A stretch of DNA of 59,473 nucleotides, taken from NCBI GenBank assembly GCA_014874255.1, contig JACWAN010000086.1, forward strand, positions 1 to 59,473. Reading direction: 5' to 3'. This document shows, in pieces, positions 1 to 59,473 of the stretch. Positions within the stretch are counted from its first letter, which is position 1. The number at the start of each line of letters is the position of its first letter. The stretch comes from Candidatus Woesearchaeota archaeon. GTDB lineage: Archaea > Nanobdellota > Nanobdellia > Woesearchaeales > UBA525. Both the position numbers and the translations under genes were made by a program. Under the pieces are notes generated by a model. That model worked only from the letters and a program-made list of their open reading frames with translations, did not search any database and was not told the DNA's origin.

Positions 1-40
1 CGGGTTCCCGGAGCGGAGCTCAAGGGTACTTCGTACCGTG

Positions 41-259
41 CGCACGCAGGCGAATTTTCGCACTACGATGCGAGGGGCGCTTACGAGCCTGCGAGTAACC
101 TCGGAGCGCAAGAGCGCGACGATGAGCAGTCTTTGCTCCGCGGCATTCCTCCCGCCATAGTCAGTCACTCAACACCCCGTAGGGGCGACCCCTGTCAATC
201 GTCGTCGTGAAAGAAGACGCCTCGCCTGAAGCCGGCGACAGTCCATTCGCAACAGAGCC
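41..259 (-). mobile_element. R-family MITE-like element, eroded copy R7 (inverted relative to R1-R3)
   Basis: The reverse complement carries the family core: GTCGCCGGC..GGCGAGGCG, and GGGGTCGCCCCTACGGGG as the rc of 175-192. The right end ATTCGCAACAGAGCC (245-259) and left AGGCGAAT (48-55) resemble the family TIRs but are degenerate. Confidence 0.4.
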
Positions 260-273
260 CGCCCCACAACAAC

Positions 274-283
274 ACATAAATAG
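274..283 (+). promoter_or_regulatory. TATA-like box, leaderless primase transcript
   Basis: ACATAAATAG is centred about 27 nt upstream of ATG 305. Confidence 0.45.
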
Positions 284-304
284 CGCTCGTCCCTCCTCTC
301 CCGG

Positions 305-1921
305 ATGGCGAAGCTGTCGATGGACGACCCGTTCTTCTTCGCGACCGCGCTCAAGTGGTACAAGCGGCGGGACGTCCAGGAAGCGATCCTCGCCGACTCC
401 GAGCACCGCGAGGTCTCGCCGCGGTTCGGCCAGGGCTTCGGGAAGCGGCCGGACGCGCTCTACTATCCGGCGGATGTGCTGAGTTTTGCGACGAAGAAGG
501 CGACGAGCTTCCACTGCAGCGAAGAACGCTGGCGCGATCCTCTCAGCCTCAAGACGGGGGGCTCGCGGAGAGAATTGGACGACCTCCGCATCGGCTGGGA
601 TTTAGTCCTCGACATCGACTGCCCGTACTGGCTCTTCTCCAAATTGACGGCGCAACTCTTCATAACGGCCCTCGAGGAGCACGGCGTCACCGGCGTCAAC
701 GTCAAGTTCAGCGGCAACAAGGGATTCCACCTCGGCGTCCCGTGGGAAGCCTTCCCCGAGGAGGCGAACGGACGGCCGACGAAAGACCTGTTCCCTGAGG
801 CGCCGCGCGCCATCGCTTCCTTCCTGCTCGACCACATCGCCACGAAACTGATCAGCGTCCAGCACAACACGATCGTCTTCGACCGGAAGTACAAGGTGAG
901 CTACGAGAAGCTGAAGGAAGTCACAGGGAAAGAAGCGAGCGAACTCGTCGTCGAGGTCTGCCGCCGTTGCCGCAGCCCCAAGGAACGGAAGGCGGAGGCG
1001 CAGCCGCTCTTCCTCTGCGCGAGCTGCGGCCACACGACGCGCACCGACGAGAAAGCGGATTACCTGAAGTGCGAGCGGTGCGGCGGCGTCATGACGCCGC
1101 AGACGATGGCCGCGTCCGAGAAATGCGGCCAGTGCGGCGGCAGCGAGTTCGAGCCGCGGTTCAACGTCCAAGCGCTCATCGAGGTAGATACGATTCTGCT
1201 CGCGTCACGCCACCTCTTCCGGACGCCGTACAGCCTCCACGAGAAATCGAAACTGGTGAGCGTCGTCTTCCCGAAAGAGCGGATCATGGCGTTCGAGAAG
1301 GATGAGGCGAAGCCCGCGAACGTCAAGGCATTCACGCGGTTCCTCGACCCGGACAAAGCGAGACGCGGCGAAGCCGCCGAACTCCTCGTCAAGGCGCTCG
1401 ACTTCGCCGCCGTGGCGGAGAACGCGAAAAGCGGCCAGCAGCGCGAGTACGCCGTCCCTGAGGAATCCATCCCCGAGGAATTGTTCCCGCCGTGCATGCG
1501 GAACATCCTCGCCGGCATGGACGACGGGAAGAAACGGGCGATGTTCGCGCTGACGAACTTCTTCCGGAGCTGCGGCTGGGGGCACGAGCAGATGGCCGCC
1601 CGTATCGAGGAGTGGAACAAGAAGAACCCCGAGCCGCTCCGTGAGGTCAACGTGAAGGGGCATCTCCGCTACACGCGGATGAAGAAGGAGATCGTGCTGC
1701 CGCCGAACTGTAAGTCGTTCTACCAGGACCTGCGCGTCTGCACGCCGGACAATTTCTGCCGGTTCATCAAGAACCCCGCGCAGTACAGCCGCCTCAAGGC
1801 GGAGCGGATCAGCGAGGGCAAGTCGCCCGAGAAGAAGACGGGCGGCGTTCGTCTCACCGACGAGCAGAAGGCGATGCGGAAGGCGTTCCGCGAGAAGAAG
1901 AAGCAAGAGGTGAAGGAATGA
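305..1921 (+). CDS. priS: DNA primase, fused PriS catalytic domain plus PriL-like Fe-S C-terminal domain
   Basis: AEP primase motifs LVLDIDC, SGNKGFHLGVPW and RTPYSLHEKS. Four CxxC pairs form a Zn-knuckle insert. The C-terminal segment PPCMRN..NCKSFY..VCTPDNFC has 4 Cys, like the PriL-CTD. Confidence 0.75.
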   Translation: MAKLSMDDPFFFATALKWYKRRDVQEAILADSEHREVSPRFGQGFGKRPDALYYPADVLSFATKKATSFHCSEERWRDPLSLKTGGSRRELDDLRIGWDLVLDIDCPYWLFSKLTAQLFITALEEHGVTGVNVKFSGNKGFHLGVPWEAFPEEANGRPTKDLFPEAPRAIASFLLDHIATKLISVQHNTIVFDRKYKVSYEKLKEVTGKEASELVVEVCRRCRSPKERKAEAQPLFLCASCGHTTRTDEKADYLKCERCGGVMTPQTMAASEKCGQCGGSEFEPRFNVQALIEVDTILLASRHLFRTPYSLHEKSKLVSVVFPKERIMAFEKDEAKPANVKAFTRFLDPDKARRGEAAELLVKALDFAAVAENAKSGQQREYAVPEESIPEELFPPCMRNILAGMDDGKKRAMFALTNFFRSCGWGHEQMAARIEEWNKKNPEPLREVNVKGHLRYTRMKKEIVLPPNCKSFYQDLRVCTPDNFCRFIKNPAQYSRLKAERISEGKSPEKKTGGVRLTDEQKAMRKAFREKKKQEVKE

Positions 1922-2469
1922 GCGTCGAAGAGGTGCGCGAGAAGGTCCGTCCGGCATTCGAGCCGGACTTCTGGGAGCGCCACATCGTCCTCGTCCACAA
2001 GTACTGCGTCCTCCTCGCGGAAAAGCTGCACGCCGACAAGGAGGTCGTCGAACTGGCGGCATACCTCCACGATTATGGCAGGGTCATGGATCCTGCCCGG
2101 CGAGACGAGCACCAACTCACCGGTGCGGAACTCGCGCCGAAGGTGCTCGAAGGATACCCTGAGGAGACGGTGCGGCATGTCCAGGCGTGCATCCGGACGC
2201 ACCGCGGCAGCGTCGACCTCAAACCAGGGACGATAGAGGCGCAAATCCTCGCGAACGCGGACGCGATGGCGCACCTCGACGCTGTCCCGTGGTTCCTCCG
2301 ACTCCGCTACGCAAAAGGCGAGAGCGTCGAGGAAGCGACCGCCTGGCTCCGACAAAAGCTGGAGCGGAACTGGACGAAGAAGCTGACGCTCCCGGAAGCG
2401 CGAAAACTCGTCCGGAAGAAGCACGAGGCGGCGATGCTGCTCCTCGGCGGGACGGCTGATTCGCCGTAG
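1918..2469 (+). CDS. HD-domain metal-dependent phosphohydrolase
   Basis: H..HD pattern (ERHIVLVHKY..AAYLHDYGRV) with a later HR/DAMAH. There is a 4-nt overlap with the primase stop. Confidence 0.6.
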   Translation: MSVEEVREKVRPAFEPDFWERHIVLVHKYCVLLAEKLHADKEVVELAAYLHDYGRVMDPARRDEHQLTGAELAPKVLEGYPEETVRHVQACIRTHRGSVDLKPGTIEAQILANADAMAHLDAVPWFLRLRYAKGESVEEATAWLRQKLERNWTKKLTLPEARKLVRKKHEAAMLLLGGTADSP

Positions 2470-2496
2470 GGTGTTTTTCTTCTTTCTCCTTGACCT

Positions 2497-2620
2497 CAAG
2501 GTTGCCACGGAGAACCCACTCTCCCATCCGGTCCGAGGTCTAGACGGACGCTCACGATTATGCAGTCGCTCATGCTCCTGCATGTTCGCGCCCGGGTCTT
2601 GCTCCAAGGCGGCAACCTTG
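2497..2620 (+). ncRNA. S-family structured element, copy A (candidate ncRNA, function unknown)
   Basis: Closing stem CAAGGTTGCC (2497-2506) / GGCAACCTTG (2611-2620). Conserved blocks TCCGGTCCGAG (2527-2537), GGACGCTCAC, CATGTTCGCGCCC and CCAAGG. Apical hairpin ATGCAG/CTGCAT. Confidence 0.5.
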
Positions 2621-2660
2621 TTGAGATTACTATGTGTTCTCTCCCCCCTTTCTCCTCTCC

Positions 2661-2825
2661 GGCTCTTAGGCAAATGGTGTGTCGCCGGCCAGAGGGCGAG
2701 GCATGAGGAGAACACAGCAGAAGAGGTCGGGGGGTCGCCCCATACGGGGGTGACCGGAGCGGCGGGGAACGAAGCGGTTGCCGAGCAGCCGGCGACACCG
2801 TCGGAGGCGAATTTGCCTAAGAGTC
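2661..2825. mobile_element. R-family MITE, copy R1 (165 bp)
   Basis: TIRs GGCTCTTAGGCAAAT / ATTTGCCTAAGAGTC. Perfect 9-bp flanking direct repeat CTCCTCTCC (2652-2660 and 2826-2834). Confidence 0.8.
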
Positions 2826-2836
2826 CTCCTCTCCCT

Positions 2837-2848
2837 AAAATTTATATA
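2837..2848 (+). promoter_or_regulatory. TATA-like box upstream of ppdK
   Basis: AAAATTTATATA lies 11 bp after the R1 end. ppdK ATG 3010 implies a leader of about 135 nt. Confidence 0.35.
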
Positions 2849-3009
2849 GTACCGTTCCGCGCCGCCGATTGAAGAGCACCGGTTGCTTTTCTCGGCGCAG
2901 CGCACGTCGCTGTATGACGCTGACGCACGCTAGAACGCGGCAGGACGGTTCCGGCCGCTTCACGTACGATAGAACGACTGGACGACCAAAAAACACAAAG
3001 GTGGAACTG

Positions 3010-5724
<2,715 letters not shown>

Positions 5725-5727
5725 ATA

Positions 5728-5734
5728 TTTTTTT
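5728..5734 (+). terminator. oligo-T terminator after ppdK
   Basis: A T7 run 4 nt after the stop, followed by a C/T-rich tract. Confidence 0.45.
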
Positions 5735-5870
5735 GTTTAACACATTTTTCTTTCTCTCTCCGTTCTCTTCAGGTCTCTTTTCACCCTCCCGCACATCTTT
5801 TTTATTTTTATATAACTTATTTCCGGATAACTCAGTCCCGATTTTATGCGGTTCGCTCTTCCTGTGCGAC

Positions 5871-6035
5871 GGCTCTTGGGCAAATGCTGTGTTGCCGGCC
5901 AAAGGGCGACCCGTAGCAGAGAATGAAGCAAAGGAGGAGAGGGGGTTGTCCCCCACGGGGAGCTCCGCTGACGCGAAGAACGCAGCGACACGGGTCGCAG
6001 CCGGCAACACCGCGAAGCGAATTCGCCTAAGAGCC
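5871..6035. mobile_element. R-family MITE, copy R2 (165 bp)
   Basis: TIRs GGCTCTTGGGCAAAT / ATTCGCCTAAGAGCC. Perfect 9-bp direct repeat CTGTGCGAC (5862-5870 and 6036-6044). Confidence 0.8.
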
Positions 6036-6045
6036 CTGTGCGACG

Positions 6046-6057
6046 AAAGCTATAAAC
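6046..6057 (+). promoter_or_regulatory. TATA-like box
   Basis: AAAGCTATAAAC lies 10 bp after the R2 end. It would favour ATG 6098 as the real start of the next CDS. Confidence 0.4.
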
Positions 6058-6058
6058 T

Positions 6059-6505
6059 ATGATTGACATCCCCTCCCTCTTCAGGGTTTTCTGCCGGATG
6101 GAGCTCAACGGCCTCGCGCGCGAGATTGTCGGTACGGATGCATTGATTAACGCGGCCGGCACATATCTTGTCGACGCGACATATGCCGGTCCGGTCGAAC
6201 GGCTCAAAGTCACAAGTCTCTACGCCGTCCTCGAAGGGAGGCACGGACTCCGCCCTTCGAGGGTCGTCCACAATGATGAGGAATGGGGGTTCAATGATCA
6301 CCGGGTCATGGGTGTCGCGGCAGGCATCGCGACACGCATGGGAAGCAGCCACCTCTGGCTCTCTTTGAATGGCGAGACAGTATGGCTTCAGGTATCGTCG
6401 GAAATCGTGAGGAACCTCGACGGTGAGACGCCGCGCGAGTACGCGCAAAAGATTCTCGACTCAGTCGTCACGTTCGTCGAGACGCCGCAGAATTACCGGA
6501 AATAA
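6059..6505 (+). CDS. hypothetical protein (start may be ATG 6098)
   Basis: A 148-aa ORF with normal composition. I recognise no domain. Confidence 0.5.
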   Translation: MIDIPSLFRVFCRMELNGLAREIVGTDALINAAGTYLVDATYAGPVERLKVTSLYAVLEGRHGLRPSRVVHNDEEWGFNDHRVMGVAAGIATRMGSSHLWLSLNGETVWLQVSSEIVRNLDGETPREYAQKILDSVVTFVETPQNYRK

Positions 6506-6738
6506 CCCGTGCCCGGCAACCGCGTCCGGGTCTGCGCCCCATCGTTCTTCTCCGGTATCTTGTCGAGCCGGGTGAAGCAGTATTGGCAGACGTTCACGCT
6601 GTCCGGGAGCGGCGGCCGGTGGCCGTGCGCGGCGCAATAGGTCTTGCGTGCCTCGAGAGCGTCTCTCGCGTTCCTGACCATCTCTGATTCGATCTTGAGG
6701 ATCCGTTCGAGGTGTAGCGGTTCCACCGGGTCAGGCAT
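6493..6738 (-). CDS. hypothetical small protein with C..H..CxxC motif
   Basis: Internal Met (MPDPVEP...) of ORF 6493..7053. A TATA-like TTTATC lies about 30 nt upstream on the minus strand. The longer ORF would run through S copy B. Confidence 0.4.
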   Translation of the reverse strand: MPDPVEPLHLERILKIESEMVRNARDALEARKTYCAAHGHRPPLPDSVNVCQYCFTRLDKIPEKNDGAQTRTRLPGTGYFR

Positions 6739-6802
6739 AAGATCTCCTCGCGGTCGTAGTAGATAAACCTTGTGGATGAGGACTCCTTTTTCTTTTTTTT
6801 TT

Positions 6803-6913
6803 GGGCGTCGCGGAGCATTTGTTCTCCCTCCGGTCCGAGGTTTAGTCGGGCGCTCACCGTGATGGCGCTGTTGCGCCATGTTCGCGCCCGTCAATCGTTC
6901 CAAGGCGACGCCC
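6803..6913 (+). ncRNA. S-family structured element, copy B
   Basis: Closing stem GGGCGTCGC/GCGACGCCC. Hairpin GGAG-CATTTGTT-CTCC. Blocks TCCGGTCCGAGG and GGGCGCTCAC. Apical hairpin ATGGCGC/GCGCCAT, then GTTCGCGCCC and CCAAGG. Confidence 0.5.
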
Positions 6914-7022
6914 ACGGTTGAAACGTCTCGTGGCGCACTTTGTCTATCTCCTATTTCTTTTCCATAGCGTCGTTTTGTTTTCCCGTCGGGAAACGCGTTC
7001 TTCCCCCTCTCTCCGTCGACGC

Positions 7023-7036
7023 AAAGGTTTATAAAG
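7023..7036 (+). promoter_or_regulatory. BRE/TATA-like box of the ribosomal protein operon
   Basis: AAAGGTTTATAAAG. This is the only TATA-like box between S copy B and rpl3, and it implies a leader of about 170 nt. Confidence 0.5.
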
Positions 7037-7227
7037 GGTTCCCGATTCTCCACGAACTACCCGAAAGGGAAGCACTGTCGGACCGGCTCCACAGGGGTCG
7101 CCGACCAAGGCCTGAGAAGGGATGCGCTTTTCAGTACCGACACACTCGGTTCTCGCAGCGCACCTCCGCAAAAGGCCATAGCAACGGCACAGCCGAAAGG
7201 CATACGCCTCACTAGCGAGATACCAAC

Positions 7228-8205
7228 ATGGGCAAGCGAGAATCACCCCGGCACGGCAGCATGCAGGTCTGGCCGCGAAAGCGCGCCAAGCGCCAGTACG
7301 CGCGCGTCCGCGGATGGAACGAGAAGGAGAAAGGACTCCTCGCTTTCCCCGCGTACAAGGCAGGCATGACGCACGTCATGGCGACCGACGCCCGGAAGAA
7401 CAGCCAATCGAAAGGCGAAACGATTTCCCTGCCCTCCACCATTCTCGACTGCCCCCCCATCAAGCTCTACAGCGTCCGCCTCTACAAGGAAGATGCGTAC
7501 GGCGCGAAAGCCGTCGGCGAGATCGTCGTCGGCAAGGACAAGCACCTCTTCCGCAAGGTCTTCACCAAGAAGACGGACGAGGAGAAGCTCAAGGACGTCA
7601 AGCCCGCGGAGTACAGCGACATCCGCGTCACGATCATGACCCAGCCCGGGAAGACCGGCATCGGGAAGAAGAAGCCCGAGATCTTCGAGGCCGCGATCGG
7701 CGGCACCAACGAGGAGAAGCTCGCCTGGATCAACGACCACCTCAACAAGGAGATCACCATCAACGAGGTCTTCAAGGAGGGCGAGTACGCGGACGCGCAC
7801 GCCATCACGCGCGGCAAGGGCTTCCAGGGCCCGGTCAAGCGGTTCGGCATCGGCCTCAAGCCGCACAAGAGCGAGAAGGGACGGAGAGCTCCCGGCAGCC
7901 TGGGCAGCTGGTCGGCGCAGCAGCACTCCCTCTACCGGGTCGCGCACGCGGGCCAGACCGGCTACCACCAGCGCGTCCAGTACAACAACCAGATCATCAG
8001 GATCGGCGACAAGCCGGAAGAGGTCAACCCGAAGGGGGGGTTCATCAACTTCGGCACCGTCCGGAACCAGTACGCGATCGTCAAGGGCAGCCTCCAGGGC
8101 CCGAAGAAGCGGATGATCACCCTCACCAAGGCCGTCCGGCTGTACGACAACCAGGTGACGCCGACCGTCGAGACGGTCAGCCTCGAGTCCAAGCAGGGAC
8201 GCTGA
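7228..8205 (+). CDS. rpl3: 50S ribosomal protein uL3
   Basis: MGKRESPRHGSMQVWPRKRA is a typical archaeal uL3 N-terminus. First gene of the cluster. Confidence 0.93.
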   Translation: MGKRESPRHGSMQVWPRKRAKRQYARVRGWNEKEKGLLAFPAYKAGMTHVMATDARKNSQSKGETISLPSTILDCPPIKLYSVRLYKEDAYGAKAVGEIVVGKDKHLFRKVFTKKTDEEKLKDVKPAEYSDIRVTIMTQPGKTGIGKKKPEIFEAAIGGTNEEKLAWINDHLNKEITINEVFKEGEYADAHAITRGKGFQGPVKRFGIGLKPHKSEKGRRAPGSLGSWSAQQHSLYRVAHAGQTGYHQRVQYNNQIIRIGDKPEEVNPKGGFINFGTVRNQYAIVKGSLQGPKKRMITLTKAVRLYDNQVTPTVETVSLESKQGR

Positions 8206-8264
8206 ACAAGAGAAGGATAGGAACCATCAAGCTCACGGAATATCAAGCTCACGAAGGAACGACC

Positions 8265-9248
8265 ATGAAGCTCCCCATCATCGACGCGAAGAAGGCGAAG
8301 AAGGGCGACCTCGAGCTGCCGAAGCAGTTCAGCGAGCCCGTGCGCCGCGACCTGATCCAGCGCGCCGTCTTCAGCCTCCAAGCCGCTGCCCGTCAGCCCT
8401 ACGGCGCCGACCCGGACGCGGGCATGCGCGTCAGCGCCAAGCTCTCCCGCAGAAGGCGGAACTACCGCGGCAGCTACGGCCAGGGCATCAGCCGCGTCCC
8501 CCGCAAGATTCTCAACAGGAGGGGCATCCGGATGTTCTACGTCGGCGCGCTCGCTCCCGGCACCGTCGGCGGCCGCAGGGCACATCCGCCGAAGGCGGAG
8601 AAGGTCTGGGAGCAGAAGATCAACAAGCGCGAGAACCGGAAAGCCATCAGGAGCGCGCTCGCAGCCGTCATGGACCGGTCCATCGTCACAGGGCGCGGCC
8701 ACAAGCTGCCGGCAGAATACCCGTTCATCCTCGACAACAGCTTCGAATCCATCGCGAAGACGAAGGAGGCGATCACCGCGCTCCTCGGCCTCGGCTTCGC
8801 CGACGAGCTTGCCCGCGCAGAGACCAAGACCGTCCGCGCCGGCAAGGCGAAGATGCGCGGTCGCAAGACCAAGCGCGCGACCAGCCTCCTCCTCGTCGTC
8901 GGGGGAGAGGGCGCGAAGCTCGCCACCAGCGCGGCGAACATCCCCGGCGTCACGATCGCCGCGGTCCGCGGCCTGAACGCGGAGCTCCTCGCCCCGGGCA
9001 CGCACCCCGGACGGGCGACGCTCTTCACCGAGCAAGCCATGAAGATCCTCAAGGAAGAGAGCCTCTTCGCCGACAAGCCGGCGACCAGCGTCGCAGCCAA
9101 GCCCGTGAAGCCGATCTCCTCGAAGAAGGAGAAGGCCGTAAAGGCCGCCGCGATCGCCGAGAAGACCGGGAGCAAGCCGGCGAAGAACGCCGCGAAAACG
9201 GCGAAGAACGAGACCAAGGCCGCGAAGGCGACGGGTGAGGCCGCATGA
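8265..9248 (+). CDS. rpl4: 50S ribosomal protein uL4 with K/A-rich C-terminal tail
   Basis: ATG 8265 lies inside the longer ORF 7314..9248. Signature RRRRNYRGSYGQGISRVPRK. About 55 aa of lysine/alanine-rich tail. Confidence 0.9.
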   Translation: MKLPIIDAKKAKKGDLELPKQFSEPVRRDLIQRAVFSLQAAARQPYGADPDAGMRVSAKLSRRRRNYRGSYGQGISRVPRKILNRRGIRMFYVGALAPGTVGGRRAHPPKAEKVWEQKINKRENRKAIRSALAAVMDRSIVTGRGHKLPAEYPFILDNSFESIAKTKEAITALLGLGFADELARAETKTVRAGKAKMRGRKTKRATSLLLVVGGEGAKLATSAANIPGVTIAAVRGLNAELLAPGTHPGRATLFTEQAMKILKEESLFADKPATSVAAKPVKPISSKKEKAVKAAAIAEKTGSKPAKNAAKTAKNETKAAKATGEAA

Positions 9249-9493
9249 TCATCAAGCGCCCCGTCAGCACGGAGAAATCCATCAGGATCATCGAGACGGA
9301 GAACAAGCTCGTCTTCATGGTCGACCTCAAGGCGACGAAGACGCAGATCAAGGCGGAGCTCGAGAAGCTCTTCGACGCGAAGGTCCTCCGGGTCAACACC
9401 ACGATCACGCCCGGTGCGGAGAAGCGCGCCACGGTCCAGTTCGGCCCCGAGACGCCCGCGATCGACATCGCGTCGAAGCTCGGGCTCATGTAG
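9245..9493 (+). CDS. rpl23: 50S ribosomal protein uL23
   Basis: 82 aa with STEKSIRIIETENKLVFMVD. ATGA overlap with rpl4. Confidence 0.9.
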   Translation: MIIKRPVSTEKSIRIIETENKLVFMVDLKATKTQIKAELEKLFDAKVLRVNTTITPGAEKRATVQFGPETPAIDIASKLGLM

Positions 9494-9545
9494 ACCGGGC
9501 AATGATGCAGGCAATGATGACGGACGATATAACGAGTGATGCACG

Positions 9546-10247
9546 ATGGGCAAGAACCTGATCCAACAGAAGCGCGGCAAGGGCAGCCCTTCCTACCGGA
9601 GGCACAGCTTCAACGCCGTCGGCCAGGCACGCGTCGAGAACAGGGGCAGCGCCGTCATCCTCGCGTTCATCCACTCCAAGATGCACACCGCCCCGATTGC
9701 CCGCGTCAAGTACGAGGACGGCGAGGACGGGTTGCTCATCGCGCCCGAAGGCGTCCGGACGGGGCAGCGCATCCTCATCGGCGAGTCCGCGCCCCTCGAG
9801 CTCGGAAATACCTTGCCGCTCAAGAGCCTGCCCGAAGGCAGCCTCATCTACAACATCGAGGCGCAGCCTGGCGACGGCGGCAAGTTCGTCCGCGCATCGG
9901 GCGGCGTCGCGCGCATCGTCGGCAAGACGCCGACCGGCGTCATGGTCCAGCTGCCCAGCAAGAAGCGGAAGCAGTTCAACCCCGAGTGCAAGGCGAGCCT
10001 CGGCGTCGTCGCGGGCGGCGGCCGCGAGGAGAAGCCGTTCCTGAAAGCAGGCATCAAGTTCCACTACGCGAAGGCGAAGAACCGGTACTGGCCGATCGTC
10101 AGCGCGACGGCGATGAACGCGGTCGATCACCCCTTCGGCGGCAAGCGCACCAGCAGGAAGGGCCGGCCGACCATCGCGCCGAAGAACGCGCCGCCGGGCC
10201 GTATGGTCGGCATGATCCGGCCGCGCCACACGGGCAGGAACAAGTAG
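9546..10247 (+). CDS. rpl2: 50S ribosomal protein uL2
   Basis: 233 aa with MNAVDHPFGGKRTSRKGRP, the uL2 C-terminal signature. Confidence 0.93.
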   Translation: MGKNLIQQKRGKGSPSYRRHSFNAVGQARVENRGSAVILAFIHSKMHTAPIARVKYEDGEDGLLIAPEGVRTGQRILIGESAPLELGNTLPLKSLPEGSLIYNIEAQPGDGGKFVRASGGVARIVGKTPTGVMVQLPSKKRKQFNPECKASLGVVAGGGREEKPFLKAGIKFHYAKAKNRYWPIVSATAMNAVDHPFGGKRTSRKGRPTIAPKNAPPGRMVGMIRPRHTGRNK

Positions 10248-10265
10248 AACTGACGGGATGAGCAC

Positions 10266-10667
10266 ATGGCACGCAAGGAATTCAGCTACCGGGGACGCAC
10301 GATCGAGGAGCTCCAGGCGATGGGCATCGATGAGCTCGCGCTCCTCTTCACGAGCGACGCCCGGCGCAAGATCCGCCGCGGCTTCAGCGAAGACGAGAAG
10401 AGCCTCCTCCGGAAGCTCGCGAAGCGCGACCGCGTCAAGACGCAGAGCCGCGACATGCTCGTCCTGCCCAGCATGGCGGGCAAGACCATCCTCGTCCACA
10501 CTGGGAAGGAGTACCTGCCCGTGCTCGTCCAGCCGGAGATGATTGGCAACCGTCTCGGGTGCTACGCCCTGACGCGCAAGCCGACCAAGCACTCCGCCGC
10601 GGGCGTCAGCTCCAAGAACGCCGAGGCTGCGGCGGCCAAGTCGGCCGGCAAGGAGAAGAAGGAGTGA
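10266..10667 (+). CDS. rps19: 30S ribosomal protein uS19
   Basis: GKTILVHTGKEYLPVLVQPEMIGNRLG. Confidence 0.9.
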   Translation: MARKEFSYRGRTIEELQAMGIDELALLFTSDARRKIRRGFSEDEKSLLRKLAKRDRVKTQSRDMLVLPSMAGKTILVHTGKEYLPVLVQPEMIGNRLGCYALTRKPTKHSAAGVSSKNAEAAAAKSAGKEKKE

Positions 10668-10735
10668 GCAAGCGAGTAAAGGACTAAACGCGAGTAAAGG
10701 ACCAGAGTAAAGGACTAAGGAAGAAGTGACGATCA

Positions 10736-11500
10736 ATGAAGACCTCGTTCACCAGCTACAAGCCGGAGACCATGGCGCGCGCCGCCTTTCCGGACGCGCC
10801 GATCAGCTTCAAGACCTCGATCGAGGTGGCGAAGCGGATCCGCGGCATGATGACGGACAAGGCCGAGCGGTACCTCGAGGCGGTCGTCGCCAAGAAGGAG
10901 GCGGTGCCGTTCACCCGGTTCACGAACGCCGTCGGCCACCGCAAGGGCGCGATGGCCGCGGGCCGATACCCGGTCAAGGCTGCGTCCGTCTTCCTCAAGC
11001 TCATCAGGCTCGGCGTCGCGAACGCCGAGAACAAGGGGCTCGGCACCCCGCTCAGGATCGTCCACATTTCCGCGCAGCAGGCGAGCCAGCCGATGCATGC
11101 CGGCCGGCGGCGCGGCATCGCGATGAAGCGGACCGGCCTCGACCTCGTCCTTGCGGAGACGGAGGGCTCGAAGCGCCAGCCGCGCAAGGCGAAGAAGGAG
11201 AAGGCCGTGACGACCGGGGCCGCCTCACCCGCCGAGCCGAAGAAGGGCGCCTCGACGAATGCCGAGACGGAGCCCGAGAAGAGGAGGGAATCCGAGACGG
11301 AGGACGCCGAGACGGAGGATGTGAAGGCCGAGACCAGACCGGAGCAGAAGGCCGAGCCGAAGAAGGCCGCACCGGTCCAGTCCAGGCCGGTCCCGAAGAA
11401 GACGGCGAAGCCCAAGGCCGAGAAGGCCGAGAGCGATATCCACAAGGAACCGAAGAGCAAGGAAGCGAAGAAGGCTCACGATCACGAGGATGTGAACTAG
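10736..11500 (+). CDS. rpl22: 50S ribosomal protein uL22 with ~100-aa K/E/A/P-rich tail
   Basis: uL22 core (ISFKTSIEVAKRIRGM..AVPFTRF..GHRKG) followed by a low-complexity charged extension. Confidence 0.9.
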   Translation: MKTSFTSYKPETMARAAFPDAPISFKTSIEVAKRIRGMMTDKAERYLEAVVAKKEAVPFTRFTNAVGHRKGAMAAGRYPVKAASVFLKLIRLGVANAENKGLGTPLRIVHISAQQASQPMHAGRRRGIAMKRTGLDLVLAETEGSKRQPRKAKKEKAVTTGAASPAEPKKGASTNAETEPEKRRESETEDAETEDVKAETRPEQKAEPKKAAPVQSRPVPKKTAKPKAEKAESDIHKEPKSKEAKKAHDHEDVN

Positions 11501-11501
11501 G

Positions 11502-12467
11502 ATGGCGATCGAGCGGAAATTCGTGGCGCAGAACCTGAAGGAATTCAGGATCAAGCAGTTCGTCGGCGAGCAGCTCAGCAGGGTCGGGCTCTCCGACATC
11601 AAGCTCCAGCGCACGCCGCTCGGCGACAAGATCCTCATCAAGGCGTCCCGTCCGGGACTGGTCGTCGGCCGCGCCGGCAGCAACATCCAGAAGCTCACGG
11701 AAGCGCTCAAGGAGGAGTTCAAGCTCGAGAATCCCCAGATCGAGATCGAGGAGGTCGCGAACCTGGGCCTGGACGCGAACATCATCGCGGAGATGATCGT
11801 CAACAGCATGGAGCGGTTCGGCAGCGCCCGGTTCAAGGGCGTCGGCCACCGCGCGATGGACGACGTCATGAACGCCGGCGCGCTCGGCGTCGAGATCCTC
11901 ATCAGCGGCAAGATCCCCAGCCAGCGCGCGAAGACGTGGCGCTTCTACAAGGGCTACCTGAAGAAGTGCGGCGACGTCGCGATCACCGGCGTCGACATCG
12001 CGTACAAGACCGCGATCCTCAAGTCGGGCGCGGTCGGCGTCAAGGTGAGCATCATGCCGCCGACGACGAAGCTGCCCGACCAGATTATCATCGCCTCCGA
12101 GCCGGAGGAGAAGGTCGACGAGGTCACCATGCACGCCGAGGCGAAGGAGCTCGAGGCCGCGGTCGCCGCCGTCGAGGCGAAGGCCGAGGCCGAGGACGCG
12201 AAGCCGAAGAAGCGGCCGGCCAAGGCGAAGATGGAAGGCGATGACGTCAAGGCCGGCGCGGAGAAGCCGAAGAAGGCCAAGAAGGCGGCGAAGAAGGACG
12301 ATCCCAAGGACGTCAAGGACGTTCCCAAGAACGTTCCTGAGGATGCCGCCGGGACGGAGACCGCGGACGCGGCCGAGACCCCTGGGGCCGTCGCGGACGA
12401 CGAGCCGACAGAGGCCGACGGCACGGACCAGCGTGAAGAGACTGGCGCGAAGAGACGCAAGGACTGA
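11502..12467 (+). CDS. rps3: 30S ribosomal protein uS3 with ~100-aa A/K/E-rich tail
   Basis: KH domain GDKILIKASRPGLVVGRAGSNIQKL. 321 aa. Confidence 0.92.
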   Translation: MAIERKFVAQNLKEFRIKQFVGEQLSRVGLSDIKLQRTPLGDKILIKASRPGLVVGRAGSNIQKLTEALKEEFKLENPQIEIEEVANLGLDANIIAEMIVNSMERFGSARFKGVGHRAMDDVMNAGALGVEILISGKIPSQRAKTWRFYKGYLKKCGDVAITGVDIAYKTAILKSGAVGVKVSIMPPTTKLPDQIIIASEPEEKVDEVTMHAEAKELEAAVAAVEAKAEAEDAKPKKRPAKAKMEGDDVKAGAEKPKKAKKAAKKDDPKDVKDVPKNVPEDAAGTETADAAETPGAVADDEPTEADGTDQREETGAKRRKD

Positions 12468-12472
12468 TACTC

Positions 12473-12676
12473 ATGAACAAGGCTTTCGGAGAGCTGAAGA
12501 AGAGGGGCGCGGCCGACCTCCAGAAGGAGATGGCCGCCGCGCAGCTCGAGCTCGTCAAGCAGAGCGCCCAGCTCGCCATGGGCGGCGCGGCCAAGGAGGC
12601 CGGCAAGATCAAGAACCTCAAGAAGAGGGTCGCGCGCATCAGCACCCTCCTCACCGAGAAGGGACGCGAACAGTAG
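12473..12676 (+). CDS. rpl29: 50S ribosomal protein uL29
   Basis: 67 aa, helical, with LQKEMAAAQLELVKQ. The position after rps3 is conserved. Confidence 0.85.
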   Translation: MNKAFGELKKRGAADLQKEMAAAQLELVKQSAQLAMGGAAKEAGKIKNLKKRVARISTLLTEKGREQ

Positions 12677-12757
12677 ATGCGGCAGATAGTGTGGATGCGA
12701 TAGACAGAGAACAGGAAAGAGAAGGAAAAAAGGAGAACCAAGGAGGATTACGCCGAG

Positions 12758-13096
12758 ATGAGCACGATATGCACGACCTGCGGGCTGCCCGAGGACCTCT
12801 GCGTCTGCGACCAGATCGCGCGCGAGAGCCAACGGATAACGGTCAGCGTCGAACGCAAGAAATTCGGGAAGGCATACACGGTCATCAGCGGCATCAACGA
12901 GCACGAAGTCGACATCAAGGACCTGGCGAAGAAGCTGAAGAACAAACTGGCCTGCGGCGGCACCGGCAAGGACGGCGTCATCGCGCTCCAGGGCGTCCAC
13001 CTCCGCAACGTCAAGGAGGAGCTGGTCGCGCTCGGCTTCAGCCCGGACACGATCGACGTCAAGCCCGACAACGGCCCCAGGGGATTCAGGAGATAA
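12758..13096 (+). CDS. translation initiation factor aSUI1 (eIF1 family)
   Basis: N-terminal CxxC..CxC followed by the SUI1 fold, KLKNKLACGGTGKDGVIALQG. Confidence 0.85.
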   Translation: MSTICTTCGLPEDLCVCDQIARESQRITVSVERKKFGKAYTVISGINEHEVDIKDLAKKLKNKLACGGTGKDGVIALQGVHLRNVKEELVALGFSPDTIDVKPDNGPRGFRR

Positions 13097-13103
13097 GGAG
13101 TGG

Positions 13104-13496
13104 ATGATCATGGCTGAGAAGGTCGAGAGAACGGAGAAGGCCGGGAAGAAGGCCGCGGCGCAGGAGGTGAAGGCCGTCACGGCGGGCGCGCCCCTCACCA
13201 CGCACGGCCGCACCTTCATCGGCACCGTCGTCAGCGACCGGATGGCGCGCACCGTCACCGTCGCCTGGGAGCGGAGGCACTACGTGCCGAAGTACCAGCG
13301 GTACGAGCGCCGCTACTCCAAGATCAAGGCGCACAACCCGGACGAGATCGACGCCAAGGTCGGCGACAAGGTCACCGTCATGGAGACCCGGCCGATCAGC
13401 AAGACCAAGCACTTCATCGTCATCAGGAAGCACGAGCCGCAGAACGGCGGCAAAGACGCGGCGAAGGCCGAGACGGCCGCCGAGAAGCAGGAATGA
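13104..13496 (+). CDS. rps17: 30S ribosomal protein uS17
   Basis: GTVVSDRMARTVTV..YERRYSKIKAHNP..GDKVTVMETRPISKTKHF. Confidence 0.9.
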   Translation: MIMAEKVERTEKAGKKAAAQEVKAVTAGAPLTTHGRTFIGTVVSDRMARTVTVAWERRHYVPKYQRYERRYSKIKAHNPDEIDAKVGDKVTVMETRPISKTKHFIVIRKHEPQNGGKDAAKAETAAEKQE

Positions 13497-13540
13497 GCCC
13501 GCAGCAAGACTGACAGACCGACCGGAACGAGTGGACGAAC

Positions 13541-13942
13541 ATGAAAGCGATCAAGGCGAACATGACGAGGGGCATCCCCGTGGGCGCGTACGTCACGACG
13601 TGCGACAACTCGGGCGCGAAGCTCCTCAAGGTCTTCACCGTCGTCGGGCTCAAGACCCGCAAGGGCCGCATGCCGGAAGCCGGCATCGGCGACCTTGTCA
13701 TGGCGAGCGTCAAGAAAGGCCGGCCGGACATGCGGAAGCAGGTCGTCTTCGCCATCATCGTGCGGCAGCGCCGGTCGTACCGGCGGCCGGACGGCACCCA
13801 CGTCAAGTTCGAGGACAATGCGGCCGTCGTGCTCAAGGACGACAAGGGCAACCCGAAGGGCACGATCTTCAAAGGGCCGCTCGCCAAGGAGGCCTGCGCC
13901 CGGTGGCCCGCGGTCGCCAAGGTCGCCAGCATCATACTGTAA
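13541..13942 (+). CDS. rpl14: 50S ribosomal protein uL14
   Basis: CDNSGAKLLKVFTV..GDLVMASVKKG..KFEDNAAV. Confidence 0.93.
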   Translation: MKAIKANMTRGIPVGAYVTTCDNSGAKLLKVFTVVGLKTRKGRMPEAGIGDLVMASVKKGRPDMRKQVVFAIIVRQRRSYRRPDGTHVKFEDNAAVVLKDDKGNPKGTIFKGPLAKEACARWPAVAKVASIIL

Positions 13943-14002
13943 GATACTGTAGAGCAGATCACTGTAGAGCCAATGGATACATGCCGTTCAAAGGTGTCAT
14001 GA

Positions 14003-14464
14003 ATGAGACAAGCGCACTCGACCAAGTGGAAAGCGAGCACCCAGCCGCGGAAGCAGCGCAAGTACGTCCATAACGCGCCGCTCCACCTCAAGGGCGTCCA
14101 GCTCCACATCCACCTCTCCAAGGAGCTGCGGCAGAAGTACGGCGTCCGCGCGCTCCGCGTCCGCGCCGGCGACACCGTCAAGGTGCTCCGCGGCACGCAC
14201 AAGGGCAAGGAGGGCAAGGTGGAGACCGTCGACGTCAAGAACGCGCGCATCCACGTCGCGAAGATTGAGACGCAGAAGCTCCAGGGCGGCAGCGCCAAGT
14301 ACCCGCTCCGGCCGAGCAACTGCCTCCTCACGGCCCTCGCGACGGACCGGCGCCGGCTGAAGCACACGCCTGCGCAGGCGGCGGCGAAGCCGGCGCAGAA
14401 GCCCGCTCCGAGGGCGTCCGTGGCCGGGCAGAAGCCGGCGGCCGCCGCGCCGAAGAAGGAATAG
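14003..14464 (+). CDS. rpl24: 50S ribosomal protein uL24
   Basis: KOW motif VRAGDTVKVLRGTHKGKEGKV. A/K/P-rich C-terminal tail. Confidence 0.9.
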   Translation: MRQAHSTKWKASTQPRKQRKYVHNAPLHLKGVQLHIHLSKELRQKYGVRALRVRAGDTVKVLRGTHKGKEGKVETVDVKNARIHVAKIETQKLQGGSAKYPLRPSNCLLTALATDRRRLKHTPAQAAAKPAQKPAPRASVAGQKPAAAAPKKE

Positions 14465-14489
14465 ACACGATCACGAAAGGCGAATCCAC

Positions 14490-15182
14490 ATGGTAAAGAA
14501 CCACCTGAAACGCATCACCGCGCCCAAGACCTGGCCGATCCCGAAGCGGGAGACGGTCTTCATCGTCAGGCCGCAGACCGGCGCGCACAGCATGGCGACC
14601 GGCATGCCGATCTCCATCCTCCTCAAGGACGTCCTCGGCCTCGCGCGGATCACGCGCGGCGTCCGCTTCCTGCTCAACACACAAGAAGTGCTGGTCAACG
14701 GCAAGCGCGTCAAGCGGCCGGAGACGATGATCGGCCTCATGGACGTCGTCGCGTTCCCCGCGCTCAAGGCGAGCTACCGCATCCTCATCGACAAGCGGAA
14801 CACGCTGCACGCGGTGCCAATCGCGGGCGAGGAGGCGACGCTCGTCCCTCTCAAGGTCGTGACGAAGACCCTGCTGCCCGGCGGCAGGCTCCAGCTCGGG
14901 CTGCACAACGGCTGGACCATCATCGTGCCCAAGGGTGCGGAGAAGGTCGGCTCCACCGTCCTCGCGACGTTCGACAAGAAGGTCAAGCACCATTACCCGC
15001 TCGCGGAGGGCGCGTTCGTCCTCGTCACCGGCGGCAGGCACGTCGGCACGACCGGCACGCTCGCCGCGCTCACGGACGCCAAGGCCGCGGTCAAGGCGGC
15101 CGAGGGCGAGATTGAGACCATCACGAAGCACCTCTTCGTGCTCGGCGCCCAGAAACCGGCCATCAAGCTTGCGAGAGAGTGA
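14490..15182 (+). CDS. rps4e: 30S ribosomal protein eS4
   Basis: MVKNHLKRITAPKTWPIPKRE..RPQTGAHS. Confidence 0.9.
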   Translation: MVKNHLKRITAPKTWPIPKRETVFIVRPQTGAHSMATGMPISILLKDVLGLARITRGVRFLLNTQEVLVNGKRVKRPETMIGLMDVVAFPALKASYRILIDKRNTLHAVPIAGEEATLVPLKVVTKTLLPGGRLQLGLHNGWTIIVPKGAEKVGSTVLATFDKKVKHHYPLAEGAFVLVTGGRHVGTTGTLAALTDAKAAVKAAEGEIETITKHLFVLGAQKPAIKLARE

Positions 15183-15183
15183 G

Positions 15184-15720
15184 ATGGCGACACAGAAGCT
15201 GATACTCATGAATCCCATGCGTCAGATCCGGATCGAGAAGCTCACCCTGAATATCGGGGCGGGCAAGGACCAGGCGATCCTCGCCAAGGGCGAGAAGCTC
15301 ATCGAGCAGCTCGCGGGCATCAGGCCGGTCAAGACGAAGACGCAGAAGAGGATCCCTGCATGGGGCCTCAGGCCGGGGCTGCCCATCGGGCTGAAGCTCA
15401 CGATCAGGGGCGAGGCGGCCGAGAAGCTCATCCCGCGCCTGCTCGCCGCGAAGTCCAACAAGCTCAAGCCGAGCAACCTCGACGAAGCCGGCAATGTCAG
15501 CTTCGGCATCCCCGAGTACATCGACATCGAGGGCGCGAAGTACGACCCCGAGATCGGGATCATCGGCCTCCAGGCCTGCATCACGCTCGAGCGGCCGGGC
15601 TACCGGACCAAGCGCAGGCGCGTCCGGCCGGCGAAGCCGGGCCAGCAGCACGTCATCGCCCCGGAAGAGGCGATCGCCTTCATGGGTGAGCGCTTCAAGA
15701 CGCGGTTCGAGGAGGAGTAA
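15184..15720 (+). CDS. rpl5: 50S ribosomal protein uL5
   Basis: ATG 15184 lies inside ORF 14935..15720. Signature MRQIRIEKLTLNIGAG..FGIPEYIDI. Confidence 0.9.
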   Translation: MATQKLILMNPMRQIRIEKLTLNIGAGKDQAILAKGEKLIEQLAGIRPVKTKTQKRIPAWGLRPGLPIGLKLTIRGEAAEKLIPRLLAAKSNKLKPSNLDEAGNVSFGIPEYIDIEGAKYDPEIGIIGLQACITLERPGYRTKRRRVRPAKPGQQHVIAPEEAIAFMGERFKTRFEEE

Positions 15721-15722
15721 GG

Positions 15723-15953
15723 ATGACCACCACCAATCACACCAAGGTCCTCAAGCAGATCGGGAAGAAGCCCGGCAAGTACGCGAAGTACCTCAAGAAC
15801 AACCTGCCGAAGGAGCGCGCGTACGGCGCCGCCACGAAGAAGTGCCAGCACTGCGGCAATCCGCACGCCCACGTGGGCAAGTACGGCATCAACCTGTGCC
15901 GCAAGTGCTTCCGCGACTACGCGCTCGAGCTCGGCTTCAAGCAGTACAGCTGA
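15723..15953 (+). CDS. rps14: 30S ribosomal protein uS14 (zinc type)
   Basis: CQHCGN..LCRKCFRDYA zinc ribbon. The position between rpl5 and rps8 is conserved. Confidence 0.88.
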   Translation: MTTTNHTKVLKQIGKKPGKYAKYLKNNLPKERAYGAATKKCQHCGNPHAHVGKYGINLCRKCFRDYALELGFKQYS

Positions 15954-15994
15954 AGGAACCCTGAAGGAACGCAAGACGAAAAGGAGAATGCATC

Positions 15995-16387
15995 ATGACG
16001 CTCAACGACCCACTCGCGAACGTGCTCAGCGCGATCCAGAACGCGGAGCGGCGCGGCAAGAAGGAGATCGTGACGAAGAACAGCTCCGTCCTGATCAGGA
16101 AGGTGCTCGACATCATGGCCGCGGCCGGCTACCTCGAGGGCTACGAGGTCGCGCAGGACGCGAAGGGCGACCTCCTCACCGTGAAGCTCAACGGCCGCAT
16201 CAACCAGGTGGGGGTCATCAAGCCGCGCTACCAGATTAAGAAGGCGGAGTTCGAGCGCTTCGAGAAGCGCTTCCTCCCGGCGCGCGGCTTCGGCATCATC
16301 ATCGTCAGCACCAGCAAGGGGCTGCTCACGCACGAGCAGGTGAAGGAACTCGCCCTCGGCGGCACCCTGATCAGCTACTGCTACTAG
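15995..16387 (+). CDS. rps8: 30S ribosomal protein uS8
   Basis: DPLANVLSAIQNAERRGKKE..IIIVSTSKGLLTHEQ. Confidence 0.92.
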   Translation: MTLNDPLANVLSAIQNAERRGKKEIVTKNSSVLIRKVLDIMAAAGYLEGYEVAQDAKGDLLTVKLNGRINQVGVIKPRYQIKKAEFERFEKRFLPARGFGIIIVSTSKGLLTHEQVKELALGGTLISYCY

Positions 16388-16423
16388 AAAACCAACCACC
16401 AACCACCAGAAGAGTTGACCATC

Positions 16424-16978
16424 ATGAGAATCGAGAAGCTCACGGAGACCATCATCCTCCCGTCCGGGGTCACGGCCAGCTACGATGCCGTGACGAAGCG
16501 GTTCGCGGTGACCGGTCCCAAGGGAGAGATCGCGAAGGCCTTCTTCGACCCGAAGATCGCGATCATCATCGCAGACGGCAAGATCACGTTCACGTCCAAG
16601 CAGGCGACCCTGCAGCAGAAGAAGCGGCTCTACACCTTCCGGGCGCACGCCAAGAACATGGTGAAGGGCGTCAGCGAAGGGTTCACGTACCGGCTCAAGG
16701 TGTGCAGCGGCCACTTCCCGATGAGCGTCGGCGTCAAGGGACGCACGTTCGAGATCAAGAACTTCATCGGCGAGAAGGTGCCCCGCACGCTCGCGCTCAA
16801 GGAGGGCGCGGACGTCAAGGTCGAGGGCGAGACCGTCACCGTCACCGGCGCGGACAAGGAGATCGTCGGCCAGGTCGCCGCGGACATCGAGCAGCTCAGC
16901 CGCCGGCCGGGCTTCGACACCCGCATCTTCCAGGACGGCATCTTCATCGTCGAGAAGGGCGACAAGAAGCTCGTCTGA
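16424..16978 (+). CDS. rpl6: 50S ribosomal protein uL6
   Basis: ATG 16424 (an upstream TTG at 16415 is possible). Two-domain uL6 pattern. Conserved position. Confidence 0.88.
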   Translation: MRIEKLTETIILPSGVTASYDAVTKRFAVTGPKGEIAKAFFDPKIAIIIADGKITFTSKQATLQQKKRLYTFRAHAKNMVKGVSEGFTYRLKVCSGHFPMSVGVKGRTFEIKNFIGEKVPRTLALKEGADVKVEGETVTVTGADKEIVGQVAADIEQLSRRPGFDTRIFQDGIFIVEKGDKKLV

Positions 16979-17027
16979 ACGCACAAGAAGGCAGACAAGA
17001 ACGCATAGCGATCAAGGATTGATACTC

Positions 17028-17642
17028 ATGGACAAGAAACAGGCCCTCGAGCACCGACGCGTCCGCAAGGCGAAGAAGCCCGTCTTCCACCGCCAGGACT
17101 CGCACAAGAAGGCGAAGCTCAGCCCCTCGTGGCGCAAGCCGCGCGGCTACCAGAGCAAGATGCGCCTCAACAAGCGCGGCTACAGCCGCACGATCTCCCA
17201 GGGCTACGGCAGCCCGACGGCGGTCGAAGGCCTCCACAAGAGCGGCCTCCTCCCCGTGCCGGTGAGCACGGCCGCGCAGCTCGACGCGCTCGACGCGAAG
17301 ACGCAGGGCGCCGTCCTCGCTGCCGGCCTCGGCGCGAAGCGGCGCGAGCAGCTCCTCGAGTACGCGGCGAAGAAGTCCGTCACGGTCCTCAACCTCGACA
17401 GCGCGGCGCTCGTCCGCATCAAGGAGCGGTTCGCCGCGCAGAAGAAGGCGCGCACGGAGAAGCGCACCTCGAAGGCGAAGAAGGCGGAGAAGAAGACCCT
17501 CGAGCAGAAGGCGAAGGCCGAGCAGGCCAAGACCGCGAAGGCGGCCGAGCCGACGGACGCGACCGCTCCCGAACCCTCCGAGGAGGAGAAGGAGAAGGCG
17601 TTCGAGGACGAGAAGCAGAAGGTCCTCACCAAGAAGATGTGA
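17028..17642 (+). CDS. rpl32e: 50S ribosomal protein eL32 with K/A/E-rich tail
   Basis: FHRQDSHKKAKLSPSWRKPRGYQSKMR. Confidence 0.88.
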   Translation: MDKKQALEHRRVRKAKKPVFHRQDSHKKAKLSPSWRKPRGYQSKMRLNKRGYSRTISQGYGSPTAVEGLHKSGLLPVPVSTAAQLDALDAKTQGAVLAAGLGAKRREQLLEYAAKKSVTVLNLDSAALVRIKERFAAQKKARTEKRTSKAKKAEKKTLEQKAKAEQAKTAKAAEPTDATAPEPSEEEKEKAFEDEKQKVLTKKM

Positions 17643-17678
17643 GCAGGTATCCGTATCAGAGAATATCCAGGTGTTCCC

Positions 17679-18293
17679 ATGAAGCTCGATGCACAACGAC
17701 GGGTGGCCGCCAGCCTGCTCGGCTGCGGGCCGCAGCGCGTCCGGTTCGACCCCGCGCGCCTCCACGACATCAAGGAGGCGATCACCAAGTCCGACATGCG
17801 CCTCCTGATCAGCGACGGCATCGTCACCGCGCATCCCGTCAAGGGCGTCAGCAGGGCGCGTGCCCGGAAGACGCGCGCGCAGAAGCGCAAGGGCCTCCAG
17901 CGCGGCGAAGGCAGCCGGAAAGGGACCGCGAACGCGGCGAACGACTCCAAGCGCGCCTGGATGACGAAGATCCGGGGGCAGCGCGCATTCCTCCTCGAGC
18001 TCAAGGAGAAGGGGCTCGTCAGCCTGAAGTCCTACCGCGAGCTCTACCTCAAGAGCAAGGGCGGCTTCTTCAGGAGCAAGCGCCACATCAAGCTCTTCAT
18101 CGACGACAGGCGTCTCTGGCAGGCGAAGGACGGCGCGAAGCGCGGCGACGCGGCGGCCGCCGACGCGACCAAGGCGGCGACCAAGGCGGCGAAGCCCGCC
18201 AAGGCCTCTGCGGCGAAGCAGTCCAAGGGGCCGAAGGAGTCCAAGACCGCCGCGAAGACGACGGCGGCGAAGCCGCACAGGAAGACCGAGTGA
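17679..18293 (+). CDS. rpl19e: 50S ribosomal protein eL19 with A/K-rich tail
   Basis: QRRVAASLLGCGPQRVRFDP..RARARKTRAQKRKG. Confidence 0.9.
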   Translation: MKLDAQRRVAASLLGCGPQRVRFDPARLHDIKEAITKSDMRLLISDGIVTAHPVKGVSRARARKTRAQKRKGLQRGEGSRKGTANAANDSKRAWMTKIRGQRAFLLELKEKGLVSLKSYRELYLKSKGGFFRSKRHIKLFIDDRRLWQAKDGAKRGDAAAADATKAATKAAKPAKASAAKQSKGPKESKTAAKTTAAKPHRKTE

Positions 18294-18330
18294 GCAAAAC
18301 GCGAGCAAAACAAGACAAGGTTGATGTTCC

Positions 18331-19032
18331 ATGACAGAAGCGAAACACGTGCTCCCGTTCCGGCGGAAGCGTGAAGGCAGGACGAACTACAAGAAGCGCC
18401 TCGCGCTCCTCAAGTCAGGCAGGCCCCGCCTCGTCGTGCGCAAGTCGAACAGGCACGTCGTCCTCCAGCTCGTTGCGTACGAGCCGGCCGGTGACAGGGT
18501 GCTCGCGACCGTCTCCTCGAAGCAGCTGCTCAAGCACGGCTGGACGCATAGCACCAAGTCGACGCCGGCAGCGTACCTGACCGGCTTCCTCCTCGCCAAG
18601 CGCGCGAAGGAGCTGGAAGTCACGGAGGCGATCGTCGACCTCGGGTTCCAGAAGCACCGCGCCGGCACCGCGATCTACGCGGCGGTGAAGGGCGCGATTG
18701 ACGCAGGCCTCTCCATCCCGGTCGGCGAGGAGATCTTCCCCGCCGGCGACCGGATCAACGGCGCGCACCTCACCAGCGCGAAGCCGGCGGACGTGGCGGC
18801 GCTCGCCGCGAAGCTCGGCGCGACGCTCCCGCCTCCGACTCCCGCTCCCAAGAAGGAGAAGCCGCAGAAGCAGGAGCCCGGCCAGAAGGGCGGTCCGGCC
18901 AGGAAGGCCGAGAAGCCGCAGTCCGCGCCGGCCAAGCCCGAGGGGAAGCAGTCCGCGGGGAAGGACGGCGAGAAGAAGGCCGGAAAAGGCGGCGAGAAGA
19001 AGGCCGGGAAGAAGGGAGATGATGCTCAATGA
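18331..19032 (+). CDS. rpl18: 50S ribosomal protein uL18 with P/K/G-rich tail
   Basis: FRRKREGRTNYKKRLALLKSGRPRLVVRKSNRH. Confidence 0.9.
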   Translation: MTEAKHVLPFRRKREGRTNYKKRLALLKSGRPRLVVRKSNRHVVLQLVAYEPAGDRVLATVSSKQLLKHGWTHSTKSTPAAYLTGFLLAKRAKELEVTEAIVDLGFQKHRAGTAIYAAVKGAIDAGLSIPVGEEIFPAGDRINGAHLTSAKPADVAALAAKLGATLPPPTPAPKKEKPQKQEPGQKGGPARKAEKPQSAPAKPEGKQSAGKDGEKKAGKGGEKKAGKKGDDAQ

Positions 19033-19892
19033 GGGAACGACCGAGACGAGAGGATGACGCGCCGAACCTCGACGCGTGGCAGCCGAAGACCGAGCTCGGC
19101 CGGATGGTGAAGAACAAGGAGATTGCCTCGATCGACGAGATTCTCGACGGCGGCCGCGCGATCCTCGAGCCTGAGATCGTCGACTCGCTCCTCGCGCTCG
19201 AGAACGACCTGCTCCTCATCGGCCAGGCGAAAGGCAAGTTCGGCGGCGGCCAGCGCCGCATCTTCCGCCAGACGCAGAAGAAGACGATGGAGGGGAACAA
19301 GCCCAAGTTCACCGCGATGGCGGTGGTGGGCGACCGGAACGGTCACGTCGGCATCGGCCTGGGCAGCGCGAAGGAGACGCTGCCCGCCCGCGAGAAGGCC
19401 GTCCGGAAGGCGAAGCTCAACCTCTTCCGCATCCGGCGGGGCACCGGTTCCTGGGAGGACGCCTCGAGCGAGCCGCACTCCATCCCGTTCGCGGTCGAGG
19501 GCAAGACGGGCAGCGTCATCGTCCGGCTGCTCCCTGCGCCGAAGGGCAAGGGCCTCGTCGTAGAGAAGCAGGCGGCCAAGGTCCTCGAGCTCGCAGGCAT
19601 CAGGAACGTCTGGTCCAAGACGTACGGCCAGACCAAGAACAAGATTAACTTCATCAAGGCGCTCGAGCAGGCGCTCCGGAAGCTCAGCACGACGAAGGTG
19701 CTGCCACAGCACATGGAGCGGCTCGCCATCCTCGACGGCGGCGCCCACCGCAGCGACGAGGAGATCGCCGCAGCCAAGGAGGCCGCGGCGGCCCGCGCCG
19801 AGCAGCAGCAGGGCCCGAAGAAGCGCGGACGCGGCGCCAAGCCGGGCGCGAAGGGCGGCCGCCGCCCCGTGACGCGGCAATCCAAGAGATGA
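19029..19892 (+). CDS. rps5: 30S ribosomal protein uS5
   Basis: GQRRIFRQTQKKT..VVGDRNGHVGIGLGSAKE. ATGA overlap with rpl18. Confidence 0.9.
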   Translation: MRERPRREDDAPNLDAWQPKTELGRMVKNKEIASIDEILDGGRAILEPEIVDSLLALENDLLLIGQAKGKFGGGQRRIFRQTQKKTMEGNKPKFTAMAVVGDRNGHVGIGLGSAKETLPAREKAVRKAKLNLFRIRRGTGSWEDASSEPHSIPFAVEGKTGSVIVRLLPAPKGKGLVVEKQAAKVLELAGIRNVWSKTYGQTKNKINFIKALEQALRKLSTTKVLPQHMERLAILDGGAHRSDEEIAAAKEAAAARAEQQQGPKKRGRGAKPGAKGGRRPVTRQSKR

Positions 19893-20344
19893 ACACCATG
19901 ACCGAACAGCAGACGACGGAGAAGGTCCCGAAGGCCGAGAAGCCGCAGCAGAAGCCCGCCAAGGCGGCCGGCGGCGGCCTGCTCGCGGCGCTCATGGTCC
20001 GCGGCGAGATCGGCATCAGGGCGGAGATCCTCCAGGCGCTCGGCTCGCTCCGGCTCCGGAACAAGCACGTCTGCGTCGTCCTCCCGGACACGCGGGAGAC
20101 GCGCGGCCAGCTCCGCAAGTGCAAGGACTACATCGCCTACGGCACGATTACCGCGGAGACGAAGCGGCTGCTCGACGAGAAGCGCGGCGTGAAGGACGCC
20201 TCCGGGAAGCTGAAGCCGTTCTACCGGCTCCACCCGCCCCGCGGCGGCTTCGAGCGCAAGGGCATCAAGAAGTCCTTCGCGGAAGGAGGGGCTCTGGGCG
20301 ACCGCGGCGCGAAGATGGACGCCCTCGTCCTCCGCATGCTCTGA
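19889..20344 (+). CDS. rpl30: 50S ribosomal protein uL30
   Basis: LGSLRLRNKHVCVVLPDT..YIAYGTI. K/A/P-rich N-terminal extension. Confidence 0.85.
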   Translation: MNTMTEQQTTEKVPKAEKPQQKPAKAAGGGLLAALMVRGEIGIRAEILQALGSLRLRNKHVCVVLPDTRETRGQLRKCKDYIAYGTITAETKRLLDEKRGVKDASGKLKPFYRLHPPRGGFERKGIKKSFAEGGALGDRGAKMDALVLRML

Positions 20345-20394
20345 GTAGCAGCACATTCAACAGGTTTCATCACGAGTGCCGCCACCGTCCTTAC

Positions 20395-20451
20395 GGGCGA
20401 GCGTGGCGAAAAAGACAGTGGAGGACGAGTAGGGGGTTGCCCCATCCGGGG
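20395..20451 (+). repeat. R-family core without TIRs (R6), inside the rpl30-rpl15 spacer
   Basis: GGGCGAGCGTGGCGAAAAAG, then a purine-rich stretch, then GGGGGTTGCCCCATCCGGGG. It aligns with the interior of R1 and R5. Confidence 0.55.
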
Positions 20452-20519
20452 ACGAGTCCCTTCGGCGTCCACAGCTGTACGCGAGCAGGACGCGGCGGCA
20501 CGAGAAAGGTGAAGATCAC

Positions 20520-21008
20520 ATGGCAAGCATCAAGCGACGGAAGAAGAACACCCGGCAGCGGGCCGGCACGACCCACGGCTGGGGCGCGATGAAGAAGCAC
20601 CGGGGAGCCGGTCATCGCGGCGGCCGCGGCAACGCGGGCAGCGGCAAGAGGGGCGACGCGAAGAAGCCCTCCTACTGGAAGGACATGGACCGGTACGGCA
20701 AGCACGGCTTCACCTCGAAATCCGTCGTCGAAAACCGGCCGATCAACGTCGGCCACGTCGCGAGCACCGTCGACCGGCTGGTGCGCGAGGGCAAGGCCGC
20801 GAAGGGGAAGGCGTTCCGCGTCGACCTCAACGCCCTAGGATACGACCTGCTGCTCGGCACGGGCATCGTCAACGTCCCTCTCGACCTCACCGTCGGACGC
20901 GCGACCGCGAAGGCCGTCGAGAAGATCGAGAAGGCCGGCGGCATGGTCACCCAGACAACTCCGAAGACGGTGAAGGCCGGCAAGGCCGCGTCAGACTCGG
21001 ACGAGTAA
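20520..21008 (+). CDS. rpl15: 50S ribosomal protein uL15
   Basis: HGWGAMKKHRGAGHRGGRGNAGSGKRG. Confidence 0.9.
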   Translation: MASIKRRKKNTRQRAGTTHGWGAMKKHRGAGHRGGRGNAGSGKRGDAKKPSYWKDMDRYGKHGFTSKSVVENRPINVGHVASTVDRLVREGKAAKGKAFRVDLNALGYDLLLGTGIVNVPLDLTVGRATAKAVEKIEKAGGMVTQTTPKTVKAGKAASDSDE

Positions 21009-21047
21009 AACCTTTCCCCATCATTCTTCTTCAATTTTCTTCCGTTC

Positions 21048-21053
21048 TTTTTT
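21048..21053 (+). terminator. oligo-T terminator after rpl15
   Basis: A T6 run within a C/T-rich tract 40 nt after the stop. Confidence 0.35.
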
Positions 21054-21257
21054 GTTCTTCATTTGTTCTTCATTATTACGTTTTATTAATTTATTATTAC
21101 GTTGAGTATTGCGTCGAATATCCGTTCTGCTCCGAAGGGAATATTGCCTCGGATCGTGTGTCGGACGCGAGGATCAGGAGCCGCAGCGACTGAAAATAAG
21201 TTCTCCGTGACATTCCCCAATACGTTTTTTAAGGTCTCTTTCCCTGTTTTCCAGCCA

Positions 21258-21273
21258 AAGCTTTTATAAATCC
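21258..21273 (+). promoter_or_regulatory. BRE/TATA-like box upstream of secY
   Basis: AAAGCTTTTATAAATC lies about 65 nt before GTG 21335. Confidence 0.45.
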
Positions 21274-21334
21274 CGGGTCGACCCTCCAGGAGCATATCCG
21301 GTGAGAGAAAACAGTAGTTGACGGGGGAAAAGAA

Positions 21335-22663
21335 GTGGCGTTCCTGGACACGATTCTCGACAACCTGCCAGAGGTGCAGGCGCCGACGCAGAAGAAGCTC
21401 TCCTTCAAGGAGAAGGCGAAGTGGAGCATCATCATCCTGACCCTCTACTTCCTCCTCGGCATGGTCCCCGTCTTCGGCCTCGGGAGCAACGCGCTCAGCC
21501 AGTTCCAGTTCCTCGAGATCGTGCTCGGCGCGAGCTTCGGCAGCATCATCACCCTCGGCATCGGCCCCATCGTCACCGCGTCCATCGTGCTGCAGCTGCT
21601 GAACGGCGCCGGGATCGTGAAGTTCGACCTCACCAGCCATGAGGGAAAAGCGAGATTCCAGGGCATCCAGAAGCTGCTCAGCGTCTTCTTCGTCATCCTC
21701 GAGGGCTTCATCTACGTCCTGACCGGCGGCCTCGCCCCAATCGCGGGCATGCCGGCGTGGTTCCTCGTCTTCCAGCTCTTCCTCGGCGGCGTCCTCATCA
21801 TGTTCATGGACGAGGTCGTGACGAAGTGGGGCTTCGGCTCCGGCATCAGCCTCTTCATCGCCGCCGGCGTCTCGAAGGAGGTCTTCATCCGCGCCTTCAA
21901 CTGGCTGCCCTCCCCGACAAACCCCGACATCCCCTCCGGCGCGATCCCCGCGATCTTCAAGAGCCTCTCGAACGGCGACCCGCAGACCGCGCTCATCGAG
22001 ATGTCCGTCATCGTCGCCACGATCGTCGTCTTCTTCGTCGTCGTGTACACGCAGGCGATGAAGGTGGAGATCCCGCTGAGCTTCGGCCGCGTCCGCGGCT
22101 ACGGCATCCGGTGGCCGCTCAACTTCTTCTACACGAGCAACATCCCCGTCATCCTGGTGGCTGCGCTGCTGGCGAACTTCCAGCTCCTCGGCCGGCTCAT
22201 CCCGAGCCTGTCCTGGCTCGCGAGCCTCATCAACCAGCCGAACGTGCTCCAGCAGCTCATCACTGGTAGCTTCGGCTGGACGAGCGTCTGGCAGACGCTG
22301 ATCTACGTCGTCATCTTCGTCATCGGCAGCGTCATCTTCGGCCTCTTCTGGGTCCAGACCGCCGGACTGGACCCGCGGTCGCAGGCGAAGCAGATCATGT
22401 CCTCCGGCCTCCAGATCCCCGGCTTCCGGAAGGACGAACGGGTATTGGAACGGCTGCTCGCCCGGTACATCTGGCCGCTCACCGTCGTCGGCAGCATCGC
22501 CGTCGGCGCGCTCGCCGCGCTCGCGGACCTGACCGGCGCCCTTGGCTCGGGGACGGGCATCCTCCTGACCGTCATGATTGTCTACCAGCTCTACCAGCAG
22601 ATTGCGCAGCAGCACCTCATGGACATGAACCCCGCGATGCGGAAGTTCATGAGCGGCCACTGA
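21335..22663 (+). CDS. secY: preprotein translocase subunit SecY
   Basis: 442 aa, about 10 TM segments. N-terminus ..LPEVQAPTQKKLSFKEKAKWS. GTG start preceded by GGGGGAAAAG. Confidence 0.92.
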   Translation: MAFLDTILDNLPEVQAPTQKKLSFKEKAKWSIIILTLYFLLGMVPVFGLGSNALSQFQFLEIVLGASFGSIITLGIGPIVTASIVLQLLNGAGIVKFDLTSHEGKARFQGIQKLLSVFFVILEGFIYVLTGGLAPIAGMPAWFLVFQLFLGGVLIMFMDEVVTKWGFGSGISLFIAAGVSKEVFIRAFNWLPSPTNPDIPSGAIPAIFKSLSNGDPQTALIEMSVIVATIVVFFVVVYTQAMKVEIPLSFGRVRGYGIRWPLNFFYTSNIPVILVAALLANFQLLGRLIPSLSWLASLINQPNVLQQLITGSFGWTSVWQTLIYVVIFVIGSVIFGLFWVQTAGLDPRSQAKQIMSSGLQIPGFRKDERVLERLLARYIWPLTVVGSIAVGALAALADLTGALGSGTGILLTVMIVYQLYQQIAQQHLMDMNPAMRKFMSGH

Positions 22664-22682
22664 GCCGGACGAGAGGAAGAAA

Positions 22683-23438
22683 ATGTTCGAAGCGATCCTC
22701 GATCCTGTGATGCGTCCCCTCCTCTCTCTCCCCTCGTTCTGGGCGATCTTCCTCATCTCGTTCCTCATCACGCTGGCGATCACGCTCGTCTACAAGTTCA
22801 CGACGGACCAGGCGCGGATGCGCCACCTCAAGGGCGAGCTGAAGAAGTTCCAGGAGAAGATGAAGAAGGCGCGGAACGACCCCGAGAAGCTGATGAAGCT
22901 CCAGCAGGAGTCGATGAGCCTCAATTTCGAGCTGATGAAGCACAGCTTCAAGCCGACGCTCTACACCTTCATCCCGATCATCATCATCTTCGGCTGGCTC
23001 AACGCGTCGATGGCGTTCTACAACATCGCGCCCGGCCAGCAGTTCAACATCACGGCTTCCTTCTCGCCCGGCGTCGTCGGGAACGCCTCGATCGCCTTCA
23101 TCCCGGCGAACGTCTCCCTCGTCCCGAACGACACCGTGCCGATCGTCGACTCCCAGGCGACGTGGACGCTCTCCGCGGATGCGGGCACGTACAAGGCGAC
23201 CGTGACGCACGGCAGCGACGCGGTGGAGAAGACCTTCCTCATCAGCCCGGAGCGGAAGTACGAGGCGCCCGTGCAGACGTACAGCGGCGCCATCAGCAAG
23301 GTGACGGTGAGCAACGAGCCCGTGCACCCGCTCGAGCCGGTCTCGCTCTTCGGCTGGCACCCCGGCTGGCTGGGCACGTACATCATCTTCAGCATCCTCC
23401 TCAGCATCCTGCTCCGGAAGATCCTGAACGTCGTGTGA
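22683..23438 (+). CDS. DUF106-type membrane protein (archaeal YidC/Oxa1-like insertase) with C-terminal extracellular extension
   Basis: TM, then coiled coil (KGELKKFQEKMKKARNDPEKLMKLQQE), then TM, which is typical of DUF106. The position after secY is conserved. Confidence 0.65.
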   Translation: MFEAILDPVMRPLLSLPSFWAIFLISFLITLAITLVYKFTTDQARMRHLKGELKKFQEKMKKARNDPEKLMKLQQESMSLNFELMKHSFKPTLYTFIPIIIIFGWLNASMAFYNIAPGQQFNITASFSPGVVGNASIAFIPANVSLVPNDTVPIVDSQATWTLSADAGTYKATVTHGSDAVEKTFLISPERKYEAPVQTYSGAISKVTVSNEPVHPLEPVSLFGWHPGWLGTYIIFSILLSILLRKILNVV

Positions 23439-23450
23439 ATGGCGATAGTC

Positions 23451-24626
23451 CTAGCGGGATTTCTGATTTCCTTCTTCTGCGACTTTCTTCAGATACTCCA
23501 GAAATAGTGTGTGAAAAATTTGATATCTCCCTCTCTCAGGCTTGTTCAGTACCCCTTTTCTCAGCAACTCCTTGAAGTAAGGCGATACAAAATTTTTCGG
23601 TTTTTCAGTCCACTCTACCGCTTCATTGAACGTGAATTCTAGTCCTTTAATGTTGGACGCGATTTTCAATAGGATCTCTTTCGCGCGTGGTGTGAGCGGG
23701 CGGTACATCGGAGAGAAAAAATCCTGCGCAAGTCGCGCATTTATTTTCTCTTCCGACCTATGCAGGATGCCCTCTGTTAAATGGGTCTCTTTCTCCTCGA
23801 GAGAATCAAAGAGCAGATAGCACATCGCCACAAGCACGTACGGATGTCCTTCACACCTCTTTGCGATGCGTTGCAGTACATCGTCATCTATTCCGACATC
23901 AACCGTGGCGAGCTTGCGTATTATGTAACTTCGTACTTCATCCTCATTAAATGGTGCGAGACGTGACGACGGGAAAAACCTGTTTAACGGCGAGAACGAT
24001 TCTGACATTCGTTCAGGGAAATTGAGCTTTCCTGCAAGCACAACCATATATTTCTGCTCCGTCGAGATTCTCTGGAGTACTTCTCTCAGGAAGGTGAGAA
24101 TGCCCTCTACGCTCTCCAACGACTCCGCTTCGTCAATAAGTAACAGGATGGCTTTGTACTCTTCTTTGGTCTCGTTCCATAGTCTGGCGAGCCGTTCGCG
24201 AAACATCTCTTGGACTACCTGTTGCCTTTCCACTGTGAGGCGGGCATCTTTCCATCCAATCGTCGGTTTGAGTGTGTCGATCCAGTCCTTCATGTTCTCG
24301 ATTTTCTTTCCTACGGGCTTTCTACTGAGAATCTCCCTTTTCAGATTGGCTGTTATGTAATCTGTGAAATCCACGATATTTTTGACGTTACCGTCATAGT
24401 TTGAGAGTCTGAGCGTAAGGCATTCGTTGCGTCGTCCTATATCTTCGAACTTCATCAGTACTGAGGTCTTTCCCATCCCCTTGTTTCCAGTAATCGCCAT
24501 GTTCATCGGGGATCCATGAATTGTTTGGCTGAGATGCTTCTCGAATTCTGTGATCTCGGGTTCTCTGCCTACGAAGAAGTCCGGTCTGGCCGGTTGTTGG
24601 GGATTGAATGGATTGTAGCGTATCAT
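23451..24626 (-). CDS. AAA+/STAND-like NTPase of the Arch-ATPase type with C-terminal wHTH-like region
   Basis: Walker A GNKGMGKTS and Walker B LLLIDEAE. The N-terminal FVGREPE motif is typical of the archaeal ATPase family. The gene and its flank are visibly AT-rich compared with the neighbours. Confidence 0.7.
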   Translation of the reverse strand: MIRYNPFNPQQPARPDFFVGREPEITEFEKHLSQTIHGSPMNMAITGNKGMGKTSVLMKFEDIGRRNECLTLRLSNYDGNVKNIVDFTDYITANLKREILSRKPVGKKIENMKDWIDTLKPTIGWKDARLTVERQQVVQEMFRERLARLWNETKEEYKAILLLIDEAESLESVEGILTFLREVLQRISTEQKYMVVLAGKLNFPERMSESFSPLNRFFPSSRLAPFNEDEVRSYIIRKLATVDVGIDDDVLQRIAKRCEGHPYVLVAMCYLLFDSLEEKETHLTEGILHRSEEKINARLAQDFFSPMYRPLTPRAKEILLKIASNIKGLEFTFNEAVEWTEKPKNFVSPYFKELLRKGVLNKPERGRYQIFHTLFLEYLKKVAEEGNQKSR

Positions 24627-24803
24627 CGCAGAATAAAATGTATGGGAAGTATATATATTTTATAATATTTTAAATACTTTTTCTCTTTAAATTATTATCC
24701 TTATAGAAAATAATTAATTTCTTTTCCAGTTATCTTTTTAAAGGGTCCGTCGCTCCGCATGGCTCTCGCTTGGCAGCTGAGTAACATTCGAGCGTGAAAC
24801 ACC

Positions 24804-25067
24804 ATGGTCCAAGGAAAGTTCAAGAGCGGCCACTACCGCCGGGTCCACGTCCGGATGCCGGGCGGCACGACCGAACTGAAGTTCAAGGAGCGCACGTCGA
24901 AGCAGCCGCACTGCGCGGACTGCGGACGGCCCCTCCCCGGCATCCCGCGGATGAGCACGACAGAGGCGAAGAACGCGACCAAGACGCAGAAGCGGCCCGA
25001 GCGGCCGTTCGGCGGCGTCCTGTGCAGCCCCTGCCTCCGGAAGCGGATGACGGAACAGCTGAAGTGA
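24804..25067 (+). CDS. rpl34e: 50S ribosomal protein eL34
   Basis: HYRRVHVRMPGGTT..CADCGRPLPGIP..CSPCLRKRM. Confidence 0.9.
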   Translation: MVQGKFKSGHYRRVHVRMPGGTTELKFKERTSKQPHCADCGRPLPGIPRMSTTEAKNATKTQKRPERPFGGVLCSPCLRKRMTEQLK

Positions 25068-25123
25068 AAGCCTCTCCGGGATTGCGGCGACGCGTCCCGA
25101 TTCTCGAGAGGAGGTGAACCAGG

Positions 25124-25525
25124 ATGGCAATGTACGATACCGGAAGGATCTGCCTCAAGATGGCGGGCCGCGACGCGGGCAGGAAGTGCGTCATCGTCGA
25201 CGTCCTCGACGCGAACACGGTGCTGATCGACGGCGAGACGCGCCGCAGGAAGTGCAATGTCAGGCACCTCGAGCCGCTCAACGAGACGGTCGACCTGAAG
25301 AAAGGAGCGTCGACGAAGGACGTCGCTGTCGCACTGAAGAAGCTCGGCATCGCCGTCACGGAGACGAAGCCGAAGAAGGCGGCGCAGAAGCCGACGCGCG
25401 TCCGCAAGGCGAAGGCGAAGCCCGCCGACGAGCCGAAGAAGCCCGTCAGGAAGGCGGCGAAGCCCGCGAAACTCGTCGAGGCAGAGCCCGTCGACGTCGA
25501 CGGCGTCACGCCCGCGGACGAGTAA
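25124..25525 (+). CDS. rpl14e: 50S ribosomal protein eL14 with K/A/P-rich tail
   Basis: KOW-like GRICLKMAGRDAGRKCVIVDVLD..RHLEP. Confidence 0.88.
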   Translation: MAMYDTGRICLKMAGRDAGRKCVIVDVLDANTVLIDGETRRRKCNVRHLEPLNETVDLKKGASTKDVAVALKKLGIAVTETKPKKAAQKPTRVRKAKAKPADEPKKPVRKAAKPAKLVEAEPVDVDGVTPADE

Positions 25526-25561
25526 ACCCTCTTTTCCCTTTCCTTTTTCCCGTTTCTCTCC

Positions 25562-25766
25562 GGCTCTTAGGCGAATCACGTCCGTGGCCGTCACCGGCTG
25601 CTCGGCAATCGCTTCTCCTCTCGAAAGCGCTCCTCCCCGTAAGGGGCATGGTCACTCCATTCCCAGGTTCCTCGGAGCCTCGGAACCATCCCCTCCGTCG
25701 CGCTCCGCCCCCCTTCCTCGCTCGCCTCACCCTCTGGCCGGTGACGACTCCATCTGCCTAAGAGCC
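25562..25766. mobile_element. R-family MITE, copy R4 (205 bp, interior inverted relative to R1)
   Basis: TIRs GGCTCTTAGGCGAAT / ATCTGCCTAAGAGCC. Flanks TTTCTCTCC and TTTCTATTC match at 7/9. The interior rc matches R1 (GTCACCGGCCAGAGGGTGAGGC ... TTGCCGAGCAGCCGGTGAC). Confidence 0.75.
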
Positions 25767-25777
25767 TTTCTATTCGC

Positions 25778-25790
25778 AATCAATAAAAAG
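25778..25790 (+). promoter_or_regulatory. TATA-like box, leaderless membrane-protein transcript
   Basis: AATCAATAAAAAG lies 11 bp after the R4 end and is centred about 27 nt before ATG 25812. Confidence 0.4.
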
Positions 25791-25811
25791 GCTCGCCCCG
25801 CATATATCGTC

Positions 25812-26783
25812 ATGGCAGACTACTTCGACAGCCTCAAGAAGTCCTTTACGGACGCGTACCGCAACCCCTCGCTCTTCGTCCCGCTCCTCACGCAGGCGCT
25901 CGTCACCGTGCTCCTCCTCCTCCTCTTCCTCGTCGGCGGCGCTGCGATGCTCTTCTCCGCAGCCGGGCTGAATATACTCCTCGACGCGCAATCCTTCGTC
26001 TGGACCGCGCAGCTCGTCCTCTTCGCGATCATCTTCGCTCTCGTCGGGCTGCTCGCCCTCCTCGTGGTCGGCGCGTGGTTCACCGCCGGGCTGCTCGGCA
26101 TGGTCAACGACGTCACCGACGGCAAGCGCGCGACCGGCCAGGCGTTCTTCGCCGCGGCGAAGGCGTTCTACGTGCCGGTGCTCCTCTACACGCTCCTCCG
26201 CGTCGGCCTCTTCCTCCTCGCGGCGTTGCCGTTCCTCGTCGTGCTCGTCGCGTTCCTCGGGACGCTCGCGGCGCCGAAGCTCGCGCTCATCGTGCTGCTC
26301 GCCGTCTTCCTCCTCGTCTTCGTCGTCCTCGCCGTCTTCCTCGGCTTCGGCCTCTTCTTCGCCGAGCCGGCGCTGATTCGCGACCGCCTCTCGGCGTGGC
26401 AGGCGGCGAAGCGGAGCTTCCGCCTCTTGCGCGACCGGACGGGCTACGTCGTGCTGAGCGCTCTCACGGTCATCGTCGTCGCGCTCGTCGTGGCGGCAGT
26501 TGCCTCGATCCTCTCCCTGCCGGGCGCGTTCCTCGCGGCCGCCGGTCCGGGCGGCGTGGTCGCGTTCGTCCTCCTCCTCATCGTCCGGCTCGCGCTCCAG
26601 TTCTTCCTCGCCCTCGTCATCCTCCTCTTCACGTTCCGGATGTATGCGGATGCCGAGGAGAAGAAGAGCGCATCAAGATCGGACACCAAGAAGATCCTCG
26701 TCAAAGACCCTCCGAGAAGATCCGCGAAGAAGACCGGCTCAAAGGACGTCAAGAAGAAACGGACAAGGAAGACGAAGAAGTAG
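25812..26783 (+). CDS. polytopic membrane protein, unknown function, Lys-rich C-terminus
   Basis: ATG 25812 lies inside ORF 25584..26783, whose upstream part is the MITE. There are about 6 hydrophobic segments. Confidence 0.6.
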   Translation: MADYFDSLKKSFTDAYRNPSLFVPLLTQALVTVLLLLLFLVGGAAMLFSAAGLNILLDAQSFVWTAQLVLFAIIFALVGLLALLVVGAWFTAGLLGMVNDVTDGKRATGQAFFAAAKAFYVPVLLYTLLRVGLFLLAALPFLVVLVAFLGTLAAPKLALIVLLAVFLLVFVVLAVFLGFGLFFAEPALIRDRLSAWQAAKRSFRLLRDRTGYVVLSALTVIVVALVVAAVASILSLPGAFLAAAGPGGVVAFVLLLIVRLALQFFLALVILLFTFRMYADAEEKKSASRSDTKKILVKDPPRRSAKKTGSKDVKKKRTRKTKK

Positions 26784-26788
26784 TCCTC

Positions 26789-28438
26789 TTATCTCTTCAG
26801 CAGGCCGAACAGCGTCGTCAGGTCGAGCTCGAAAGCGGCGGCGGGCATGGTGAGACCGAAGTTCTCCAGCGCCCGCGGGTGGAGCTCGCCGATATACGCG
26901 AGGTCTTCTTTGTCGACGCTGACGCGCGCCGCTCTCCCCGGGATGAAGGATGCGTGCGCCGTCTCCTCGTATTCTGGCGTGATAGAAAGCTTGGCGAAGA
27001 GGTCGTCCAGTATCTGCCTGATGGCTGTGTAGTCCGCGTCCTCGCCGCAGAGGACGACGGCCAGCCGCTCCTTCTCCTTGACGCCTGTTTCGGTGTCGCC
27101 TTTCGAGAAGACGCGGCCGATCTCGAACAATCGCTGCGGATACTCATGGCGCTTGTTCCGCTGCAGCGTCTCCATCAAGGAGGGCAGTATCCACGCGCGC
27201 AAGGTGTCGTACTCCTCGCTGACGCTGCTCGCGAGCGCGACGACGTCCGCTTTCAGGAGCATCCGTGCGGTCTGCGTCTCTTTCCCGACGAGGTTGTAGC
27301 TCTTGCATTCGAGGAGGCCGTGGCCGACGAGCAACAGGCGTAGTTTCGTCTCGAATACCGCGAGCGGCGCTTCCTGTCCCGGCGTCGCGACGTTCGGGAT
27401 CGTCTCTTTCACGTGCTCGTATCCGTACGCGATCGCGACGTCCTCCGCGAGATCGGCTTGGTGGAGGATGTCCGTCCGGTACGCAGGGATCAGGACGGAA
27501 TTCTTCTCGTACCCGTATCCCATCTTCGCGAAGAGCTTCTTGAACTCGTCGTCCTTCAGCTCCAGCCCCAACAGCTTGTTGATGTAGTTCCCGTCGACGG
27601 TCATCTTCCTCGGCCGCAGGTCGGGCGTGACGATCTTCTTGTCAGGATACTGGAGCTCGAGGCCGTGGAGCTCGCCGCCCATCTCCGCGAGCGCGGCCAC
27701 GACCATGGCGAGGCACTCCTGCAGGACGCGGAGGTCGAAGCCGCTGCACTCGACGAACACCTCGGTCGTGCTCTCGGTGATCTTCCCGGTGAGGTGGCTG
27801 TTGATGATTGGCGTGAGGGAGAGGATGTTCCCTTTCGCGTCGACGAAGCACGCGTACTTGTCCAGGCCGGCGAGGAGGTGCGCGTACTCTTTCCCTTTCG
27901 GATGCTCCGCGAGTATCTGCTGCGCGGTCATCTCCCCTCTCGCCTCGAGCGGACGGAATTTTATGTCAGCGGGTTTCATCCCTTTGAACGTGATGGGGAA
28001 GGTGATCTGTTCGCAGGGGTAGATGCCGATCGCCAGCCGTTTCCGGTTGCGGCCGAACGTGACGTGCAGCTTCTCCTGGACCTGGATGATCTCCTTCAGC
28101 CGCTCGTCAGTCATCTTCAGCTTCTTGACGACGGCGCACGCGGTGAACGGCCTGCACGAGGCGACGCTCTTCTCGATGATCACGTTCTGCGTCGGCTTCT
28201 TCACGTCGTACGTCCGCAGCCCGGGCTTCGCGCCGATGAACGCGGCGAACGCTCGTCCGAACCCTTGCTGGCTCAACAGGTCCGGCCGGTTCGGGAAGAT
28301 CTCGACATTGATCGCGTCGCCCTCGATGCCTTCGAGATCCGTCCCGAGCATGCTGATACGGTCTTTCAGCCGCTCGTCGGAGAGCTTCACGCCCGCTTCC
28401 CGGAGGAGTTCCTTCTTGCTGAGGGTGATCGTCGGCAT
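26789..28438 (-). CDS. pheT: phenylalanine--tRNA ligase beta subunit
   Basis: 549 aa, archaeal B3/B4 and B5 layout. Lies immediately downstream of pheS. Confidence 0.88.
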   Translation of the reverse strand: MPTITLSKKELLREAGVKLSDERLKDRISMLGTDLEGIEGDAINVEIFPNRPDLLSQQGFGRAFAAFIGAKPGLRTYDVKKPTQNVIIEKSVASCRPFTACAVVKKLKMTDERLKEIIQVQEKLHVTFGRNRKRLAIGIYPCEQITFPITFKGMKPADIKFRPLEARGEMTAQQILAEHPKGKEYAHLLAGLDKYACFVDAKGNILSLTPIINSHLTGKITESTTEVFVECSGFDLRVLQECLAMVVAALAEMGGELHGLELQYPDKKIVTPDLRPRKMTVDGNYINKLLGLELKDDEFKKLFAKMGYGYEKNSVLIPAYRTDILHQADLAEDVAIAYGYEHVKETIPNVATPGQEAPLAVFETKLRLLLVGHGLLECKSYNLVGKETQTARMLLKADVVALASSVSEEYDTLRAWILPSLMETLQRNKRHEYPQRLFEIGRVFSKGDTETGVKEKERLAVVLCGEDADYTAIRQILDDLFAKLSITPEYEETAHASFIPGRAARVSVDKEDLAYIGELHPRALENFGLTMPAAAFELDLTTLFGLLKR

Positions 28439-28439
28439 T

Positions 28440-30005
28440 TTATCTCAACCATGCCTTCACAGTCTTCAGTTGTTCGAGGTCGTTCCGGTAGAGGTCTCGG
28501 AGGTCCTCGAAGCCGTAATACTCCTTGATGATGCGTTCCATGCCGAGGCCCCACGCCAGCACGGGGACGTCCTTGCCGAGGATAGTCTTCACGACCTCCG
28601 GTCGGAAGATGCCTGCGCCGCCGAGCTCGACCCATTGCTTCTTGCGCGGGTCCCAGACATCCACTTCCGCGCTCGGCTCTGTGTAGGGGAAGTGCGCCGG
28701 CCGGATCCTGACGTCGGGGAAGCCCATCTTGCCGAAGAACTCGCGCAAGTACCCTTTCAAATGGCGCAGGTCCGCGTGCTCGTCGACGACGATGCCTTCC
28801 ACCTGGTGGAACTCGAAGAGATGCTTCCAGTCGAGGGCTTCGTTCCGGTAGACCTTGCTGACGCTGAAGTACTTTCCCGGGATGCGGCACTTCCCCTCTT
28901 TTATCTTGAGAAGCGTCTGCGCGGACAGCACGGTCGTGTGCGTGCGCAATAAATTTTTTGCTGCTTCCTCGTCGCTGAACGTGTACCGCCATCCGAGGCT
29001 GCCTGTGTCGCCGCCGTTCTCATGCGCTGCTTTCACTTTCTTGAGGAGCGCGGCGGGCAGCTTGCCCTTCGCCGGGTCCTTGAGGTAGAACGTGTCCTGC
29101 ATCTCCCGCGCGGGGTGGTCCTGCGGGACGAACAGCGAGTCGAGGTCCCAGAACGCGGTCTGGACGTGGCTGCCTTCCATCTCCTCGAAGCCGAGGTCGA
29201 GCCAGATCCGCTTGATGTAGTCGATCGCCTCGTTGACGAAATGGGCGCGGCCGCCGGTCTTTCTCGGGACGTTGATCGTGACGTTGTACGGCCGGAAGAT
29301 GAAATTAGTCCTCTTCCAAAGTTCCTCTTTAAGGATTTCAGGAGTGTTTTTTTCGATGACTCTCTGAACTCCTCCGGATGTTGCCTGCACTTTCACTTTT
29401 TCTCCCAGGGGCGTGAGTGTGTAGTTTTTCTCTTTTCGCTTCTCGATGGTCGCGTAGCCCTGGCGCTTCGCCAGCTCCGTCGCGGCGCGTCTCTCCTCGA
29501 CGGTCATCGCGCCGACGCTGAGCCGCCAGCCGGCCTTCGCCGCTTTCCCGAGGAGCGCCTGCTCCCCCGATTCGGGGATCTTCAGCGCGTCCACCCACTT
29601 GAACGCGGGCTTGCCGTCGATCGTGACGAAGGGGATGTCGCGCTTCTTGAGGATGCCGACGACCGCGCCCACGGCTTGCTTGTCGTACGCAGGCAGCACG
29701 GCCGCGATGGCGGCGACGGTGAGCGTCTTCTGCTCCTTGAGCGCTTTCAGCGCGTGCAGCTCCGGCAAGCCGTCTTTCGCCGCCTTCTGGCCGCGTTCGA
29801 GGACGACGAGGGCTTCCTGCTCCTCGGTCTTGATTGTGAGGCAGCCCTTGCCTTCGAGCCACTGGAGGCTGCGCATCGCCTCGACGTCCTGCATGCCTGC
29901 GGCGGCCGCGAGCTCGGAGAGCGTGCCGCTCTTCTGGAGATGGGGCGCCGCCTTCCGTTCGAGGGGGCTGAGCCCTTGCGCCAGCTTCGCGACGTCGTCC
30001 GTCAT
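28440..30005 (-). CDS. pheS: phenylalanine--tRNA ligase alpha subunit
   Basis: 521 aa. Class II core FRPYNVT..HPAREMQDTF..FEFHQVEG..GAGIFRPEV..AWGLGMERI. Confidence 0.92.
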   Translation of the reverse strand: MTDDVAKLAQGLSPLERKAAPHLQKSGTLSELAAAAGMQDVEAMRSLQWLEGKGCLTIKTEEQEALVVLERGQKAAKDGLPELHALKALKEQKTLTVAAIAAVLPAYDKQAVGAVVGILKKRDIPFVTIDGKPAFKWVDALKIPESGEQALLGKAAKAGWRLSVGAMTVEERRAATELAKRQGYATIEKRKEKNYTLTPLGEKVKVQATSGGVQRVIEKNTPEILKEELWKRTNFIFRPYNVTINVPRKTGGRAHFVNEAIDYIKRIWLDLGFEEMEGSHVQTAFWDLDSLFVPQDHPAREMQDTFYLKDPAKGKLPAALLKKVKAAHENGGDTGSLGWRYTFSDEEAAKNLLRTHTTVLSAQTLLKIKEGKCRIPGKYFSVSKVYRNEALDWKHLFEFHQVEGIVVDEHADLRHLKGYLREFFGKMGFPDVRIRPAHFPYTEPSAEVDVWDPRKKQWVELGGAGIFRPEVVKTILGKDVPVLAWGLGMERIIKEYYGFEDLRDLYRNDLEQLKTVKAWLR

Positions 30006-30027
30006 ACGATGCGGGACGGGCAGGGTT

Positions 30028-30040
30028 CTTTTAAATAGTT
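30028..30040 (-). promoter_or_regulatory. TATA-like box for leaderless pheS
   Basis: AACTATTTAAAAG on the minus strand, about 29 nt upstream of start 30005. Confidence 0.45.
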
Positions 30041-30118
30041 ATGGCGACAGAAGATATTACTATATAGAAAATAAATAATCCTCCTCAACCTCATCGCTAT
30101 GACCTCCGCCTTTTCCTC

Positions 30119-30238
30119 CGTTCTCATCGCCACGGCCGGTTGTTCTCCCTCCGGTCCGAGGAAAGAACGGGCGCTCACGCAGATGGTCCGCGGACCATGT
30201 TCGCGCCCGGGTCTTGTGCCAAGGTGGCGATGAGAACG
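30119..30238 (+). ncRNA. S-family structured element, copy C
   Basis: 15-bp closing stem CGTTCTCATCGCCAC/GTGGCGATGAGAACG. Blocks TCCGGTCCGAGG and GGGCGCTCAC. Apical hairpin ATGGTCC-GCG-GGACCAT, then GTTCGCGCCC and CCAAGG. Confidence 0.55.
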
Positions 30239-30297
30239 TCGTAGATGGAGATATTCATGGGAAAAACTATTAGAACGCGGAGGACTTCCGTTTTCCC

Positions 30298-31311
30298 ATG
30301 AAGGAAGCGCTCTTCTGGAAGAAGCGGGACGACGGCAGCGTCGTCTGCGAGCTCTGCCCGCGGCGGTGCGTCTTGCGTGAAGGGCAGCTCGGCGGCTGCG
30401 GCACGCGCGGCGTGAAGGACGGGACGCTCTACGCGCTCACGTACGCGAAACCCTGCGCGATCCACGTCGACCCCGTCGAGAAGAAACCCCTGTTCCATTT
30501 CTATCCCGGCGAGCCGATCCTCAGCCTGGCGACCGTCGGCTGCAACCTCTTCTGCGACTTCTGCCAGAACTGGGAGATCAGCAAGCGGCGCGCGGAGGCG
30601 CTCGGGCAGGAGGAGGATGTCCCTCCTGAAAGGATCGTCGCGCTCGCCGAGGAGGCGGGCTGCCGGCTCATCGCGTTCACGTACACCGAGCCCACCGTCT
30701 TCTACGAGTACATGCTCGCCATCGCGACGCTCGCGAAGAAGCGGAAGATGGAATGCGCGATCGTGAGCAACGGCTACATCGAGGAAGCGCCGCTGCAGAA
30801 GCTCATCCCGCTCATCGCCGCGGCGAACATCGACCTGAAAGGCTCGAAGGAGTTCTACAGGAAGAGATGCAAGGTCCCGGACCACGAACGGATCAAGAAG
30901 ACGGTCGTCGCGCTGAAGGACGGGGGGGTCCACGTCGAGATCACCAACCTCTTGATCCCGGGCGAGAACGACTCGGACGAAGAGATCGAACGGCTCGCGA
31001 AATGGATCGCCGCGAACGTCGGGAAGGGGACGCCGCTCCACTTCAGCGCGTTCCACCCCGACTATAAGATGCTCAACGCGGGTTCGACGCCCGTCCGGAC
31101 TTTGCTCCGTGCGAGAGGGATCGCGAAGAGGCATCTCGACTTCGTCTATCTCGGCAACGTGCCCGGCCTGGAGAACGGCACGCGCTGCCCGGGATGCGAC
31201 GCGCTCCTCGTCGACCGTTCCCAGCACGCGGGCGTCTCCTTCCTCGAGGACGGTCGCTGCCCGACCTGCAAGAGACCGCTGCCGGGACGGTTTTCCGGCG
31301 GGAAGAGATAA
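30298..31311 (+). CDS. radical SAM enzyme (AmmeMemoRadiSam / PFL-activase-like)
   Basis: CNLFCDFCQNWEIS (CxxxCxxC). C-terminal CPGC..CPTC pair. Confidence 0.8.
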   Translation: MKEALFWKKRDDGSVVCELCPRRCVLREGQLGGCGTRGVKDGTLYALTYAKPCAIHVDPVEKKPLFHFYPGEPILSLATVGCNLFCDFCQNWEISKRRAEALGQEEDVPPERIVALAEEAGCRLIAFTYTEPTVFYEYMLAIATLAKKRKMECAIVSNGYIEEAPLQKLIPLIAAANIDLKGSKEFYRKRCKVPDHERIKKTVVALKDGGVHVEITNLLIPGENDSDEEIERLAKWIAANVGKGTPLHFSAFHPDYKMLNAGSTPVRTLLRARGIAKRHLDFVYLGNVPGLENGTRCPGCDALLVDRSQHAGVSFLEDGRCPTCKRPLPGRFSGGKR

Positions 31312-31384
31312 TCCCCCCGTTTCCCGGAACCTGTCCGTCTTTTCTCCCGCAACGCTTTTCTAGGATGAGCCCCCACGACGGCGC

Positions 31385-33559
31385 ATGGCATCTTCACGCG
31401 GAGCGCTCATCGGCGTACGTCCCGTCCTCCTCCTCGTCTTCACGTACTCCCTCCTCTTCCCGTTCTTCTCGCTCTCTTCCTCCCCCGTCGCCGCGGTCTC
31501 CTTCTCCGAGATCCATTACGACCCCGACGGCGCGGACGCCGGGCACGAGTTCCTCGAGCTGGCGGACGCGCCCTCGCTCGCGGGCTGGACGATCGCCGAC
31601 CCCTCCTCCAACGACACGCTCGTCCTCCTCCGGAACGCCTCTTCTTCCCCCGCGACCGCGCTCATCGTGGACGACGGGTTCGACTACGCCGGACTGGGCT
31701 GCGCAATCTACTCCGCGGGCGGCGCAATCGGGAATGGCCTCAACAACGGAGGGGATGCGCTCACGCTCACCAGCCCCGACGGGAACCTCTCGCTCGTCGC
31801 GGTCTACTCCGGCGGCGCCTCCGCGGGACGCTCGCTCGTCCTCGTCGACGGGAACTGGACGTGGGGCGTCGTCGGCGGAACCCCCTGCCTTCCAGAAACG
31901 ATGAACGGTACGCAAGGAACGGATACGACGAACACGACCGGAACGACGGAGAATGAATCGACGAGCACCGCCGACGACAACGAGACCGTCTCGCTCAGCA
32001 TCGTCCTGCCGTCGACGGTCTACCTCGGCGTGAACTACTCCTCCTTGTTCCGCGTCACGAACAACGTGCACATGCCCGGCGAGACCGCGTACGTCAACGT
32101 CACCGTCGCGTACACCGTCACCCGGGACGGTCTCCCCTTCCTGAACGCCTCGTTCGCCCGCGCGGTGAATTCCTACACGACGACCGCGACCGGCTCCCTG
32201 CTCCTCGACGGGCCGGGGAACTACACGCTCTGCGGCACGGTCGTCGACGTCGTCGACGCCGGAATGAATGTCACGTCGAACACCTCATCCGATTCTTCAC
32301 CCGTCTGCGCTCCCTTCGCGGCGGTCGACCCGTACGCCATCCCCTGCGACGTCACGCTCGCGCTCGACCTCGCGGACGACGCGCTGATCCGCGACGCCGG
32401 CTCGCCCGTGAAGTTCCGCACGCTCGTGCAGCGGAACGACGACGCGTGGCTGCCGCCGTTCGTCGTCGAGTACGGCGTCTACGCCCTGGACGGCAGCCCG
32501 CTGACGCTCAAGGAGTCGGAGAACGCGAACCAGAAGAGCTACACGCCGCGCTGCGGCGGCGACGTCTGCGTCTACATCCTCAGGGGCCGGCTCGCCATGG
32601 TGGCGTGCAACAACTCCGCGCAGCAGACCGGGGACGAGCGGCTCCTCGTCGTCCGCGGCGATCCGGCCGCGTCGCCTTCTCCCGAGTCTTCGCTCAGCTT
32701 CGGCGACCTCCACGAGCCGAAAGCCGGCTACGGGGCGGGCGACACGATGCGCGTCGACGTCACCGTGTACCGAGGGGACACGGGCAAGTACGCGGTGAAG
32801 CTCTGGGTCGAGGATGCGGACGGGAAGAAGGCGTCCGACGTCACCTCGTTCTCGGCGAGGACGCGGTTCACGCGCTACGACGCGACGCTCCCCGTCGTGC
32901 TGCACGACGGCCTGAAGGACGGGACGTACCGGGTGGTGCTCGACGGGCTGGACGAACAGGTCGCGGAAGAGATACGGATTGGATCATCGTCAAAAACCAC
33001 GAAAAACAACTCCGTCAATGAACTCGCACATCCCGTCATCGCTTCGTTCTACACCCGCGCGCGGAAGGCCGCGAAGAACGTCACGCTCGCCGCCTCGTTG
33101 GATGGGGGCGGGAACTACACCGTGGAACTGCTCGGTCTCGCGGACCATCACGAGGAGCGCGTTGAACTCGTCGGCCCTCTCCAATACCGGCAAGCCGTCG
33201 CCCTCTTCCCCGGGCCGAACCTCTTCGTCCTCCGGCTGCGCGACAAGAAAGGGATCGCCGCCGAACGCTCCTTGCTCCTCGAGATGGGCGAGAACATCAC
33301 CGCGGTCGATTCCTTCACGCTGCCGCCGCTCGCGTGCGTCGCCTCCTCCTCGCCGAAGAACGGCGAATCATCCGGCGTCGGGAAGGGCGCGACGGGGAAC
33401 GCCTCGTCGCTTCCTCCTCTTTCCGATCCCTCTTCCTCGCCCTCGTTGCTCACCGGCGGCGTGACGTACGCGGCCGAGCACACGACGGACATCCTCCCGG
33501 TGCTGCTCGGCGTGATCGGCCTGCTCCTCCTCGGCATCGCGCTGCAGCAGCGACGGTAG
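31385..33559 (+). CDS. secreted surface glycoprotein with N-terminal lamin-tail domain and C-terminal TM anchor
   Basis: Signal peptide. LTD motif FSEIHYDPDGADAGHEFLEL. Many N-x-S/T sequons. C-terminal ILPVLLGVIGLLLLGIALQQRR. Confidence 0.7.
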   Translation: MASSRGALIGVRPVLLLVFTYSLLFPFFSLSSSPVAAVSFSEIHYDPDGADAGHEFLELADAPSLAGWTIADPSSNDTLVLLRNASSSPATALIVDDGFDYAGLGCAIYSAGGAIGNGLNNGGDALTLTSPDGNLSLVAVYSGGASAGRSLVLVDGNWTWGVVGGTPCLPETMNGTQGTDTTNTTGTTENESTSTADDNETVSLSIVLPSTVYLGVNYSSLFRVTNNVHMPGETAYVNVTVAYTVTRDGLPFLNASFARAVNSYTTTATGSLLLDGPGNYTLCGTVVDVVDAGMNVTSNTSSDSSPVCAPFAAVDPYAIPCDVTLALDLADDALIRDAGSPVKFRTLVQRNDDAWLPPFVVEYGVYALDGSPLTLKESENANQKSYTPRCGGDVCVYILRGRLAMVACNNSAQQTGDERLLVVRGDPAASPSPESSLSFGDLHEPKAGYGAGDTMRVDVTVYRGDTGKYAVKLWVEDADGKKASDVTSFSARTRFTRYDATLPVVLHDGLKDGTYRVVLDGLDEQVAEEIRIGSSSKTTKNNSVNELAHPVIASFYTRARKAAKNVTLAASLDGGGNYTVELLGLADHHEERVELVGPLQYRQAVALFPGPNLFVLRLRDKKGIAAERSLLLEMGENITAVDSFTLPPLACVASSSPKNGESSGVGKGATGNASSLPPLSDPSSSPSLLTGGVTYAAEHTTDILPVLLGVIGLLLLGIALQQRR

Positions 33560-33725
33560 CTTCATCGCCACGGCCTAGCTGTCCTCGCTCCGCTGCGGGG
33601 CGATCGTCGGGCGCTCACGATTATGCAGTCGCTTCGGTCCAGTCACTGCGTTCCTGGCCGACTCGTATAACTCGTCGCTCCCGCATGTTCGCGCCCGTCA
33701 ATCGTGCCAAGGTGGCGATGAAGCT
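33558..33725 (+). ncRNA. S-family structured element, copy D (variant with ~60-nt insertion)
   Basis: 14-bp closing stem AGCTTCATCGCCAC/GTGGCGATGAAGCT. Blocks GGGCGCTCACGATTATGCAGTCGCT ... CATGTTCGCGCCC and CCAAGG. The first hairpin is replaced by TCGCTCCGC-T-GCGGGGCGA. Confidence 0.5.
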
Positions 33726-33824
33726 CCACGCGGATGGAACGTTTGCGTCTTTTTCCCGCTCGCCGACCTAAACCTTTTTATACGAGCGCAGCGGCTTCCC
33801 CTCCAAAAAAAGGGGGTGTCGGTC

Positions 33825-34079
33825 ATGTCCATGCAGAACCTTCGCAGGCACGAGGTCCTCGGCCTCTTCTACCACTTCCTCGGCGCCACGTGCGTCGGCA
33901 TCGGGATCTACTACGCGGTCTGGGCCGCCACGAGGAGCATCTTCTACCGCAGCCTCTCCCTCGTCCAGGGATGGGAGTGGCTCGTCTTCCCGTTCCTCTT
34001 CGGCCTCGGCGCGGTCCTCTGGACGCTCGGCTCCATCGAGGTGAAGGAGGCGAAGCCCGGCTACGGGTTCAAGCGGTAA
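33825..34079 (+). CDS. small two-TM membrane protein
   Basis: Two hydrophobic segments. TATA-like CTTTTTATAC at about 33771-33782. An upstream GTG at 33816 is possible. Confidence 0.5.
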   Translation: MSMQNLRRHEVLGLFYHFLGATCVGIGIYYAVWAATRSIFYRSLSLVQGWEWLVFPFLFGLGAVLWTLGSIEVKEAKPGYGFKR

Positions 34080-34120
34080 GAACGTCGTTTCGTGAACGCG
34101 GTTCCGGTTCGGAGCGCGGC

Positions 34121-34187
34121 GCCGGCCAAAGGGCGAGGCGTGGCGAAGAAAAGAGCAATGAGCGACGGGGGTCGCCCCCCTACGGGG
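34121..34187 (+). repeat. R-family core without TIRs (R5)
   Basis: GCCGGCCAAAGGGCGAGGCGTGGCGAAGAAAAG..GGGGGTCGCCCCCCTACGGGG. The 28-nt purine-rich spacer has the same length as in R1. Confidence 0.55.
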
Positions 34188-34341
34188 CGTCTCCGAGCCA
34201 CACGAGGAGAAACAGGGGCGCGTCTGCGCGACTGTGTCGTGGAGTGTGCGATAACACTCGCGATACGCCGAGCATGTCCGAGTCATACGAGGACCGGCAG
34301 GAGCGTCAGCGACTGCAGCCCGCGCCGCTCGAAGAACAAGA

Positions 34342-34827
34342 ATGGTGATGCTCATGGGATGCGACCTCTGCGGCAAGGAAGGCACGCTCTTCCAGACACG
34401 GATTGAAGGGACGGTGATGACGGTCTGCGCCTCGTGTGCGGAGTACGGCGAAGTCGTCCGACGGGTGCCCGGCGCGCTCGAGAAGAAGCGAGAGGAGAAG
34501 CGGAAAGGGAAGGAGCCCGAGCCGCAGACGCAGTCCTTCGGCCGCGGCGAGACGATCCTCCTCGTCAAAGCCGATTACGCGAAACGGATTAAGGCCGCCC
34601 GCGAGAAGCTCAACCTCAAGCAGGAAGACCTCGCCAAGCGGCTCCGGATGAAGGAGAGCCAGCTCCACGCGTACGAGTCCGGCCACCACAAGCCCGACCT
34701 CGAGACCGCGAGAACCCTCGAGAAAGAGCTGAAGATCAGCCTCGTCGAGGAGCACGTCGAGGAACGCCAGGAACGCCGCGCCGCCTCTTCCGGGCCGCTC
34801 ACCATCGGCGACCTGCTCAAGCGATGA
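34342..34827 (+). CDS. aMBF1-type transcription cofactor (Zn ribbon + XRE HTH)
   Basis: CDLCG..CASC followed by LKQEDLAKRLRMKESQLHAYESG. Confidence 0.8.
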   Translation: MVMLMGCDLCGKEGTLFQTRIEGTVMTVCASCAEYGEVVRRVPGALEKKREEKRKGKEPEPQTQSFGRGETILLVKADYAKRIKAAREKLNLKQEDLAKRLRMKESQLHAYESGHHKPDLETARTLEKELKISLVEEHVEERQERRAASSGPLTIGDLLKR

Positions 34828-34854
34828 GCCGAAGAAGGCCCTCTTCCTTCCCCG

Positions 34855-35565
34855 TCAGCCGCCTTGCAGCGCCGTCTGCATCGTGCCCGTGTCCATCGTC
34901 GCGTTCGTCGCGTCGAGGACGGCGAGGAGGAGCGCGTTCTTGGACTGGAAGCCCGCGTACGGCCGGTCGTTGACGACGATGAACGGCGTCTCGTTCACCC
35001 CGTACTGCTGCTCGAGGGTGGCGAGCGACGTCACCGGGAGGTTCTTGTCGAAGCTGAAGATCTGCACGTCGGGGTAGTTCTTGCGGAGCCAGGTGAGGAT
35101 GAACCCCTGCTCCTGGCACTCCGGGCATTCGCCCTTCGCGTTCGAGTAGAAGTAGAGGACGAGCGTCCGGTTCGTGCCGCACGTCTTGTCGAGCTGCTTC
35201 ATGAAGAGCCACTGCCGCAGCTCGAGGAGCGAGTAGTACGATTTCATCCCGATGACCTGCGTGTTGTCCGGGCCGAGGACGTTCTCCATGAAGTCGAGCC
35301 GGACGCTCAGGTCGTAGAGCTCGTTCGTGAGGGGCGTCGTGTTGATGAACGCGCACGGGTTCTCCTGGACGAGGCTGTACTGCATCTCCGTGTCCATCGT
35401 CTGGGTGCGGAGGTCGTTCTGGAGGTCGCTGACCTGCTGGAGCTTCTGCGTCGAGGTGTAGCTGCCGAGGAGGATGCCGAAGAGGAAGATCGCCACCGTG
35501 ACGAAGAGGACGAAGACGTACTTCTGCCATGCCATCCGTTTCAGCCCGTTCCGTTTCCCGTTCAT
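34855..35565 (-). CDS. membrane-anchored thioredoxin-like protein (CPEC motif)
   Basis: Frame of ORF 34855..36666 from Met 35565, with an ATGA-type overlap with the GT2 stop. N-terminal TM. YFYSNAKGECPECQEQ. Confidence 0.6.
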   Translation of the reverse strand: MNGKRNGLKRMAWQKYVFVLFVTVAIFLFGILLGSYTSTQKLQQVSDLQNDLRTQTMDTEMQYSLVQENPCAFINTTPLTNELYDLSVRLDFMENVLGPDNTQVIGMKSYYSLLELRQWLFMKQLDKTCGTNRTLVLYFYSNAKGECPECQEQGFILTWLRKNYPDVQIFSFDKNLPVTSLATLEQQYGVNETPFIVVNDRPYAGFQSKNALLLAVLDATNATMDTGTMQTALQGG

Positions 35566-36818
35566 CCCGACACCTCGTATTCGCTCTTGTGGTTCCAGCC
35601 CGTGTCCTTCCCCGCGAGTTTGTATGCCCCGGCGGCGAGCCACCAGAACGCGAAGAGCAGCCAGTAGAGGAGGAAGAAGAGGAGGTAGGAGAGCTTCCAC
35701 GGCCGTTTGTCCTGGGCGAGGCGGCGCGAGACGAAGAAGAGCGTCAGTCCGACGACGAGGCTCGCAAACGAGATTATGACGACGGCGTTCGTGTTGATGA
35801 AGAACGCGTCGAAGTGCGGCGTGAGCATCTTCCAGAGGTCGAAGTTGACCGCGGCGTAGTACTGGATGTTCTGCCACGTGTCGACGACAATTTTTCCAAG
35901 CACGTAGACGCCGCTCACGATGACGAGGAGGACGCTGAGCAGCGCCGTCGGGAGGATGAAGAGGCCGAGGTTGCCGTGCTCCTTCGAGAAGAGCCGCTTG
36001 TAGTCGAGGACGTTGCTGAGGAAGCCGTAGTACCACCGGAGCCGCTGCTTGTAGAGGCTGCGGAACGTGTTCGGGCCGTGCGTGTAGACGTACGCGTCCG
36101 TCGCGTTCTCGATCTGGTAGTGGTGCGACTGTATCCTGAGGGCGACCTCGATGTCCTCGGTGCGGTGCGCCTCGCGGTAATAGCCGTGCTTCTCGAAGAA
36201 CGCGCGCCGGTAGATCGTGAACGGGCCCGGCGTCACGTGCTGGCTGCCGAGGTCGGCGAACACCCGTCTCAGGAGGATGCCCATGGTGAACTCGACGGAT
36301 TGGATGCGGCGGAGCACGCCCTTCTCGTCCCTGATCTTCATCGAGGGGGTGACGGCCATGATATCCGGGCCGGTGAACCGGCTGATGATCTTGCGCAGCG
36401 CGTCCGGCTCGACCGTCGAGTCCGCGTCGAGGGCGCCGACGAACTCCGCCTTCGTCCTCTTGAGGGCGAGGTTGAGCGCGGTGTGCTTGCCCCCGTTCTC
36501 CTTGCGGAGGAGGGCGACGCCGCGCTTCCGGTACTGCGCGGCGGCCTTGTACGTGCCGTCCGTGCTCCCGTCGTCGACGACGACGATCTCGAGCCTCTCC
36601 TGGGGGTAGTCGAGCGCCAGCAGCGACTCGATCGTCTTCCCGACGGTGCGTTCCTCGTTGTAGCACGGCACGATGATCGCGACGGCGGGGTAGCGGCGCG
36701 GCCGTCCCGCGGTCGTGGTCTTGCCCCAGTTCTCGTAGAGCGTGAAGAGGTAGAAGAGCGCGGTGTAGAGCCCGAAGAAGGAGACGATGTAGATGAGCCA
36801 GTCGTTGAACGTGATCAT
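35562..36818 (-). CDS. processive family-2 glycosyltransferase (chitin/cellulose-synthase-like)
   Basis: VVDDGSTDGT, DADS and QRLRWYYG (QxxRW). TM segments at both ends. Confidence 0.82.
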   Translation of the reverse strand: MITFNDWLIYIVSFFGLYTALFYLFTLYENWGKTTTAGRPRRYPAVAIIVPCYNEERTVGKTIESLLALDYPQERLEIVVVDDGSTDGTYKAAAQYRKRGVALLRKENGGKHTALNLALKRTKAEFVGALDADSTVEPDALRKIISRFTGPDIMAVTPSMKIRDEKGVLRRIQSVEFTMGILLRRVFADLGSQHVTPGPFTIYRRAFFEKHGYYREAHRTEDIEVALRIQSHHYQIENATDAYVYTHGPNTFRSLYKQRLRWYYGFLSNVLDYKRLFSKEHGNLGLFILPTALLSVLLVIVSGVYVLGKIVVDTWQNIQYYAAVNFDLWKMLTPHFDAFFINTNAVVIISFASLVVGLTLFFVSRRLAQDKRPWKLSYLLFFLLYWLLFAFWWLAAGAYKLAGKDTGWNHKSEYEVSG

Positions 36819-38347
36819 TGCGCCGCCCCGCTCCCTGTCGCGTCGGCCGTCGGGCCGGTCGTTCCCGTCGCCGTGCCGGCCGGCGCGGCGCCGGTCCCCG
36901 CGGGCGGCGTGTACTTCCAGAGCTCTTCCTGCGGGTCGGCTGCGACCCTCTTAAACCTTTCGCTGTGGTCGAGGAGGAAGAGCAGGCCTTCGTCGTCGCG
37001 GTTCCAGACCGCGCCGTCCCGCATCTCCTGCGTGATGAGCAGGTAGGTGATGTTGTACTCGGCGAGGATCGGTTCCGCGTCGTCCATGCGCCACGTGTAG
37101 TAGAGTCGCTCGACGTCGTTGCACCGCTCGGAGGGGCTGTCGCACTCGTGCTCGCGCGGCAGCGCGGGGTGGCCGGCGAGCGCCTCGACGAACGGCGAGA
37201 GCGCCGGCGGCGAGAGGACGACGCCCCCGTCCGGCGGCAGGGCGGCGAGCGTCCGCACCAGCTTGTCCGTCGGCGGCTCGCGCGTGATCGCCCCGATGTG
37301 CGTCAGCAGCAGGAAGAGGAGGAGGCACGCGACGAGCAGCAGGACGAGCGGCTGCGCGTCCCTGAGGCTCCACTTCCTCCGGGCGAGCCGCGCGACGAGG
37401 CCGGCCGCGAGGACGGACGACGCGAAGCCGGCGACGACGCGGAAACCCTGTTCGAGCGGCGAGACGGCGAGCGCCGCCAGGAAGAGGAGGAACGCCGCCC
37501 GTCCCTCGCGCTCGTCCCACGCGGCGACGCCCTCCATGACGGCGAGGCCGGCGAGCACCAGGGAGAGGCCGTTCACGGCGCCGAACTCCGCGACCTGCAC
37601 CGAGGGGATGAACGTGACCGGAGAGAGGAAGAGCATCGAGGCCGCCGCCGCGGGGAGGGCGACGAGGCTCGCGACGGCCGTCGGCCGTCGCCGCTTCGTC
37701 AGGAGGAGGAGCGCCGCCGCGAGCGCCGCCGCGGCCGTGGGCGAGAGGAGCGCCGTGAGCGGGAGCGCGACGGCCAGGAGGCGGTCGCGTCCCTCCTTCG
37801 CGGCCACCGCGGCGAGCAGGCCGAGGGGGACGACGAGCGTCATGGGCGTCATCGCGGTGAAGACGCTGAGGAAGAGCGGGTTGACGAGGAAGAGGAGGAG
37901 GGCGATTGTGCGCTCGTGCTCGTGGCGCAGCAGCCCCTTCGCGAGCCGCGCGAAGAGGTACGCGGCCGCGAGGCCGAGGAGGACGCTCGCGAGGATGCGC
38001 GCGTCGCCGAGCGGCGACAGGGCCGTGAGGAAGAGGTCGTACGCGCCGGCGTGCTGGCTGAGCCCGTGGAGGTGCGCGTACGACTCCGCGCCTGGGATGA
38101 GCGGGTTGCCTGCGAGGACGCGGAGCAGGAGCGGCACCAGGAGGAGGAGCCCGCCTCCGAGGAGCAGCAGCTCGGTGGCGAGCGGCGCGAGGAGCCGCGC
38201 CGCCCATTCGCCCGCGACGCGTCCGGTCCCCGCTTTCCTCAGGATGTTCCCCGTCCCCGCTTTCCCCGGGCCGCTCCCCGGGCCGTTCGCGGGGCCGCTT
38301 CCCGGGCCGCTCCCCGTTCCGCGCGTCTCTTCTTCCCGGGGCGCCAT
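36815..38347 (-). CDS. polytopic membrane protein, GT-C-like (putative glycosyltransferase), G/P-rich N-terminus
   Basis: Met 38347 within ORF 36815..38833. More than 10 hydrophobic segments plus a soluble C-domain (..YNITYLLIT..) paralogous to the upstream gene. Confidence 0.5.
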   Translation of the reverse strand: MAPREEETRGTGSGPGSGPANGPGSGPGKAGTGNILRKAGTGRVAGEWAARLLAPLATELLLLGGGLLLLVPLLLRVLAGNPLIPGAESYAHLHGLSQHAGAYDLFLTALSPLGDARILASVLLGLAAAYLFARLAKGLLRHEHERTIALLLFLVNPLFLSVFTAMTPMTLVVPLGLLAAVAAKEGRDRLLAVALPLTALLSPTAAAALAAALLLLTKRRRPTAVASLVALPAAAASMLFLSPVTFIPSVQVAEFGAVNGLSLVLAGLAVMEGVAAWDEREGRAAFLLFLAALAVSPLEQGFRVVAGFASSVLAAGLVARLARRKWSLRDAQPLVLLLVACLLLFLLLTHIGAITREPPTDKLVRTLAALPPDGGVVLSPPALSPFVEALAGHPALPREHECDSPSERCNDVERLYYTWRMDDAEPILAEYNITYLLITQEMRDGAVWNRDDEGLLFLLDHSERFKRVAADPQEELWKYTPPAGTGAAPAGTATGTTGPTADATGSGAAQ

Positions 38348-39855
38348 CAACGCGCCTCCGCGACGCTCGGCGCGCTGAGCGTGCAGTTGACGCTGAGCAC
38401 CAGCGTCTGCGGGTTCCGGTACGCGATGGGGAAGCACGTCCGGTCCTGGAGGACGGCGCCGAACTCCTGGTAGCGCGCGTTCTCCGCGGGGCCGACGAGG
38501 ATGTACGAGACGTTGTACCGCGCCAGGACCTCCGTGGCCGCGACCGTCGACGGCGTGGTGTACGCCTGGTCCAGGTCGCCGAGGATCGCGTCCGGGTTCG
38601 AGATGAGGAGGTAGTTCTCGTCCGCGATCGACGGCCGATGGGCGAGCTCGTCGAGGAGGAAGCCGCTCTTCGGCGCGGCGAGGACGACGCTCCCGGCCGG
38701 CGTGCTGTTCCGGAGCCACGCCATCGCGTCGAGCTCGCTCTGCGTCGGGCTGCTGCCCGGGTAGACGCCCGCGACGATGGCGGGGAGCACGCTCGTCAGG
38801 ACGAAGAAGGCGATGAGGAGCGCGACGCCCCACGGCTGCAGGCGGGTGAAGCGCGACTTGCGCCAGTACGCGGCGAGGACGCTCAGCGCGGGCGCCGCCA
38901 GCAGGACGAAGACGATGCTGAGGAGGATGAGCGCGGTGCGGAGCGGGAGGAGCTGCGCGAACCCGGTGAGGAGGGCGACGAGGCCGAGGGCGGCGAGGAA
39001 GAAGACGCGCCTGCTCCGCTGCTCGAACGAGGAGCGGTAGAGGCTGGCGCTGCCCAGCATGAGGGGGACGACGCCGACCGCGTAGACCATGCCGAGGAGC
39101 GTGAACTCGCCGAAGCTCGCCAGCCGCACCGTCGTGGGGAGGCTGCCGGCGAGGATGCCGAAGCCGTAGCGCTGGAGCGCGTCCTTGTACGTGATGATCG
39201 TATACCAGGCGGCGAGCAGGAAGGCGAAGAGCGCCGCCTCCGTCATGGCGGGCGTGATCCGCATCTTCTCCGCGGCGAGGATGAGGAAGTAGGCGACGAA
39301 CGCGGCGAGGAAGACCCAGACGAGGGGCGAGACGAAGGTGAGCGCCGCCGCCGCGATGAGCGCCCGCAACGGGTGTTCCTCGAGGTCGAGCAGCGCGAGG
39401 ACGAAGGCCGCGCCGAGGGGGAGGGCGAGGCTGATCGTCGAGGCGTCGTTGAGGCCGCTCGTGAAGAGGAGGGGCGAGAACCCGGCGAAGAGCGCCACCA
39501 GGAGGCTGACGCCCCGGCTCTTGGTGAGGCGGTGCGCGATCAGGTACGCGATGGGGACGAGCGTCGCCATGAGGATGTTCGGGACGATTTTCATGGCTGC
39601 TGCCGCGGGCGCGACGAGGGTGACCAGCGCCAGGAGGTAGTAGAAGAGCGGCGGGAACTCGTATCTGCGTCCTTCGTAGCTGTACGGGTCCGTGTACTCG
39701 GGCAGCCCGGTCTTGTGGATCGCTTCCGTCTGGAGGATGGTGAAGTAGCTCTGGTAGCTCGGCTGCGCCGTCTGGTAGGCGACGAGCAGCCGGAGCCCGA
39801 GGACGAGGAGCGTCAGCCCGAGGAGGAGCAGCCCGTACTTCGTGCGGCTGTGCAT
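38347..39855 (-). CDS. polytopic membrane protein, GT-C-like (ArnT/PMT/STT3 superfamily-like)
   Basis: 502 aa. An acidic/aromatic first loop (PEYTDPYSYEGRRYEFPPLFYY), many TM segments, and a C-domain ..YNVSYILVG. Confidence 0.5.
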   Translation of the reverse strand: MHSRTKYGLLLLGLTLLVLGLRLLVAYQTAQPSYQSYFTILQTEAIHKTGLPEYTDPYSYEGRRYEFPPLFYYLLALVTLVAPAAAAMKIVPNILMATLVPIAYLIAHRLTKSRGVSLLVALFAGFSPLLFTSGLNDASTISLALPLGAAFVLALLDLEEHPLRALIAAAALTFVSPLVWVFLAAFVAYFLILAAEKMRITPAMTEAALFAFLLAAWYTIITYKDALQRYGFGILAGSLPTTVRLASFGEFTLLGMVYAVGVVPLMLGSASLYRSSFEQRSRRVFFLAALGLVALLTGFAQLLPLRTALILLSIVFVLLAAPALSVLAAYWRKSRFTRLQPWGVALLIAFFVLTSVLPAIVAGVYPGSSPTQSELDAMAWLRNSTPAGSVVLAAPKSGFLLDELAHRPSIADENYLLISNPDAILGDLDQAYTTPSTVAATEVLARYNVSYILVGPAENARYQEFGAVLQDRTCFPIAYRNPQTLVLSVNCTLSAPSVAEAR

Positions 39856-39925
39856 GCCCTTCCGAAGAACCGGCCGCGTTTAAAAACGTTCTCGGGGAGT
39901 TTAAATAAGGCGCCGGTCCAGGGCA

Positions 39926-40158
39926 CCCTTTTTTTTCCGGACCGTCGTCCCTCCTTCCCGTCTCTTCTTTTCCCTTCCTTCTCCCCCTTCCATCCCTCGT
40001 TCTTTTTCCGTTCGTCGTCCCGTCGTTCCGTCCCGTCCTTTCCGTCCGTTTTTTTCCGTTCCGTCTTTTCCGTTCCGTCTTTCTTCGGCCGTCCTGTTTT
40101 TCCCTTCTCTCTTTCCCCTCCGTCTTTTCCGTCCCGTCGTTCTTCCATCGTCCCCGTC
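39926..40158 (+). repeat. 233-nt A-depleted polypyrimidine tract with degenerate TCCGT-type periodicity
   Basis: Only 3 A residues (39941, 39992, 40147). G occurs almost only in CG. Motifs such as TTCCGTC recur. Confidence 0.85.
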
Positions 40159-40363
40159 AGCCCCTTGGCACAAGGCCCGGCGGCGAGGATGCGGCCGCAG
40201 CCGCATAATCCCGAGCCGCAGTCGCTAGCGCTCCTGCGCACGATGCTCAGAAACCGCGGTTTCTGGCATCCCGGAAACGCACGGCGTTTCCCGTGACTTC
40301 GTCGTTGCGCCGTCAAAATCTCGGACCGGATGGGAGAACTGCTCGGCCGGGCTGACGGGGACG
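40149..40363 (-). ncRNA. S-family structured element, copy F (inverted orientation, large internal insertion)
   Basis: On the minus strand: closing stem CGTCCCCGTCAGCC (rc of 40350-40363) / GGCTGACGGGGACG (rc of 40149-40162). Blocks TTCTCCCATCCGGTCCGAG, GATTATGCGGC..GCCGCAT and CTTGTGCCAAGG. Confidence 0.45.
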
Positions 40364-40467
40364 GAAGGAAAGGGCCTGAGAAAGGAAAACGCGGCGAAGC
40401 CGCCTCCGGAGATTCTCCACCCGCGAGTCAGGAAGATTTTTTAACACCGGAAACTTCCCGTCCGGCC

Positions 40468-41361
40468 ATGAGCAAGAAAGAGTTCTTCCATCGGCCGACG
40501 CCGAAGGAGCTGCGCGCCGGCCCCGGCGTCGAGGAACGCGTCACGTATCCGTACGTCACGGCCGCGCTCATCGAACGGCTCGCGCCGGACGGGCATCTCG
40601 TCGCGGACGGGTTCTGGCCGACGCGCTCCCAGCCGTTCCTTGCGCACGCGCCTCTCCTCCGGCTCTCTGCCGATCGTCGAGTCCGCGAGGAGTCCGACCG
40701 CCGTCTCGCCGCGTGGCGCCGTCGCTGGTCGCCCCTCGCCGGGTTCGGCTGGGCCGCGAACGGCCCGACGAGGAGCGTCCCGCTGAATGACCTGCTCGAG
40801 GGCGTGGCGCTCTACTGGTATGACCTGCACAAGTTCCCCGAGGAGACGTCCGAGAACCGTCAGAAGCGCCTCGAGGACGAGGTGGAGATCTACGGGTTCG
40901 GCGACCCGGGCGCGTACGCCGCGGTCACGATCCCGGGAAGGAGCGGCGCCTCCTACCACGCGCGCATCCAGCCGCTGCCGCTCGACGCCGCGTCCTGGGG
41001 GCGGATGCGGATAGACGCGAAGCATCGCGGCTTCGTCTACCACGGGCCCGGCCTCGACGCGGACGCGTCGCGCATCATGACGACCGAGCACGAGGTGGCG
41101 GCGTTGCTCAAGCTCGAGGAGCAGCTCTGGCGGCGCGGCGAGCGGAACGTCTCGTTCCTCCCCCGTCCGTCGGAAGCGTTCCTCCGGTTCTATCGCGCGG
41201 CGCAGCGCCAGCTCCTCGTCCGCTTGCGGTATGGGGGGAAGACGCGCGTGGCGCGCGCACGCGAGGCGGATGTCGAGCTGGCGGCGTGGGGCTATGTCCG
41301 CAACCACGCGGACGCGTTCCGGCCCGAGAAACGGCTATTTTCGTACGACATCGCTCGATAA
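40468..41361 (+). CDS. hypothetical protein
   Basis: ATG 40468 within ORF 40330..41361. 297 aa of normal composition. No recognisable domain. Confidence 0.5.
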   Translation: MSKKEFFHRPTPKELRAGPGVEERVTYPYVTAALIERLAPDGHLVADGFWPTRSQPFLAHAPLLRLSADRRVREESDRRLAAWRRRWSPLAGFGWAANGPTRSVPLNDLLEGVALYWYDLHKFPEETSENRQKRLEDEVEIYGFGDPGAYAAVTIPGRSGASYHARIQPLPLDAASWGRMRIDAKHRGFVYHGPGLDADASRIMTTEHEVAALLKLEEQLWRRGERNVSFLPRPSEAFLRFYRAAQRQLLVRLRYGGKTRVARAREADVELAAWGYVRNHADAFRPEKRLFSYDIAR

Positions 41362-41375
41362 AAAAAGGTTCTCGC

Positions 41376-41651
41376 CTACTCCTCTTCCGGGCTGTAGTTC
41401 GGCACGGCGGACTTGTTGATGATCATGATGTCGCCGATGCTCTTGACGAGCTGGTGCGGGACGATGACGCCCTTCGCGCTGCCCAGCACCTTGTTGAGGA
41501 AGCTGTTCTTCGTCGCGCGGACGCGCCACCCGAAGATCTTGTTCTGCGTCAGGATCATCTCCTCGACGTCGCCGAAGTAGTCGCCGGTGTCGGTGAACAC
41601 CTTCATCTCGTACGTCTCCGTTATCCGCTTCATCTTCAGCATGCGCATCAC
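41376..41651 (-). CDS. PRC-barrel-like small protein
   Basis: 91 aa with VFTDTGDYFGDVEEMIL..GVIVPHQLVKSIGDIMII. TATA-like ATTTAAAT about 35 nt upstream. Confidence 0.55.
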   Translation of the reverse strand: MMRMLKMKRITETYEMKVFTDTGDYFGDVEEMILTQNKIFGWRVRATKNSFLNKVLGSAKGVIVPHQLVKSIGDIMIINKSAVPNYSPEEE

Positions 41652-41708
41652 CTTGGAGCTTGATATGCTGCTACAAGACCGTCAGTATTTAAATGTTTTG
41701 GGGATGCG

Positions 41709-41876
41709 GGCTCTTAGACAAATGAGGTGTTGCCGGCCAAAGGGCGACCCGTAGCGATAAGAAGAAACGGAGAGTTGAGGGGGTTGCCCCCTACGGGGCT
41801 TCAACGATGCAGCGAAGAACGAAACGACACGGGTCGCAGCCGGCAACACCGCCGAAGGTGAATTTGCCTAAGAGCC
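41709..41876. mobile_element. R-family MITE, copy R3 (168 bp)
   Basis: TIRs GGCTCTTAGACAAAT / ATTTGCCTAAGAGCC. The flanking direct repeat is at least GGATGCG (41702-41708 and 41877-41883). Confidence 0.8.
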
Positions 41877-41948
41877 GGATGCGGCCGCGATGAAAATGCG
41901 GGTCACCGTCCTTCCCTCCGCCGGCCGATCCGTCGCCGGTAGTCGCGC

Positions 41949-42096
41949 CGTGGTCGCTGCTGCTCCCGGGTTCCTCGTATGACTCGGAACCGTGGTCGCT
42001 GCTGCTCCCGGGTTCCTCGTATGACTCGGAACCGTGGTCGCTGCTGCTCCCGGGTTCCTCGTATGACTCGGAACCGTGGTCGCTGCTGCTCCCGGG
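41949..42096. repeat. perfect 42-bp tandem repeat, 3.5 copies
   Basis: Unit CGTGGTCGCTGCTGCTCCCGGGTTCCTCGTATGACTCGGAAC at 41949, 41991 and 42033, with a partial copy at 42075-42096. Confidence 0.9.
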
Positions 42097-42144
42097 CGCT
42101 CCTACCGTCAGAACAGTCGCCGGTAGTCGCGCCACCCTCCTTTC

Positions 42145-42543
42145 TCAGCGCAACCGTTCTTCGAGGAGTTTCGAGAGCTTGCCGATGATGGCCTGGATGC
42201 GCGGCACGTTCCGGCTGACGTAGTCCGCGGGCACCATGAACCCTTCGTACGCAATCCTGTTCCGGTACTCCCTGAGCCCCTGCAGGAAGACCCTCGTCCC
42301 CTCTCCGAGCAGGTATTCCTTGCACGCATGGTCGATCAGCCGGGTGTGCGCGCCGTCGCCCTGCGTCTTGACGCCCTCGACGGCCGCGAGCGCCTCGAGC
42401 AGCTTGTGGATGATGTCGTAGTAGTCGGTCAGGGTGTTGGAGGGATAGGCCTCCTTCTCGGTCAGTTCGAGCCGTTCGAGGGTGACCATCGCCATCTTCC
42501 TGAGCGAGGCGGCCTTCTGCGGGTCCGGACGCACCTTCCGCAT
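42145..42543 (-). CDS. HEPN-domain protein (toxin partner of MNT)
   Basis: 132 aa, all-alpha, with LREYRNRIAYEG in the motif region. Its start abuts the stop of the upstream nucleotidyltransferase. Confidence 0.6.
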   Translation of the reverse strand: MRKVRPDPQKAASLRKMAMVTLERLELTEKEAYPSNTLTDYYDIIHKLLEALAAVEGVKTQGDGAHTRLIDHACKEYLLGEGTRVFLQGLREYRNRIAYEGFMVPADYVSRNVPRIQAIIGKLSKLLEERLR

Positions 42544-43098
42544 TCAGAACGCCTCCAGATAGCCGCTCAGGACGACGCCGTTCGCGATGTTGTTCTTCAG
42601 TTCCGCAGGGTAGCGCTTGAACTCCGCTCTGCGGTGGAGCTGGATCCTCCGTCCGAGCTTCCGCTCGAACGACGCGAGGTCGGGCGCCTCGGCCTCGCAG
42701 GCGAGGTAGAGGTCGATGTCGCTCTCTTCCAGGTCCTCTCCCTTGGCGTAGCTCCCGAAGAGGACGATCGCGTCAGGGAGCATCTTCTCCTGCAGGAAGG
42801 CGATGAGATGCGTCTCTTCCAGCTGGAGGAGGTTCTGGATGCGTTTCGCTGAGCGGTAGGTCTCGCTCTCCACGTCTGCACGGTACTTGATGTATCGTCG
42901 CCCCCCCTGGAGCTCGATCCGCTCGCGGATGATGCCTTCCTTCCTGAGCGCCGCGAGATGCGCCTTGACGGAGGTGTGGGCGAGCTTCACCTTCCGCGTC
43001 ACGTCGACGAGGCCGTGCTCCTTCCCGGGTTCCCGGAAGAAGACGCCCGCCACCCGCCACATACTACATTTTTGTAACATGTGTGACATTTTTGTCAC
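42544..43098 (-). CDS. wHTH-fused minimal nucleotidyltransferase (MNT); start uncertain (43080 or 43062 possible)
   Basis: NTase motif LFGSYAKGEDLEESDIDLYL. N-terminal wHTH (LAHTSVKAHLAALRKEGII). The TATA-like TATTTAAAT at 43103-43112 is too close to 43098. Confidence 0.65.
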   Translation of the reverse strand: MTKMSHMLQKCSMWRVAGVFFREPGKEHGLVDVTRKVKLAHTSVKAHLAALRKEGIIRERIELQGGRRYIKYRADVESETYRSAKRIQNLLQLEETHLIAFLQEKMLPDAIVLFGSYAKGEDLEESDIDLYLACEAEAPDLASFERKLGRRIQLHRRAEFKRYPAELKNNIANGVVLSGYLEAF

Positions 43099-43229
43099 AT
43101 CTCCTATTTAAATGTTGTCGATCGGTGGCCGATCCTCCGTATCTCCGGAGCGTTTCCGGATTCTTTCCCGCAACCGTTAAGAAGGTTTTTCTCCTCACTC
43201 AGCTATCGCTCGGTGCAAACATTTTTAAA

Positions 43230-43255
43230 GTATACTGTAGTATACTGAGGTATAC
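43230..43255 (+). promoter_or_regulatory. three phased GTATAC palindromes (putative antitoxin operator) downstream of a TATA-like box
   Basis: GTATAC at 43230, 43240 and 43250, with exact 10-bp phasing. ATTTTTAAAG at 43221-43230. ATG at 43257. Confidence 0.5.
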
Positions 43256-43256
43256 C

Positions 43257-43505
43257 ATGAGCGTGACGACCATCAAGGTGCGGGGCGAGACGAAAGCGCT
43301 GCTCGACGGCTTCCGCGAGCATCCATCGGAGAGCTACGACCTCATCGTGCGGAAGCTCGCGAGCGTGGCGAAGGTCGCCTGGAACGAGCCGAAGCTCAGC
43401 AAGCAGACCGTCCGGGAGATCGACGCCGCACGCAAGAGGATCGCCGCAGGCGAGTACTACACCGAGCAAGAGCTGAAACGGCTGCTCGGTGTGCGCCATG
43501 CATGA
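43257..43505 (+). CDS. RHH/CopG-like antitoxin
   Basis: MSVTTIKVRGETKALLD is a ribbon-helix-helix start. It overlaps the downstream RelE-like ORF by 8 nt. Confidence 0.6.
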   Translation: MSVTTIKVRGETKALLDGFREHPSESYDLIVRKLASVAKVAWNEPKLSKQTVREIDAARKRIAAGEYYTEQELKRLLGVRHA

Positions 43506-43741
43506 ATTGATCATCGACAAGGAGGCGGCGAAGGCCTTGGCGAAGCTCCCGCGGCGGGCGAGCGGTCGGATGCTCCGGGAAGTTGTTCGCATCGAAGGAT
43601 GATCCGTACCGCTTCTTCTCCCGTCTCGTCGGCAGGACGGATTATCGGCTGCGCGTCGGCGACTATCGCGTCTTCGCGGAGATCGACGCAGTACGGATGG
43701 TGGTGACTGTGGTCAAGCACCGCAGGGACGCCCATGACTAG
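43498..43741 (+). pseudogene. relE: RelE/ParE-family toxin, frameshifted
   Basis: Frame 1 gives MHELIIDKEAAKALAKLP..VVRIEG* (stop at 43600). The +1 frame from 43601 gives DPYRFFSRLVGRTDYRLRVGDYRVFAEID..VVTVVKHRRDAHD*, the canonical RelE C-terminal half. Confidence 0.6.
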
Positions 43742-43884
43742 AACCGTCGCTTATAGTCTCTCCATGGTCGCTGCCGCTTTCGGAAGACGGTCGTGCGTTC
43801 CGGACGCTCTCCGGTTTTTTCTCAGCAACCTTTTTCTATCCCTCCCTCCTCTTCTGCACAGACGAGAGCGAAAAATTTAAAAAG

Positions 43885-43903
43885 CAGTTTACTGTACAAA
43901 CTG
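43885..43903 (+). promoter_or_regulatory. inverted repeat CAGTTT-N7-AAACTG overlapping the vapB start region
   Basis: It lies between the TATA-like AAAAATTTAAAAAG (43871-43884) and ATG 43905. Confidence 0.4.
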
Positions 43904-43904
43904 T

Positions 43905-44135
43905 ATGGTGAGTGTCACTGTGGCCGTTACGCCGGACCTGAAGCAGGAGATGGAGCGTTACCAGGATGTCAACTGGAGCGCGGTCGCGCGGGACGCGATC
44001 CAGCGCAAGCTCCTCGTGCTCCAGCGGATGGACGAGCTCCTCAAGGACAGCACGCTCACTGAGAAGGATGCGCTCTCGCTCGGCCGCAAGGTGAACGCGG
44101 CGATGGCGAGGCATCCCCGTGCGTCTCGTCGTTGA
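43905..44135 (+). CDS. vapB: VapB-like antitoxin
   Basis: 76 aa. Overlaps the downstream PIN gene by 17 nt. Confidence 0.55.
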   Translation: MVSVTVAVTPDLKQEMERYQDVNWSAVARDAIQRKLLVLQRMDELLKDSTLTEKDALSLGRKVNAAMARHPRASRR

Positions 44136-44529
44136 TGCGAACATCCTCTTCGCCGCGCTCGTCAGGGACGGCCTGACCCGCCAGCTTCTCTTCGAGCACG
44201 AGCTGCTCGCGCCGACGTTGATGCTGCGGGAGTTCCGCAAACATCGTGCCGTGCTCGAACGGAAGACCGGATTGCGTGACCACCTCCTCGACGAGCTTCT
44301 CTCCCTGCTTATCCAAGGTTCTGGCCTGCGTTTCCTCGAGCCGAGCGGTCGGATGCTCCGGGAAGCGGAACGCTTCTCCCCCGACAAGGGCGATGTCGAC
44401 TATCTCGCCCTCTGTCTCGATGAGGGCTGTGATCTCTGGTCGAACGACAAGCCGCTCCGTGGACAGGCGCGCGTCCGTGTCTGGTCGACGGAAGAGCTTT
44501 TCGGGAGCCGTCAGAACCGTCGCCGGTAG
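44119..44529 (+). CDS. vapC: PIN-domain toxin VapC
   Basis: GTG start. VVDANILFAALV (first acidic residue), ..DVDYLAL.., ..LWSNDK. Confidence 0.75.
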   Translation: MRLVVDANILFAALVRDGLTRQLLFEHELLAPTLMLREFRKHRAVLERKTGLRDHLLDELLSLLIQGSGLRFLEPSGRMLREAERFSPDKGDVDYLALCLDEGCDLWSNDKPLRGQARVRVWSTEELFGSRQNRRR

Positions 44530-47500
44530 TCGCGCCATTCCCGTTCGATCTGCTCCTCGTCCTCGCCGTTCTGCCGCGCGATGCCGTAGAACTCTTCCTT
44601 GCTCACGTGCTTCTGCGGCCCGGAGCGCGGCCCGAACCGCTGGAAGAAGATGAAGAGGAACCCCACCACGGGGACGAGGAGGAGGGAGAGCCACGGGCTC
44701 AACGGCCGGCCGACGCTCTGCGCGTACGCCAACGCCCGTAGCTGGGCGGCGCAGTCCGGGCTGATGTCCTTCGGCACGGTGAACCGGATCGTCTGCGCCT
44801 GGTCGAGGGTGTCGAACTGCCAGACGATGAGGGGGTCGTCCTGCACGACCTGGTAGTCGCCGCTCAGGTTGAGTTCGGACGCTTTCCCAGCCATGCATTT
44901 CGGGATCTCGATGGGGACGCGGAGCCCGCCGAGGCTCTTGCTCGGCGTGAGGGTCAGGTCGAACGCGGTGCCGTTGTCCGTCTTCTCCGTCTTGACGCCG
45001 ATGCTGAGCGCGTCCTTCGTCTTGTTCCACGCGTCGAGGAGCGACCCGTTCGCCTCCTGCGTGTAGGTGATGTTCGCGATCTCGATGAAGGAGAGGTAGG
45101 TGGGCTGGATGGGTCCGTTCGCGGCCGCGATCACGTCCTGCCGGGCGACGAGCCGCCCCACGGTGAAGCGGAGCGTCGTCGGCGACAGCGGCCGCATCTC
45201 CGCCCCGGTCACCTGCAGGGCCGACGGCACGTCGACGATGGTCTGGTAGATGGTCGCGGTGAACCCGACGTTGTCCAGGGGGGCTGCGCCGAGGTTCGAG
45301 ACCGAGAAGTCGAGGGCGCCGTCCCGGAGGCCGACCTTGATGAAGACGGGGCCGTTCGTCGCGAGGATGTCTTCCAGGTCGGCCGCGACCGTCGCGCTCT
45401 GGTTGATGACCTGCTGCGGCTGGCACCGGCTCAGGGTGCAGTCGCCCGGGTTGACGCACGAGTAGCCGTTGCCGCAGTCGCTGTCCTGGTCGCAGATGAC
45501 GCTGCAGTTCTGGACCGTGACGCACTTCCCGGCCTGGCACTGCTGGGCCGCGGTGCATTGGTTGCTGCACGCGCCGCAGTTGTCGTGGCTGCCCTGGAGG
45601 TCGACGCATTGGCCGTCGCAGCTCGTCGTGCCGGGCTGCGACTGGCAGGGCCGGAGCTGGACGCACTGGCCGCTGCCGCCGCTGACCGTGCATTCCTGCT
45701 CGTCCGTGCATGTGCGGACCGGCAGGGAGGCGTTGCAGCTCGGGTCGTACTGGACGAGGTCGTTGCCGATGCAGCGGAGCGTCGTCGGGCCCGTGCACTG
45801 GAGGCAGGAGTTCTCGTTCGCGCACCGGCCGCTCGCGCACGCCTGCCCGCTGTTCCAGACGTACGAGACGCCGTTCCACGTGCAGCTCCGCATCCGGCCG
45901 TCGCTGCACTCCGTGTCCCCCGCCGAGCAGGCGTCCTGCGGCGTGCAGTCGAGGCACGTGCATTCCCCGTTGGCGCAGACGCCTTGCCTGCCGTCGCTGA
46001 GCGTGCAGGACGCGGTGTTCGCCACATGGGTGCACGCGCCTGCGGCGCAGTGGTCGTCGGTGCAGGCGTTGCCGTCGTCGCACTGGCCGTTCGCCGTGCA
46101 GCCCGGAGCGGCGCACTGGCCGCCGCTGCAGGCCTGGCCGGCGGGGCAGTTCGCGGGCGCGCTCCACGCGTAGCACGCGCTCCCGGGCAGCTGGCTGCAC
46201 GTCTGGGTCTGGTTGGCGCTGCACCGCGACGTGCCGGGCACGCAGGGGTTGCTGCACGCGACGCAGATGCCGTTGCTGCATGAGCCCGCCTGATCGCCGA
46301 CGCTGCACGCCGTCGCGTCCGCGACGTTCGTGTACTGGCACGTGGAGTCGACGCATTGCGCGGTCTGGCACTGGCCTCCCTGCGTGCAGGACGCGTTCGT
46401 GATGTAGCAGTTCGCCGCTAGGCAGCTCGTCGCGTCCGCGCACTGTCCGGTCGTGCACTCGGTGGTGTTCCAGCCGAGCCAGCCGCCCTTGTCCACGCAC
46501 GTGCTGAGGCTGCCGCTGCTGCACGCCGTCGTGCCCGGGGAGCTGCATTGGCTCAGGGGGACGCAGGCGTGGACGGTCGCGCTGCACGTGGCGCCGCCCG
46601 TGCACGTGGCGCCGTTGTCCACGAGGCCGTCGCAGTTGTCGTCGAGGCCGTTGCAGATCTCCGTCGCGCCGGGGTGGATCGCCGCGTTGGTGTCGTCGCA
46701 GTCCTGGCTGTTCGTCACGTAGCCGCCGGGCGGGCTCACCGCCTGGATCGTCACGGCGGGGTCGCCGTACCCGTCCCCGTCCGCGTCCTTGTAGTAGGTG
46801 TGGACGGGGAGGCACTGCCCCGCGCTGCAGATGCGGTTCGTGCCGCATGACGTCCCGTCCGCGAGGTCCGCGTGAGTGCACGTGCCGGCGGCGACGCTGC
46901 ACGCGTCCGTCGTGCACGGGTTGTCGTCGTTGCAGTCGGCGTCCTTGGCGCACGAGCCGCACGACGCGCCGCCGCTGCCCGTGACGCAGGTGATCGCGCA
47001 CGTCTGCTCGTCGGTCCAGTAGCTGCACCCGTACGCGTTCGCGCTGCAGGATTGGATGGTGTTGCCGCTGCACCGCGTCGTGCCCGTGCATCCCTCGTAC
47101 GGCGATGCCTGCTGCACGCAGGCGCAGGTGCCGCCCTGGTTGACGTAGCCGGCGGAGCAGCCGTAGCAGCTCGTCGGGCTCGTGCAGAAGTACTGGCTGA
47201 AGAGCGTCGCGTGCGCCGGCGCGGGCGACGCGCAGAAGTACGGGTTCGCGCAGGACGCGACGCACTGGCCGCCGCTGCATGTCTGGCCGGCGCCGCACGT
47301 GCCGCAGCTGCCGCCGCACCCGTCGTCGCCGCATTGTTTGCCGGCGCAGTTCGCCGGGCGCGGATCAGTCGCCTGGCACGCGCCGTACTGGCCGTTGCTG
47401 CAGTACTTCGTCCCGGTCGCGGTGCACGTGCCGAACGCGGCGGTGCAGTTCGCCGAGGCGGCTCCGCAGTTCAGCGTGCCGCCGCACGTGTCGGATTGCT

Positions 47501-48542
47501 GGCCGCAGTTGTAGCCGAGCGCGCTGCACGTCGGCGGAGACAACGGGGTGCACGTCGACGCTGGCGGCGTCCACGCGCCGCTGCTGCACGTCTGCTTGAG
47601 CGTGTTCGCGCACTCCCCGCTGCCGCACGAGACCGTGTTCGTCTGGCCGGCGCTGCACTCCGTCCCGACGCACTGGCCGCTGCTGCAGACCTGGCCGGAG
47701 GGGCAGGCGTGGCCGCATGATCCGCAGTTGTTCGTGTCCGTCTGGAGGTTGAGGCACGTCGCCGTGCTCCCGCTGCCGCACTGCGAATAGCCGGCGTTGC
47801 ACGTGCACGTCCCGCCGCTCTGGTGCGCGTTCGCGTTGCACGCGTAGCAGCTCCCCGCGTCGCAGTAGTACTGGTTGAAGAGCGTCGCGAGCGTCCCCGC
47901 GCTCCCGCAGAAATACGGGCTGCCCAGCGCGGCGCAGGACGGCTTGCACGCGCCGTTCCCCGTGCACACGCTCCCCGCCGGGCACGTCTGGAAGTTCCCC
48001 CACGAGAGACACGAGCTCCCCCCATAATACCCGCACGTCTCGCTGACCGTGCGGCTGGAACAAGCGGTATCATATAGTTTTCCGCAAGTATCAGTGCATG
48101 AAGTTGTGCATTGACCGCTTGATGCGTCGCACGTCGTGTTAGAACCGCACGTCTGCACGTACTGCCACTGGAGGCAGCCGCTCACGCTCGTACACACGTA
48201 CAAGTCCTGGTTCGACGTCCCCGTGCACGAATGCGTGTTGGCTGTCGTGCACGTCGGCGTACAGTTCGCCACGCACGTCGTTCCGTCCCAGTTATATCCC
48301 GATGCGCAGCCATAGCATTGTTGCGGAGAAACGCAGACATAAGGTTCAAGAATTGAATGTGCTGGTTGGGAACCAACACAAAAATAAGGGTTTGGACAAA
48401 AATTGTCGCAATCACCGCACGGAGGGAATTGACCGGTTTCTCCTGGTTCGCAGATGTTGTTATTATTGCAGCTTGCTTGGACAAAGCGAGGGATAACTAT
48501 GAATATGATGAGGATAAGTAAGATCTCCCACCTCCACTTCAT
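44511..48542 (-). CDS. giant cysteine-rich secreted surface protein with C-terminal TM anchor
   Basis: 1343 aa. Signal peptide MKWRWEILLILIIFIVIPRFVQAS. About 1 residue in 9 is Cys over roughly 950 aa (CxxGQC-type repeats). MopE-like segment YYKDADGDGYGDP..DCDDTNAAIHPGATEICNGLDDNCDG. Beta-rich stalk, a TM segment (LLLVPVVGFLFIFF) and a charged tail. Confidence 0.8.
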   Translation of the reverse strand: MKWRWEILLILIIFIVIPRFVQASCNNNNICEPGETGQFPPCGDCDNFCPNPYFCVGSQPAHSILEPYVCVSPQQCYGCASGYNWDGTTCVANCTPTCTTANTHSCTGTSNQDLYVCTSVSGCLQWQYVQTCGSNTTCDASSGQCTTSCTDTCGKLYDTACSSRTVSETCGYYGGSSCLSWGNFQTCPAGSVCTGNGACKPSCAALGSPYFCGSAGTLATLFNQYYCDAGSCYACNANAHQSGGTCTCNAGYSQCGSGSTATCLNLQTDTNNCGSCGHACPSGQVCSSGQCVGTECSAGQTNTVSCGSGECANTLKQTCSSGAWTPPASTCTPLSPPTCSALGYNCGQQSDTCGGTLNCGAASANCTAAFGTCTATGTKYCSNGQYGACQATDPRPANCAGKQCGDDGCGGSCGTCGAGQTCSGGQCVASCANPYFCASPAPAHATLFSQYFCTSPTSCYGCSAGYVNQGGTCACVQQASPYEGCTGTTRCSGNTIQSCSANAYGCSYWTDEQTCAITCVTGSGGASCGSCAKDADCNDDNPCTTDACSVAAGTCTHADLADGTSCGTNRICSAGQCLPVHTYYKDADGDGYGDPAVTIQAVSPPGGYVTNSQDCDDTNAAIHPGATEICNGLDDNCDGLVDNGATCTGGATCSATVHACVPLSQCSSPGTTACSSGSLSTCVDKGGWLGWNTTECTTGQCADATSCLAANCYITNASCTQGGQCQTAQCVDSTCQYTNVADATACSVGDQAGSCSNGICVACSNPCVPGTSRCSANQTQTCSQLPGSACYAWSAPANCPAGQACSGGQCAAPGCTANGQCDDGNACTDDHCAAGACTHVANTASCTLSDGRQGVCANGECTCLDCTPQDACSAGDTECSDGRMRSCTWNGVSYVWNSGQACASGRCANENSCLQCTGPTTLRCIGNDLVQYDPSCNASLPVRTCTDEQECTVSGGSGQCVQLRPCQSQPGTTSCDGQCVDLQGSHDNCGACSNQCTAAQQCQAGKCVTVQNCSVICDQDSDCGNGYSCVNPGDCTLSRCQPQQVINQSATVAADLEDILATNGPVFIKVGLRDGALDFSVSNLGAAPLDNVGFTATIYQTIVDVPSALQVTGAEMRPLSPTTLRFTVGRLVARQDVIAAANGPIQPTYLSFIEIANITYTQEANGSLLDAWNKTKDALSIGVKTEKTDNGTAFDLTLTPSKSLGGLRVPIEIPKCMAGKASELNLSGDYQVVQDDPLIVWQFDTLDQAQTIRFTVPKDISPDCAAQLRALAYAQSVGRPLSPWLSLLLVPVVGFLFIFFQRFGPRSGPQKHVSKEEFYGIARQNGEDEEQIEREWRDYRRRF

Positions 48543-48582
48543 GATGAAGATTTAGAAGAATTCGTTTTAAAAACTTTCTGCC

Positions 48583-49839
48583 CTACTTCCTGAACGGCGT
48601 CGAGACAGATGGCATACTATGGTCAAACACCGACGTGGTAGACCAACTCTCCTTGGAAGGGTTGTTTGTTGTCTGATTGAGTGTGTCCCAGTGAGGCGGG
48701 CAACTCATATCAATCTTGTCCAGGCCTTGGCAGTTGTACTCTGGTTTGTGTGTGTCGACGTAGCCAGGCAAGGCCTGCGTCCTGTAGAGATTGCGCATCG
48801 CCTGGATGTCTGAAGGATTCAGGTGTATCTCCGCAATCCCCCCATTATTGACAAAAAGGATGTATGACGTCGTGTTTATCTCGACAGGGTCATGGATATT
48901 AGTAATCTCTCCATTTGATTGGTCTCCATCGACATAGCTGAGCAGCCAGGCTTCCATCTGATCGACAGTTGTGCCGTTCGTGTTGTCGGGTGATCTCACA
49001 AGGATGGTCGAGATGTCCTGTAAATCTTGACTCTCGTTTAAGATGCCGTACGCCTCTGTGACTCTCCCGTAGAAGTTACCCGTCGGGAACCAGAAGTTGC
49101 AGAAGTCATAGACGGTGGGTTCTGTCGTGCTGAAGTTCTGCATCGTTCTGAGTCTCGTGTCGCCGCTGACGGGGCTGGTGTAGAGGAGGAGGCCGCCGGC
49201 CTTGCTCTGGTCGCTGACTTGCGGTATGAGCGTGTCTGTGCTTCCCGGGGGGAAACCGAGTTGGTAAGTGGAGCCGACTTTACCTGAGGTGACAATTCCG
49301 GGAGGAACATATTCGGTCGGTGCCGGAGTCGGTCCTGTCCCGTCTGGTCCGTAGGCTTGGTGGTTGAGGGTGTTGTTGCTGCTGCTGTCGCCGGAGAGGA
49401 CGATCTCTCGTTCCCATTGCATCCCGTTCGCGAGGATTCCTGCTTCTGGTTGTTCGTTGTTTTTCGCGTTTGCGGGGAGGACGGGGATGTTCATGCCGCT
49501 GCCGTCCGTGTTTTGGATGCTGGCGGTGAGGACTGCGTCGTCGCCGGTGCTCGTCACGTACGCGCTTCCTTCCTGGGTGAGCGGGTTGGCGAGCGTGCCG
49601 CTCTGTCCGGGGGTGAGCGTCACGGTTTCGGGCGTGCCGTTGCGGGGGTCTTGGCCCATGGGGGCGTACGTCGCCGTGATGGTGATCGTCTGCGGGGAGG
49701 CGTTCAGCGCCGTGACTTTCGCGTTCTGGTTCAGGTACGGGATGATCTGGCTGCCCATCGCTCCGAGGCTGAGGGCGGCGCTGATCATCGTCACGCCGAG
49801 GCGTCTTTTCGTCGAGGAGAGGAGTTGTTCGAGGGTCAT
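48583..49839 (-). CDS. secreted/membrane-anchored protein, unknown function
   Basis: 418 aa. N-terminus MTLEQLL..KRRLGVTMISAALSLGAMG. Rich in T/S/N/G and lower in GC than the flanks. Confidence 0.6.
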   Translation of the reverse strand: MTLEQLLSSTKRRLGVTMISAALSLGAMGSQIIPYLNQNAKVTALNASPQTITITATYAPMGQDPRNGTPETVTLTPGQSGTLANPLTQEGSAYVTSTGDDAVLTASIQNTDGSGMNIPVLPANAKNNEQPEAGILANGMQWEREIVLSGDSSSNNTLNHQAYGPDGTGPTPAPTEYVPPGIVTSGKVGSTYQLGFPPGSTDTLIPQVSDQSKAGGLLLYTSPVSGDTRLRTMQNFSTTEPTVYDFCNFWFPTGNFYGRVTEAYGILNESQDLQDISTILVRSPDNTNGTTVDQMEAWLLSYVDGDQSNGEITNIHDPVEINTTSYILFVNNGGIAEIHLNPSDIQAMRNLYRTQALPGYVDTHKPEYNCQGLDKIDMSCPPHWDTLNQTTNNPSKESWSTTSVFDHSMPSVSTPFRK

Positions 49840-49845
49840 GTTTTC

Positions 49846-50952
49846 TCACCAGTTCGGTTTTTGTTTCGTCCAGGCGGCGTTCGGCCGCGCGGAGAGGAGT
49901 GGGGCGTTGGTGCCGTAGTACTGCGTCCAATGCTCGCCGACGAAGGGCGCCAGCGCCTCTTGGACGAAGCCGTACGGGTTCGGGACGCTGGCCGTAATCC
50001 TCATCATGCCGTTCACCTTCTTCGCGTTCAGTCCGGAGACGTCCGTGGCCCGCGTCACGAAGAGGTAGAGGGCGCCGTTCGCGACCTTGAGGGGCGCGCC
50101 TCCTGCGAAGCTGCCGTCGGACGGGTCGGAGTTCTCCCAGTGCAGCAGCACGAGCTTCATCGTGGCGGCGTCGCCGAACTTCTGCTTGAAGAGCGGATCC
50201 TGGAGGAGGTACGCGCTGAGCGCGTCCGTGATGCCCGTCGTCTCCGCGGGCGAGAGCTTGATCGGCTTCGAGGCGGGCTTCATCCATTTCGTGACGCAGT
50301 AATAGCCGAGCATCGGCGTCGCGCGCGGCGCCATGTCGACGTACTGTTCATCGCCCATGCTGTTCTGCGCCATGAGGACGCCGCGGCCGCTCCCTTGGAG
50401 GAACTGGATGCCGATCCCTGCGCCGTCAGGCAGGCTGCCGAGCACCGTCTGCGGATCGAGGACGGTGCCGTCCGGATAGACGCCGATGGCGACGTTGATG
50501 AGACGCCCGTCCGGTTGCGTCGCGTAGATCGCCGCGGTCACGGTCGCGCCGCCGGCCTCGATGCCGAGCTTCGCGCCCGTCGGGAGCTGACCGTAGACAT
50601 CCTCGGTGTTCGCGAGGTCCTCCAGCGTGTAGATCGGCGGCGAGGCGATGAAGCCGTTCACCCCGGTCTCCACATCGACCACCGGGTCAGGGTACTTGTT
50701 CCCCATGCTGTCCGTGCCGGGGACGATCCGTATCTGGGTGGCCTGCTCCGGGAACTCGAACACCTGATGCGGGCCGATGGTGTACTGCTGGCCGTTGATC
50801 GTGCCGTCGACCGCGACCGCGGACGGGTTGTAGATCCTCGCTTCCGACGGATTGCCCGTCGTCGGGACGATGATGTCCGCGTTCGCCGGCGTTCCGATGA
50901 GCGTCGCGCCTGCGACCATCGCGCCTGCGAGGATCTTTTCGAGTGTGTTCAT
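49846..50952 (-). CDS. secreted protein, unknown function
   Basis: 368 aa. N-terminus MNTLEKILAGAMVAGATLIGTPANA. SD-like GGTGA and a TATA-like TTTATATATG lie upstream on the minus strand. Confidence 0.6.
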   Translation of the reverse strand: MNTLEKILAGAMVAGATLIGTPANADIIVPTTGNPSEARIYNPSAVAVDGTINGQQYTIGPHQVFEFPEQATQIRIVPGTDSMGNKYPDPVVDVETGVNGFIASPPIYTLEDLANTEDVYGQLPTGAKLGIEAGGATVTAAIYATQPDGRLINVAIGVYPDGTVLDPQTVLGSLPDGAGIGIQFLQGSGRGVLMAQNSMGDEQYVDMAPRATPMLGYYCVTKWMKPASKPIKLSPAETTGITDALSAYLLQDPLFKQKFGDAATMKLVLLHWENSDPSDGSFAGGAPLKVANGALYLFVTRATDVSGLNAKKVNGMMRITASVPNPYGFVQEALAPFVGEHWTQYYGTNAPLLSARPNAAWTKQKPNW

Positions 50953-51149
50953 TCGGTTCTCACCTGTGTCGCACCAGTATTACATCCTTTCTCATATATA
51001 AATGTTTCGGTTGGAGACTACTGTTGAGTGACAAAATAATGAATTTTTCTGGCGGCATGCACGAAAAGAGCTGCTTGGAGGGACACATCAAGCAAAAGTA
51101 TCCCTCCGGAGAGGGAAACTTTATAAGTACTGTTCTATTTTCAGAACAT

Positions 51150-51686
51150 ATGTTCCAAAAAAAGAACGATTTGTTCGTCGTCGAGCTCCTCGGCGCGGAG
51201 CCGATGCACCTCCGCCGAATCGCGGCAGCGACGGGGATCGCGCCGAGCACCGCGCTCCGCCTGCTGACGAAGCTCCAGGCGGACGGCGTCGTCGACCGCC
51301 GCGAGGAAGGACGGAACGCGGTCTACTTCCTCAAGAGCACGCCCGAAGCGACAATCCACAGTCTCATGGCAGAACACCAGAAGCTCCTGCGCCTCCTCGA
51401 GGAGTCTGAACTGCGGCGCATCTACGCAGAGATCACGCGGGAAACCGACGGCGAACTCGTCATCCTCTTCGGCAGCCACGCGAACGGCACAGCAAACGAG
51501 GGAAGCGACATCGACCTCTACGTCGAGACGACCGATCCGAAGAAGGAGCGAGCGATCGAGCTGATCAGCGACCGGATCCACCTCACGATCGGCTCGCTCC
51601 GGAAGGACTCCGACTTTTTCAAGGAAATCGTTAAGAACCATGTCATCCTGCAGAACGCCGAACGGTTCTTCAGGCTGATCGCATGA
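51150..51686 (+). CDS. wHTH-fused minimal nucleotidyltransferase (MNT)
   Basis: TATA-like TTTATAAG about 28 nt upstream of ATG 51150. wHTH LRRIAAATGIAPSTALRLLTKLQADGVV. NTase motif LFGSHANGTANEGSDIDLYV. Confidence 0.7.
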   Translation: MFQKKNDLFVVELLGAEPMHLRRIAAATGIAPSTALRLLTKLQADGVVDRREEGRNAVYFLKSTPEATIHSLMAEHQKLLRLLEESELRRIYAEITRETDGELVILFGSHANGTANEGSDIDLYVETTDPKKERAIELISDRIHLTIGSLRKDSDFFKEIVKNHVILQNAERFFRLIA

Positions 51687-52150
51687 ACATATTCCTCAAG
51701 AAGCTCGTCGCGGAAAGGAAGGTCGTCCTCGTCGGGCAGAACGGGAACCTCGCGCACGCGTACGCGGAGAAGTCGCGGAACTCGCTGAAGGCCGCGAAGA
51801 TCCTCCGTCGGGAAGAGCTTCCTGAAGAGGCGACGACGATGGCGTACTACGCGATGTATCACCAGGCGCTGGCGCTCCTCTTCTCCACCGGCATCAAATC
51901 GGAGAACCACGCAGCGACGGCCATCCTGCTCGCAGAGCTCTTCGTCGTCGACGGCGACGCGCTCGCCGCCGCGAGAAGGACGCGCGTCAAGACGCAGTAT
52001 TACGCCGACGCGGAGATGACGCGGGCGAAAGCCGAGACGCTCATCAGGGAAGCGGAGACCTTCACTACAGGGATCCGCGACAGGATTGACCGGCTCACCA
52101 CTACAGAAAAAGCACACATCCGGGCGGAGTTCTCTCGCGAGTACCTCTGA
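51683..52150 (+). CDS. HEPN-domain protein
   Basis: 155 aa, helical. ATGA overlap with the MNT gene. Confidence 0.6.
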   Translation: MNIFLKKLVAERKVVLVGQNGNLAHAYAEKSRNSLKAAKILRREELPEEATTMAYYAMYHQALALLFSTGIKSENHAATAILLAELFVVDGDALAAARRTRVKTQYYADAEMTRAKAETLIREAETFTTGIRDRIDRLTTTEKAHIRAEFSREYL

Positions 52151-52312
52151 CAGGCTCCGCCTCCCAAGACATTTTCCGACGGGGCCGGACCACGGACGGC
52201 AGTACCGGATCACTGCCGGAAAACGCCCGCAAAGCCATATATTGGCTGTCCGCTCACCAGCACGCAGGTGTCAGCGGAAACCATATAAACTACAACGCAT
52301 TTTAGAATTAAA

Positions 52313-52588
52313 ATGAAAGGGAGCGACGTGCTGATGATGACGACGATGTCGAAGAACGGCCAGATCGTCATCCCGATCGAGCTGCGGAAAGCGCTGAAGC
52401 TCGAACCAGCGACCCAGTTCTTCGTCTTCGAGGAAGACGGCGGACTCGTCCTGAGACGCGTCTCGAAGAAGCTCCTCGACGACATCCGCGCGGGCGAAGA
52501 GGATATCAAGCAGGGCAGGTCACTTACCCTTGACACCGACATGAGCGTGAAAGAGATGGATGAACGCCTACGTCGGTGGAAGCCGTGA
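52313..52588 (+). CDS. AbrB/SpoVT-family antitoxin
   Basis: SKNGQIVIPIELRKALKL is a swapped-hairpin motif. TATA-like CATATAAAC about 27 nt upstream. Confidence 0.65.
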   Translation: MKGSDVLMMTTMSKNGQIVIPIELRKALKLEPATQFFVFEEDGGLVLRRVSKKLLDDIRAGEEDIKQGRSLTLDTDMSVKEMDERLRRWKP

Positions 52589-52830
52589 AGATAACATTCT
52601 CGAAGCGATTCTGGAAAGCGTACACTCGGCTCAAGGATGATGCACTCAGAGAACGGATCCAGAAACAACTCCGGAAAGCGCTCGAAAACCCCGAGATAGG
52701 CAAGCCGCTGTCGTACAGCCTCAAAGGACTGCGGACGCTCCGGGTCGATCCGTATCGGATCATCTATGCGGTAGAAGGGGAGACCCTTGAGGTTATCGCG
52801 CTCGGCAACCGGGACGACGTCTACGAATAG
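52576..52830 (+). CDS. relE: RelE/ParE-family toxin
   Basis: GTG start overlapping the antitoxin. KGLRTLRVDPYRIIYAVEGETLEVIALGNRDDVY. Confidence 0.7.
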   Translation: MEAVKITFSKRFWKAYTRLKDDALRERIQKQLRKALENPEIGKPLSYSLKGLRTLRVDPYRIIYAVEGETLEVIALGNRDDVYE

Positions 52831-52861
52831 CTTTTTATACGCGCCGCCGTTCCACCGGCAG

Positions 52862-55399
52862 ATGGGAGAGGAGACCGCAATCTGGACGGAGAAATACCGG
52901 CCGAAGAAGTTCTCAGAGGTGCTCGGCCAGCAGGAGATCGTCGAGAAAGTCGAAGCGTTCGTCAAGCAAGGCAACATGCCTCACCTGCTCTTCGCCGGAC
53001 CCGCGGGCATCGGAAAAACAACCCTCTCCCTGGTCATCGCCCGCCAATTATACGGGGATGAATGGCGCGGTAATTTTCTTGAGCTCAACGCGTCCGACGA
53101 ACGCGGCATCGACGTGGTGCGCGTCAAGGTGAAGGACTTCGCGAGGACGCGCGCGATCGGCGACGTCCCCTTCAAGATCATCTACCTGGACGAGTGCTTC
53201 GGCTACGACGCAAAGGTCACCATCCGCACCGAGCACGGCGTCGAAGAACGGCGGATCGGCGACGTCGTCGAGAACGTCGACGCCGCGGACGTCCTCTCCG
53301 TGGACGAATCCGGGCGGCTCGCCTTCACGCCCATCAACGGGTTCCTCAAGCTCCCCCACAAGGCCGAGCAAGGGTTCTACCGCGTCACGCTCAACGGCCG
53401 CAGCATCGAAGCGACCGGAAACCACCTGCTCCTCACCCCCGACGGCTGGAAGCGGGTCGATGCATTGACGAACGGCGAACGGATCCTCTGCCCGCCCGAA
53501 ACCCCGCCTGTCGGAAAAGAAGAGCCGCTCCGCCCGGTCCAGTATGTCCTGACCGGCCTCCCTCAGGAGATCAAGGCGAAAGAACGGTACATCGCCCGCT
53601 CGCCCGAGAAGAAGGTCGTCGAGCTCCTCGCCACCCACCCGGAAGGGCTGACACGGCGTGACCTCACCGCGCTGAGCGGCATCGCCTCGCCGAAGCTCTC
53701 AAGTATCCTCTCGCCGAGGAAGAACGAGTACTACCTCTCACTCCCCCATCACGGCCTCGTCCGGAACGACAACGGGCGGTTCACCCTCGTCGGGGAGAAG
53801 AACGCGGCGATCGACCGCCTCTGCCGCATCAAGCGCGCGCAGAATCCGCGGAACCAAGGATATATCGAGGGAGCCCTCTCTGAGAAAGGGCTTTATCCTT
53901 TGCAGCCAGAGAAGGCGCTCATCGTCGCGCGGATCGCCGGCCATCTCTTCGGCGACGGCTCCCTCAGCCTCAAGACACGCTCACTCTTCTTCTCCGGCAA
54001 GGAAGAGGACATGCGTCGCATCAAGGAGGATATCGCCACCCTGGGTTTTTCGAGCCTCGGCAACATCCGCGAGACCCGCTGGCGGAACGGTCGCTGCTGG
54101 TCCTTCACTGAGTCGAAGATCGCGCTCCTCAGCGCCTTCTACTCCCTCGGCGTCCCTGTCGGGAAGAAGACCGACACCTTCGTCCGCGTGCCCGGATGGG
54201 TGCTCCGCGGCGATGCTGTCGTCAAGCGGGAGTTCCTCGCCGCGCTCTTCGGAGCGGAAGGATCAACCCCTTCCTTCCAAGGACGGACGATCAAGCCCGT
54301 CGTGGTCGCGCAGGCAAAACGCCGCGACCTCGAGGAGAACCTGCGCGAATACCTAGAACAGCTCCGCCTGCTCCTCGAGGGCTTTGGCATAGCAGTCGAG
54401 ACGAAGATGACGAGACGTACCAAGAACATCCGGACCGACGGCACAGAGACAATCGAGGGCATGATATGGGTGAAGAACAGCCGCGCCAACATCATCCGGT
54501 TCCTCGAACGGATCGGCTACCGCTACGCGGCCGAGAAGGAGACGGAGGCGGCACGCGTCCTCCGCTATCTCCGCTGGAAAGAGGCGCTCGGCCGCGACGT
54601 CTATCGCTTCCACGCGCCGCATTACGCCGTCTGGAAGGAGCAGTATCTGGTCGGAGATTCAGCGTTCCATTATGTCACCGGTCTCGAGAAGATTGACGAT
54701 CCGGCAGCGGTCTATTGCCTGCAGACCGCGAACCAGCGATTCATCGCCGACGATGTCGTCGTCCACAATTGTGATGCCCTGACGAAAGAGGCGCAGCAAG
54801 CGCTCAGGCGCACGATGGAGAACTACACGCAGACCTGTCGTTTCATCCTCAGCTGCAACTACAGCTCGAAAATCATCGATCCCATCCAAAGTAGATGTAC
54901 GGTTTTCAGATTCAAACCATTGGCGAAGGAAGAGATCTTCAAGATCATCAAGCACGTCGCCAAGTCAGAATCCTTGACGATCGACGCGAAAGGCGAGGAA
55001 GCGCTCTTCACCGTGAGCAACGGCGACGTCAGGAGAGTAGAAAACCTGCTGCAGGCGTGCGCCGCCCTCAGCAAGAAAGTGACGGAGGACGTCGTCTACA
55101 GCATCGCCTCCTACGCGAAACCGAAAGAGATCGCTTCTCTTCTCGAACTGGCGAAGAAGGCGGACTTTGCAGGCGCGAAGAAACAGCTCCTTACGGTCCA
55201 GCTCGAGTACGGCTTATCCGGAGCGGACATCATCAAGCAATTGCAGGCAGCGGTCTGGCAGCTGAAGGACGTCGACGACAGAAAAAAACTGGAGATGATC
55301 AAGCAGTGCGGCGAAGCAGAGTTCCGCATGGTCGAAGGCAGCGACGAATTCCTCCAGCTGGAAGCGCTCTTAGCCGCGTTCACGCTCAGTTTGCAGTGA
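52862..55399 (+). CDS. rfcS: replication factor C small subunit, interrupted by an intein
   Basis: WTEKYRPKKF, GPAGIGKTT, IIYLDE|C...HN|CDALT (split Walker B), and QSRCTVFRF. The exteins sum to about 320 aa. Confidence 0.9.
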   Translation: MGEETAIWTEKYRPKKFSEVLGQQEIVEKVEAFVKQGNMPHLLFAGPAGIGKTTLSLVIARQLYGDEWRGNFLELNASDERGIDVVRVKVKDFARTRAIGDVPFKIIYLDECFGYDAKVTIRTEHGVEERRIGDVVENVDAADVLSVDESGRLAFTPINGFLKLPHKAEQGFYRVTLNGRSIEATGNHLLLTPDGWKRVDALTNGERILCPPETPPVGKEEPLRPVQYVLTGLPQEIKAKERYIARSPEKKVVELLATHPEGLTRRDLTALSGIASPKLSSILSPRKNEYYLSLPHHGLVRNDNGRFTLVGEKNAAIDRLCRIKRAQNPRNQGYIEGALSEKGLYPLQPEKALIVARIAGHLFGDGSLSLKTRSLFFSGKEEDMRRIKEDIATLGFSSLGNIRETRWRNGRCWSFTESKIALLSAFYSLGVPVGKKTDTFVRVPGWVLRGDAVVKREFLAALFGAEGSTPSFQGRTIKPVVVAQAKRRDLEENLREYLEQLRLLLEGFGIAVETKMTRRTKNIRTDGTETIEGMIWVKNSRANIIRFLERIGYRYAAEKETEAARVLRYLRWKEALGRDVYRFHAPHYAVWKEQYLVGDSAFHYVTGLEKIDDPAAVYCLQTANQRFIADDVVVHNCDALTKEAQQALRRTMENYTQTCRFILSCNYSSKIIDPIQSRCTVFRFKPLAKEEIFKIIKHVAKSESLTIDAKGEEALFTVSNGDVRRVENLLQACAALSKKVTEDVVYSIASYAKPKEIASLLELAKKADFAGAKKQLLTVQLEYGLSGADIIKQLQAAVWQLKDVDDRKKLEMIKQCGEAEFRMVEGSDEFLQLEALLAAFTLSLQ
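53195..54769 (+). mobile_element. intein (525 aa) with LAGLIDADG homing-endonuclease domain, inserted in the RFC Walker B motif
   Basis: Starts with Cys (CFGYDAKV) and ends VVHN, followed by +1 Cys. LAGLIDADG-like IAGHLFGDGSL and LAALFGAEGS. Confidence 0.85.
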
Positions 55400-56344
55400 T
55401 CAGAGATACTCGATGTAGACTTGGAAGAACTTCTCGAAGCTCTGCTCCAGTTTGGCGAGGAGGAAGCGGTGCAGCTTCGCCTGATAGCCTTTGTCGTGGG
55501 CCTCCAACGCCGAGAGATAGGCGATGCGCGCGCTCTTCCTGATGATCAGGGGCGGGTAGCCTTCTTTCAGGAGGATCGCGTTGAGGAGGATGCGTCCGAC
55601 GCGTCCGTTACCGTCTTCGAAGGGGTGGATGCGCTCGAAGCGGGCGTGGAAATCGGCCGCCTTCTTGAGCGGGTGCTCTTCGCTCTCCTCCAGCCAGCGG
55701 AGCAGCTCGTGCAGCTCTTCCTGCACCCGCTCCGGTCTCGCTGTCTGCACATCACGCATCACGAGGAAGTTGGGCGCCCGCTTGAAACCGGTCGCCACAC
55801 CCGTCCCCTCGACGACGATGCGGTGCAGCTTGCGGATCGAGGGGATCGTCAGCTTCACCTTGTTCGCGAAGAGGAGGTCGTTCGCGGCTCGCGTGTTGCG
55901 CGTCTCGTAGACCTCGCGCAGCTCCTTGTTCGACGGCAGCCGCTCCTCGGTGAGGATCAGGGTCACGTCCTTCAGCGTGAGCGAGTTGCCCTCGAGGGCG
56001 TTCGACTCGTACGTGAAGTTGATGCTGAACCGGTCGATCAGGTCGCGCCGCTGCACCGGCGAGAGACGCCGCTTGATGCGCTTGTATTCGACGCGGTAGC
56101 GTTCCAGCTTGCGCAGCTTCTCCTCGGTGAGGACCGCGTCGCGTCTGTAGCGCGCCAACGCCTCTTTCTGGTGGGCGGCCACTTCCTGCTCGTCGAGGGC
56201 ACGTTGCACCGTTTCGTTCTCCGCGTCCTTCGCCTCCTTGATTAGCTTGGCCGCCTTCGCCACCTTCCCGCTCGGCAAGCGGAAGGAGCGTTCCGCGTAG
56301 AGATAGGTGTGCCCTTTCACCCGCTTCTTCGCTGTGCGCGTCAT
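55400..56344 (-). CDS. Fic-domain protein (AMPylase family) with internal inhibitory motif
   Basis: HPFEDGNGRVGR active-site motif. An upstream S-N-A-L-E-G matches the (S/T)xxxE(G/N) inhibitory helix. Confidence 0.85.
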   Translation of the reverse strand: MTRTAKKRVKGHTYLYAERSFRLPSGKVAKAAKLIKEAKDAENETVQRALDEQEVAAHQKEALARYRRDAVLTEEKLRKLERYRVEYKRIKRRLSPVQRRDLIDRFSINFTYESNALEGNSLTLKDVTLILTEERLPSNKELREVYETRNTRAANDLLFANKVKLTIPSIRKLHRIVVEGTGVATGFKRAPNFLVMRDVQTARPERVQEELHELLRWLEESEEHPLKKAADFHARFERIHPFEDGNGRVGRILLNAILLKEGYPPLIIRKSARIAYLSALEAHDKGYQAKLHRFLLAKLEQSFEKFFQVYIEYL

Positions 56345-56353
56345 ACAGAGCGG

Positions 56354-56396
56354 TTATACCTACAGATTTATATATTTAATCTTTTTGTAGGTATAA
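56354..56396. promoter_or_regulatory. 11-bp perfect inverted repeat bracketing the fic TATA box (putative operator)
   Basis: TTATACCTACA (56354-56364) and TGTAGGTATAA (56386-56396) flank ATTTATATATTTAAT. The fic start is at 56344. Confidence 0.55.
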
Positions 56397-56458
56397 CTTC
56401 CGGAATCGACGGAGAAACGACGAAGACCCCGCGTTCACGCTCAGCCTGCAGAAGTGAC

Positions 56459-56860
56459 CTACTTGTGGAGTCCCCTCTTCGCTATCGCTTCCAGCGTCGG
56501 AGAGGGCGAGCATTTCTCGAGGAAAAAACCTCCTTCGAACGGTCGACCTTCCTCTTCGAAAGCGAAGCGTCCCTTGAAGAGGTCTCCATCTTTCTGTCCC
56601 GCGTAGAGGATTTCTGCTCTCGCCGCGCTTCCGGTCGGATTGGAGTACCATTTCGTGAACACGATCCGCGAAGAGGATATTGTCCCTCGGAACTCTCCCT
56701 TCCCGTACTTATCATTGATGGAGCCACTGATGTTCATAAAATCTCCCGGGAGACTCGATTGTTCTTCGATGAAGAGGAAGAACGGCGATTCTTCGACAAT
56801 TCCGACATCTTTGTATGTCTGGGTCCAAACACCCATATAGTCTGGTTGTGGGTAGGCCAT
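56459..56860 (-). CDS. hypothetical protein (lower-GC gene)
   Basis: 133 aa. TATA-like GGTTTATAAAAT about 28 nt upstream on the minus strand (leaderless). Confidence 0.5.
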   Translation of the reverse strand: MAYPQPDYMGVWTQTYKDVGIVEESPFFLFIEEQSSLPGDFMNISGSINDKYGKGEFRGTISSSRIVFTKWYSNPTGSAARAEILYAGQKDGDLFKGRFAFEEEGRPFEGGFFLEKCSPSPTLEAIAKRGLHK

Positions 56861-56981
56861 TCATTCTGGATGGTGACCGAGGTTTATAAAATTATCTCCT
56901 GGAGAATGGAGACTCTTTTCTCGTCGGTAGTAGATTCTAGAAACGGAAAACGTTTGGAAAAGGGGTTTATCGTTCGAGCGT

Positions 56982-57371
56982 TCAGTGGAGGAACTGGTAC
57001 TTGTACCGCATCCACGATTCGCTGCCGTAGCTCCCGTACGGGTAGCCGTAGTACGGCTGGTACAGGTTCGCCACGCGCGCGACGCCGTAGTCCGGATAGA
57101 CCGGGTCACGGATGTTGTAGATGTTGTAGTCCGCGCCGTACCGGGTGAGGCCGAGCGGGGGGCTGATGTAGTTGTACATGCCCTGATCAACGGGGAACTG
57201 CGCGGTGTACGCGCCGATCCGCGGCTGGCCGTAGCCGACGTATTGCGCGTTCGGGTACGCGGTGCCGCCGCAATAGCTGCTGCCGCAGTACGCGAGCGTC
57301 GACGGCAGGAGCAGGATCGCCGCGAGGACGACCATGAGTATGGCCTTCTGCAGGTTCTTGAACATCTTCAT
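56982..57371 (-). CDS. small secreted Tyr/Gly/Pro-rich protein
   Basis: ATG 57371 (MKMFKNLQKAILMVVLAAILLL signal), with SD-like GAGG. An upstream GTG at 57395 is possible. The mature part is rich in Y, G and P. Confidence 0.55.
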   Translation of the reverse strand: MKMFKNLQKAILMVVLAAILLLPSTLAYCGSSYCGGTAYPNAQYVGYGQPRIGAYTAQFPVDQGMYNYISPPLGLTRYGADYNIYNIRDPVYPDYGVARVANLYQPYYGYPYGSYGSESWMRYKYQFLH

Positions 57372-57504
57372 GTATATCGACCTCTTTGTTGTCACCGTGT
57401 AGTACTCTTAATTATATAAATGTTTCGTTTTTTGCTTTTAGTAAGTGGTAACAATTGAGGAGAGTTTTTTATTTTTCTATATTGATAATTATTCTTTTCA
57501 CGAC

Positions 57505-57677
57505 GGGCGCCGCGGAGATTTTGTTCTCCCGCACGGAACGTGTTCCGCGTTCCGGCGCCCCGGCAGCCTCTGGCTGCCGTTGGCTCCGGTCCGAGATATT
57601 ATCGGGCGCTCACGTAGATGGCCTCGCAAAAACGCGAGCCCATGTTCGCGCCCGGACATCGCTCCAAGGCGGCGCCC
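57505..57677 (+). ncRNA. S-family structured element, copy E (with ~55-nt insertion)
   Basis: Closing stem GGGCGCCGC/GCGGCGCCC. Hairpin GGAG-ATTTTGTT-CTCC. Blocks TCCGGTCCGAG and GGGCGCTCAC. Apical hairpin ATGGCCTCGC/GCGAGCCCAT, then GTTCGCGCCC and CCAAGG. TATA-like CTATATTG is centred about 25 nt upstream. Confidence 0.55.
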
Positions 57678-57725
57678 TGCCTCTCGACGGACGTATTAAT
57701 TATTTCTATACAGAAAACAATTCTC

Positions 57726-57733
57726 GCATAAAA
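57726..57733 (-). terminator. oligo-T terminator (minus strand) after the PRC-barrel gene
   Basis: An A-run on the plus strand (a T-run on the minus strand) starts 7 nt after the stop at 57740. Confidence 0.4.
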
Positions 57734-57739
57734 AAAGCC

Positions 57740-58009
57740 TTAGATGATCTCCTCTTCCGCCACCACGAGGAAGTCGCCCATCGCGATCACCGCGGAGAAC
57801 GGGATCAAAGGCTCGCCGTCCTTGGACTTCTCGAGGTCGAGCTTGTCCGTGTACGGCGTCGGATTCCGCAACACCAGATGGATCAGCTCGCCGCTGGTCG
57901 TCTCGAAGATCACGTCGCCGACCTCGCCGAACCGCTTCCCGGTCTTGGAGACGACAGTCTTACCGATGATCTGTCGCGAAAGCTTCTTCTCTTCTTCAGC
58001 CATGAGCAT
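57740..58009 (-). CDS. PRC-barrel-domain protein
   Basis: IIGKTVVSKTGKRFGEVGDVIFETTSGELIHLVL..IPFSAVIAMGDFLVV. Start at the internal Met of ORF 57740..58132. Confidence 0.65.
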   Translation of the reverse strand: MLMAEEEKKLSRQIIGKTVVSKTGKRFGEVGDVIFETTSGELIHLVLRNPTPYTDKLDLEKSKDGEPLIPFSAVIAMGDFLVVAEEEII

Positions 58010-58147
58010 CACCACGATTCTGCTAGAGTCGCTGACGTGCGCCGAATATTTAAATGTTTCCCTCGTCCCCGCCGGGAAAACCCACCCCCCTCCTCCACTA
58101 GATTTAAATAGTATTCCCGCCTCACCGCACAAGAGGCGTCATCTCAT

Positions 58148-59296
58148 ATGAAAAACGACCTGGACAAGGCGGTCTATTCCTATTCCACCAGCGGCGCAGG
58201 CAACGAGCTCGAGGAGGAGAACAAGCTCCTCAAGGACACGATCGAGCAGCTCCGCCTCGAAGTGGAAAAGTATAAAGCACCCGCCCTCCTGGTGGCGGAG
58301 ATCGGCGAGATCATCTGGCAGAAACAGCACCGCCACGCCATCATTAAGGTGCCGAACGGCAACCAGTTCTACGTCAACATCGGCGACGGCCTCCCGGACC
58401 TCATCCCCGGCGACTCCGTCCTCGTCGAGCAGAAGAACCTCACCATCGTCGAGAAAGTCAGCACGACGCGGAAGTTCGCGGTCGAGCAGTTCGTCATCCT
58501 GGAAAAACCGACCGTCACCTGGGAGGAGATCGGCGGCCTCCAGCAGCAGATCGAGGAGATCAAGGAAGTGATCGAGCTCCCCCTCACCAAGCCGGAGCTC
58601 TTCAAGAAGGTCGGCATCACCCCGCCGAAAGGGATCCTCCTCTACGGGCCGCCCGGCACTGGAAAAACATTGCTCGCGAAAGCGGTCGCCAACTCCACCA
58701 ACTCCACGTTCATCGAGGTCGTGGGCAGCGAACTGGTCCAGAAGTTCATCGGCGAGGGCGCGAAGCTCGTCAAGGACATCTTCGCCTTCGCCCGCGAGAA
58801 AGCGCCGAGCATCGTCTTCATCGACGAGATAGATGCGCTCGCGTCCAAGCGCGTCGACATGGGCACGTCGGGAGAGCGGGAGGTGCAGCGCACCTTCATG
58901 CAGCTGCTGGCGGAGATTGACGGCTTCAAGAACCTCGGCAACGTCAAGATCATCGGCGCCACCAATAGGAAGGACATCCTGGACGAGGCCGTGACGCGTC
59001 CGGGACGGCTGGACCGGCTCATCGAGGTGCCGAACCCGACGCTCGAGGGCATCCGCGAGATCTTCCGAATCCACACGCGGAGCATGCGCGTCGAGAAGAA
59101 GACCGATTTCGAGCAGCTCCTCAAGAAGATGGACAACTTCTCGGGCGCGGAGGTCAAGGCGGTCGTCACGGAGGCGGGCTACTTCGCCATCCGCGCGAAC
59201 CGCACCATCGTCAAGGAAGCCGACTTCTTCAAGGCGATCACCAAGGTGAAGCGCGCCGAGGAGGAGAACCGGGAATACGCGGCCATGTTCGGATGA
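58148..59296 (+). CDS. pan: proteasome-activating nucleotidase (AAA ATPase)
   Basis: N-terminal coiled coil and an OB segment. GPPGTGKTLLAKAVA, IVFIDEIDA, and the C-terminal ..EYAAMFG. Confidence 0.9.
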   Translation: MKNDLDKAVYSYSTSGAGNELEEENKLLKDTIEQLRLEVEKYKAPALLVAEIGEIIWQKQHRHAIIKVPNGNQFYVNIGDGLPDLIPGDSVLVEQKNLTIVEKVSTTRKFAVEQFVILEKPTVTWEEIGGLQQQIEEIKEVIELPLTKPELFKKVGITPPKGILLYGPPGTGKTLLAKAVANSTNSTFIEVVGSELVQKFIGEGAKLVKDIFAFAREKAPSIVFIDEIDALASKRVDMGTSGEREVQRTFMQLLAEIDGFKNLGNVKIIGATNRKDILDEAVTRPGRLDRLIEVPNPTLEGIREIFRIHTRSMRVEKKTDFEQLLKKMDNFSGAEVKAVVTEAGYFAIRANRTIVKEADFFKAITKVKRAEEENREYAAMFG

Positions 59297-59473
59297 GTTC
59301 TCAGCGCCGACACCACCGCCTTCAGGCGACGCGCTGCTGCTCCGTCGCTTCGGCTCCTGATCGACTCGTATGACCCGTCGCTCTGGCGCACGGGTTCGTC
59401 CTCGAACCCTTTGCGCCTCGGGACTCCTGGCCGTCGTCCGGATGCGTCGACCGAGTCCAGTGGAATCGCGTCC

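Follow-up and report, generated by a model that had tools for sequence, protein, structure and literature searches.

What are the short elements that recur between the genes of this archaeon, and what keeps them folded while their sequence changes? In the 59,473-nucleotide stretch of DNA analysed here (the window), a first-pass annotation had pointed to six intergenic copies of a candidate undescribed structured RNA. Direct reading of the intervals finds all six where, and on the strands on which, they had been placed, and the family, hereafter S, is confirmed as a lineage-specific, structured, multi-helix repeat of ~110-215 nt that fills gene spacers in a small group of Woesearchaeota-type archaea. 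It is a family not described before, and its range is a narrow DPANN clade. The window carries genes for an archaeal primase, PAN, PheRS and a ribosomal protein cluster, and the nearest named relatives of its PheRS carry the label Candidatus Woesearchaeota.

Is the family more than a chance recurrence of short words? The conserved blocks were said to occur in a fixed order, and direct reading shows them, with two corrections: copy 4 has a variant 5' block (GUCCUCGCUCCGCUGCGGGG in place of UCUCCCUCCGGUCCGAG), and copy 6 is without GGGCGCTCAC and CATGTTCGCGCCC. The latter, a 13-mer, occurs exactly five times in the window, on the + strand each time; with up to two mismatches it gives 11 matches, against a shuffle mean of 3.5, and none of 100 shuffles gets to 11. 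The shorter blocks, taken singly with one mismatch allowed, are not commoner than chance in the window, so that the significance lies in their ordered combination. As well, each copy folds better than its own shuffles (z from -4.5 to -5.9).

Searched with a covariance model based on 12 copies, the window and the loci of DAHXMN01 together yield 21 copies at E <= 1e-8. DAHXMN01 is a single archaeal MAG in which a scan for the 3' block, run on one genome per species, had 13 matches on 12 contigs; the remaining matches of that scan were mostly single chance occurrences in GC-rich bacteria. All told, the model recognises 24 copies or more, scoring 52-122 bits, in four archaeal genomes that are related to one another, namely the window, DAHXMN01, L106 and L107/L110, the last three handles being contigs of two further related assemblies, all with S copies by the model. 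The scan of related MAGs that the first-pass annotation had asked for thus yields further copies in DAHXMN01, L106 and L107/L110. On 541 kb of control DNA the best score is only 22.9 bits, and in a relative with 68% PheRS identity the model finds zero copies. Two metagenome scans, with the 5' and 3' block patterns, gave 0 matches each, in a collection evidently without the JGI sample that contains L107/L110, and two viral scans gave chance matches only, which the covariance model turned down. Literature searches covering DPANN and other archaea found no described equivalent of S.

The fold common to these copies starts from a closing helix, P1, of 8-15 bp (11 pairs modelled), whose sequence is free and whose pairing is kept. 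Inward of it lie a conserved C:G pair, an AAG bulge on the 3' strand, a short helix P2 (GGM/KCC) and a pyrimidine-rich 5' domain with the sequence UUCUCCCUCCGGUCCGAG or a variant thereof, followed by a long arm made up, in order, of P3 (seven pairs), a UC/UC 2x2 loop, a 2-bp AC/GU helix, a 4-nt bulge and the hairpin P4. In copy 1, all on the + strand, P1 pairs 2497-2506 with 2611-2620, next to an A.C mismatch (2507/2610) and the conserved C:G pair (2508:2609). The AAG bulge (2606-2608, within CCAAGG) sits between P2 and P1 and is kept in nearly all copies, the exceptions being a few degenerate or diverged ones. P2 pairs GGA (2509-2511) with UCC (2603-2605); its third pair alternates among copies (C:G in 13, A:U in 7), and in GGA-type copies a fourth pair, read from the sequences, is G:C or G:U on the S strand. 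The 5' domain, UCUCCCAUCCGGUCCGAGG (2512-2544), appears to have a small hairpin inside. P3 pairs CGGACGC (2545-2551) with GCGCCCG (2588-2594) and leads into an asymmetric internal loop (2552-2559), in which UC (2552-2553) stands opposite UC (2586-2587), AC (2554-2555) pairs with GU (2584-2585) and GAUU (2556-2559) forms the 4-nt bulge. P4, AUGCAG...CUGCAU (2560-2583), has a conserved basal AUG/CAU and covarying distal pairs.

The pairs between loop and bulge covary too: the first is A:U in 18 copies and G:C in 3, the second C:G in 20 and G:C in 1, and in diverged copies the helix is replaced by GC/GC, GG/CC or AU/GU. Similarly, P3 becomes GGCGGC/GCCGCC in diverged copies, and the GGGCGC/GCGCCC helix that had been described as constant is not: copy 1 has GGACGC/GCGCCC, with an A.C mismatch, and copy 6 has GCGGC/GCCGC.

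That the helices covary while their sequence changes is well borne out. Every closing stem and apical hairpin quoted in the first-pass annotation is present. From a MAFFT alignment RNAalifold derives 30 pairs, and compensatory changes occur in 14. P1 pairs covary in nine of 11 columns. In a structure refined by eye over 21 copies, 18 of 29 pairs show double-sided changes, and 95.1% of positions pair, a figure that comes from an alignment fitted to the model; column shuffles give 79.4%, none of the 500 equalling the real alignment, and with partners slid, pairing falls to 31-43%. The unfitted MAFFT alignment already shows the covariation of P1, P2 and P4. Two competing helices were considered and rejected: a hairpin GGAGR/YCUCC, which is possible in GGA-type copies only, while P2 covaries in all types, and a helix between the junction strands either side of P3, on which the copies disagree.

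A stem-UCAC-x-GUUC-stem unit recurs as hairpins inserted in the loops of several copies, and the P3-P4 arm is bounded on both sides by 8-nt words of the form GRNNUYGU that resemble direct repeats, for example in L042 and in the copy at 33558-33725 (GGUCUUGU|arm|GGUCUUGC and GCGAUCGU|arm|UCAAUCGU). The arm of L107/L110, though different, lies between similar words. These could be the trace of a hairpin insertion or two protein half-sites.

Individual copies in the window range from compact to decayed, and of the six first described all except copy 6 score ~80-115 bits under the model R1. Copy 1 (2497-2620, +) is a short form of GGA type (103.8 bits, folding z -4.69). Copy 2, first bounded at 6803-6913, is better drawn at 6802-6914 (+; 115.3 bits), and its positional orthologue lies in the PPDK-L3 spacer of L110; that of copy 3 (30119-30238, +; 106.8 bits) lies in the divergent PheRS/radical-SAM spacer of L106. 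Copy 4 (33558-33725, +; 100.8 bits) has a V2 5' domain and a P4 loop with an inserted hairpin bearing the UCAC..GUUC motif, and its P1 begins within the stop codon of the upstream gene. Copy 5 (57505-57677, +; 79.8 bits), antisense to both flanking genes, has a ~60-nt insert in its 5' domain. Copy 6 (40149-40363, -) is diverged, with P3 as given above, a loop UCGG../CCUC and a ~95-nt insert before P3, about which the covariance search splits it into matches of 26.2 and 15.1 bits. A seventh copy (21137-21217, -) is degenerate and reduced, with P1 GGGAAUGU/AUAUUCCC followed by CGGAGAAC and CCGAGG; at 19.6 bits and E = 0.065 it lies in the twilight zone of the model and was recognised by eye only. 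Degenerating copies are also found at L019, L052:4723, L049:480 and L024:4698. Finally, the remnant of an older 5' arm, CCTCATCGCTATGACC, lies at 30089-30104 (+), 15 nt upstream of copy 3, and has a counterpart in L106 (GTTCCCATCGCCACGG). Adjoining copy 6 is a long CT-rich tract (39950-40150, +) with 14-nt periodic repeats (TTTCCGTTCCGTCT-like); spacers of the window are generally pyrimidine-rich on the + strand.

In which molecule, and on which strand, does the fold matter? Selection on a folded RNA or single-stranded DNA had been proposed, and the covariation supports a folded single strand, although RNA specifically is not established by it. Selection on one RNA strand should leave an excess of G.U pairs; there are nine, against 11 A.C mismatches (five of these at one recurrent P3 position), a balance that singles out neither strand and counts against the RNA reading. 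Folding is slightly more favourable on the reverse strand in 17 of 25 copies (p = 0.08), and the invariant UC/UC loop, read on that strand, is a tandem GA/GA motif.

The reverse strand is also where S comes closest to the archaeal processing stems that the long closing stems had called to mind. A bulge-helix-bulge consists of two 3-nt bulges on opposite strands with a 4-bp helix between them. In S orientation the polarity of the bulge is wrong for this motif in its canonical form and fits on the reverse strand only, where, by our reading, a CUU bulge precedes the short P2 helix with canonical polarity. A reverse-strand RNA carrying a relaxed bulge-helix-loop, cut by the splicing endonuclease and released as a circular RNA, is conceivable in so far as DPANN splicing endonucleases have broad specificity, and the slightly better folding of that strand, its tandem GA motif and the G.U that it forms at the recurrent P3 position would suit it. 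We nevertheless consider it very improbable: there is a single 3-nt bulge, and the central helix beside it has 3 bp in most copies, GGA-type copies having 4; on the reverse strand the fourth pair is A.G or C.A, and there is no second bulge at the required 4-bp spacing.

The setting of the copies bears on whether they are genes. They are intergenic without exception and often take up most of a short spacer, whether tandem, convergent or divergent. The 5:1 orientation bias remarked on earlier is found in the window, but the sister genome has both orientations, with no preference relative to flanking genes, and in tandem spacers sense and antisense copies are about equally frequent. This equality speaks against strand-specific cis-regulation of whichever gene lies next to a copy, and makes a strand-specific role as RNA awkward unless both strands work or the action is at the DNA level. 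No AT-rich (TATA-like) peak stands at a fixed distance on either side of S, which argues against an independent gene, and there is no oligo-T terminator at a fixed distance. Open reading frames from the conserved AUGs, translated by eye, keep neither frame nor length from one copy to the next, and copy 6 and L107/L110 have none; a type I toxin-antitoxin mRNA was rejected, there being no conserved small open reading frame.

It is against this setting that a small RNA gene has to be judged, whose RNA, excised from a longer transcript at the foot of P1, would enter a ribonucleoprotein, or would process itself, and whose variable parts might carry specificity. The architecture suits this idea: the closing helix varies, nucleotides at the junction and in the loops are invariant, and length differs in peripheral loops only. 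In its favour, too, are strong covariation, a core 90% conserved between species, a C(UUCG)G tetraloop in S orientation in the L012 copy, and G:C/G:U variation at the fourth P2 pair of GGA-type copies. Several properties do not, namely the lack of any promoter or oligo-T terminator at constant spacing, the lack of a G.U excess, variable single-stranded stretches of 4-8 nt, below guide length, and a density of ~1 copy per 10 kb with near-redundant cores, unusual for a small genome. Nor is there a match to known ribozyme or ribonucleoprotein RNA models, and we regard the explanation as distinctly unlikely.

Those models were searched broadly, and S, which had resisted assignment by eye, matched none of them: Rfam 15 gave 0 matches at the gathering threshold on both strands, and at E <= 10 nothing overlapped S in the window, L070, L021 or L012 on either strand. 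The classes covered include hammerhead, twister, HDV-like, hatchet and pistol ribozymes, SRP and RNase P, C/D and H/ACA sRNAs, and HEARO and other omega RNAs. S is not a tRNA either, ARAGORN reporting 0 tRNA or tmRNA genes in the window. Read from the alignment, neither strand has conserved boxes C (RUGAUGA), D (CUGA) or ACA, and the tandem GA/GA of the reverse strand lacks the adjacent bulge of a K-turn.

If S is not a gene, is it a transposon? The earlier argument against a transposon with terminal inverted repeats (TIRs) stands: the ends are not conserved, there are no target-site duplications (TSDs), and no transposase is nearby. The longest flanking repeat averages 1.84 nt, against 1.48 nt for the null, and reaches 4 nt or more in 5% of copies (null, 6%). 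Among 30 proteins scanned in and around S copies (the 59 kb window plus ~150 kb of related loci) there is no transposase or integrase, the Y1_Tnp family included. A classical TIR-type MITE would be small, repeated and intergenic with ends that pair, as S is, but this explanation is close to refuted, since the terminal arms differ between copies (mean identity 0.51, independent of the core), TSDs are absent, and a true MITE of the same window looks different.

That MITE, the G family, is a classical one of ~165-210 nt (2660-2822, 5874-6040 and 41716-41880 on the + strand, 25556-25766 on the - strand, and a partial copy at 34100-34190). Like S, it lies in the same spacers and is common to the window and DAHXMN01 (at L019, L032 and L049). 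Unlike S, it has conserved inverted ends (GGCTCTTAGGC.../...GCCTAAGAGCC, also given as GGCTCTTAGGCAAATG.../...GAATTTGCCTAAGAGCC) and 9-bp target duplications (CTGTGCGAC, CTCCTCTCC, GGATGCG(G)), and it is missing from the L110 PPDK-L3 spacer, where S is present. It has no match in Rfam.

Other features of the window deserve mention. At 41948-42096 there are 3.5 tandem copies, mutually 100% identical, of a 42-nt unit that also occurs in DAHXMN01 (L021, 800-841) at 95% identity, and 59380-59468 (+) is 88% identical to L021 967-1055, which adjoins an S copy, and may, judging by this match, be a further shared repeat. The small subunit of replication factor C (52787-55399, +) is split by an intein with a LAGLIDADG domain, and near it lie a nucleotidyltransferase/HEPN pair and a Fic-domain protein (region coordinates 50943-52150, +, and 55400-56344, -).

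Evidence on how S evolves comes from the two orthologous sites. Copy 3 and the L106 copy occupy the same PheRS/radical-SAM spacer, beside PheRS proteins that are 84% identical; four of their P1 pairs differ, and all four differences are compensated. Copy 2 and the L110 copy share the PPDK-L3 spacer (PPDK 86% identical) and differ, with compensation, in four of the five outer P1 pairs, while in the surrounding, unconstrained spacer identity has dropped to ~50-60%, with indels. Thus, at both sites nearly all P1 differences are compensated. Across 210 pairs of copies, mean identity is 0.72 in the core and 0.51 in P1, with no correlation between them (r = 0.06); between different species, cores are up to 90% identical at sites that are not orthologous. 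Together, the orthologue comparisons and the uncorrelated identities indicate a core that is conserved or homogenised, and a P1 that is specific to its locus and constrained only to pair.

The neighbourhood of the second site holds two further observations. The PPDK (2869/3010-5724, +) shares ~79% identity with enzymes of bacteria (Thermoanaerobaculales, Acidobacteriota, Edwardsbacteria), and the protein nearest to it (86%) is encoded on L110, the sister archaeal contig; this distribution suggests that the DPANN lineage acquired the gene from bacteria. A ~170-nt non-coding block (window ~7015-7200, +; L110 13435-13600) that begins with a BRE/TATA-like AAAGGTTTATAAA lies immediately upstream of ribosomal protein L3 and is strongly conserved between the species; it has no Rfam match and may represent the leader of an operon or an RNA that lacks annotation.

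Alongside conservation there is turnover, as genome-specific arm types at orthologous sites show. The UCAC/GUUC arm is found in every copy of the window and DAHXMN01, as against a plain hairpin with loop UGCAUGAAUC in L107/L110, which has three compensated pairs between those two copies. Presence varies too: the spacer at a KOW gene holds S in L107 and is empty in L106 and the window, while the remnant 5' arm beside copy 3 is found in both the window and L106. Synteny between the window and the DAHXMN01 loci, sought for empty-site comparison, was absent, and there are no near-identical copies that would point to recent bursts. An origin of P1 by insertion into pre-existing hairpins was rejected: perfect short-loop hairpins are no commoner than in shuffles, and none is like a P1 arm.

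Such turnover fits a non-autonomous mobile element moving as folded single-stranded DNA by means of a distant HUH or tyrosine enzyme, a possible, though on balance unlikely, alternative. S would then be an archaeal analogue of REP/REPIN-RAYT, of IS200/IS605-derived palindromes or of attC; the UC/UC mismatch and the bulge would mark the active strand, and the fold would be kept as competence for mobilisation. On the one hand, many intergenic-only copies in both orientations, free of TSDs and TIRs, are hallmarks of peel-and-paste or REP-type elements. Conserved mismatches within otherwise covarying hairpins, symmetric counts of G.U and A.C, arm types specific to a genome and presence that varies among relatives also fit; degenerate copies and the remnant beside copy 3 suggest repeated events at one locus, and the orientation of copies (5:1 in the window, 3:0 in L052) might track the direction of replication. 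On the other hand, among the 30 proteins scanned, neither the window nor the surroundings of any copy show an HUH or tyrosine enzyme, the ends are unconserved, and no conserved target word lies ahead of the element, the upstream flank having no fixed word and just a mild pyrimidine bias. Recent bursts are not indicated, the uncoupling of core and P1 is hard to obtain from whole-unit copy-and-paste, and the orthologues keep a perfect, compensated P1, whereas inert insertions should decay.

That uncoupling would be explained by a core moving between locus-specific closing helices. Such a structure-guided mobile core is one form of a further proposal, in which S would be the nucleic-acid part of an unrecognised DPANN system; the other is a class of RNA that scaffolds a ribonucleoprotein and would be abundant, processed, and possibly circular or self-cleaving. 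We think the proposal, in either form, quite improbable.

The best reading of the evidence is that S is a module selected as a folded single strand, on the basis of the family, the fold, the covariation, the two retained orthologous sites, the uncoupling of core and P1 and the lack of transposon hallmarks. As to what it does, we tentatively favour a REP/ERIC-like structured spacer module selected for its fold and probably acting in transcripts via a loop-reading protein, a plausible rather than a secure assignment. On this account, copies would have arisen by duplication into spacers, after which selection, gene conversion among copies, or both would have held the cores alike, while each locus would retain its own P1 through compensatory substitutions. 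With no promoter of its own, S would be transcribed passively, as part of spacers and of the untranslated ends of the genes next to it. A putative host protein could recognise the folded RNA via its invariant loops (UCAC/GUUC, CCAAGG and the CCGGUCCGAG block), and this recognition might mark transcripts for processing or protect their ends.

Either way, S matters beyond this locus. Some 1.5% of the window is given to it in a small, streamlined DPANN genome, and its fold is kept across species; it is absent from Rfam, yet covaries enough to define a model at once. If S is an RNA, it represents a new, abundant archaeal class with a protein partner; if it is a single-stranded DNA element, it is an archaeal counterpart of REP/RAYT- or attC-type structure-recognised DNA. 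It also offers a testable way into the question of how reduced archaeal genomes retain their repeats, and a marker for a narrow Woesearchaeota-type clade.

How does S compare with known systems? With riboswitch- and ribozyme-type RNAs it shares a variable P1, a conserved junction, expandable peripheral hairpins and strong covariation; it differs in its inconsistent position and orientation relative to genes, in lacking an Rfam match, and in a copy number far above that of cis-regulators. Like attC, which acts as a folded single strand, it keeps the pairing of its stem rather than the sequence, and has unpaired or extrahelical positions and a variable central part. An integron attC was rejected, however: by reading, the ends have no R'' (RYYYAAC) or R' (GTTRRRY) core sites, copies are scattered among housekeeping genes with no cassette array or integrase, and the interior of S is strongly conserved, which that of attC is not. 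Elements derived from IS200/IS605 were rejected as well, the ends of S pairing together and no tnpA or tnpB being nearby.

The REP, BIME and REPIN (RAYT) elements of bacteria are, like S, high-copy, strictly intergenic hairpins, imperfect palindromes with conserved mismatches, present in either orientation and in species-specific types, persisting for long, and without TSDs or an adjoining TIR-type transposase. A REP, however, is a conserved palindrome of 20-40 nt with a 5' GTAG, and S was rejected as a REP or REPIN: it is branched, 110-215 nt long, with variable ends and closing helix and no GTAG at its foot, and has a conserved single-stranded core, an archaeal host and no RAYT-like gene seen in the loci covered. 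The bacterial ERIC/IRU, Correia (NEMIS), BOX and RUP elements affect mRNA processing and stability. They resemble S in being ~100-150 nt long, folding when transcribed, lying in spacers in either orientation, having longer versions through inserts at fixed internal sites and keeping some copies at orthologous sites. Those elements, built either as modular boxes or as palindromes that run imperfectly from end to end, have conserved termini (and, in Correia, a TA duplication), in contrast to the variable termini, lack of duplication and asymmetric conserved core of S. Since the defining tests of a TIR-type MITE, REP, attC and C/D or H/ACA RNA all failed, and the fit to a canonical bulge-helix-bulge is at most partial, S is best filed, with these relatives in kind, under structured intergenic repeats.

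Follow-up and report, generated by a model that had tools for sequence, protein, structure and literature searches.

The R family of a Woesearchaeota-type DPANN archaeon is a high-copy family of non-autonomous DNA transposons and, by kind, one of standard MITEs with terminal inverted repeats (TIRs). Its members are, with little doubt, non-coding fold-back elements that are moved by an IS903-like IS and sited at promoter edges. The window, i.e. the whole stretch of 59,473 nucleotides that was analysed, is contig C64 of a 1.29-Mb MAG (G000) with 122 contigs, 61.7% GC and 81.5% completeness. The MITE interpretation, made originally in a first-pass annotation from the sequence of the window, is supported by the present analysis. 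The three checks proposed there were a genome-wide count of copies, a search for an IS with the same ends, and a comparison of filled and empty sites. They yielded many more copies in the genome and in related genomes, an IS with matching 15-bp TIRs and 9-bp duplications, and unoccupied sites in the sister species G006.

The four intact copies in the window (R1–R4; 165, 165, 168 and 205 bp) were all found where the first-pass annotation had placed them, and the 15-bp TIRs described there, GGCTCTTAGGCAAAT and ATTTGCCTAAGAGCC, carry 0–1 substitutions per end. Nine TIR matches with at most three mismatches occur in the window against 0.79 expected, and none of 100 shuffles gave nine. R1 is 99.4% identical to a copy elsewhere in the MAG (G000:C106:8489-8651). 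All window copies are intergenic, and the genes of the window are archaeal, with a primase large subunit, a KOW-domain protein and a pyruvate phosphate dikinase among them. Coordinates of the elements and their flanks are given in Table 1.

The proposed 9-bp flanking direct repeats are exact for R1 and R2 but match at only 7 of 9 positions for R4, and for R3 they are limited to 7 nt (GGATGCG, offset by 2). The R3 repeat is cut short on the right, where the flank meets the end of another element, GGCCGCGATGAAAAT at 41883. This junction is the sole one with a 6-nt gap; the 20 other junctions are 9 nt. The interior of R4 had been described as inverted; in fact, R4 is wholly reversed relative to R1 and has a longer, different core. 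The suggested division into R1/R4 and R2/R3 subfamilies holds for R2 and R3, which cluster together, but R1 and R4 belong to separate clusters and have only about 45–55 bp per end in common. An eroded copy had been suggested at 41–259; its last part (219–259) resembles an element end, but 41–218 is unrecognisable. A partial fifth element at the 3' end of the window (~59333–59473) had been missed. The terminal 141 nt of the window are an exact match to the ends of contigs C88 and C44, and thus the assembly breaks inside a repeat.

Table 1. R-family elements, their flanks and associated features in the window
Feature	Position	Strand	Comment
Degenerate element end (…GCCGGCGACAGTCCATTCGCAACAGAGCC)	219–259	+	~42 nt, 78.6% identity, E about 9e-4
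R1 left target-site duplication CTCCTCTCC	2652–2660		identical to 2826–2834
R1, 165-bp MITE, R1-type subfamily	2661–2825	+	TIRs GGCTCTTAGGCAAAT / ATTTGCCTAAGAGTC
R1 right target-site duplication CTCCTCTCC	2826–2834
BRE-like CTAAAA and TATA-like TTTATATA	2835–2848	+	abuts R1 duplication; upstream of pyruvate phosphate dikinase gene
R2 left target-site duplication CTGTGCGAC	5862–5870		exact 9-mer
R2, 165-bp MITE, R2/R3-type subfamily	5871–6035	+	site empty in sister species G006
R2 right target-site duplication CTGTGCGAC	6036–6044
BRE-like GAAAGC and TATA-like TATAAACT	6045–6058	+	abuts R2 duplication; also at G006 empty site
R4 left flank TTTCTCTCC	25553–25561		7/9 match to right flank
R4, 205-bp MITE, separate 205–206-bp subfamily	25562–25766	-	orientation opposite to R1
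R4 right flank TTTCTATTC, then GCAATC and AATAAAAA (BRE/TATA-like)	25767–25789	+
TIR-less stretch like MITE interior positions 23–97	34120–34195	+	75–80% identity; without TIR, without duplication
R3 left flank: CGCATCCCC (target), AAAAC and ATTTAAATA (BRE/TATA-like)	41686–41708	-	promoter-like box points away from R3
R3, 168-bp MITE, R2/R3-type subfamily	41709–41876	+
R3 right duplication remnant GGATGCG, into solo second-family end GGCCGCGATGAAAAT	41877–41897	+	second-family end at 41883–41897
Partial element, 223–238-bp R-type subfamily	~59333–59473	-	cut by contig end

Across the MAG, 230 TIR matches and 74 paired elements were identified. Element sizes range from 134 to 280 bp, with a cluster at 165, 166 and 168 bp and minor classes of 134–136, 204–206, 219–224 and 278–280 bp, and the elements are too short to encode a transposase. 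Duplications were scored for the 69 paired elements with both flanks on the contig. Direct flanks of 9 nt are exact in 33 of these, match with at most one mismatch in 41 and with at most two in 46; each of the duplication lengths 5–8 and 10–13 nt fits 0–1 elements of the 69. About a third of the elements have no clean duplication. Some of these cases can be put down to tandem arrays or to recombination of one copy with another; others are unaccounted for. Clustering gave two large subfamilies, of the R1 type and of the R2/R3 type, with 23 complete members apiece, and about eight small ones. Identity within subfamilies reaches 99.4%, and the four complete members of the R4-type subfamily (205–206 bp) are 92–96% identical to each other. 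The R-like intervals defined by BLAST number 214 and occupy 2.36% of the genome; 59 of the 244 contig ends fall within such an interval.

Folding of single-stranded DNA recovered the long hairpin that the elements had been predicted to form, with energies of -43.2 and -40.9 kcal/mol and z-scores of -4.6 and -4.1, the z-score of -4.1 being that of R1. An alignment of 53 distinct elements of 160–172 bp shows conservation of three stems (the TIR stem, a subterminal one and an inner one), and double-sided stem changes distinguish the subfamilies. Pair 24–144 is CG in 31 elements and UA in 20, pair 41–132 is GC in 27 and CG in 21, and pair 44–129 is AU in 26 and GC in 20. The double-sided changes reflect few evolutionary events, and either selection on the hairpin or a fold-back origin of the MITEs could be their source.

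As the first-pass annotation had pointed out in calling the elements non-autonomous, the window contains no transposase gene. The full-length cognate IS is not assembled in the 81.5%-complete MAG, which has only a 367-bp fragment of it. In the list of unpaired TIRs, one TIR has a non-MITE interior (G000:C22:367-1); it is followed by a 57-nt leader that bears a hairpin and by an ORF beginning MTKQERLIDKAK. Contig C22 ends after 99 codons of this transposase ORF and overlaps contig C75 by exactly 141 nt. In C75, the ORF stops and is followed by CCTCCTCGA, the same 9-mer that precedes the TIR. The presence of CCTCCTCGA on both sides means that the MAG carries a 367-bp 5' fragment of an IS within a 9-bp repeat. 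Eight of the last 15 nt of the fragment, the terminal GCC among them, agree with the right TIR, and we speculate that a cryptic end was used. With its duplications, the fragment may be a MITE in the making. The ISL3, IS256, IS1, IS1595 and IS6 families, weighed as partners by their TIRs and duplication lengths, were dropped once this fragment, with its transposase ORF linked to the TIR, had come to light.

Six loci were recovered from metagenomes with the 99 transposase residues as query. Elements of 888–889 bp with exact GGCTCTTAGGCAAAT and ATTTGCCTAAGAGCC ends are present at L021 and L020, a variant IS (GGCTCTTTAGCAAAT) with the 9-bp duplication GTGGCCGCC at L018, and a further variant at L022. 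Full ISs of 888–890 bp with the R-family ends were found on metagenome contigs L020, L021 and L031–L040, and at least 24 contigs from groundwater-type metagenomes encode the L021 protein of 270 aa, every time in an 888-bp unit. Most full-length metagenome copies have no matching flanks on one contig, and the flanks are shuffled between contigs, as a repeat would lead one to expect (e.g. the left flank of L035 is the right flank of L033), which we read as assembly chimerism across repeat copies. Pairing of flanks across contigs, with L035/L033 reconstructed in this way, yields the 9-bp duplications GGCAGGCGC and GATGCGCC[C/T].

The transposase matches the Pfam model DDE_Tnp_1 (PF01609) with 47.2 bits, well over the threshold of 23. 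Among NCBIfam models, it matches the IS5-family model NF033579 best, with a score of 83.6 bits that lies below the cut-off of 140, and we therefore label it IS5-family-like or IS903-like and not a member of the equivalog; paralogues score 124.7 and 139 bits. The protein carries the DDE and Y-(2)-R-(3)-E-(6)-K signature residues, and the motifs AID.T, DK.[YF]D and Y..R...E......K are conserved in seven members of the clade. A clade paralogue (G001:C22) has ~23% identity to IS903B over 81% of the length (E = 2e-6) and about 28% identity to haloarchaeal IS5-family transposases. The named homologues of the transposase are from Nanoarchaeota/Nanoarchaeia MAGs. All tabulated IS903-group ISs of Paracoccus make 9-bp duplications, and the tabulated lengths are 2–4 bp for the IS427 group and 4–6 bp for the IS5 group (PMC3281130); a 9-bp duplication is characteristic of the IS903 group among IS5-family elements. 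Judging from these similarities, the partner is probably an IS903-like, IS5-family compact IS of ~888 bp, the IS903B comparison having been made via the paralogue. Its transposase would mobilise the R MITEs in trans; the MITEs and the IS have only the 15-bp TIR in common. The R family may be active at present, as suggested by pairs up to 99.4% identical and by the assembly branch in the IS fragment.

Related compact ISs of 884–901 bp in this genus and the neighbouring one have different ends: GGGTTTGTAGAAAGT in UBA153, AGGTTAGTAGAAAGT in G012 and GGCCGCGATGAAAAT in G000:C66. All checkable compact ISs of these other TIR flavours make 9-bp duplications. The C66 IS encodes the sole intact DDE_Tnp_1 protein of the MAG; it was rejected as the partner of the R family, as its ends differ and it serves a second MITE family. 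This second family, with GGCCGCGATGAAAAT ends, is represented in the MAG by 125 end matches, 28 pairs of 134–168 bp and 19 exact 9-bp duplications.

The R-family TIR has a patchy distribution. Matches with at most one mismatch in 41 related genomes number 193 (G000), 45, 30, 10 and 2; the other 36 genomes have 0–1, which is no higher than in the reversed-pattern control. The carriers are four of the eight genomes of the genus (193, 45, 30 and 2) and one genome of the neighbouring genus (10). Among GTDB species representatives, complete elements with exact TIRs were found only in Candidatus Woesearchaeota archaeon UBA153, which is the same-genus genome G001.

A search for orthologous loci via the pyruvate phosphate dikinase gave two partial matches, one of which contains the empty R2 site. 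In this genome, that of the sister species G006 (95% amino-acid identity), the R2 site is a single CCATGCGAC, and the alignment gap of 174 nt equals 165 + 9. Downstream of the dikinase gene, G006 reads …TTCGTTCTTCC-CATGCGAC-GAAAGCCATAAA… and the window reads …CTGTGCGAC-R2-CTGTGCGAC-GAAAGCTATAAA…. The flanks of 20 more insertions of the MAG were joined and used to search seven genomes of the genus. Aligning filled and empty sites globally with MAFFT misplaced the large gap, and local alignment of the reconstructed empty sites was used. For the insertions C77:2993, C28:7480 and C43:5394, G006 has an uninterrupted sequence with no element, with 92%, ~85% and ~84% identity over the junction, and the sites of C75:31826 and C56:1740 are likewise empty. 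In total, G006 has four clean empty sites (including C64:5871, which is R2) and two further ones. Two other targets are occupied by different elements in the two genomes: a 136-bp-class element in G006 stands against a 206-bp element in the MAG, and an element with GGGTCTGTAGAAAGT ends against a 280-bp R element.

Outward from an element, usually on one side, the 9-nt duplication is followed by R-N-A-A-N-N and TTTWTAWA, a layout that we take to be the archaeal BRE/TATA. The site consensus is N8-C / R-N-A-A-N-N-TTTWTAWA. Under a strict criterion, in which the first all-A/T 7-mer has to lie at an offset of 12–17 nt from the element end, a TATA-like box is in register at 27 of 42 sites (binomial p about 3.5e-14) and is lacking at 15. 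The same criterion is satisfied at 12–13% of the other positions within 20–40 nt of these sites, at 8% of those up to 80 nt away and at 0.76% of positions drawn at random from the genome. When flanks with any all-A/T 7-mer are considered, it lies at an offset of 14–16 in 28 of 44. An ORF of at least 70 aa is present at 23 of the 25 oriented sites; its start is at a median distance of 30 nt from the base with which the box begins, in many cases at exactly 30 nt and with ATG, which fits the promoters of leaderless mRNAs. R1–R4 all conform to this promoter-edge register, and an ORF of 323 aa begins 30 nt past the box adjacent to R4. Since the box is also present at the empty sites of G006, it was not brought by the element.

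The elements occur in either orientation relative to the promoter. Of 16 second-family MITEs, 12 have the identical register, as do most of the full-length ISs, namely those in G000:C66, G012 (two copies), L018, L020, L022, L031, L035 and L036. IS903 is known for a palindromic target pattern; no palindromic or mirror pattern was seen in the upstream flank of the sites. Twenty pairs of adjacent elements (R-R, R-G and G-G) are spaced exactly 9 nt apart; all other gaps up to 40 nt between adjacent elements amount to seven. These pairs contain the same 9-mer three times, which indicates that one target was hit repeatedly.

The promoter-edge position probably reflects target selection by the transposase family. 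Purifying selection, by which elements would insert anywhere and only those just upstream of core promoters would survive in a gene-dense genome, seems an unlikely explanation, although it could account for part of the promoter adjacency: the genome is compact with short intergenic spacers, the window copies are all intergenic, and 15 of 42 sites have no in-register box. What it explains poorly is the sharpness of the register, with the A/T 7-mer confined to three offsets in 28 of 44 flanks, and the low frequency (12–13%) with which the criterion holds at neighbouring positions within 20–40 nt, which are mostly non-coding too. Upstream of R1, at least 190 nt of non-coding DNA were available as a landing place. 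Moreover, the register is common to two transposase lineages and to ISs of unrelated metagenomes, and an identical 9-mer was re-used in the 20 tandem pairs. That two transposase lineages hit one 9-mer again and again, and that the sister species holds different elements at a shared site, makes selection alone hard to credit.

Two further explanations concern the nature of the elements themselves. If they were structured non-coding RNA genes or a duplicated cis-regulatory RNA motif with incidental flanking repeats, their stable fold (z about -4 to -4.6), the compensatory changes between subfamilies and the constant adjacency to promoters would be natural. We regard this as very improbable, since the Rfam scan of the whole window at gathering thresholds gave no match, the elements lie in both orientations relative to the adjacent promoter, their presence or absence is precise with a single 9-mer at the empty site, and their ends are the same as those of a transposase-encoding IS. 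Long hairpins with stem pairing kept through double-sided changes would also suit REP/REPIN-like palindromes spread by a Y1 (RAYT/IS200-type) HUH transposase, and both TIR-less core copies and one Y1_Tnp-like ORF (C103:7456-7680) are present in the genome. However, HUH Y1 transposases (IS200/IS605, RAYTs) neither duplicate their target nor use TIRs, no link between the R elements and the Y1_Tnp ORF was seen, and the exact 9-bp duplications together with a DDE-encoding IS with identical TIRs explain the family, so that an origin of the REP/REPIN kind is hardly conceivable.

The cue for target selection by the transposase would be either the BRE/TATA sequence or its protein-bound, bent state. 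We tentatively suggest the second as a possibility, in which the transposase clade and its MITEs locate their targets by tethering to bound TBP/TFB, i.e. to the pre-initiation complex. The transposase would dock on TBP/TFB-bound, sharply bent BRE/TATA DNA, and the 9-bp staggered cut would fall at the upstream edge of the BRE. If true, this would account for a register exact to one base, for insertion in both orientations and for the repeated use of one 9-mer by two lineages, and the system would be an archaeal DNA-transposon counterpart of Ty3/TFIIIB and TnGBS sigma-A targeting. Yeast Ty3, an LTR retrotransposon with an integrase, integrates at Pol III start sites via TFIIIB (TBP and Brf1). 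The likeness to Ty3 lies in base-precise integration beside the binding site of a TBP/TFB-type factor; tethering to a transcription factor is demonstrated for Ty3 and is conjecture here.

TnGBS ICEs and ISLre2-type elements are bacterial, encode Mutator-like transposases and integrate upstream of sigma-A promoters (PMC3942029). Like the elements described here, they are DDE transposons that keep a short, constant distance to the core promoter upstream of which they insert, and they leave this promoter intact. In contrast to their Mutator-like enzymes, the present transposase matches only DDE_Tnp_1/IS5-type models; their targets are -35/-10 promoters hit in an oriented manner, whereas the R family uses archaeal BRE/TATA sites in both orientations. 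The resemblance is thus one of behaviour and not of ancestry. With IS903, the partner IS shares a single ORF of the DDE_Tnp_1 type, the Y-(2)-R-(3)-E-(6)-K signature, TIRs of ~15–18 bp that start with GG and 9-bp duplications. It differs from this bacterial IS in its length (888 bp rather than about 1050 bp), in its DPANN archaeal host and in its asymmetric, BRE/TATA-adjacent target.

The R elements resemble prokaryotic MITEs derived from or mobilised by IS5-family elements, and archaeal MITEs in general (review in PMC10969869, census in PMC11602168), in being small, non-coding, multi-copy, intergenic and capable of fold-back, in having TIRs identical to those of an autonomous IS and in the fixed length of the duplication. 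In contrast to these MITEs, the R family shares only the 15-bp TIR with its IS and comprises several subfamilies with unrelated cores and the same ends. In a census of prokaryotic MITEs, a density of 105 per Mb puts 'a Woesearchaea genome' among the most MITE-rich archaea; the genome is not described further there (PMC11602168). No description of the R family, its partner IS or the target preference was found in the literature searched, a 2026 survey of archaeal ISs says nothing of promoters, and a full-text literature search for archaeal IS or MITE targeting of TATA/BRE returned nothing relevant. Promoter-edge targeting appears to be undescribed for archaea.

The genome is a very small one of the DPANN group, yet more than 2% of it consists of one MITE family, and a second family is present in addition. 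The repeats break the assembly at about a quarter of contig ends, a practical warning for the reconstruction of MAGs. MITE subfamilies with unrelated cores, and even with different TIR flavours, use one target. Insertion with near single-base precision at the upstream edge of promoters provides a safe haven that tolerates a high copy number in a gene-dense genome. If the transposase reads the BRE/TATA sequence or the factors bound to it, the family would offer a handle on archaeal promoter architecture and possibly a tool for site-directed integration.

A second MITE family was found in the source Woesearchaeota genome (G000). Its ends, GGCCGCGATGAAA(AT), have 125 matches genome-wide, including 28 pairs that delimit elements of 134-168 bp; the family shows 9-bp duplications that are exact in 19 cases. 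Its partner IS carries the duplication ATCACCGGC. A solo end of the same family is located beside R3, one of the R-family copies in the window, together with a tandem repeat that falls within a minus-strand ORF (41903-42325).

Repeats, MITE-related elements and compared loci in the window, in G000 and in the sister species G006
Feature	Location	Description
Tandem repeat	window 41927-42096	42-bp unit, four copies, three identical; immediately right of R3
Partner IS of second MITE family	G000:C66:122-1020	intact, 899 bp; 277-aa transposase
Solo end of second MITE family	window 41883-41897	abuts R3
Two inverted MITE copies	G000:C69:10562-10726 and 15638-15802	
TIR-less repeat family (D16/D18)	window 2497-2620, 6819-6913, 30140-30232, 33600-33720, 57575-57677	
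MITE-core-like stretch	window 34120-34195	GCCGGCCAAAGGGCGAG…GGGGGTCGCCCC…TACGGGG
5' fragment of cognate IS	G000:C22:1-367 joined to G000:C75:1-150	367 bp; TIR, leader and 99 codons
G006 locus L027	G000 site C89:567	
G006 locus L028	G000 site C48:23417	
G006 locus L029	G000 site C56:1740	

The two inverted MITE copies of contig C69 have exchanged their flanks as reverse complements (AACCCAAGA/CCATCAATA vs TCTTGGGTT/TATTGATGG), which indicates an inversion of approximately 5 kb through recombination between them.

The IS903-like element that shares the R-family terminal inverted repeats (TIRs) is represented in G000 by a 5' fragment with CCTCCTCGA on both flanks. The right TIR is absent from this fragment; 8 of its last 15 nt agree with the TIR, and it terminates in an 11-bp palindrome. 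The contig break occurs at the fragment, where C22 and C75 overlap by 141 nt. The fragment may have been mobilised via a cryptic end, in which case it would be a MITE in the making.

Three loci of the sister species G006 were matched to insertion sites of G000. At L027 and L028, the target filled in G000 holds another element in G006, differing in size class or TIR flavour (terminal sequence); the flavour at L027 is GGGTCTGTAGAAAGT. At L029, G006 has no insertion in the target filled in G000; some 20 nt from this target lies a separate mini-element, roughly 70 bp long, whose ends are GGGTAAGTAGAAAGT. The differences between the two genomes at these loci reflect either reuse of insertion hot spots or replacement by gene conversion.

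The D16/D18 repeats form a family separate from the R family and have no TIRs; they adjoin several R copies in the window, and pieces of them occur inside some R-type elements (e.g. G000:C32:4347, C44:7728 and the 3' end of the window). The only match to Y1_Tnp (IS200/RAYT-type) in the G000 genome, at C103:7456-7680 (59 bits, 121-codon open frame), may be relevant to the TIR-less repeat families. The MITE-core-like stretch of the window has neither TIRs nor a duplication. Since the same core is also found in G006 with other TIR flavours, the elements seem to be modular, with cores and ends that can be exchanged.

Follow-up and report, generated by a model that had tools for sequence, protein, structure and literature searches.

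Architecture of the locus

The window, a stretch of 59,473 nucleotides from a Candidatus Woesearchaeota archaeon (DPANN; genome G000, a metagenome assembly of 1.29 Mb in 122 contigs), carries three toxin–antitoxin (TA) modules behind a surface-protein gene. They are set apart by spare copies of the last 27 bases of that gene, herein named A to D. The features are listed from the target gene toward the distal flank, with positions counted from the first letter of the window.

44511–48542, minus strand: surface-protein gene (target), 1343 aa, Cys-rich, membrane-anchored (from the ORF and its translation)
44511–44537, minus strand: copy B, functional gene end, TGGCGCGACTACCGGCGACGGTTCTGA on the minus strand, WRDYRRRF-stop
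43905–44529, plus strand: VapBC cassette, vapB 43905–44135 and vapC 44119–44529, overlapping by 17 nt
43799–43833, plus strand: 37-nt element (hairpin, T-run, GCAACC) upstream of the vapBC promoter; second copy at 43144–43178 upstream of the RHH-relE promoter
43738–43764, minus strand: copy D, displaced gene end, CTAGAACCGTCGCTTATAGTCTCTCCA, WRDYKRRF-stop (TAG)
43257–43741, plus strand: RHH antitoxin gene (43257–43505) and relE/parE pseudogene (43498–43602, then 43598–43741 in the +1 frame)
42145–43062, minus strand: wHTH-MNT nucleotidyltransferase gene (42544–43062) and gene of a 132-aa partner (42145–42543)
42105–42134, minus strand: copy A (27-mer 42108–42134), displaced gene end, WRDYRRLF-stop
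41948–42096, minus strand: 42-nt tandem array of 3.5 perfect units between copies C and A (TRF score 298)
41931–41950, minus strand: copy C, partial gene end, GGCGCGACTACCGGCGACGG, TTCTGA lost, 20 nt identical to B
41709–41876, plus strand: MITE-like element of 168 nt, 15-nt terminal inverted repeats, GGATGCGG target duplication
41376–41651, minus strand: PRC-barrel gene (Pfam PRC), bordering the variable slot distally and conserved in the genus

The surface-protein gene end and its copies

The surface protein has a signal peptide, a Pfam Cu-binding_MopE motif, a C-terminal transmembrane helix, and a cytoplasmic tail. An alignment of 10 orthologues shows conservation of both its C-terminal domain and the W..Y.RRF tail. 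The 27-mer corresponds to the final eight codons of this gene plus the stop, and the first-pass annotation was thus correct in taking the rightmost repeat as the true C terminus of the opposite-strand gene. TCAGAACMGTCGCCGGTAGTCGCGCCA matches at 42108–42134 and 44511–44537, which are identical at 26/27 positions as had been reported, with zero matches expected from 100 shuffles; the identity grows to a 30-mer (42105–42134 versus 44508–44537, 29/30). Within the genome the 27-mer is confined to this one locus, and its 19-mer core has no match elsewhere in the 122 contigs. An exact 18-mer search of 185,579 species genomes gave 38 matches, about the chance number, all in unrelated GC-rich bacteria.

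Copies B and D each contain the end of a toxin gene. Copy B and vapC overlap by 19 nt, and the last five vapC codons with their stop (QNRRR-stop; CAG AAC CGT CGC CGG TAG, 44512–44529) come from copy B; VapC homologues are of about equal length at this end, but without NRRR. The relE stop (TAG, 43739–43741) overlaps the stop of copy D within CTAG, and the two toxin genes therefore do end in the same register inside the repeat, as had been observed earlier. Copy A begins 10 nt past the stop of the 132-aa partner gene. The MNT gene and its partner recur together as a module of two genes in other Woesearchaeota settings; because the core is missing there, copy A must derive from the local surface-protein gene.

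Copy D had been described as a degenerate copy at 43740–43758. The copy is real and, in register, spans 43738–43764 with 20/27 bases in common with the gene end. The seven nucleotide changes that set it apart from B are either silent or R>K (P = 0.001 for random change), and it can still be read as an allele-like gene end; hence, D is best seen as a former functional end and not as a decayed copy. On its 5' side lies the tail (...GCAGCGACCA) of a hairpin block, and a ...AGCGACCAC tail precedes copy C in the same way; over 43 nt, C and D share 77% identity. The earlier inventory of A, B, and D stands, but copy C and the 42-nt array had been missed.

Across events, the gene-end repeats measure 20, 27–30, 43, 60, and at least 78 nt, the pairs being A/B (30 nt), C/D (43 nt), those of G001 (60 nt), and those of G010 (at least 78 nt). 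In G000, G001, and G010 their left edge falls on the Trp codon, even though the nucleotide sequences differ strongly; the right edge ranges between +3 and over +53 nt past the stop.

Toxin–antitoxin cassettes

As proposed in the first-pass annotation, the copies of the gene 3' end partition the locus, delimiting VapBC on one side and the frameshifted RHH-RelE together with the wHTH-MNT gene and its partner on the other. VapC matches PIN_2 (E 2.7e-13) and VapB matches RHH_12, VapB_Sulfo, and NF050799; with a predicted PIN toxin following an overlapping small RHH/VapB antitoxin gene, the cassette has the organization of a type II module. The RHH antitoxin shows a weak match to Pfam DUF7557 and the C-terminal half of RelE a weak match to ParE_toxin (E 3e-4); the pair shares 57–61% amino acid identity with that of G004. 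The MNT protein has an N-terminal wHTH and matches NTP_transf_2, Polbeta, and MntA. The 132-aa partner has no match in Pfam, NCBIfam, or the PDB, and none against two HEPN proteins; one of its homologues is labelled UPF0332 by JGI. Of the cassette contents named before, VapBC, the RHH-RelE pseudogene, and MNT are thus supported, but the HEPN label follows from position and this one homologue, and the partner is herein called putative HEPN/UPF0332-like.

The inserts measure 0.6–2.4 kb and contain TA genes only, in mixed orientations; the units are small and bear promoters. Their GC content of 0.63–0.64 is the same as that of the window. The relE and vapC genes carry a common 24-nt identical patch, and the two copies of the 37-nt element align with a local score of 26, above all 300 shuffles, with no further copy elsewhere in the genome. 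Patch and element, common to both cassettes, may reflect internal recombination in the island.

Distal repeats and integrity of the assembly

Each unit of the 42-nt array consists of a hairpin block (GGTTCC-GAGTCATACGAGG-AACC) and CGGGAGCAGCAGCGACCAC. The units beside A and C are members of a genome-wide dispersed repeat family, the 13-mer loop of the hairpin block having 39 genome matches with varying stems. Between the array and the promoter of the PRC gene sits the MITE-like element, of which the contigs carry over 70 copies.

Since the source is a metagenome assembly of 122 contigs, the copies might be strain variants of the gene end chained artificially, and one Logan contig (L171) does end inside the 42-nt array. 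We give this reading hardly any weight: Logan assemblies of two different sequencing runs independently reproduce 42067–45015 at 100% identity, including copies A, D, and B, both cassettes, and the relE frameshift, and the pattern recurs in seven assemblies from different studies.

The slot in related genomes

The slot between the surface-protein and PRC-barrel genes differs among sister species, and the variants of cassette content that had been envisaged do exist. In G002 and G003 the slot is empty, with 338 and 295 bp, respectively, between a single gene end and the PRC gene; it holds ParE and RHH-RelE in G004, and DUF4258/DUF2283 with a ParE-like gene in G001. The PRC-barrel protein is 90–91% identical in G002, G003, and G004. 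The flanking repeats of the present locus match the single-copy sequence at the empty sites, which are orthologous and not identical because G002 and G003 are different species. In G004, the cassettes are bounded by another repeat.

Of the 20 related loci, 7 have a second intact Y-x-R-[RK]-[FW]-stop farther downstream in the same orientation; the controls (opposite strand, upstream regions, shuffles) have none. The site is reused across four genera, with the proximal copy always restoring the surface-protein gene. In G010, which belongs to another genus, a Fic/Doc plus RHH cassette is directly bracketed by 78-nt copies that are 97% identical and differ by TTC>TTT and TAA>TGA, and the displaced copy of L165 carries 7 silent differences (P = 0.0002). 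Because displaced copies (D, G010, L165) differ silently or conservatively, they were probably functional ends once, in other lineages.

Tandem gene-end copies only 29–51 nt apart occur in G001, G009, L157, L165, and L166. Such cargo-free tandem ends mean that duplication is not always linked to a cassette, and they bring to mind a minisatellite of gene end and hairpin block that arose first, by slippage or unequal crossing-over, with TA cassettes landing later in its spacers through unrelated events, so that the repeats would mark no insertion mechanism. The clean 60-nt tandem repeat of G001 (2.5 units, 97% identical, without cargo), the perfect 42-nt units of G000, the two unit types whose order is swapped between G009 and L166, and the dispersed nature of the hairpin block would all suit such an origin. 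We nevertheless regard it as quite unlikely, since D sits between the near-identical B and A with coding-preserving changes only, where random divergence of units predicts otherwise, since the near-identical copies of G010 bracket their cassette directly, and since each insertion point lies immediately after a core.

Recombinases and attachment sites

The earlier statement that no integrase is present extends beyond the window: none lies between or beside the repeats, and none adjoins the gene end in any of the 20 related loci. Elsewhere in the genome six PF00589 tyrosine recombinases are encoded, all on other contigs, and tblastn of these six proteins against the window gave no match. A tyrosine integrase acting site-specifically on the last ~27 nt of the gene as attB is a possible, albeit doubtful, explanation; the TA cassettes would then be decayed remnants of larger stacked elements, or integrase-less modules mobilised in trans (CIME accretion, pdif). 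The sharp left boundary recurring at the Trp codon speaks for it, as do the reuse of one site across genera, the constant restoration of the gene by the proximal copy, an "...AGCGACC" arm conserved 5' of displaced copies in three species, and the six genes themselves; archaeal elements, too, use 3'-distal gene regions and form arrays, with att sites of 29–69 bp (PMC6563490). An attP-like second core is, however, absent from the whole genomes of G000, G001, and G010, and on viral contigs the three 18-mer matches are unrelated phage coding sequence, with no K-type pattern. Together with the integrase-free neighborhoods of all 20 loci, the spread of repeat lengths (20 nt up to at least 78 nt), the differences between the B and D cores scattered over all 27 nt, and the different repeat bounding the G004 cassettes, this argues against an integrase. 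Of the serial site-specific insertion put forward initially, target duplication at the gene end is retained (7 of 20 loci and the G010 cassette), but "site-specific" is not supported, given the varied lengths and the G004 repeat.

It is very improbable that the repeats are attC sites of an archaeal integron-like cassette array. TA-cassette integrons do occur in Nanoarchaeota (PMC9668308), and small, promoter-bearing units would suit one. The attC-like folding considered earlier fails: single-stranded folds of the A, D, B, and C boundaries, on both strands, are no better than shuffles (z −0.67 to +1.39, 200 shuffles). No R''/R' pair (RYYYAAC...GTTRRRY, 40–130 nt apart) is found on either strand of 41601–44800, no IntI-type recombinase with attI and Pc was found beside the array, and Rfam gave no match; on the fold scores, the missing core-site pair, and the missing IntI and attI, this reading is largely refuted. 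The mixed orientations and a repeat that is the coding end of a host gene also oppose it.

Proposed origin of the island

The locus suggests that a conserved gene end receives small addiction cassettes that do not encode a recombinase themselves. In the reading that we prefer, and to which we assign about an even chance, the 3' end of the surface-protein gene is a landing pad for serial insertion at the Trp codon by DNA that brings replacement ends, most likely through host recombination. Incoming DNA would carry its own last eight codons and stop, followed by a TA operon, and would be joined at or adjacent to the invariant Trp codon; the gene would retain an intact end, and the earlier end would be displaced downstream as a non-coding fossil. 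Read from distal to proximal, copy C would be the oldest end; copy A would have come with the hairpin-block repeats, copy D with RHH-RelE and MNT with its partner, and, last, copy B with VapBC. The enzymology would most likely be Campbell-type or homology-facilitated integration by the host of DNA from related lineages, with the conserved gene tail as the homology, a route that would match the "insertion with long target duplication" known for restriction–modification genes; unequal crossing-over between copies would then grow or shrink the array. The TA modules would persist because their loss is counter-selected.

In favor of the landing pad, we count the locus-specific repeat far beyond chance, the empty sites and differing cargo in sister species, the downstream second ends against none in controls, the G010 cassette, the coding-preserving differences of displaced copies, the varying repeat length with no integrase at the window or the 20 loci, the 24-nt patch and 37-nt element with cassette GC equal to that of the window, and the bacterial precedent for addiction genes (PMC2853133). 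Several points count against it. The constant left edge at the Trp codon is closer to what a defined crossover site would give than to the outcome of general homologous recombination; the 30-nt identity of A and B is short for RadA-type recombination and within the archaeal att range (29–69 bp); the six tyrosine recombinases could act in trans; tandem ends 29–51 nt apart are not the product of simple Campbell integration; and A and B are nearly identical though two events apart in the model.

Comparison with known systems

Integron arrays, including archaeal ones (Ghaly et al. 2022, PMC9668308), are likewise built from small cassettes, often TA modules with a stabilising effect on the array. 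They differ from the present island, which lacks attC hairpins, core sites, IntI, and attI, shows mixed orientations, and uses a host coding end as boundary repeat. The pdif modules of Acinetobacter plasmids are also small, recombinase-less, and often TA pairs, bounded by sites of ~28 bp and moved by a host enzyme (PMC6449649, PMC13141974). The XerC/XerD sites of pdif modules, however, have dyad symmetry and alternate in orientation along plasmids, whereas the core described here is a non-palindromic direct repeat of chromosomal coding sequence.

Neisseria minimal mobile elements (cited in PMC3787668) are differing cassettes that related genomes have at one position, framed by the same conserved genes, and that are exchanged through homologous recombination with no mobility gene involved. 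Exchange resembling this is seen here between G009 and L166 and between G000 and each of G001, G002, G003, and G004. Such elements are not known to duplicate a flank, as has happened here on the proximal side.

Archaeal integrated elements are several kilobases or larger, encode their own integrase or casposase, and have att sites of 29–69 bp (2019, PMC6563490). They share with the island a target at the 3' end of a protein gene, a replacement end with stop, direct repeats, and reuse of the site into arrays (PMC6563490), and the flanking direct repeats rebuild the target gene end here as attL/attR-type repeats do. They differ in that the units of the island measure 0.6–1.6 kb and hold TA genes only, with no integrase at any of 20 loci.

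Long-target-duplication insertions of restriction–modification (RM) genes lack a mobility gene; their repeats exceed 30 bp, vary in length, and often include a start or stop codon (Furuta et al. 2010, PMC2853133). A relative with an empty site has the repeat there once, and a repeat that spans a stop or start codon lets the target gene survive (PMC2853133). Here, the cargo is type II and type VII TA modules (the latter with a putative HEPN partner) instead of RM genes, the host is a DPANN archaeon with several events stacked at one gene end, the A/B repeat of 30 nt is at the lower limit of the Nobusato/Furuta criterion, and the displaced copies resemble diverged alleles and not fresh duplicates. 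What the two have in common is a small addiction-type complex (below 20 kb) without a mobility gene, flanked by variable direct repeats that occur as a single copy at the empty site of relatives.

The gene end and its copies

The genome of the window (1.29 Mb in 122 contigs, 81.5% complete; the window is contig C64) encodes a Cys-rich surface protein of 1343 amino acids that has a signal sequence at the N terminus and, at the C terminus, a TM helix and a cytoplasmic tail of ~45 residues. Its true end is WRDYRRRF-stop, read on the minus strand from the 27-mer TGG CGC GAC TAC CGG CGA CGG TTC TGA (the core), as the first-pass annotation had proposed for the rightmost repeat. The gene end and the array downstream of it are built as follows:

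44511–44537, minus strand: copy B, the functional end, WRDYRRRF-stop
Between B and D: vapB and vapC (PIN_2, E 2.7e-13; RHH_12/VapB)
43738–43764, minus strand: copy D, in register, WRDYKRRF-stop with TAG as stop codon
Between D and A: RHH antitoxin gene and relE/parE gene with a +1 frameshift
Between D and A, divergent from the RHH-relE pair: genes of a wHTH-MNT nucleotidyltransferase and its 132-aa partner
42108–42134, minus strand: copy A, WRDYRRLF-stop
Between A and C: perfect tandem array of 3.5 x 42 nt
41931–41950, minus strand: copy C, a fourth copy with 20 identical bases

The 27-mer had been placed at 42108–42134 and 44511–44537, and both positions are exact; the two copies share 26 of 27 bases (29 of 30 with three extra bases included), where shuffles predict no match. 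The repeat is specific to this locus, and no copy of the core lies elsewhere in the 122 contigs. An exact 18-mer of it finds 38 matches in 185,579 species genomes, all in GC-rich unrelated bacteria, and these are chance matches. Two Logan assemblies, made independently from different sequencing runs, contain the stretch 42067–45015 without a single base change. Therefore, the structure is not an artefact of assembly, an explanation left with next to no probability.

Displaced copies as former gene ends

Copy D, described before as degenerate, is real and in register, and it is allele-like instead of decayed. It differs from B by seven nucleotides: CGC>AGA (R>R), TAC>TAT (Y>Y), CGG>AAG (R>K), and TGA>TAG. 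The K is the commonest residue at this position in the family, and when five changes are placed randomly in the constrained 21 nt, the family motif survives in 0.1% of trials. Because its differences preserve the motif, D is not a decayed B; judged by these substitutions, it appears to be the end of a diverged allele formerly in use. Copy A carries an R>L change, which is predicted to be disabling, as expected for a fossil. Comparable patterns are seen in other genomes: in the repeats of G010, an AT-rich relative from another genus, TTC>TTT and TAA>TGA are the only differences of the gene-end part, and the copy in the related locus L165 shows seven silent differences (P = 0.0002, a biased figure because this copy was found through its motif). 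At D, in the sister species G004, and in the related locus L157, the stop of the convergent neighbor and that of the gene end share 2 nt, a close packing that is normal for two functional genes.

Toxin–antitoxin cargo

Each of the three operons terminates at a core copy. The shared register of relE and vapC holds: the relE stop TAG stands where vapC reads CAG and continues through NRRR-stop. VapBC and the RHH-RelE pair with its broken toxin gene were likewise correctly recognized. The GC content of the cassettes (0.63–0.64) equals that of the window.

Of the previously named HEPN-MNT pair, the MNT nucleotidyltransferase stands, and the HEPN assignment is putative; the 132-aa partner (42145–42543) has no match in Pfam, NCBIfam, or the PDB, nor to two bona fide HEPN proteins. 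The partner is one of a large Nanoarchaeota family of 124–144-aa proteins, with more than 180 homologues of 50–64% identity in Nanoarchaeota/Woesearchaeota; an MNT gene adjoins the partner-family gene in every case, and one member is labeled UPF0332 by JGI. The partner represents an uncurated family that is possibly HEPN/UPF0332-like. The best VapC homologue is merely 48% identical and therefore provides no informative second context.

Two unrelated toxin genes share a stretch of 24 identical nucleotides (43559–43582 in the relE pseudogene, 44342–44365 in vapC), which encodes SGRMLRE in the same frame and precedes the relE frameshift by ~20 nt; it is likely a gene-conversion patch. In addition, a 37-nt element with a CCGGA..TCCGG hairpin, a T-run, and GCAACC is found at 43144–43178 and 43799–43833, ahead of the RHH-relE and vapBC promoters, respectively. 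Its alignment score exceeds those of all 300 shuffles, and no further copy exists in the genome. Ectopic recombination within the island is a possible source of both the patch and this element. A second TA cluster at 51150–52830 has no comparable boundary repeats.

Repeat families around the array

The 42-nt units beside A and C do not represent copies of the gene end; they are members of a dispersed hairpin-block family. This family is defined by a conserved loop, GAGTCATACGAGG, with 39 genome-wide matches at ≤1 mismatch, by varying stems (GTCC/GGAC, TCTCC/GGAGA, GGTTCC/GGAACC), and by a tail, GGAGCRTCAGCGAC; its appearance suggests a REP/PATE-type repeat or a family of small RNAs. In the window, members lie at 41948–42096 (the 42-nt tandem units) and at 34280. 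An earlier candidate reading, in which the 42-nt unit equals the 60-nt unit of the sister species G001 minus 18 nt, was dropped, given that the unit belongs to this dispersed family. The block tail "...AGCGACC" is found 5' of displaced ends in the window (C and D) and in G001 (u2 and u3, the successive gene-end units of its array), and a near-identical "...AGTGACC" lies 5' of u3 in L157. The sequence 5' of C and D shows no significant similarity to the gene codons that precede the core (p = 0.25).

A 168-nt MITE-like element at 41709–41876 has 15-nt terminal inverted repeats (GCTCTTAGACAAAT / ATTTGCCTAAGAGC) and an apparent target duplication (GGATGCGG); most contigs carry copies, more than 70 in all, and many of these are at contig ends. 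At least five related families of repeats are found in the window.

The same slot in related species

Within the genus, four of the seven further species have an orthologue of the surface protein, as do other genera of the family; the alignment of the orthologues shows a nearly invariant W..Y.RRF tail. The variable slot is bounded distally by a PRC-barrel gene (41376–41651, minus strand), whose identity is 90–91% in G002, G003, and G004. Its content downstream of the surface gene is:

G003: 295 bp, cassette absent
G002: 338 bp, one small ORF
G001: 2.5 tandem 60-nt units (gene end plus hairpin block), followed by DUF2283/DUF4258 and a ParE-like gene
G004: two TA cassettes, one a ParE toxin (E 2.6e-10) with its antitoxin, the other an RHH-RelE pair of 57–61% identity to that of the window
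G000 (window): 2860 bp with three TA operons

In G004, the stop of the ParE cassette overlaps the surface-gene stop. With two empty sites and different cargo among G000–G004, the locus is not invariant; the slot is thus variable between species, which is the level of all comparisons. Used as an anchor in species genomes, the PRC protein yields 80 loci with surface-gene synteny in two only, so that this comparison is confined to the genus; no exact-protein match to it is on record. In G004 (locus L065), a direct repeat of ~38 nt (CGAGTTTTTSTCATGAAGMCATATGAAGA, cassette strand) precedes both TA cassettes at ~3420–3470 and ~4010–4060. It is unrelated to the surface-gene end and therefore constitutes a different boundary repeat in the same slot.

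Recurrent duplication of the gene end

In 20 loci, 10 from species genomes and 10 from metagenome contigs, the sequence behind the gene was searched, on the strand of the gene, for another Y-x-R-[RK]-[FW]-stop. Seven loci contain one, three of the seven copies having been identified via their coding motif; the opposite strand, the upstream sequence, and 100 shuffles of each locus contain none.

Second gene-end copies and their distance after the stop of the surface gene (nt)
G000 (window), copy D: +756
G001 (sister species): +43
G009 (close relative of L166): +29
G010 (other genus): +878
L157 (related locus): +40
L165 (related locus): +51
L166 (related locus): +29

In G010, a Fic/Doc and RHH cassette is flanked by 78-nt repeats of 97% identity, composed of the last 22 nt of the gene and 55 nt downstream; the interval between them is partly N-masked (L068, positions 1332–1430). 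The close relatives G009 and L166 carry two gene-end types in swapped order with different cargo behind (four genes, one of 357 aa, in G009; HEPN and MNT in L166), and homology returns at a common downstream gene. In the recent duplications (A/B of the window, u1/u2 of G001, and G010), identity begins 24 nt ahead of the stop, at the Trp codon. Read-through is rejected as a way of translating the downstream copies, because their frames disagree and in-frame stops lie between.

Several further features were observed at these loci. An ORF in L068 (2355–2543) has an aspartate decarboxylase (PanD)-like N terminus, and its C terminus repeats 19 residues, TIDEEILRRFRSYCKENKI, of the adjoining RHH antitoxin, a chimera that suggests another recombination joint. 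A gene of 357–363 aa without a Pfam match and with an NTase-like GS..SDID motif (L067 of G009, L157, L158) is convergent to the surface gene in three lineages, its stop overlapping the displaced gene-end copy; a similar 364-aa gene lies behind MNT-partner pairs in L191–L193. In the AT-rich L067, L166, and L068, the last codons (AGAAGATTCT etc.) and the next bases form perfect 6–12-bp hairpins that contain the stop codon, each duplicated gene end having its own.

Proposed order of insertions

Serial insertion is the simplest and most likely reading. Each insert would open with its own W-to-stop "replacement end" and land at the Trp codon of the end then in place, which would leave the newest end beside the gene and older ones farther away. 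We infer that C came first, followed by A with the hairpin blocks, D with RHH-RelE and the MNT-partner pair, and lastly B with VapBC; the functional end would thereby have switched from R type to K type and back to R type. What had been noted about the locus is confirmed, and its interpretation as serial site-specific insertion is partly supported.

For the underlying process, we give about an even chance to host recombination acting on DNA of related lineages, either Campbell-type or homology-facilitated and equivalent to long target duplication. A recombinase is missing from every cassette, repeat lengths vary, and displaced ends are allele-like, all of which speak for it; the constant edge at the Trp codon, the short A/B identity (30 nt), and the cargo-less tandem copies, which require unequal crossing-over or cargo loss, speak against it. 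That the array arose first is quite improbable.

Toxin–antitoxin modules are among the most mobile prokaryotic genes. To our knowledge, the movement of naked two-gene cassettes is largely unexplained, above all in DPANN, in which few mobile elements are recognized. The locus is an unusually readable record of it, with four gene-end generations, three cassettes, allele-like fossils, sister-species sites that are empty or hold other cargo, and the same scar at one gene in four genera of the family. We know of long target duplication only from bacterial restriction-modification genes; if host recombination alone is at work, it would extend this mode beyond them and explain how addiction and defense cassettes spread and stack in reduced genomes. 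More tentatively, DPANN might possess a general, integrase-free form of cassette capture in which a conserved gene tail is the pad, small addiction modules with their own regulation bring a short "replacement end" for it, and the stacked, still readable ends form a dated record of past captures and of switches between alleles at the C terminus of the gene. In such a scheme, the hairpin blocks 5' of displaced ends in three species may supply portable homology or act as a recognition arm. For annotation, short "orphan" gene-end copies behind conserved genes can mark recent cassette insertions.

Comparison with known systems

Archaeal elements insert into 3'-distal regions of protein genes and form arrays at one site (PMC6563490). 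The window contains no tRNA and hence no tRNA target, and no Rfam family reaches the gathering threshold in it (41550–42200 yields chance-level matches only). The attC-like folding suggested for the boundaries was not borne out, as their folds are no better than those of shuffles. Neither IntI nor inverse core sites were found at the array, which is thus not a member of the integrons, and an origin as one is exceedingly improbable.

With integrase elements, the array shares flanking repeats and a restored gene end. An integrase acting in trans is rather unlikely, six tyrosine recombinases encoded elsewhere in the genome, on contigs C12, C19, C99 (two), C108, and C110, being candidates to act on the core. 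As initially remarked for the island, no integrase is present in the window, nor beside any of the 20 loci. A second copy of core or unit is missing from G000 and G001, and G010 has weak partial matches elsewhere only. In viral contigs, the core pattern gives three matches, all in phage coding sequence in another frame, and the K-type core none; no attP-bearing or related virus or plasmid was found by this search.

The closest resemblance is to long target duplication (PMC2853133). The cargo differs, being TA instead of RM, and the A/B repeat of 30 nt lies at the lower limit of the criterion of those authors. Common to both are addiction-module cargo without a mobility gene and repeats of variable length that span the stop and correspond to a single copy at the empty site.

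Follow-up and report, generated by a model that had tools for sequence, protein, structure and literature searches.

The window, by which we mean the whole 59,473-nucleotide stretch of DNA from a Candidatus Woesearchaeota archaeon that was analysed here, contains three co-directional genes on the minus strand, A, B and C, which encode proteins of 368, 418 and 1343 amino acids and are separated by gaps of 6 nt (A-B) and 40 nt (B-C) (Table 1). The three open reading frames and the N-terminal hydrophobic leaders of their products had been described in an earlier examination of the DNA that used no database searches (the sequence-only reading). Both were recovered on our inspection, as was the common start M-x-(T)LE(K/Q)(I/L)L of A and B, which is kept in the homologues of both families, and the secreted or surface nature that had been ascribed to all three products is likewise supported. 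A previously noted dip in GC content, 0.47-0.53 at ~48.1-49.3 kb against 0.65-0.73 around it, is also genuine. The genome is 1.29 Mb at a completeness of 81.5%, genomes of the order ranging from 0.6 to 2.3 Mb, and the best explanation for the locus is that it specifies a cell-surface module in a DPANN archaeon whose genome is small. Attachment to other cells is assumed to be the way of life of DPANN archaea, whose surface molecules are, to our knowledge, almost entirely uncharacterised.

Table 1. Features of the A-B-C locus, with positions in the window
Feature	Position	Strand	Basis
TATA box TTTATATA before A	50995..51002	-	upstream block kept in L003, L007
SD-like GGTGAG before A	50959-50964	-	sequence
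Gene A, 368 aa, secreted two-domain protein	49846..50952	-	ORF
Leader of A, Sec-type, MNTLEKILAGAMVAGATLIGTPANA|D	within gene A	-	TPAxA|D kept in family alignment
CTD of A, residues ~210-367	49849..50325	-	hhalign + hmmsearch
Gene B, 418 aa, secreted two-domain protein	48583..49839	-	ORF
Leader of B, MTLEQLLSSTKRRLGVTMISAALSLGAMGS	within gene B	-	read from sequence
N-terminal domain of B, residues ~31-236	49132..49749	-	conserved in homologues
CTD of B, residues 233-392	48664..49143	-	hmmsearch boundaries, alignment A3
Low-GC exchange cassette, 0.85 kb	48278..49130	-	blastn breakpoints + GC
TATA-like box TTTTTAAAA, 23-31 nt before the ATG of C	48565..48573	-	sequence
Gene C, 1343 aa, predicted type-I membrane-anchored giant surface protein	44511..48542	-	ORF + sequence map
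Cys-rich ectodomain of C, residues 25-1040	45423..48470	-	regex map
PF11617 Cu-binding_MopE, putative metal-binding motif, residues 614-642	46617..46703	-	Pfam
Juxtamembrane-plus-TM anchor module (...IPKC..AE...DDPLIVW.F...C..QL...PW..LLVPVVG..IFFQRF)	44625..45005	-	profile A4
Predicted TM helix of C, residues ~1284-1300	44643-44693	-	sequence
Charged, predicted cytoplasmic tail of C, residues 1301-1343, end REWRDYRRRF	44514..44642	-	kept within family
30-nt direct repeat over the last codons of C	44508..44537	.	repeat family D9

C begins with a Sec-type leader and a mosaic of ~1,015 residues made up of small disulfide modules, after which come a juxtamembrane domain, a single TM helix and a charged tail. 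The leader, which ends in ..IVIPRFVQA|S, clearly predicts export, and the C-terminal helix and tail, both already recognised in the sequence-only reading, firmly predict a protein held in the membrane by this single helix with the conserved charged tail inside the cell. The cysteine content had been put too low, as C contains 148 cysteines (11%) rather than about 100, at a density of 8-16 per 100 residues in the ectodomain. The ectodomain can be decomposed into seven Trp-marked modules with 5-6 cysteines, three PYFC modules, two CxDxNxCTxDxC modules, two NCGxC modules and one MopE region. The last of these, suspected earlier, matches PF11617 at 48 bits (cut-off 27; E 1.5e-12), which is the only Pfam family recovered with C at E <= 0.1, with no Giardia VSP family among the matches, and NCBIfam gave a weak MXAN_6577-like match below cut-off. 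We considered and rejected the identification of C as a MopE-type copper protein: it resembles MopE of Methylococcus capsulatus in possessing one copy of DCDDxxxxxxPGxxExCNGxDDNCDG above the Pfam cut-off, but only this 29-residue motif is common to the two, C lacks a counterpart to the remainder of MopE and to its copper site, and the sole PDB match (2vov, E 0.097) covers 38 residues of the motif region. Its identification as a PGF-CTERM/archaeosortase substrate was similarly rejected, as C is devoid of a PGF motif and has a conserved tail of 43 residues after the TM helix.

The juxtamembrane domain and the TM helix together define a module with a wide distribution. A profile prepared from ten diverse members (A4) matched in 125 of 199 high-quality genomes of the order, and a single-sequence search found it in 77 of 201 genomes. 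C itself is recovered with E 3.8e-49 and displays the characteristic arrangement, in which the domain and then a P-rich TM helix terminate a large secreted protein, with two conserved cysteines (C1216 and C1264). In all ten examples that we read the module was situated at the end of the ORF, and it has no match in Pfam. Sequence comparisons thus establish a conserved predicted juxtamembrane domain, situated under the ectodomain of C, that is common to large proteins across the order. In the window genome (81.5% complete) one further ORF matches the module, weakly. The tails encoded at L011, L012 and L025 share the pattern ...KxEFxxxxxxQGxxxExxxxxWxxYxRxF/W, and the identity of C to its relatives over the last 303 aa is 42-48%.

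The sequence-only reading recognised no domain in A or B, which holds for the databases; nevertheless, both carry a definable, widespread and previously undescribed domain. Each is predicted to be a soluble, Sec-secreted protein that combines a beta-rich N-domain with a C-terminal domain of ~170 aa (CTD), and profile comparisons establish that this domain is the same in both. The family defined by this domain numbers 62 representatives in profile searches, always places it at the C-terminus in one to four tandem copies (up to four in P0023), and has no match in Pfam, NCBIfam or PDB. It is typified by the blocks YVxxWLP, DGxxSNGE, DP and YGG...PTWxTQDPN (alignment A3), with few invariant residues (D, L and W). 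In B the CTD is matched by the family profile with E 2.6e-60, its terminal motif being degenerate (PPHWDTLNQTTN) and followed by 26 extra residues. A, which has no Pfam or NCBIfam match, consists of a Sec-type leader (cleavage region ..EKILAGAMVAGATLIGTPANA|D, with TPAxA|D conserved), the beta-rich N-domain and a divergent CTD. An hhalign comparison of the A family with a CTD alignment from which the B family had been left out gave a probability of 97.9% (E 3.9e-13), the match extending across the full domain as far as the terminal AAWTKQKPN, which corresponds to NPTWxTQDPN, and A homologues were also matched by the CTD hmmsearch. Searches of 5.8 billion proteins retrieved A homologues in five clusters, while B homologues form eight. 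The leader and cleavage region of B reads KRRLGVTMISAALSLGAMGS, and its N-domain shows 52-92% identity to homologues as against only 21-33% in the C-terminal half. This N-domain opens with a beta-sandwich (AF2 pLDDT 65-85 for residues 30-110 only), for which the Foldseek match, to a TM1070/ASRT-like sandwich, is weak (target-normalised TM ~0.6).

In 10 of 12 loci (the window, L001, L003, L004, L007, L008, L025, G008 (L030), L031 and L033), a C-type gene is preceded, at a distance of ~40-50 nt, by a gene for a CTD protein; such a gene is absent solely at L032, which has a giant without a partner, and at a second paralogue in L031. The L031 locus appears to be the same as G002:C14. Co-conservation of the three genes, which the sequence-only reading had named as a check, is supported: the phyletic survey recovered the trio of A, B and a Cys-rich protein in six loci, and A and B fused in another organism. 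The N-domains of the partners align within the trio loci and fail to align with those of L025, L030, L031 and L033, with the CTD being kept at all of these loci. Such persistent adjacency despite non-alignable N-domains counts against the partners and C being mere neighbours. According to that alternative, which we consider possible but on the unlikely side, C would be a general envelope protein (S-layer- or glycocalyx-like) with its own promoter, the CTD of A and B would bind not C but a common polymer, envelope or environmental, such as a glycan, and the low-GC cassette would be a single tract. In its favor, C is a conserved chromosomal gene next to a PRC-barrel and glycosyltransferase cluster, that is, in a conserved envelope neighborhood; moreover, its anchor module is order-wide and the CTD partners are rare, occurring patchily in 5 of 19 genomes of the family and 2 of 201 of the order. 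Further, bacterial-looking contigs encode CTD proteins without a Cys-rich neighbor, next to an ECF sigma factor and a Ser/Thr kinase in L026 and an adenylate-cyclase/TPR protein in L022, which implies that the CTD may bind something more general. Tandem CTD copies are typical of polymer-binding repeats, and in L004 intact A and B persist beside a C-type gene truncated to 220 codons and lacking the anchor. Against it, C matches no archaeal S-layer family, and indeed none of A, B, C and the anchor module recovers a Pfam or NCBIfam S-layer family at E <= 0.1.

The low-GC segment provides a second line of evidence. In blastn comparisons with L001 the window matches over 50901-49131 (87%) and 48277-47107 (84%), with nothing in between, and it is 96% identical to L008 up to 49117 and unrelated beyond this point. 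These breakpoints delimit a cassette (GC 0.48 versus 0.65-0.69 in the flanks) comprising the CTD of B, the intergenic region with its TATA-like box and codons 1-88 of C, which specify the leader and first Cys module; close relatives have a different cassette between conserved flanks. Both breakpoints fall within genes, one at the CTD boundary of B and the other after the first module of C, which would be unexpected for a random tract of the kind that the neighbors-only alternative entails. Within one type the cassette shows dN/dS of 0.07-0.16 and dS of 0.58-1.04, compared to 0.25-0.33 in the A/B N-domain genes, and the strong purifying selection within a type implies that the cassette is functional. 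The classes of CTD and tip agree ({window, L004}, {L001, L003, L008} and {L025, L033}). The comparison of L030 with L031, in which the tips are 51% alike but the CTDs only 28% alike, speaks against such matching. The joint swapping of the CTD of B and the outer tip of C between close relatives suggests a matched docking pair, although physical adjacency alone can explain their co-variation.

The sequence of B, in which a conserved junction (SGDTRxRxMQNF) is followed by an abruptly variable C-terminal part with at least three variants among close relatives, is also reminiscent of polymorphic effectors such as CdiA or Rhs, in which case the C-terminal domains of A and B would be swappable toxic or enzymatic modules; TA genes and an integrase near several of the loci would fit such a role. 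However, all the variants are members of a single conserved family of domains that forms tandem copies and shows no toxin or enzyme match, and B is followed not by a small immunity-like gene but by the gene for the 1343-aa surface protein, which makes an effector function highly improbable.

The transcriptional organization bears on whether the genes form one unit. Of the single TATA region inferred in the sequence-only reading, the box before A stands, but there is a second TATA-like box before C. An A/T box is present at a similar distance ahead of all seven C-type genes that we read (window, L001, L003, L004, L007, L025 and L030), and this conservation, which also accords with the neighbors-only alternative, suggests that C has its own promoter. 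As a T5 run in the B-C spacer may additionally terminate the A-B transcript, a single promoter and operon are doubtful. The second box counts against a three-gene operon encoding a dedicated episymbiont host-attachment apparatus, possibly with pilin-like (class III) subunits. The leaders do so too: checked for the class III type that had been raised as a possibility, A, B and C lack, as read by eye, the pattern of K/R-G/A plus a hydrophobic stretch, and they end in AxA-type sites (TPANA|D and VQA|S). Furthermore, the A-B fusion (P0017/P0074) is encoded in a low-GC, bacterial-looking contig, with a GAGGAGG Shine-Dalgarno sequence ahead of the fused gene, implying that the A-B module is not specific to episymbionts. 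The small, incomplete genome, the co-conserved gene order and the fast evolution of the surface proteins (42% identity for A between congeners, and 46% for the tail region of C against a relative whose neighboring PRC gene is 91% identical) are compatible with such an apparatus, which we nonetheless regard as quite unlikely.

We favor, with about even confidence, the proposal that C forms an anchored stalk to whose tip the secreted partners dock by way of the CTD. In this scheme the CTD of B, and probably also that of A, would bind the N-terminal tip of C, at the far end from the membrane, and C would display the partner N-domains as candidate ligand-binding parts, whose target might be a host cell, a polysaccharide or a mineral. 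CTD and tip would constitute a matched pair, which would explain their joint replacement by recombination between strains, and such replacement would provide the population with several surface types. Two AF2 runs produced poor models (pLDDT 56 and 44). A more specific version, to which we give tentative and rather little credence, is that the CTD of B and the first Cys-knot module of C act as an allele-specific dockerin/cohesin-like pair of undescribed folds, with co-occurring DPANN strains trading the cassette; if true, the result would be discrete surface types that persist for a long time, much as at a serotype or mating-type locus, and that could set host or partner specificity. The proposed logic of docking resembles that of the cohesin-dockerin system of the cellulosome in combining secreted subunits bearing a conserved C-terminal module with an anchored multi-module scaffold, in the apparent type-matching of the pairs, and in the DGDxSNGE loop of the CTD, which is similar to a Ca-binding loop. 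Yet there is no sequence or structure match between the two, docking is conjectural here and the putative receptor is a Cys-knot tip rather than a cohesin.

Giant cysteine-rich surface proteins of Woesearchaeota and Pacearchaeota (DPANN) are known from genome surveys. Like C, they are membrane-associated, disulfide-rich proteins of 1-2 kaa with Trp-marked multi-Cys modules that come from the same kind of organism, have smaller partner genes and belong to no curated family. Unlike in those cases, the partners of C are not class III (pilin-like) proteins but Sec-secreted proteins of two domains, one of them the CTD; C has type-I topology and a defined anchor module at its C-terminus, and partner domain and tip form one cassette. 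The Giardia VSP/HCMP proteins parallel C in their type-I topology, ~11% cysteine, mosaic Cys-rich ectodomain, single TM and short conserved tail. They differ in that C matches no VSP Pfam family at E <= 0.1, the organism is an archaeon, and the variation is between strains, with no switching or silent copies seen in the window genome (81.5% complete). The Sulfolobales SlaA/SlaB pair likewise forms an envelope structure from two components whose genes are adjacent, one component being membrane-anchored; however, it has no homology to the present proteins, in our locus it is the giant protein that carries the anchor, and the rarity of A/B-type partners in the order argues against a universal lattice of the SlaA/SlaB kind. 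The order-wide predicted anchor module for large surface proteins and the CTD, a new secreted-protein domain shared with bacteria, are both concrete objects for testing, and the joint exchange of partner CTD and giant's tip amounts to a natural swap experiment. If these constitute a cognate docking interface, they would show how DPANN cells build up and vary their outer surface and would furnish a small, expressible domain pair for binding assays.

The locus is flanked on both sides by TA genes, as reported earlier, with wHTH-MNT, HEPN and MazE/AbrB-ParE genes upstream and PIN, MNT and DUF7557 genes downstream; the HEPN assignment made for 42145-42543 is without a Pfam match. The 30-nt repeat at the end of C has a second copy at 42105-42134 (97% identical), and the pair brackets a TA island at 42135-44507. 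In relatives a PRC-barrel gene directly follows C, which indicates that the downstream TA block (2.4 kb) is an insertion. The view of the region as a variable island is thus apt for the variability of the locus but not for C, which shows synteny with a conserved cluster of envelope genes and bears the order-wide anchor module. TA genes and an integrase likewise occur in the vicinity of several of the loci.

The three minus-strand ORFs A, B and C and the spacers of 6 nt (A-B) and 40 nt (B-C) were recovered as described in the sequence-only reading, in a genome of 1.29 Mb (122 contigs, 81.5% completeness) from an order whose genomes measure 0.6-2.3 Mb. C, the giant Cys-rich surface protein, contains 148 cysteines (11%) rather than the roughly 100 first estimated. 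In the leader of A a hydrophobic core of 14 residues leads into TPANA↓D, and TPAxA↓D is invariant among A homologues despite otherwise differing N-regions; the leader of B runs from KRR into a core of 16 residues, and that of C combines a strongly hydrophobic core with VQA↓S. The class III (prepilin-like) pattern, raised earlier as something to check, is absent from all three leaders as read from the sequence. The common start of A and B, M-x-(T/S)LE(K/Q)(I/L)L, is conserved across both families and includes an acidic residue, an uncommon feature in an n-region. In the public annotation C is called at 1152 aa (P0078), 191 residues short at the N-terminus, so that leader and low-GC cassette are lost; a homologue of C (a C-type gene) at positions 7212-11423 of locus L031 is likewise called with a start ~260 codons too late. 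As a result, neither the leader nor the close spacing to the partner gene can be seen in automated gene calls.

Table. Features of the A-B-C locus and its downstream flank (window coordinates)
Feature	Position	Strand	Remark
TTTATATA upstream of A	50995-51002	-	in conserved upstream block
GGTGAG upstream of A	50959-50964	-	in conserved upstream block
A	49846-50952	-	368 aa
B	48583-49839	-	418 aa
Exchanged cassette	48278-49130		B's CTD, spacer and first 88 codons of C
TTTTTAAAA upstream of C	48565-48573	-	TATA-like box
C	44511-48542	-	1343 aa
Tail of C	44514-44642	-	43 residues, ..KEEFYGIARQNGEDEEQIEREWRDYRRRF
30-nt direct repeat, first copy	44508-44537		
TA block	42135-44507		HEPN-like/MNT; DUF7557 antitoxin and broken RelE; antitoxin and PIN
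30-nt direct repeat, second copy	42105-42134		
42-bp tandem repeat	41948-42096		3.5 units
Third copy of 30-nt repeat	41921-41950		degenerate
PRC-barrel gene	41376-41651		part of conserved cluster downstream of C

C is an anchored giant ectoprotein belonging to an order-wide class. Nearly all of its cysteines (146/148) lie within residues 25-1040, an ectodomain in which a regex map shows small disulfide modules arranged as a mosaic: seven of a Trp-marked type with 5-6 Cys, three PYFC, two CxDxNxCTxDxC, two NCGxC...GQC and one MopE region. The MopE-like segment recognized earlier corresponds to one PF11617 motif (residues 614-642) above the Pfam cut-off. Beyond residue 1040 only C1216 and C1264 occur, in a domain that precedes a TM helix containing Pro (~1284-1300) and a charged tail, in agreement with the anchor and cytoplasmic tail previously proposed. 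The last ~180 residues constitute a widespread module, for which a single-sequence query found matches in 77 of 201 genomes from this order. With a 10-member profile the anchor module (juxtamembrane domain and TM helix) was found in 125 of 199 high-quality genomes, at 1-5 copies per genome, in ORFs of about 180-7,300 codons and across sampled genomes spanning 28-66% GC; it is C-terminal in those examples that were read and matches nothing in Pfam or NCBIfam. Full-length relatives of C share 42-48% identity across the last 303 residues, their Cys-rich parts being unalignable by BLAST, and PDB sequence and profile searches with C and its C-terminal region gave nothing usable. The cytoplasmic tail is conserved in the family (tails of L011, L012 and L025), where the ectodomains are unalignable, and this conservation hints at an intracellular partner.

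A and B are secreted partners sharing an undescribed C-terminal domain (CTD) of ~170 aa. Among 5.8 billion proteins the two families are rare, that of A comprising 5 clusters and that of B 8. As the proposed co-occurrence check showed, A and B are always found together in constant order (L001/L002, L003, L004, L007, L008), and every such pair is followed by a Cys-rich gene that encodes a leader; L007, from a genome of the same genus (G006), adjoins the same RFC-intein gene as the window. The earlier failure to recognize a domain in either partner stands as far as Pfam and NCBIfam are concerned, but profiles reveal the CTD in both. Direct BLASTP of A against B gave no significant similarity, and the relationship emerged only with profiles. 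A profile of the B alignment recovered 62 matches among 1.84 billion representatives, most of them covering only the last ~170 residues of B, and a divergent version of the CTD makes up the C-terminal half of A (hhalign to a CTD alignment lacking the B family: 97.9% probability, E 3.9e-13, end to end). The CTD (consensus YVxxWLP..FYLSNxExRAMING..GTRSYAxDxAxIL...LEQWL...DGxxSNGEL...DP...YGG..GGxPD..NPTWxTQDPN) occupies the C-terminal end of every protein that carries it (97-1192 aa), sometimes in 2-4 tandem copies, and has no match in Pfam, NCBIfam or PDB. AF2 models of A and B were poor (pLDDT 56 and 44) because the shallow alignments lacked depth; Foldseek returned meaningless hits for A (TM <= 0.24) and only a generic TM1070/ASRT-like beta-sandwich at residues ~30-120 of B. 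In some B homologues (P0012 of L007, P0010, P0011) the CTD is replaced by an alternative C-terminus (..VVDHGQG...TPAEQQEFSGD...APFVND.D.DGS.C..TDQ.Y.N.I..TIT), which also lies between CTD copies in P0020 (1080 aa, residues ~625-745) and adds another undescribed module to the toolkit.

The adjacency of CTD genes and giant genes is robust. A CTD-protein gene lies ~40-50 nt upstream of the C-type gene in 10 of the 12 examined. The paired loci are the window, L001, L003, L004, L007, L008, L025 (a 414-aa partner, then a 1184-aa, 118-Cys giant), L030 of another genus (G008; a 620-aa partner, then a 1378-aa, 130-Cys giant), L031 (apparently identical to the locus G002:C14) and L033. At L025, L030, L031 and L033 the N-domains of the partners are unalignable with A or B, and the constant element is the CTD. 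The CTD occurs in 5 of 19 genomes of the family, its gene abutting the giant wherever the contig reaches far enough.

Furthermore, the CTD and the tip (the N-terminal Cys module of C) are exchanged together. The N-domain of B is 91.5% identical to that of P0008 and 82% to that of P0010, against 33% and 22% for the respective C-terminal regions. On DNA comparison, L001 matches the window over 50901-49131 and 48277-47107, with 853 unrelated bp intervening, and L008 matches it at 96% up to 49117 with no match beyond. The GC dip noticed around 48.1-49.3 kb (0.47-0.53) was confirmed, the cassette itself having a GC of 0.48 versus 0.65-0.69 in its flanks; its equivalents in L001, L004 and L008 are also low (0.50-0.53). 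CTD classes coincide with tip classes (window and L004; L001, L003 and L008; L025 and L033), and L007 combines a third, unrelated B C-terminus with a third tip type. Between the window and L004, which carry the same cassette type, the CTD shows dS 1.04 and dN/dS 0.07, versus dS 0.25-0.33 and dN/dS 0.30-0.38 for the A and B N-domain genes and dS 0.54 and dN/dS 0.39 for the neighboring Cys-rich stretch of C (residues 89-215). The higher dS and lower dN/dS thus indicate that the cassette predates its flanks and is under strong constraint, and long-lived functional alleles fit better than decay. Programmed variation, that is, cassette switching from silent copies, was rejected given the lack of long repeats within C and of a second CTD copy in this genome. 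L008 (JBAWEQ010000213.1), a 4.3-kb contig 96% identical to the window A and B N-domain genes, has been assigned to an Acidobacteriota MAG, probably by a binning error. In L001 (~4200-7499) similarity of the C-type gene is lost after codon ~489, and the ORF runs into bacterial-type T4SS genes on the other strand (TrbI/VirB10 and a VirB9-like ORF) at a uniform GC of 66%; insertion of a conjugative element and a chimeric MEGAHIT join at GC-rich Cys repeats are equally likely.

Based on the order-wide anchored giant, the shared CTD, the robust adjacency and the joint exchange of CTD and tip, we propose that the CTD would dock on the tip of C, which would thereby display the N-domains of its partners, a scheme to which we give about an even chance. 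The main rival, which we consider rather unlikely, sees the proteins as independent of one another and the CTD as a binder of a general polymer. In its favor are CTD proteins in bacterial-looking contexts that have no giant (one includes an ECF sigma factor and a Ser/Thr kinase), contexts which imply that the CTD is not restricted to these archaea. One such case is a 720-aa A-B fusion (P0017/P0074; L022, 10001-12163), whose gene has 55% GC within a 37-40% GC contig, a bacterial-type GAGGAGG Shine-Dalgarno sequence upstream, and an LRR/fn3 protein and an adenylate-cyclase/AAA/TPR protein as neighbors; horizontal transfer between domains is likely here. The rival also draws on the truncation of C in L004 and on the predicted promoter of C: since an A/T-rich TATA-like box lies ~23-34 nt ahead of the ATG in all seven C-type genes whose upstream sequence was read, C is probably under its own, near-leaderless promoter, and a T5 run in the B-C spacer could end the A-B transcript. 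Giant Cys-rich surface proteins accompanied by partner genes are already known from DPANN archaea; new here are CTD partners of the Sec type rather than pilin-like proteins, the delineation of the CTD and of the anchor module, and the paired cassette exchange. A literature search on cysteine-rich surface proteins of DPANN or Woesearchaeota found nothing relevant, and one preprint on Asgard MGEs dealt with small Cys-rich nucleases.

TA genes are present on both sides of the locus, as first noted, but the assignment of C to a mobile or variable island was rejected. Downstream of the C-type gene, L031-L033 share a fixed order of a PRC-barrel gene, a ~356-aa opposite-strand gene, 496-aa and 433-aa proteins and GT2 glycosyltransferases, and the same order runs from 41.6 kb down to 35.9 kb in the window (identities of 91% for the PRC gene, 58% for the 496-aa and 50% for the 433-aa protein). 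Given this synteny, C is a conserved, fast-evolving chromosomal envelope gene. The window cluster (35.9-41.7 kb) encodes, besides the PRC-barrel protein and GT2 glycosyltransferases, uncharacterized proteins of ~343, 502 and 418 aa, and several members have no Pfam family. As the PRC-barrel gene lies directly 3' of C in relatives, the 2.4-kb TA block is an insertion between the two, with target duplication or att-like sites. Copies of a direct repeat of 30 nt (97% identical) flank the block, one of them taking in the last eight codons of C, and the block contains no integrase. Just past the second copy of this repeat lies a perfect 42-bp tandem repeat, and the degenerate third copy is 83% identical.
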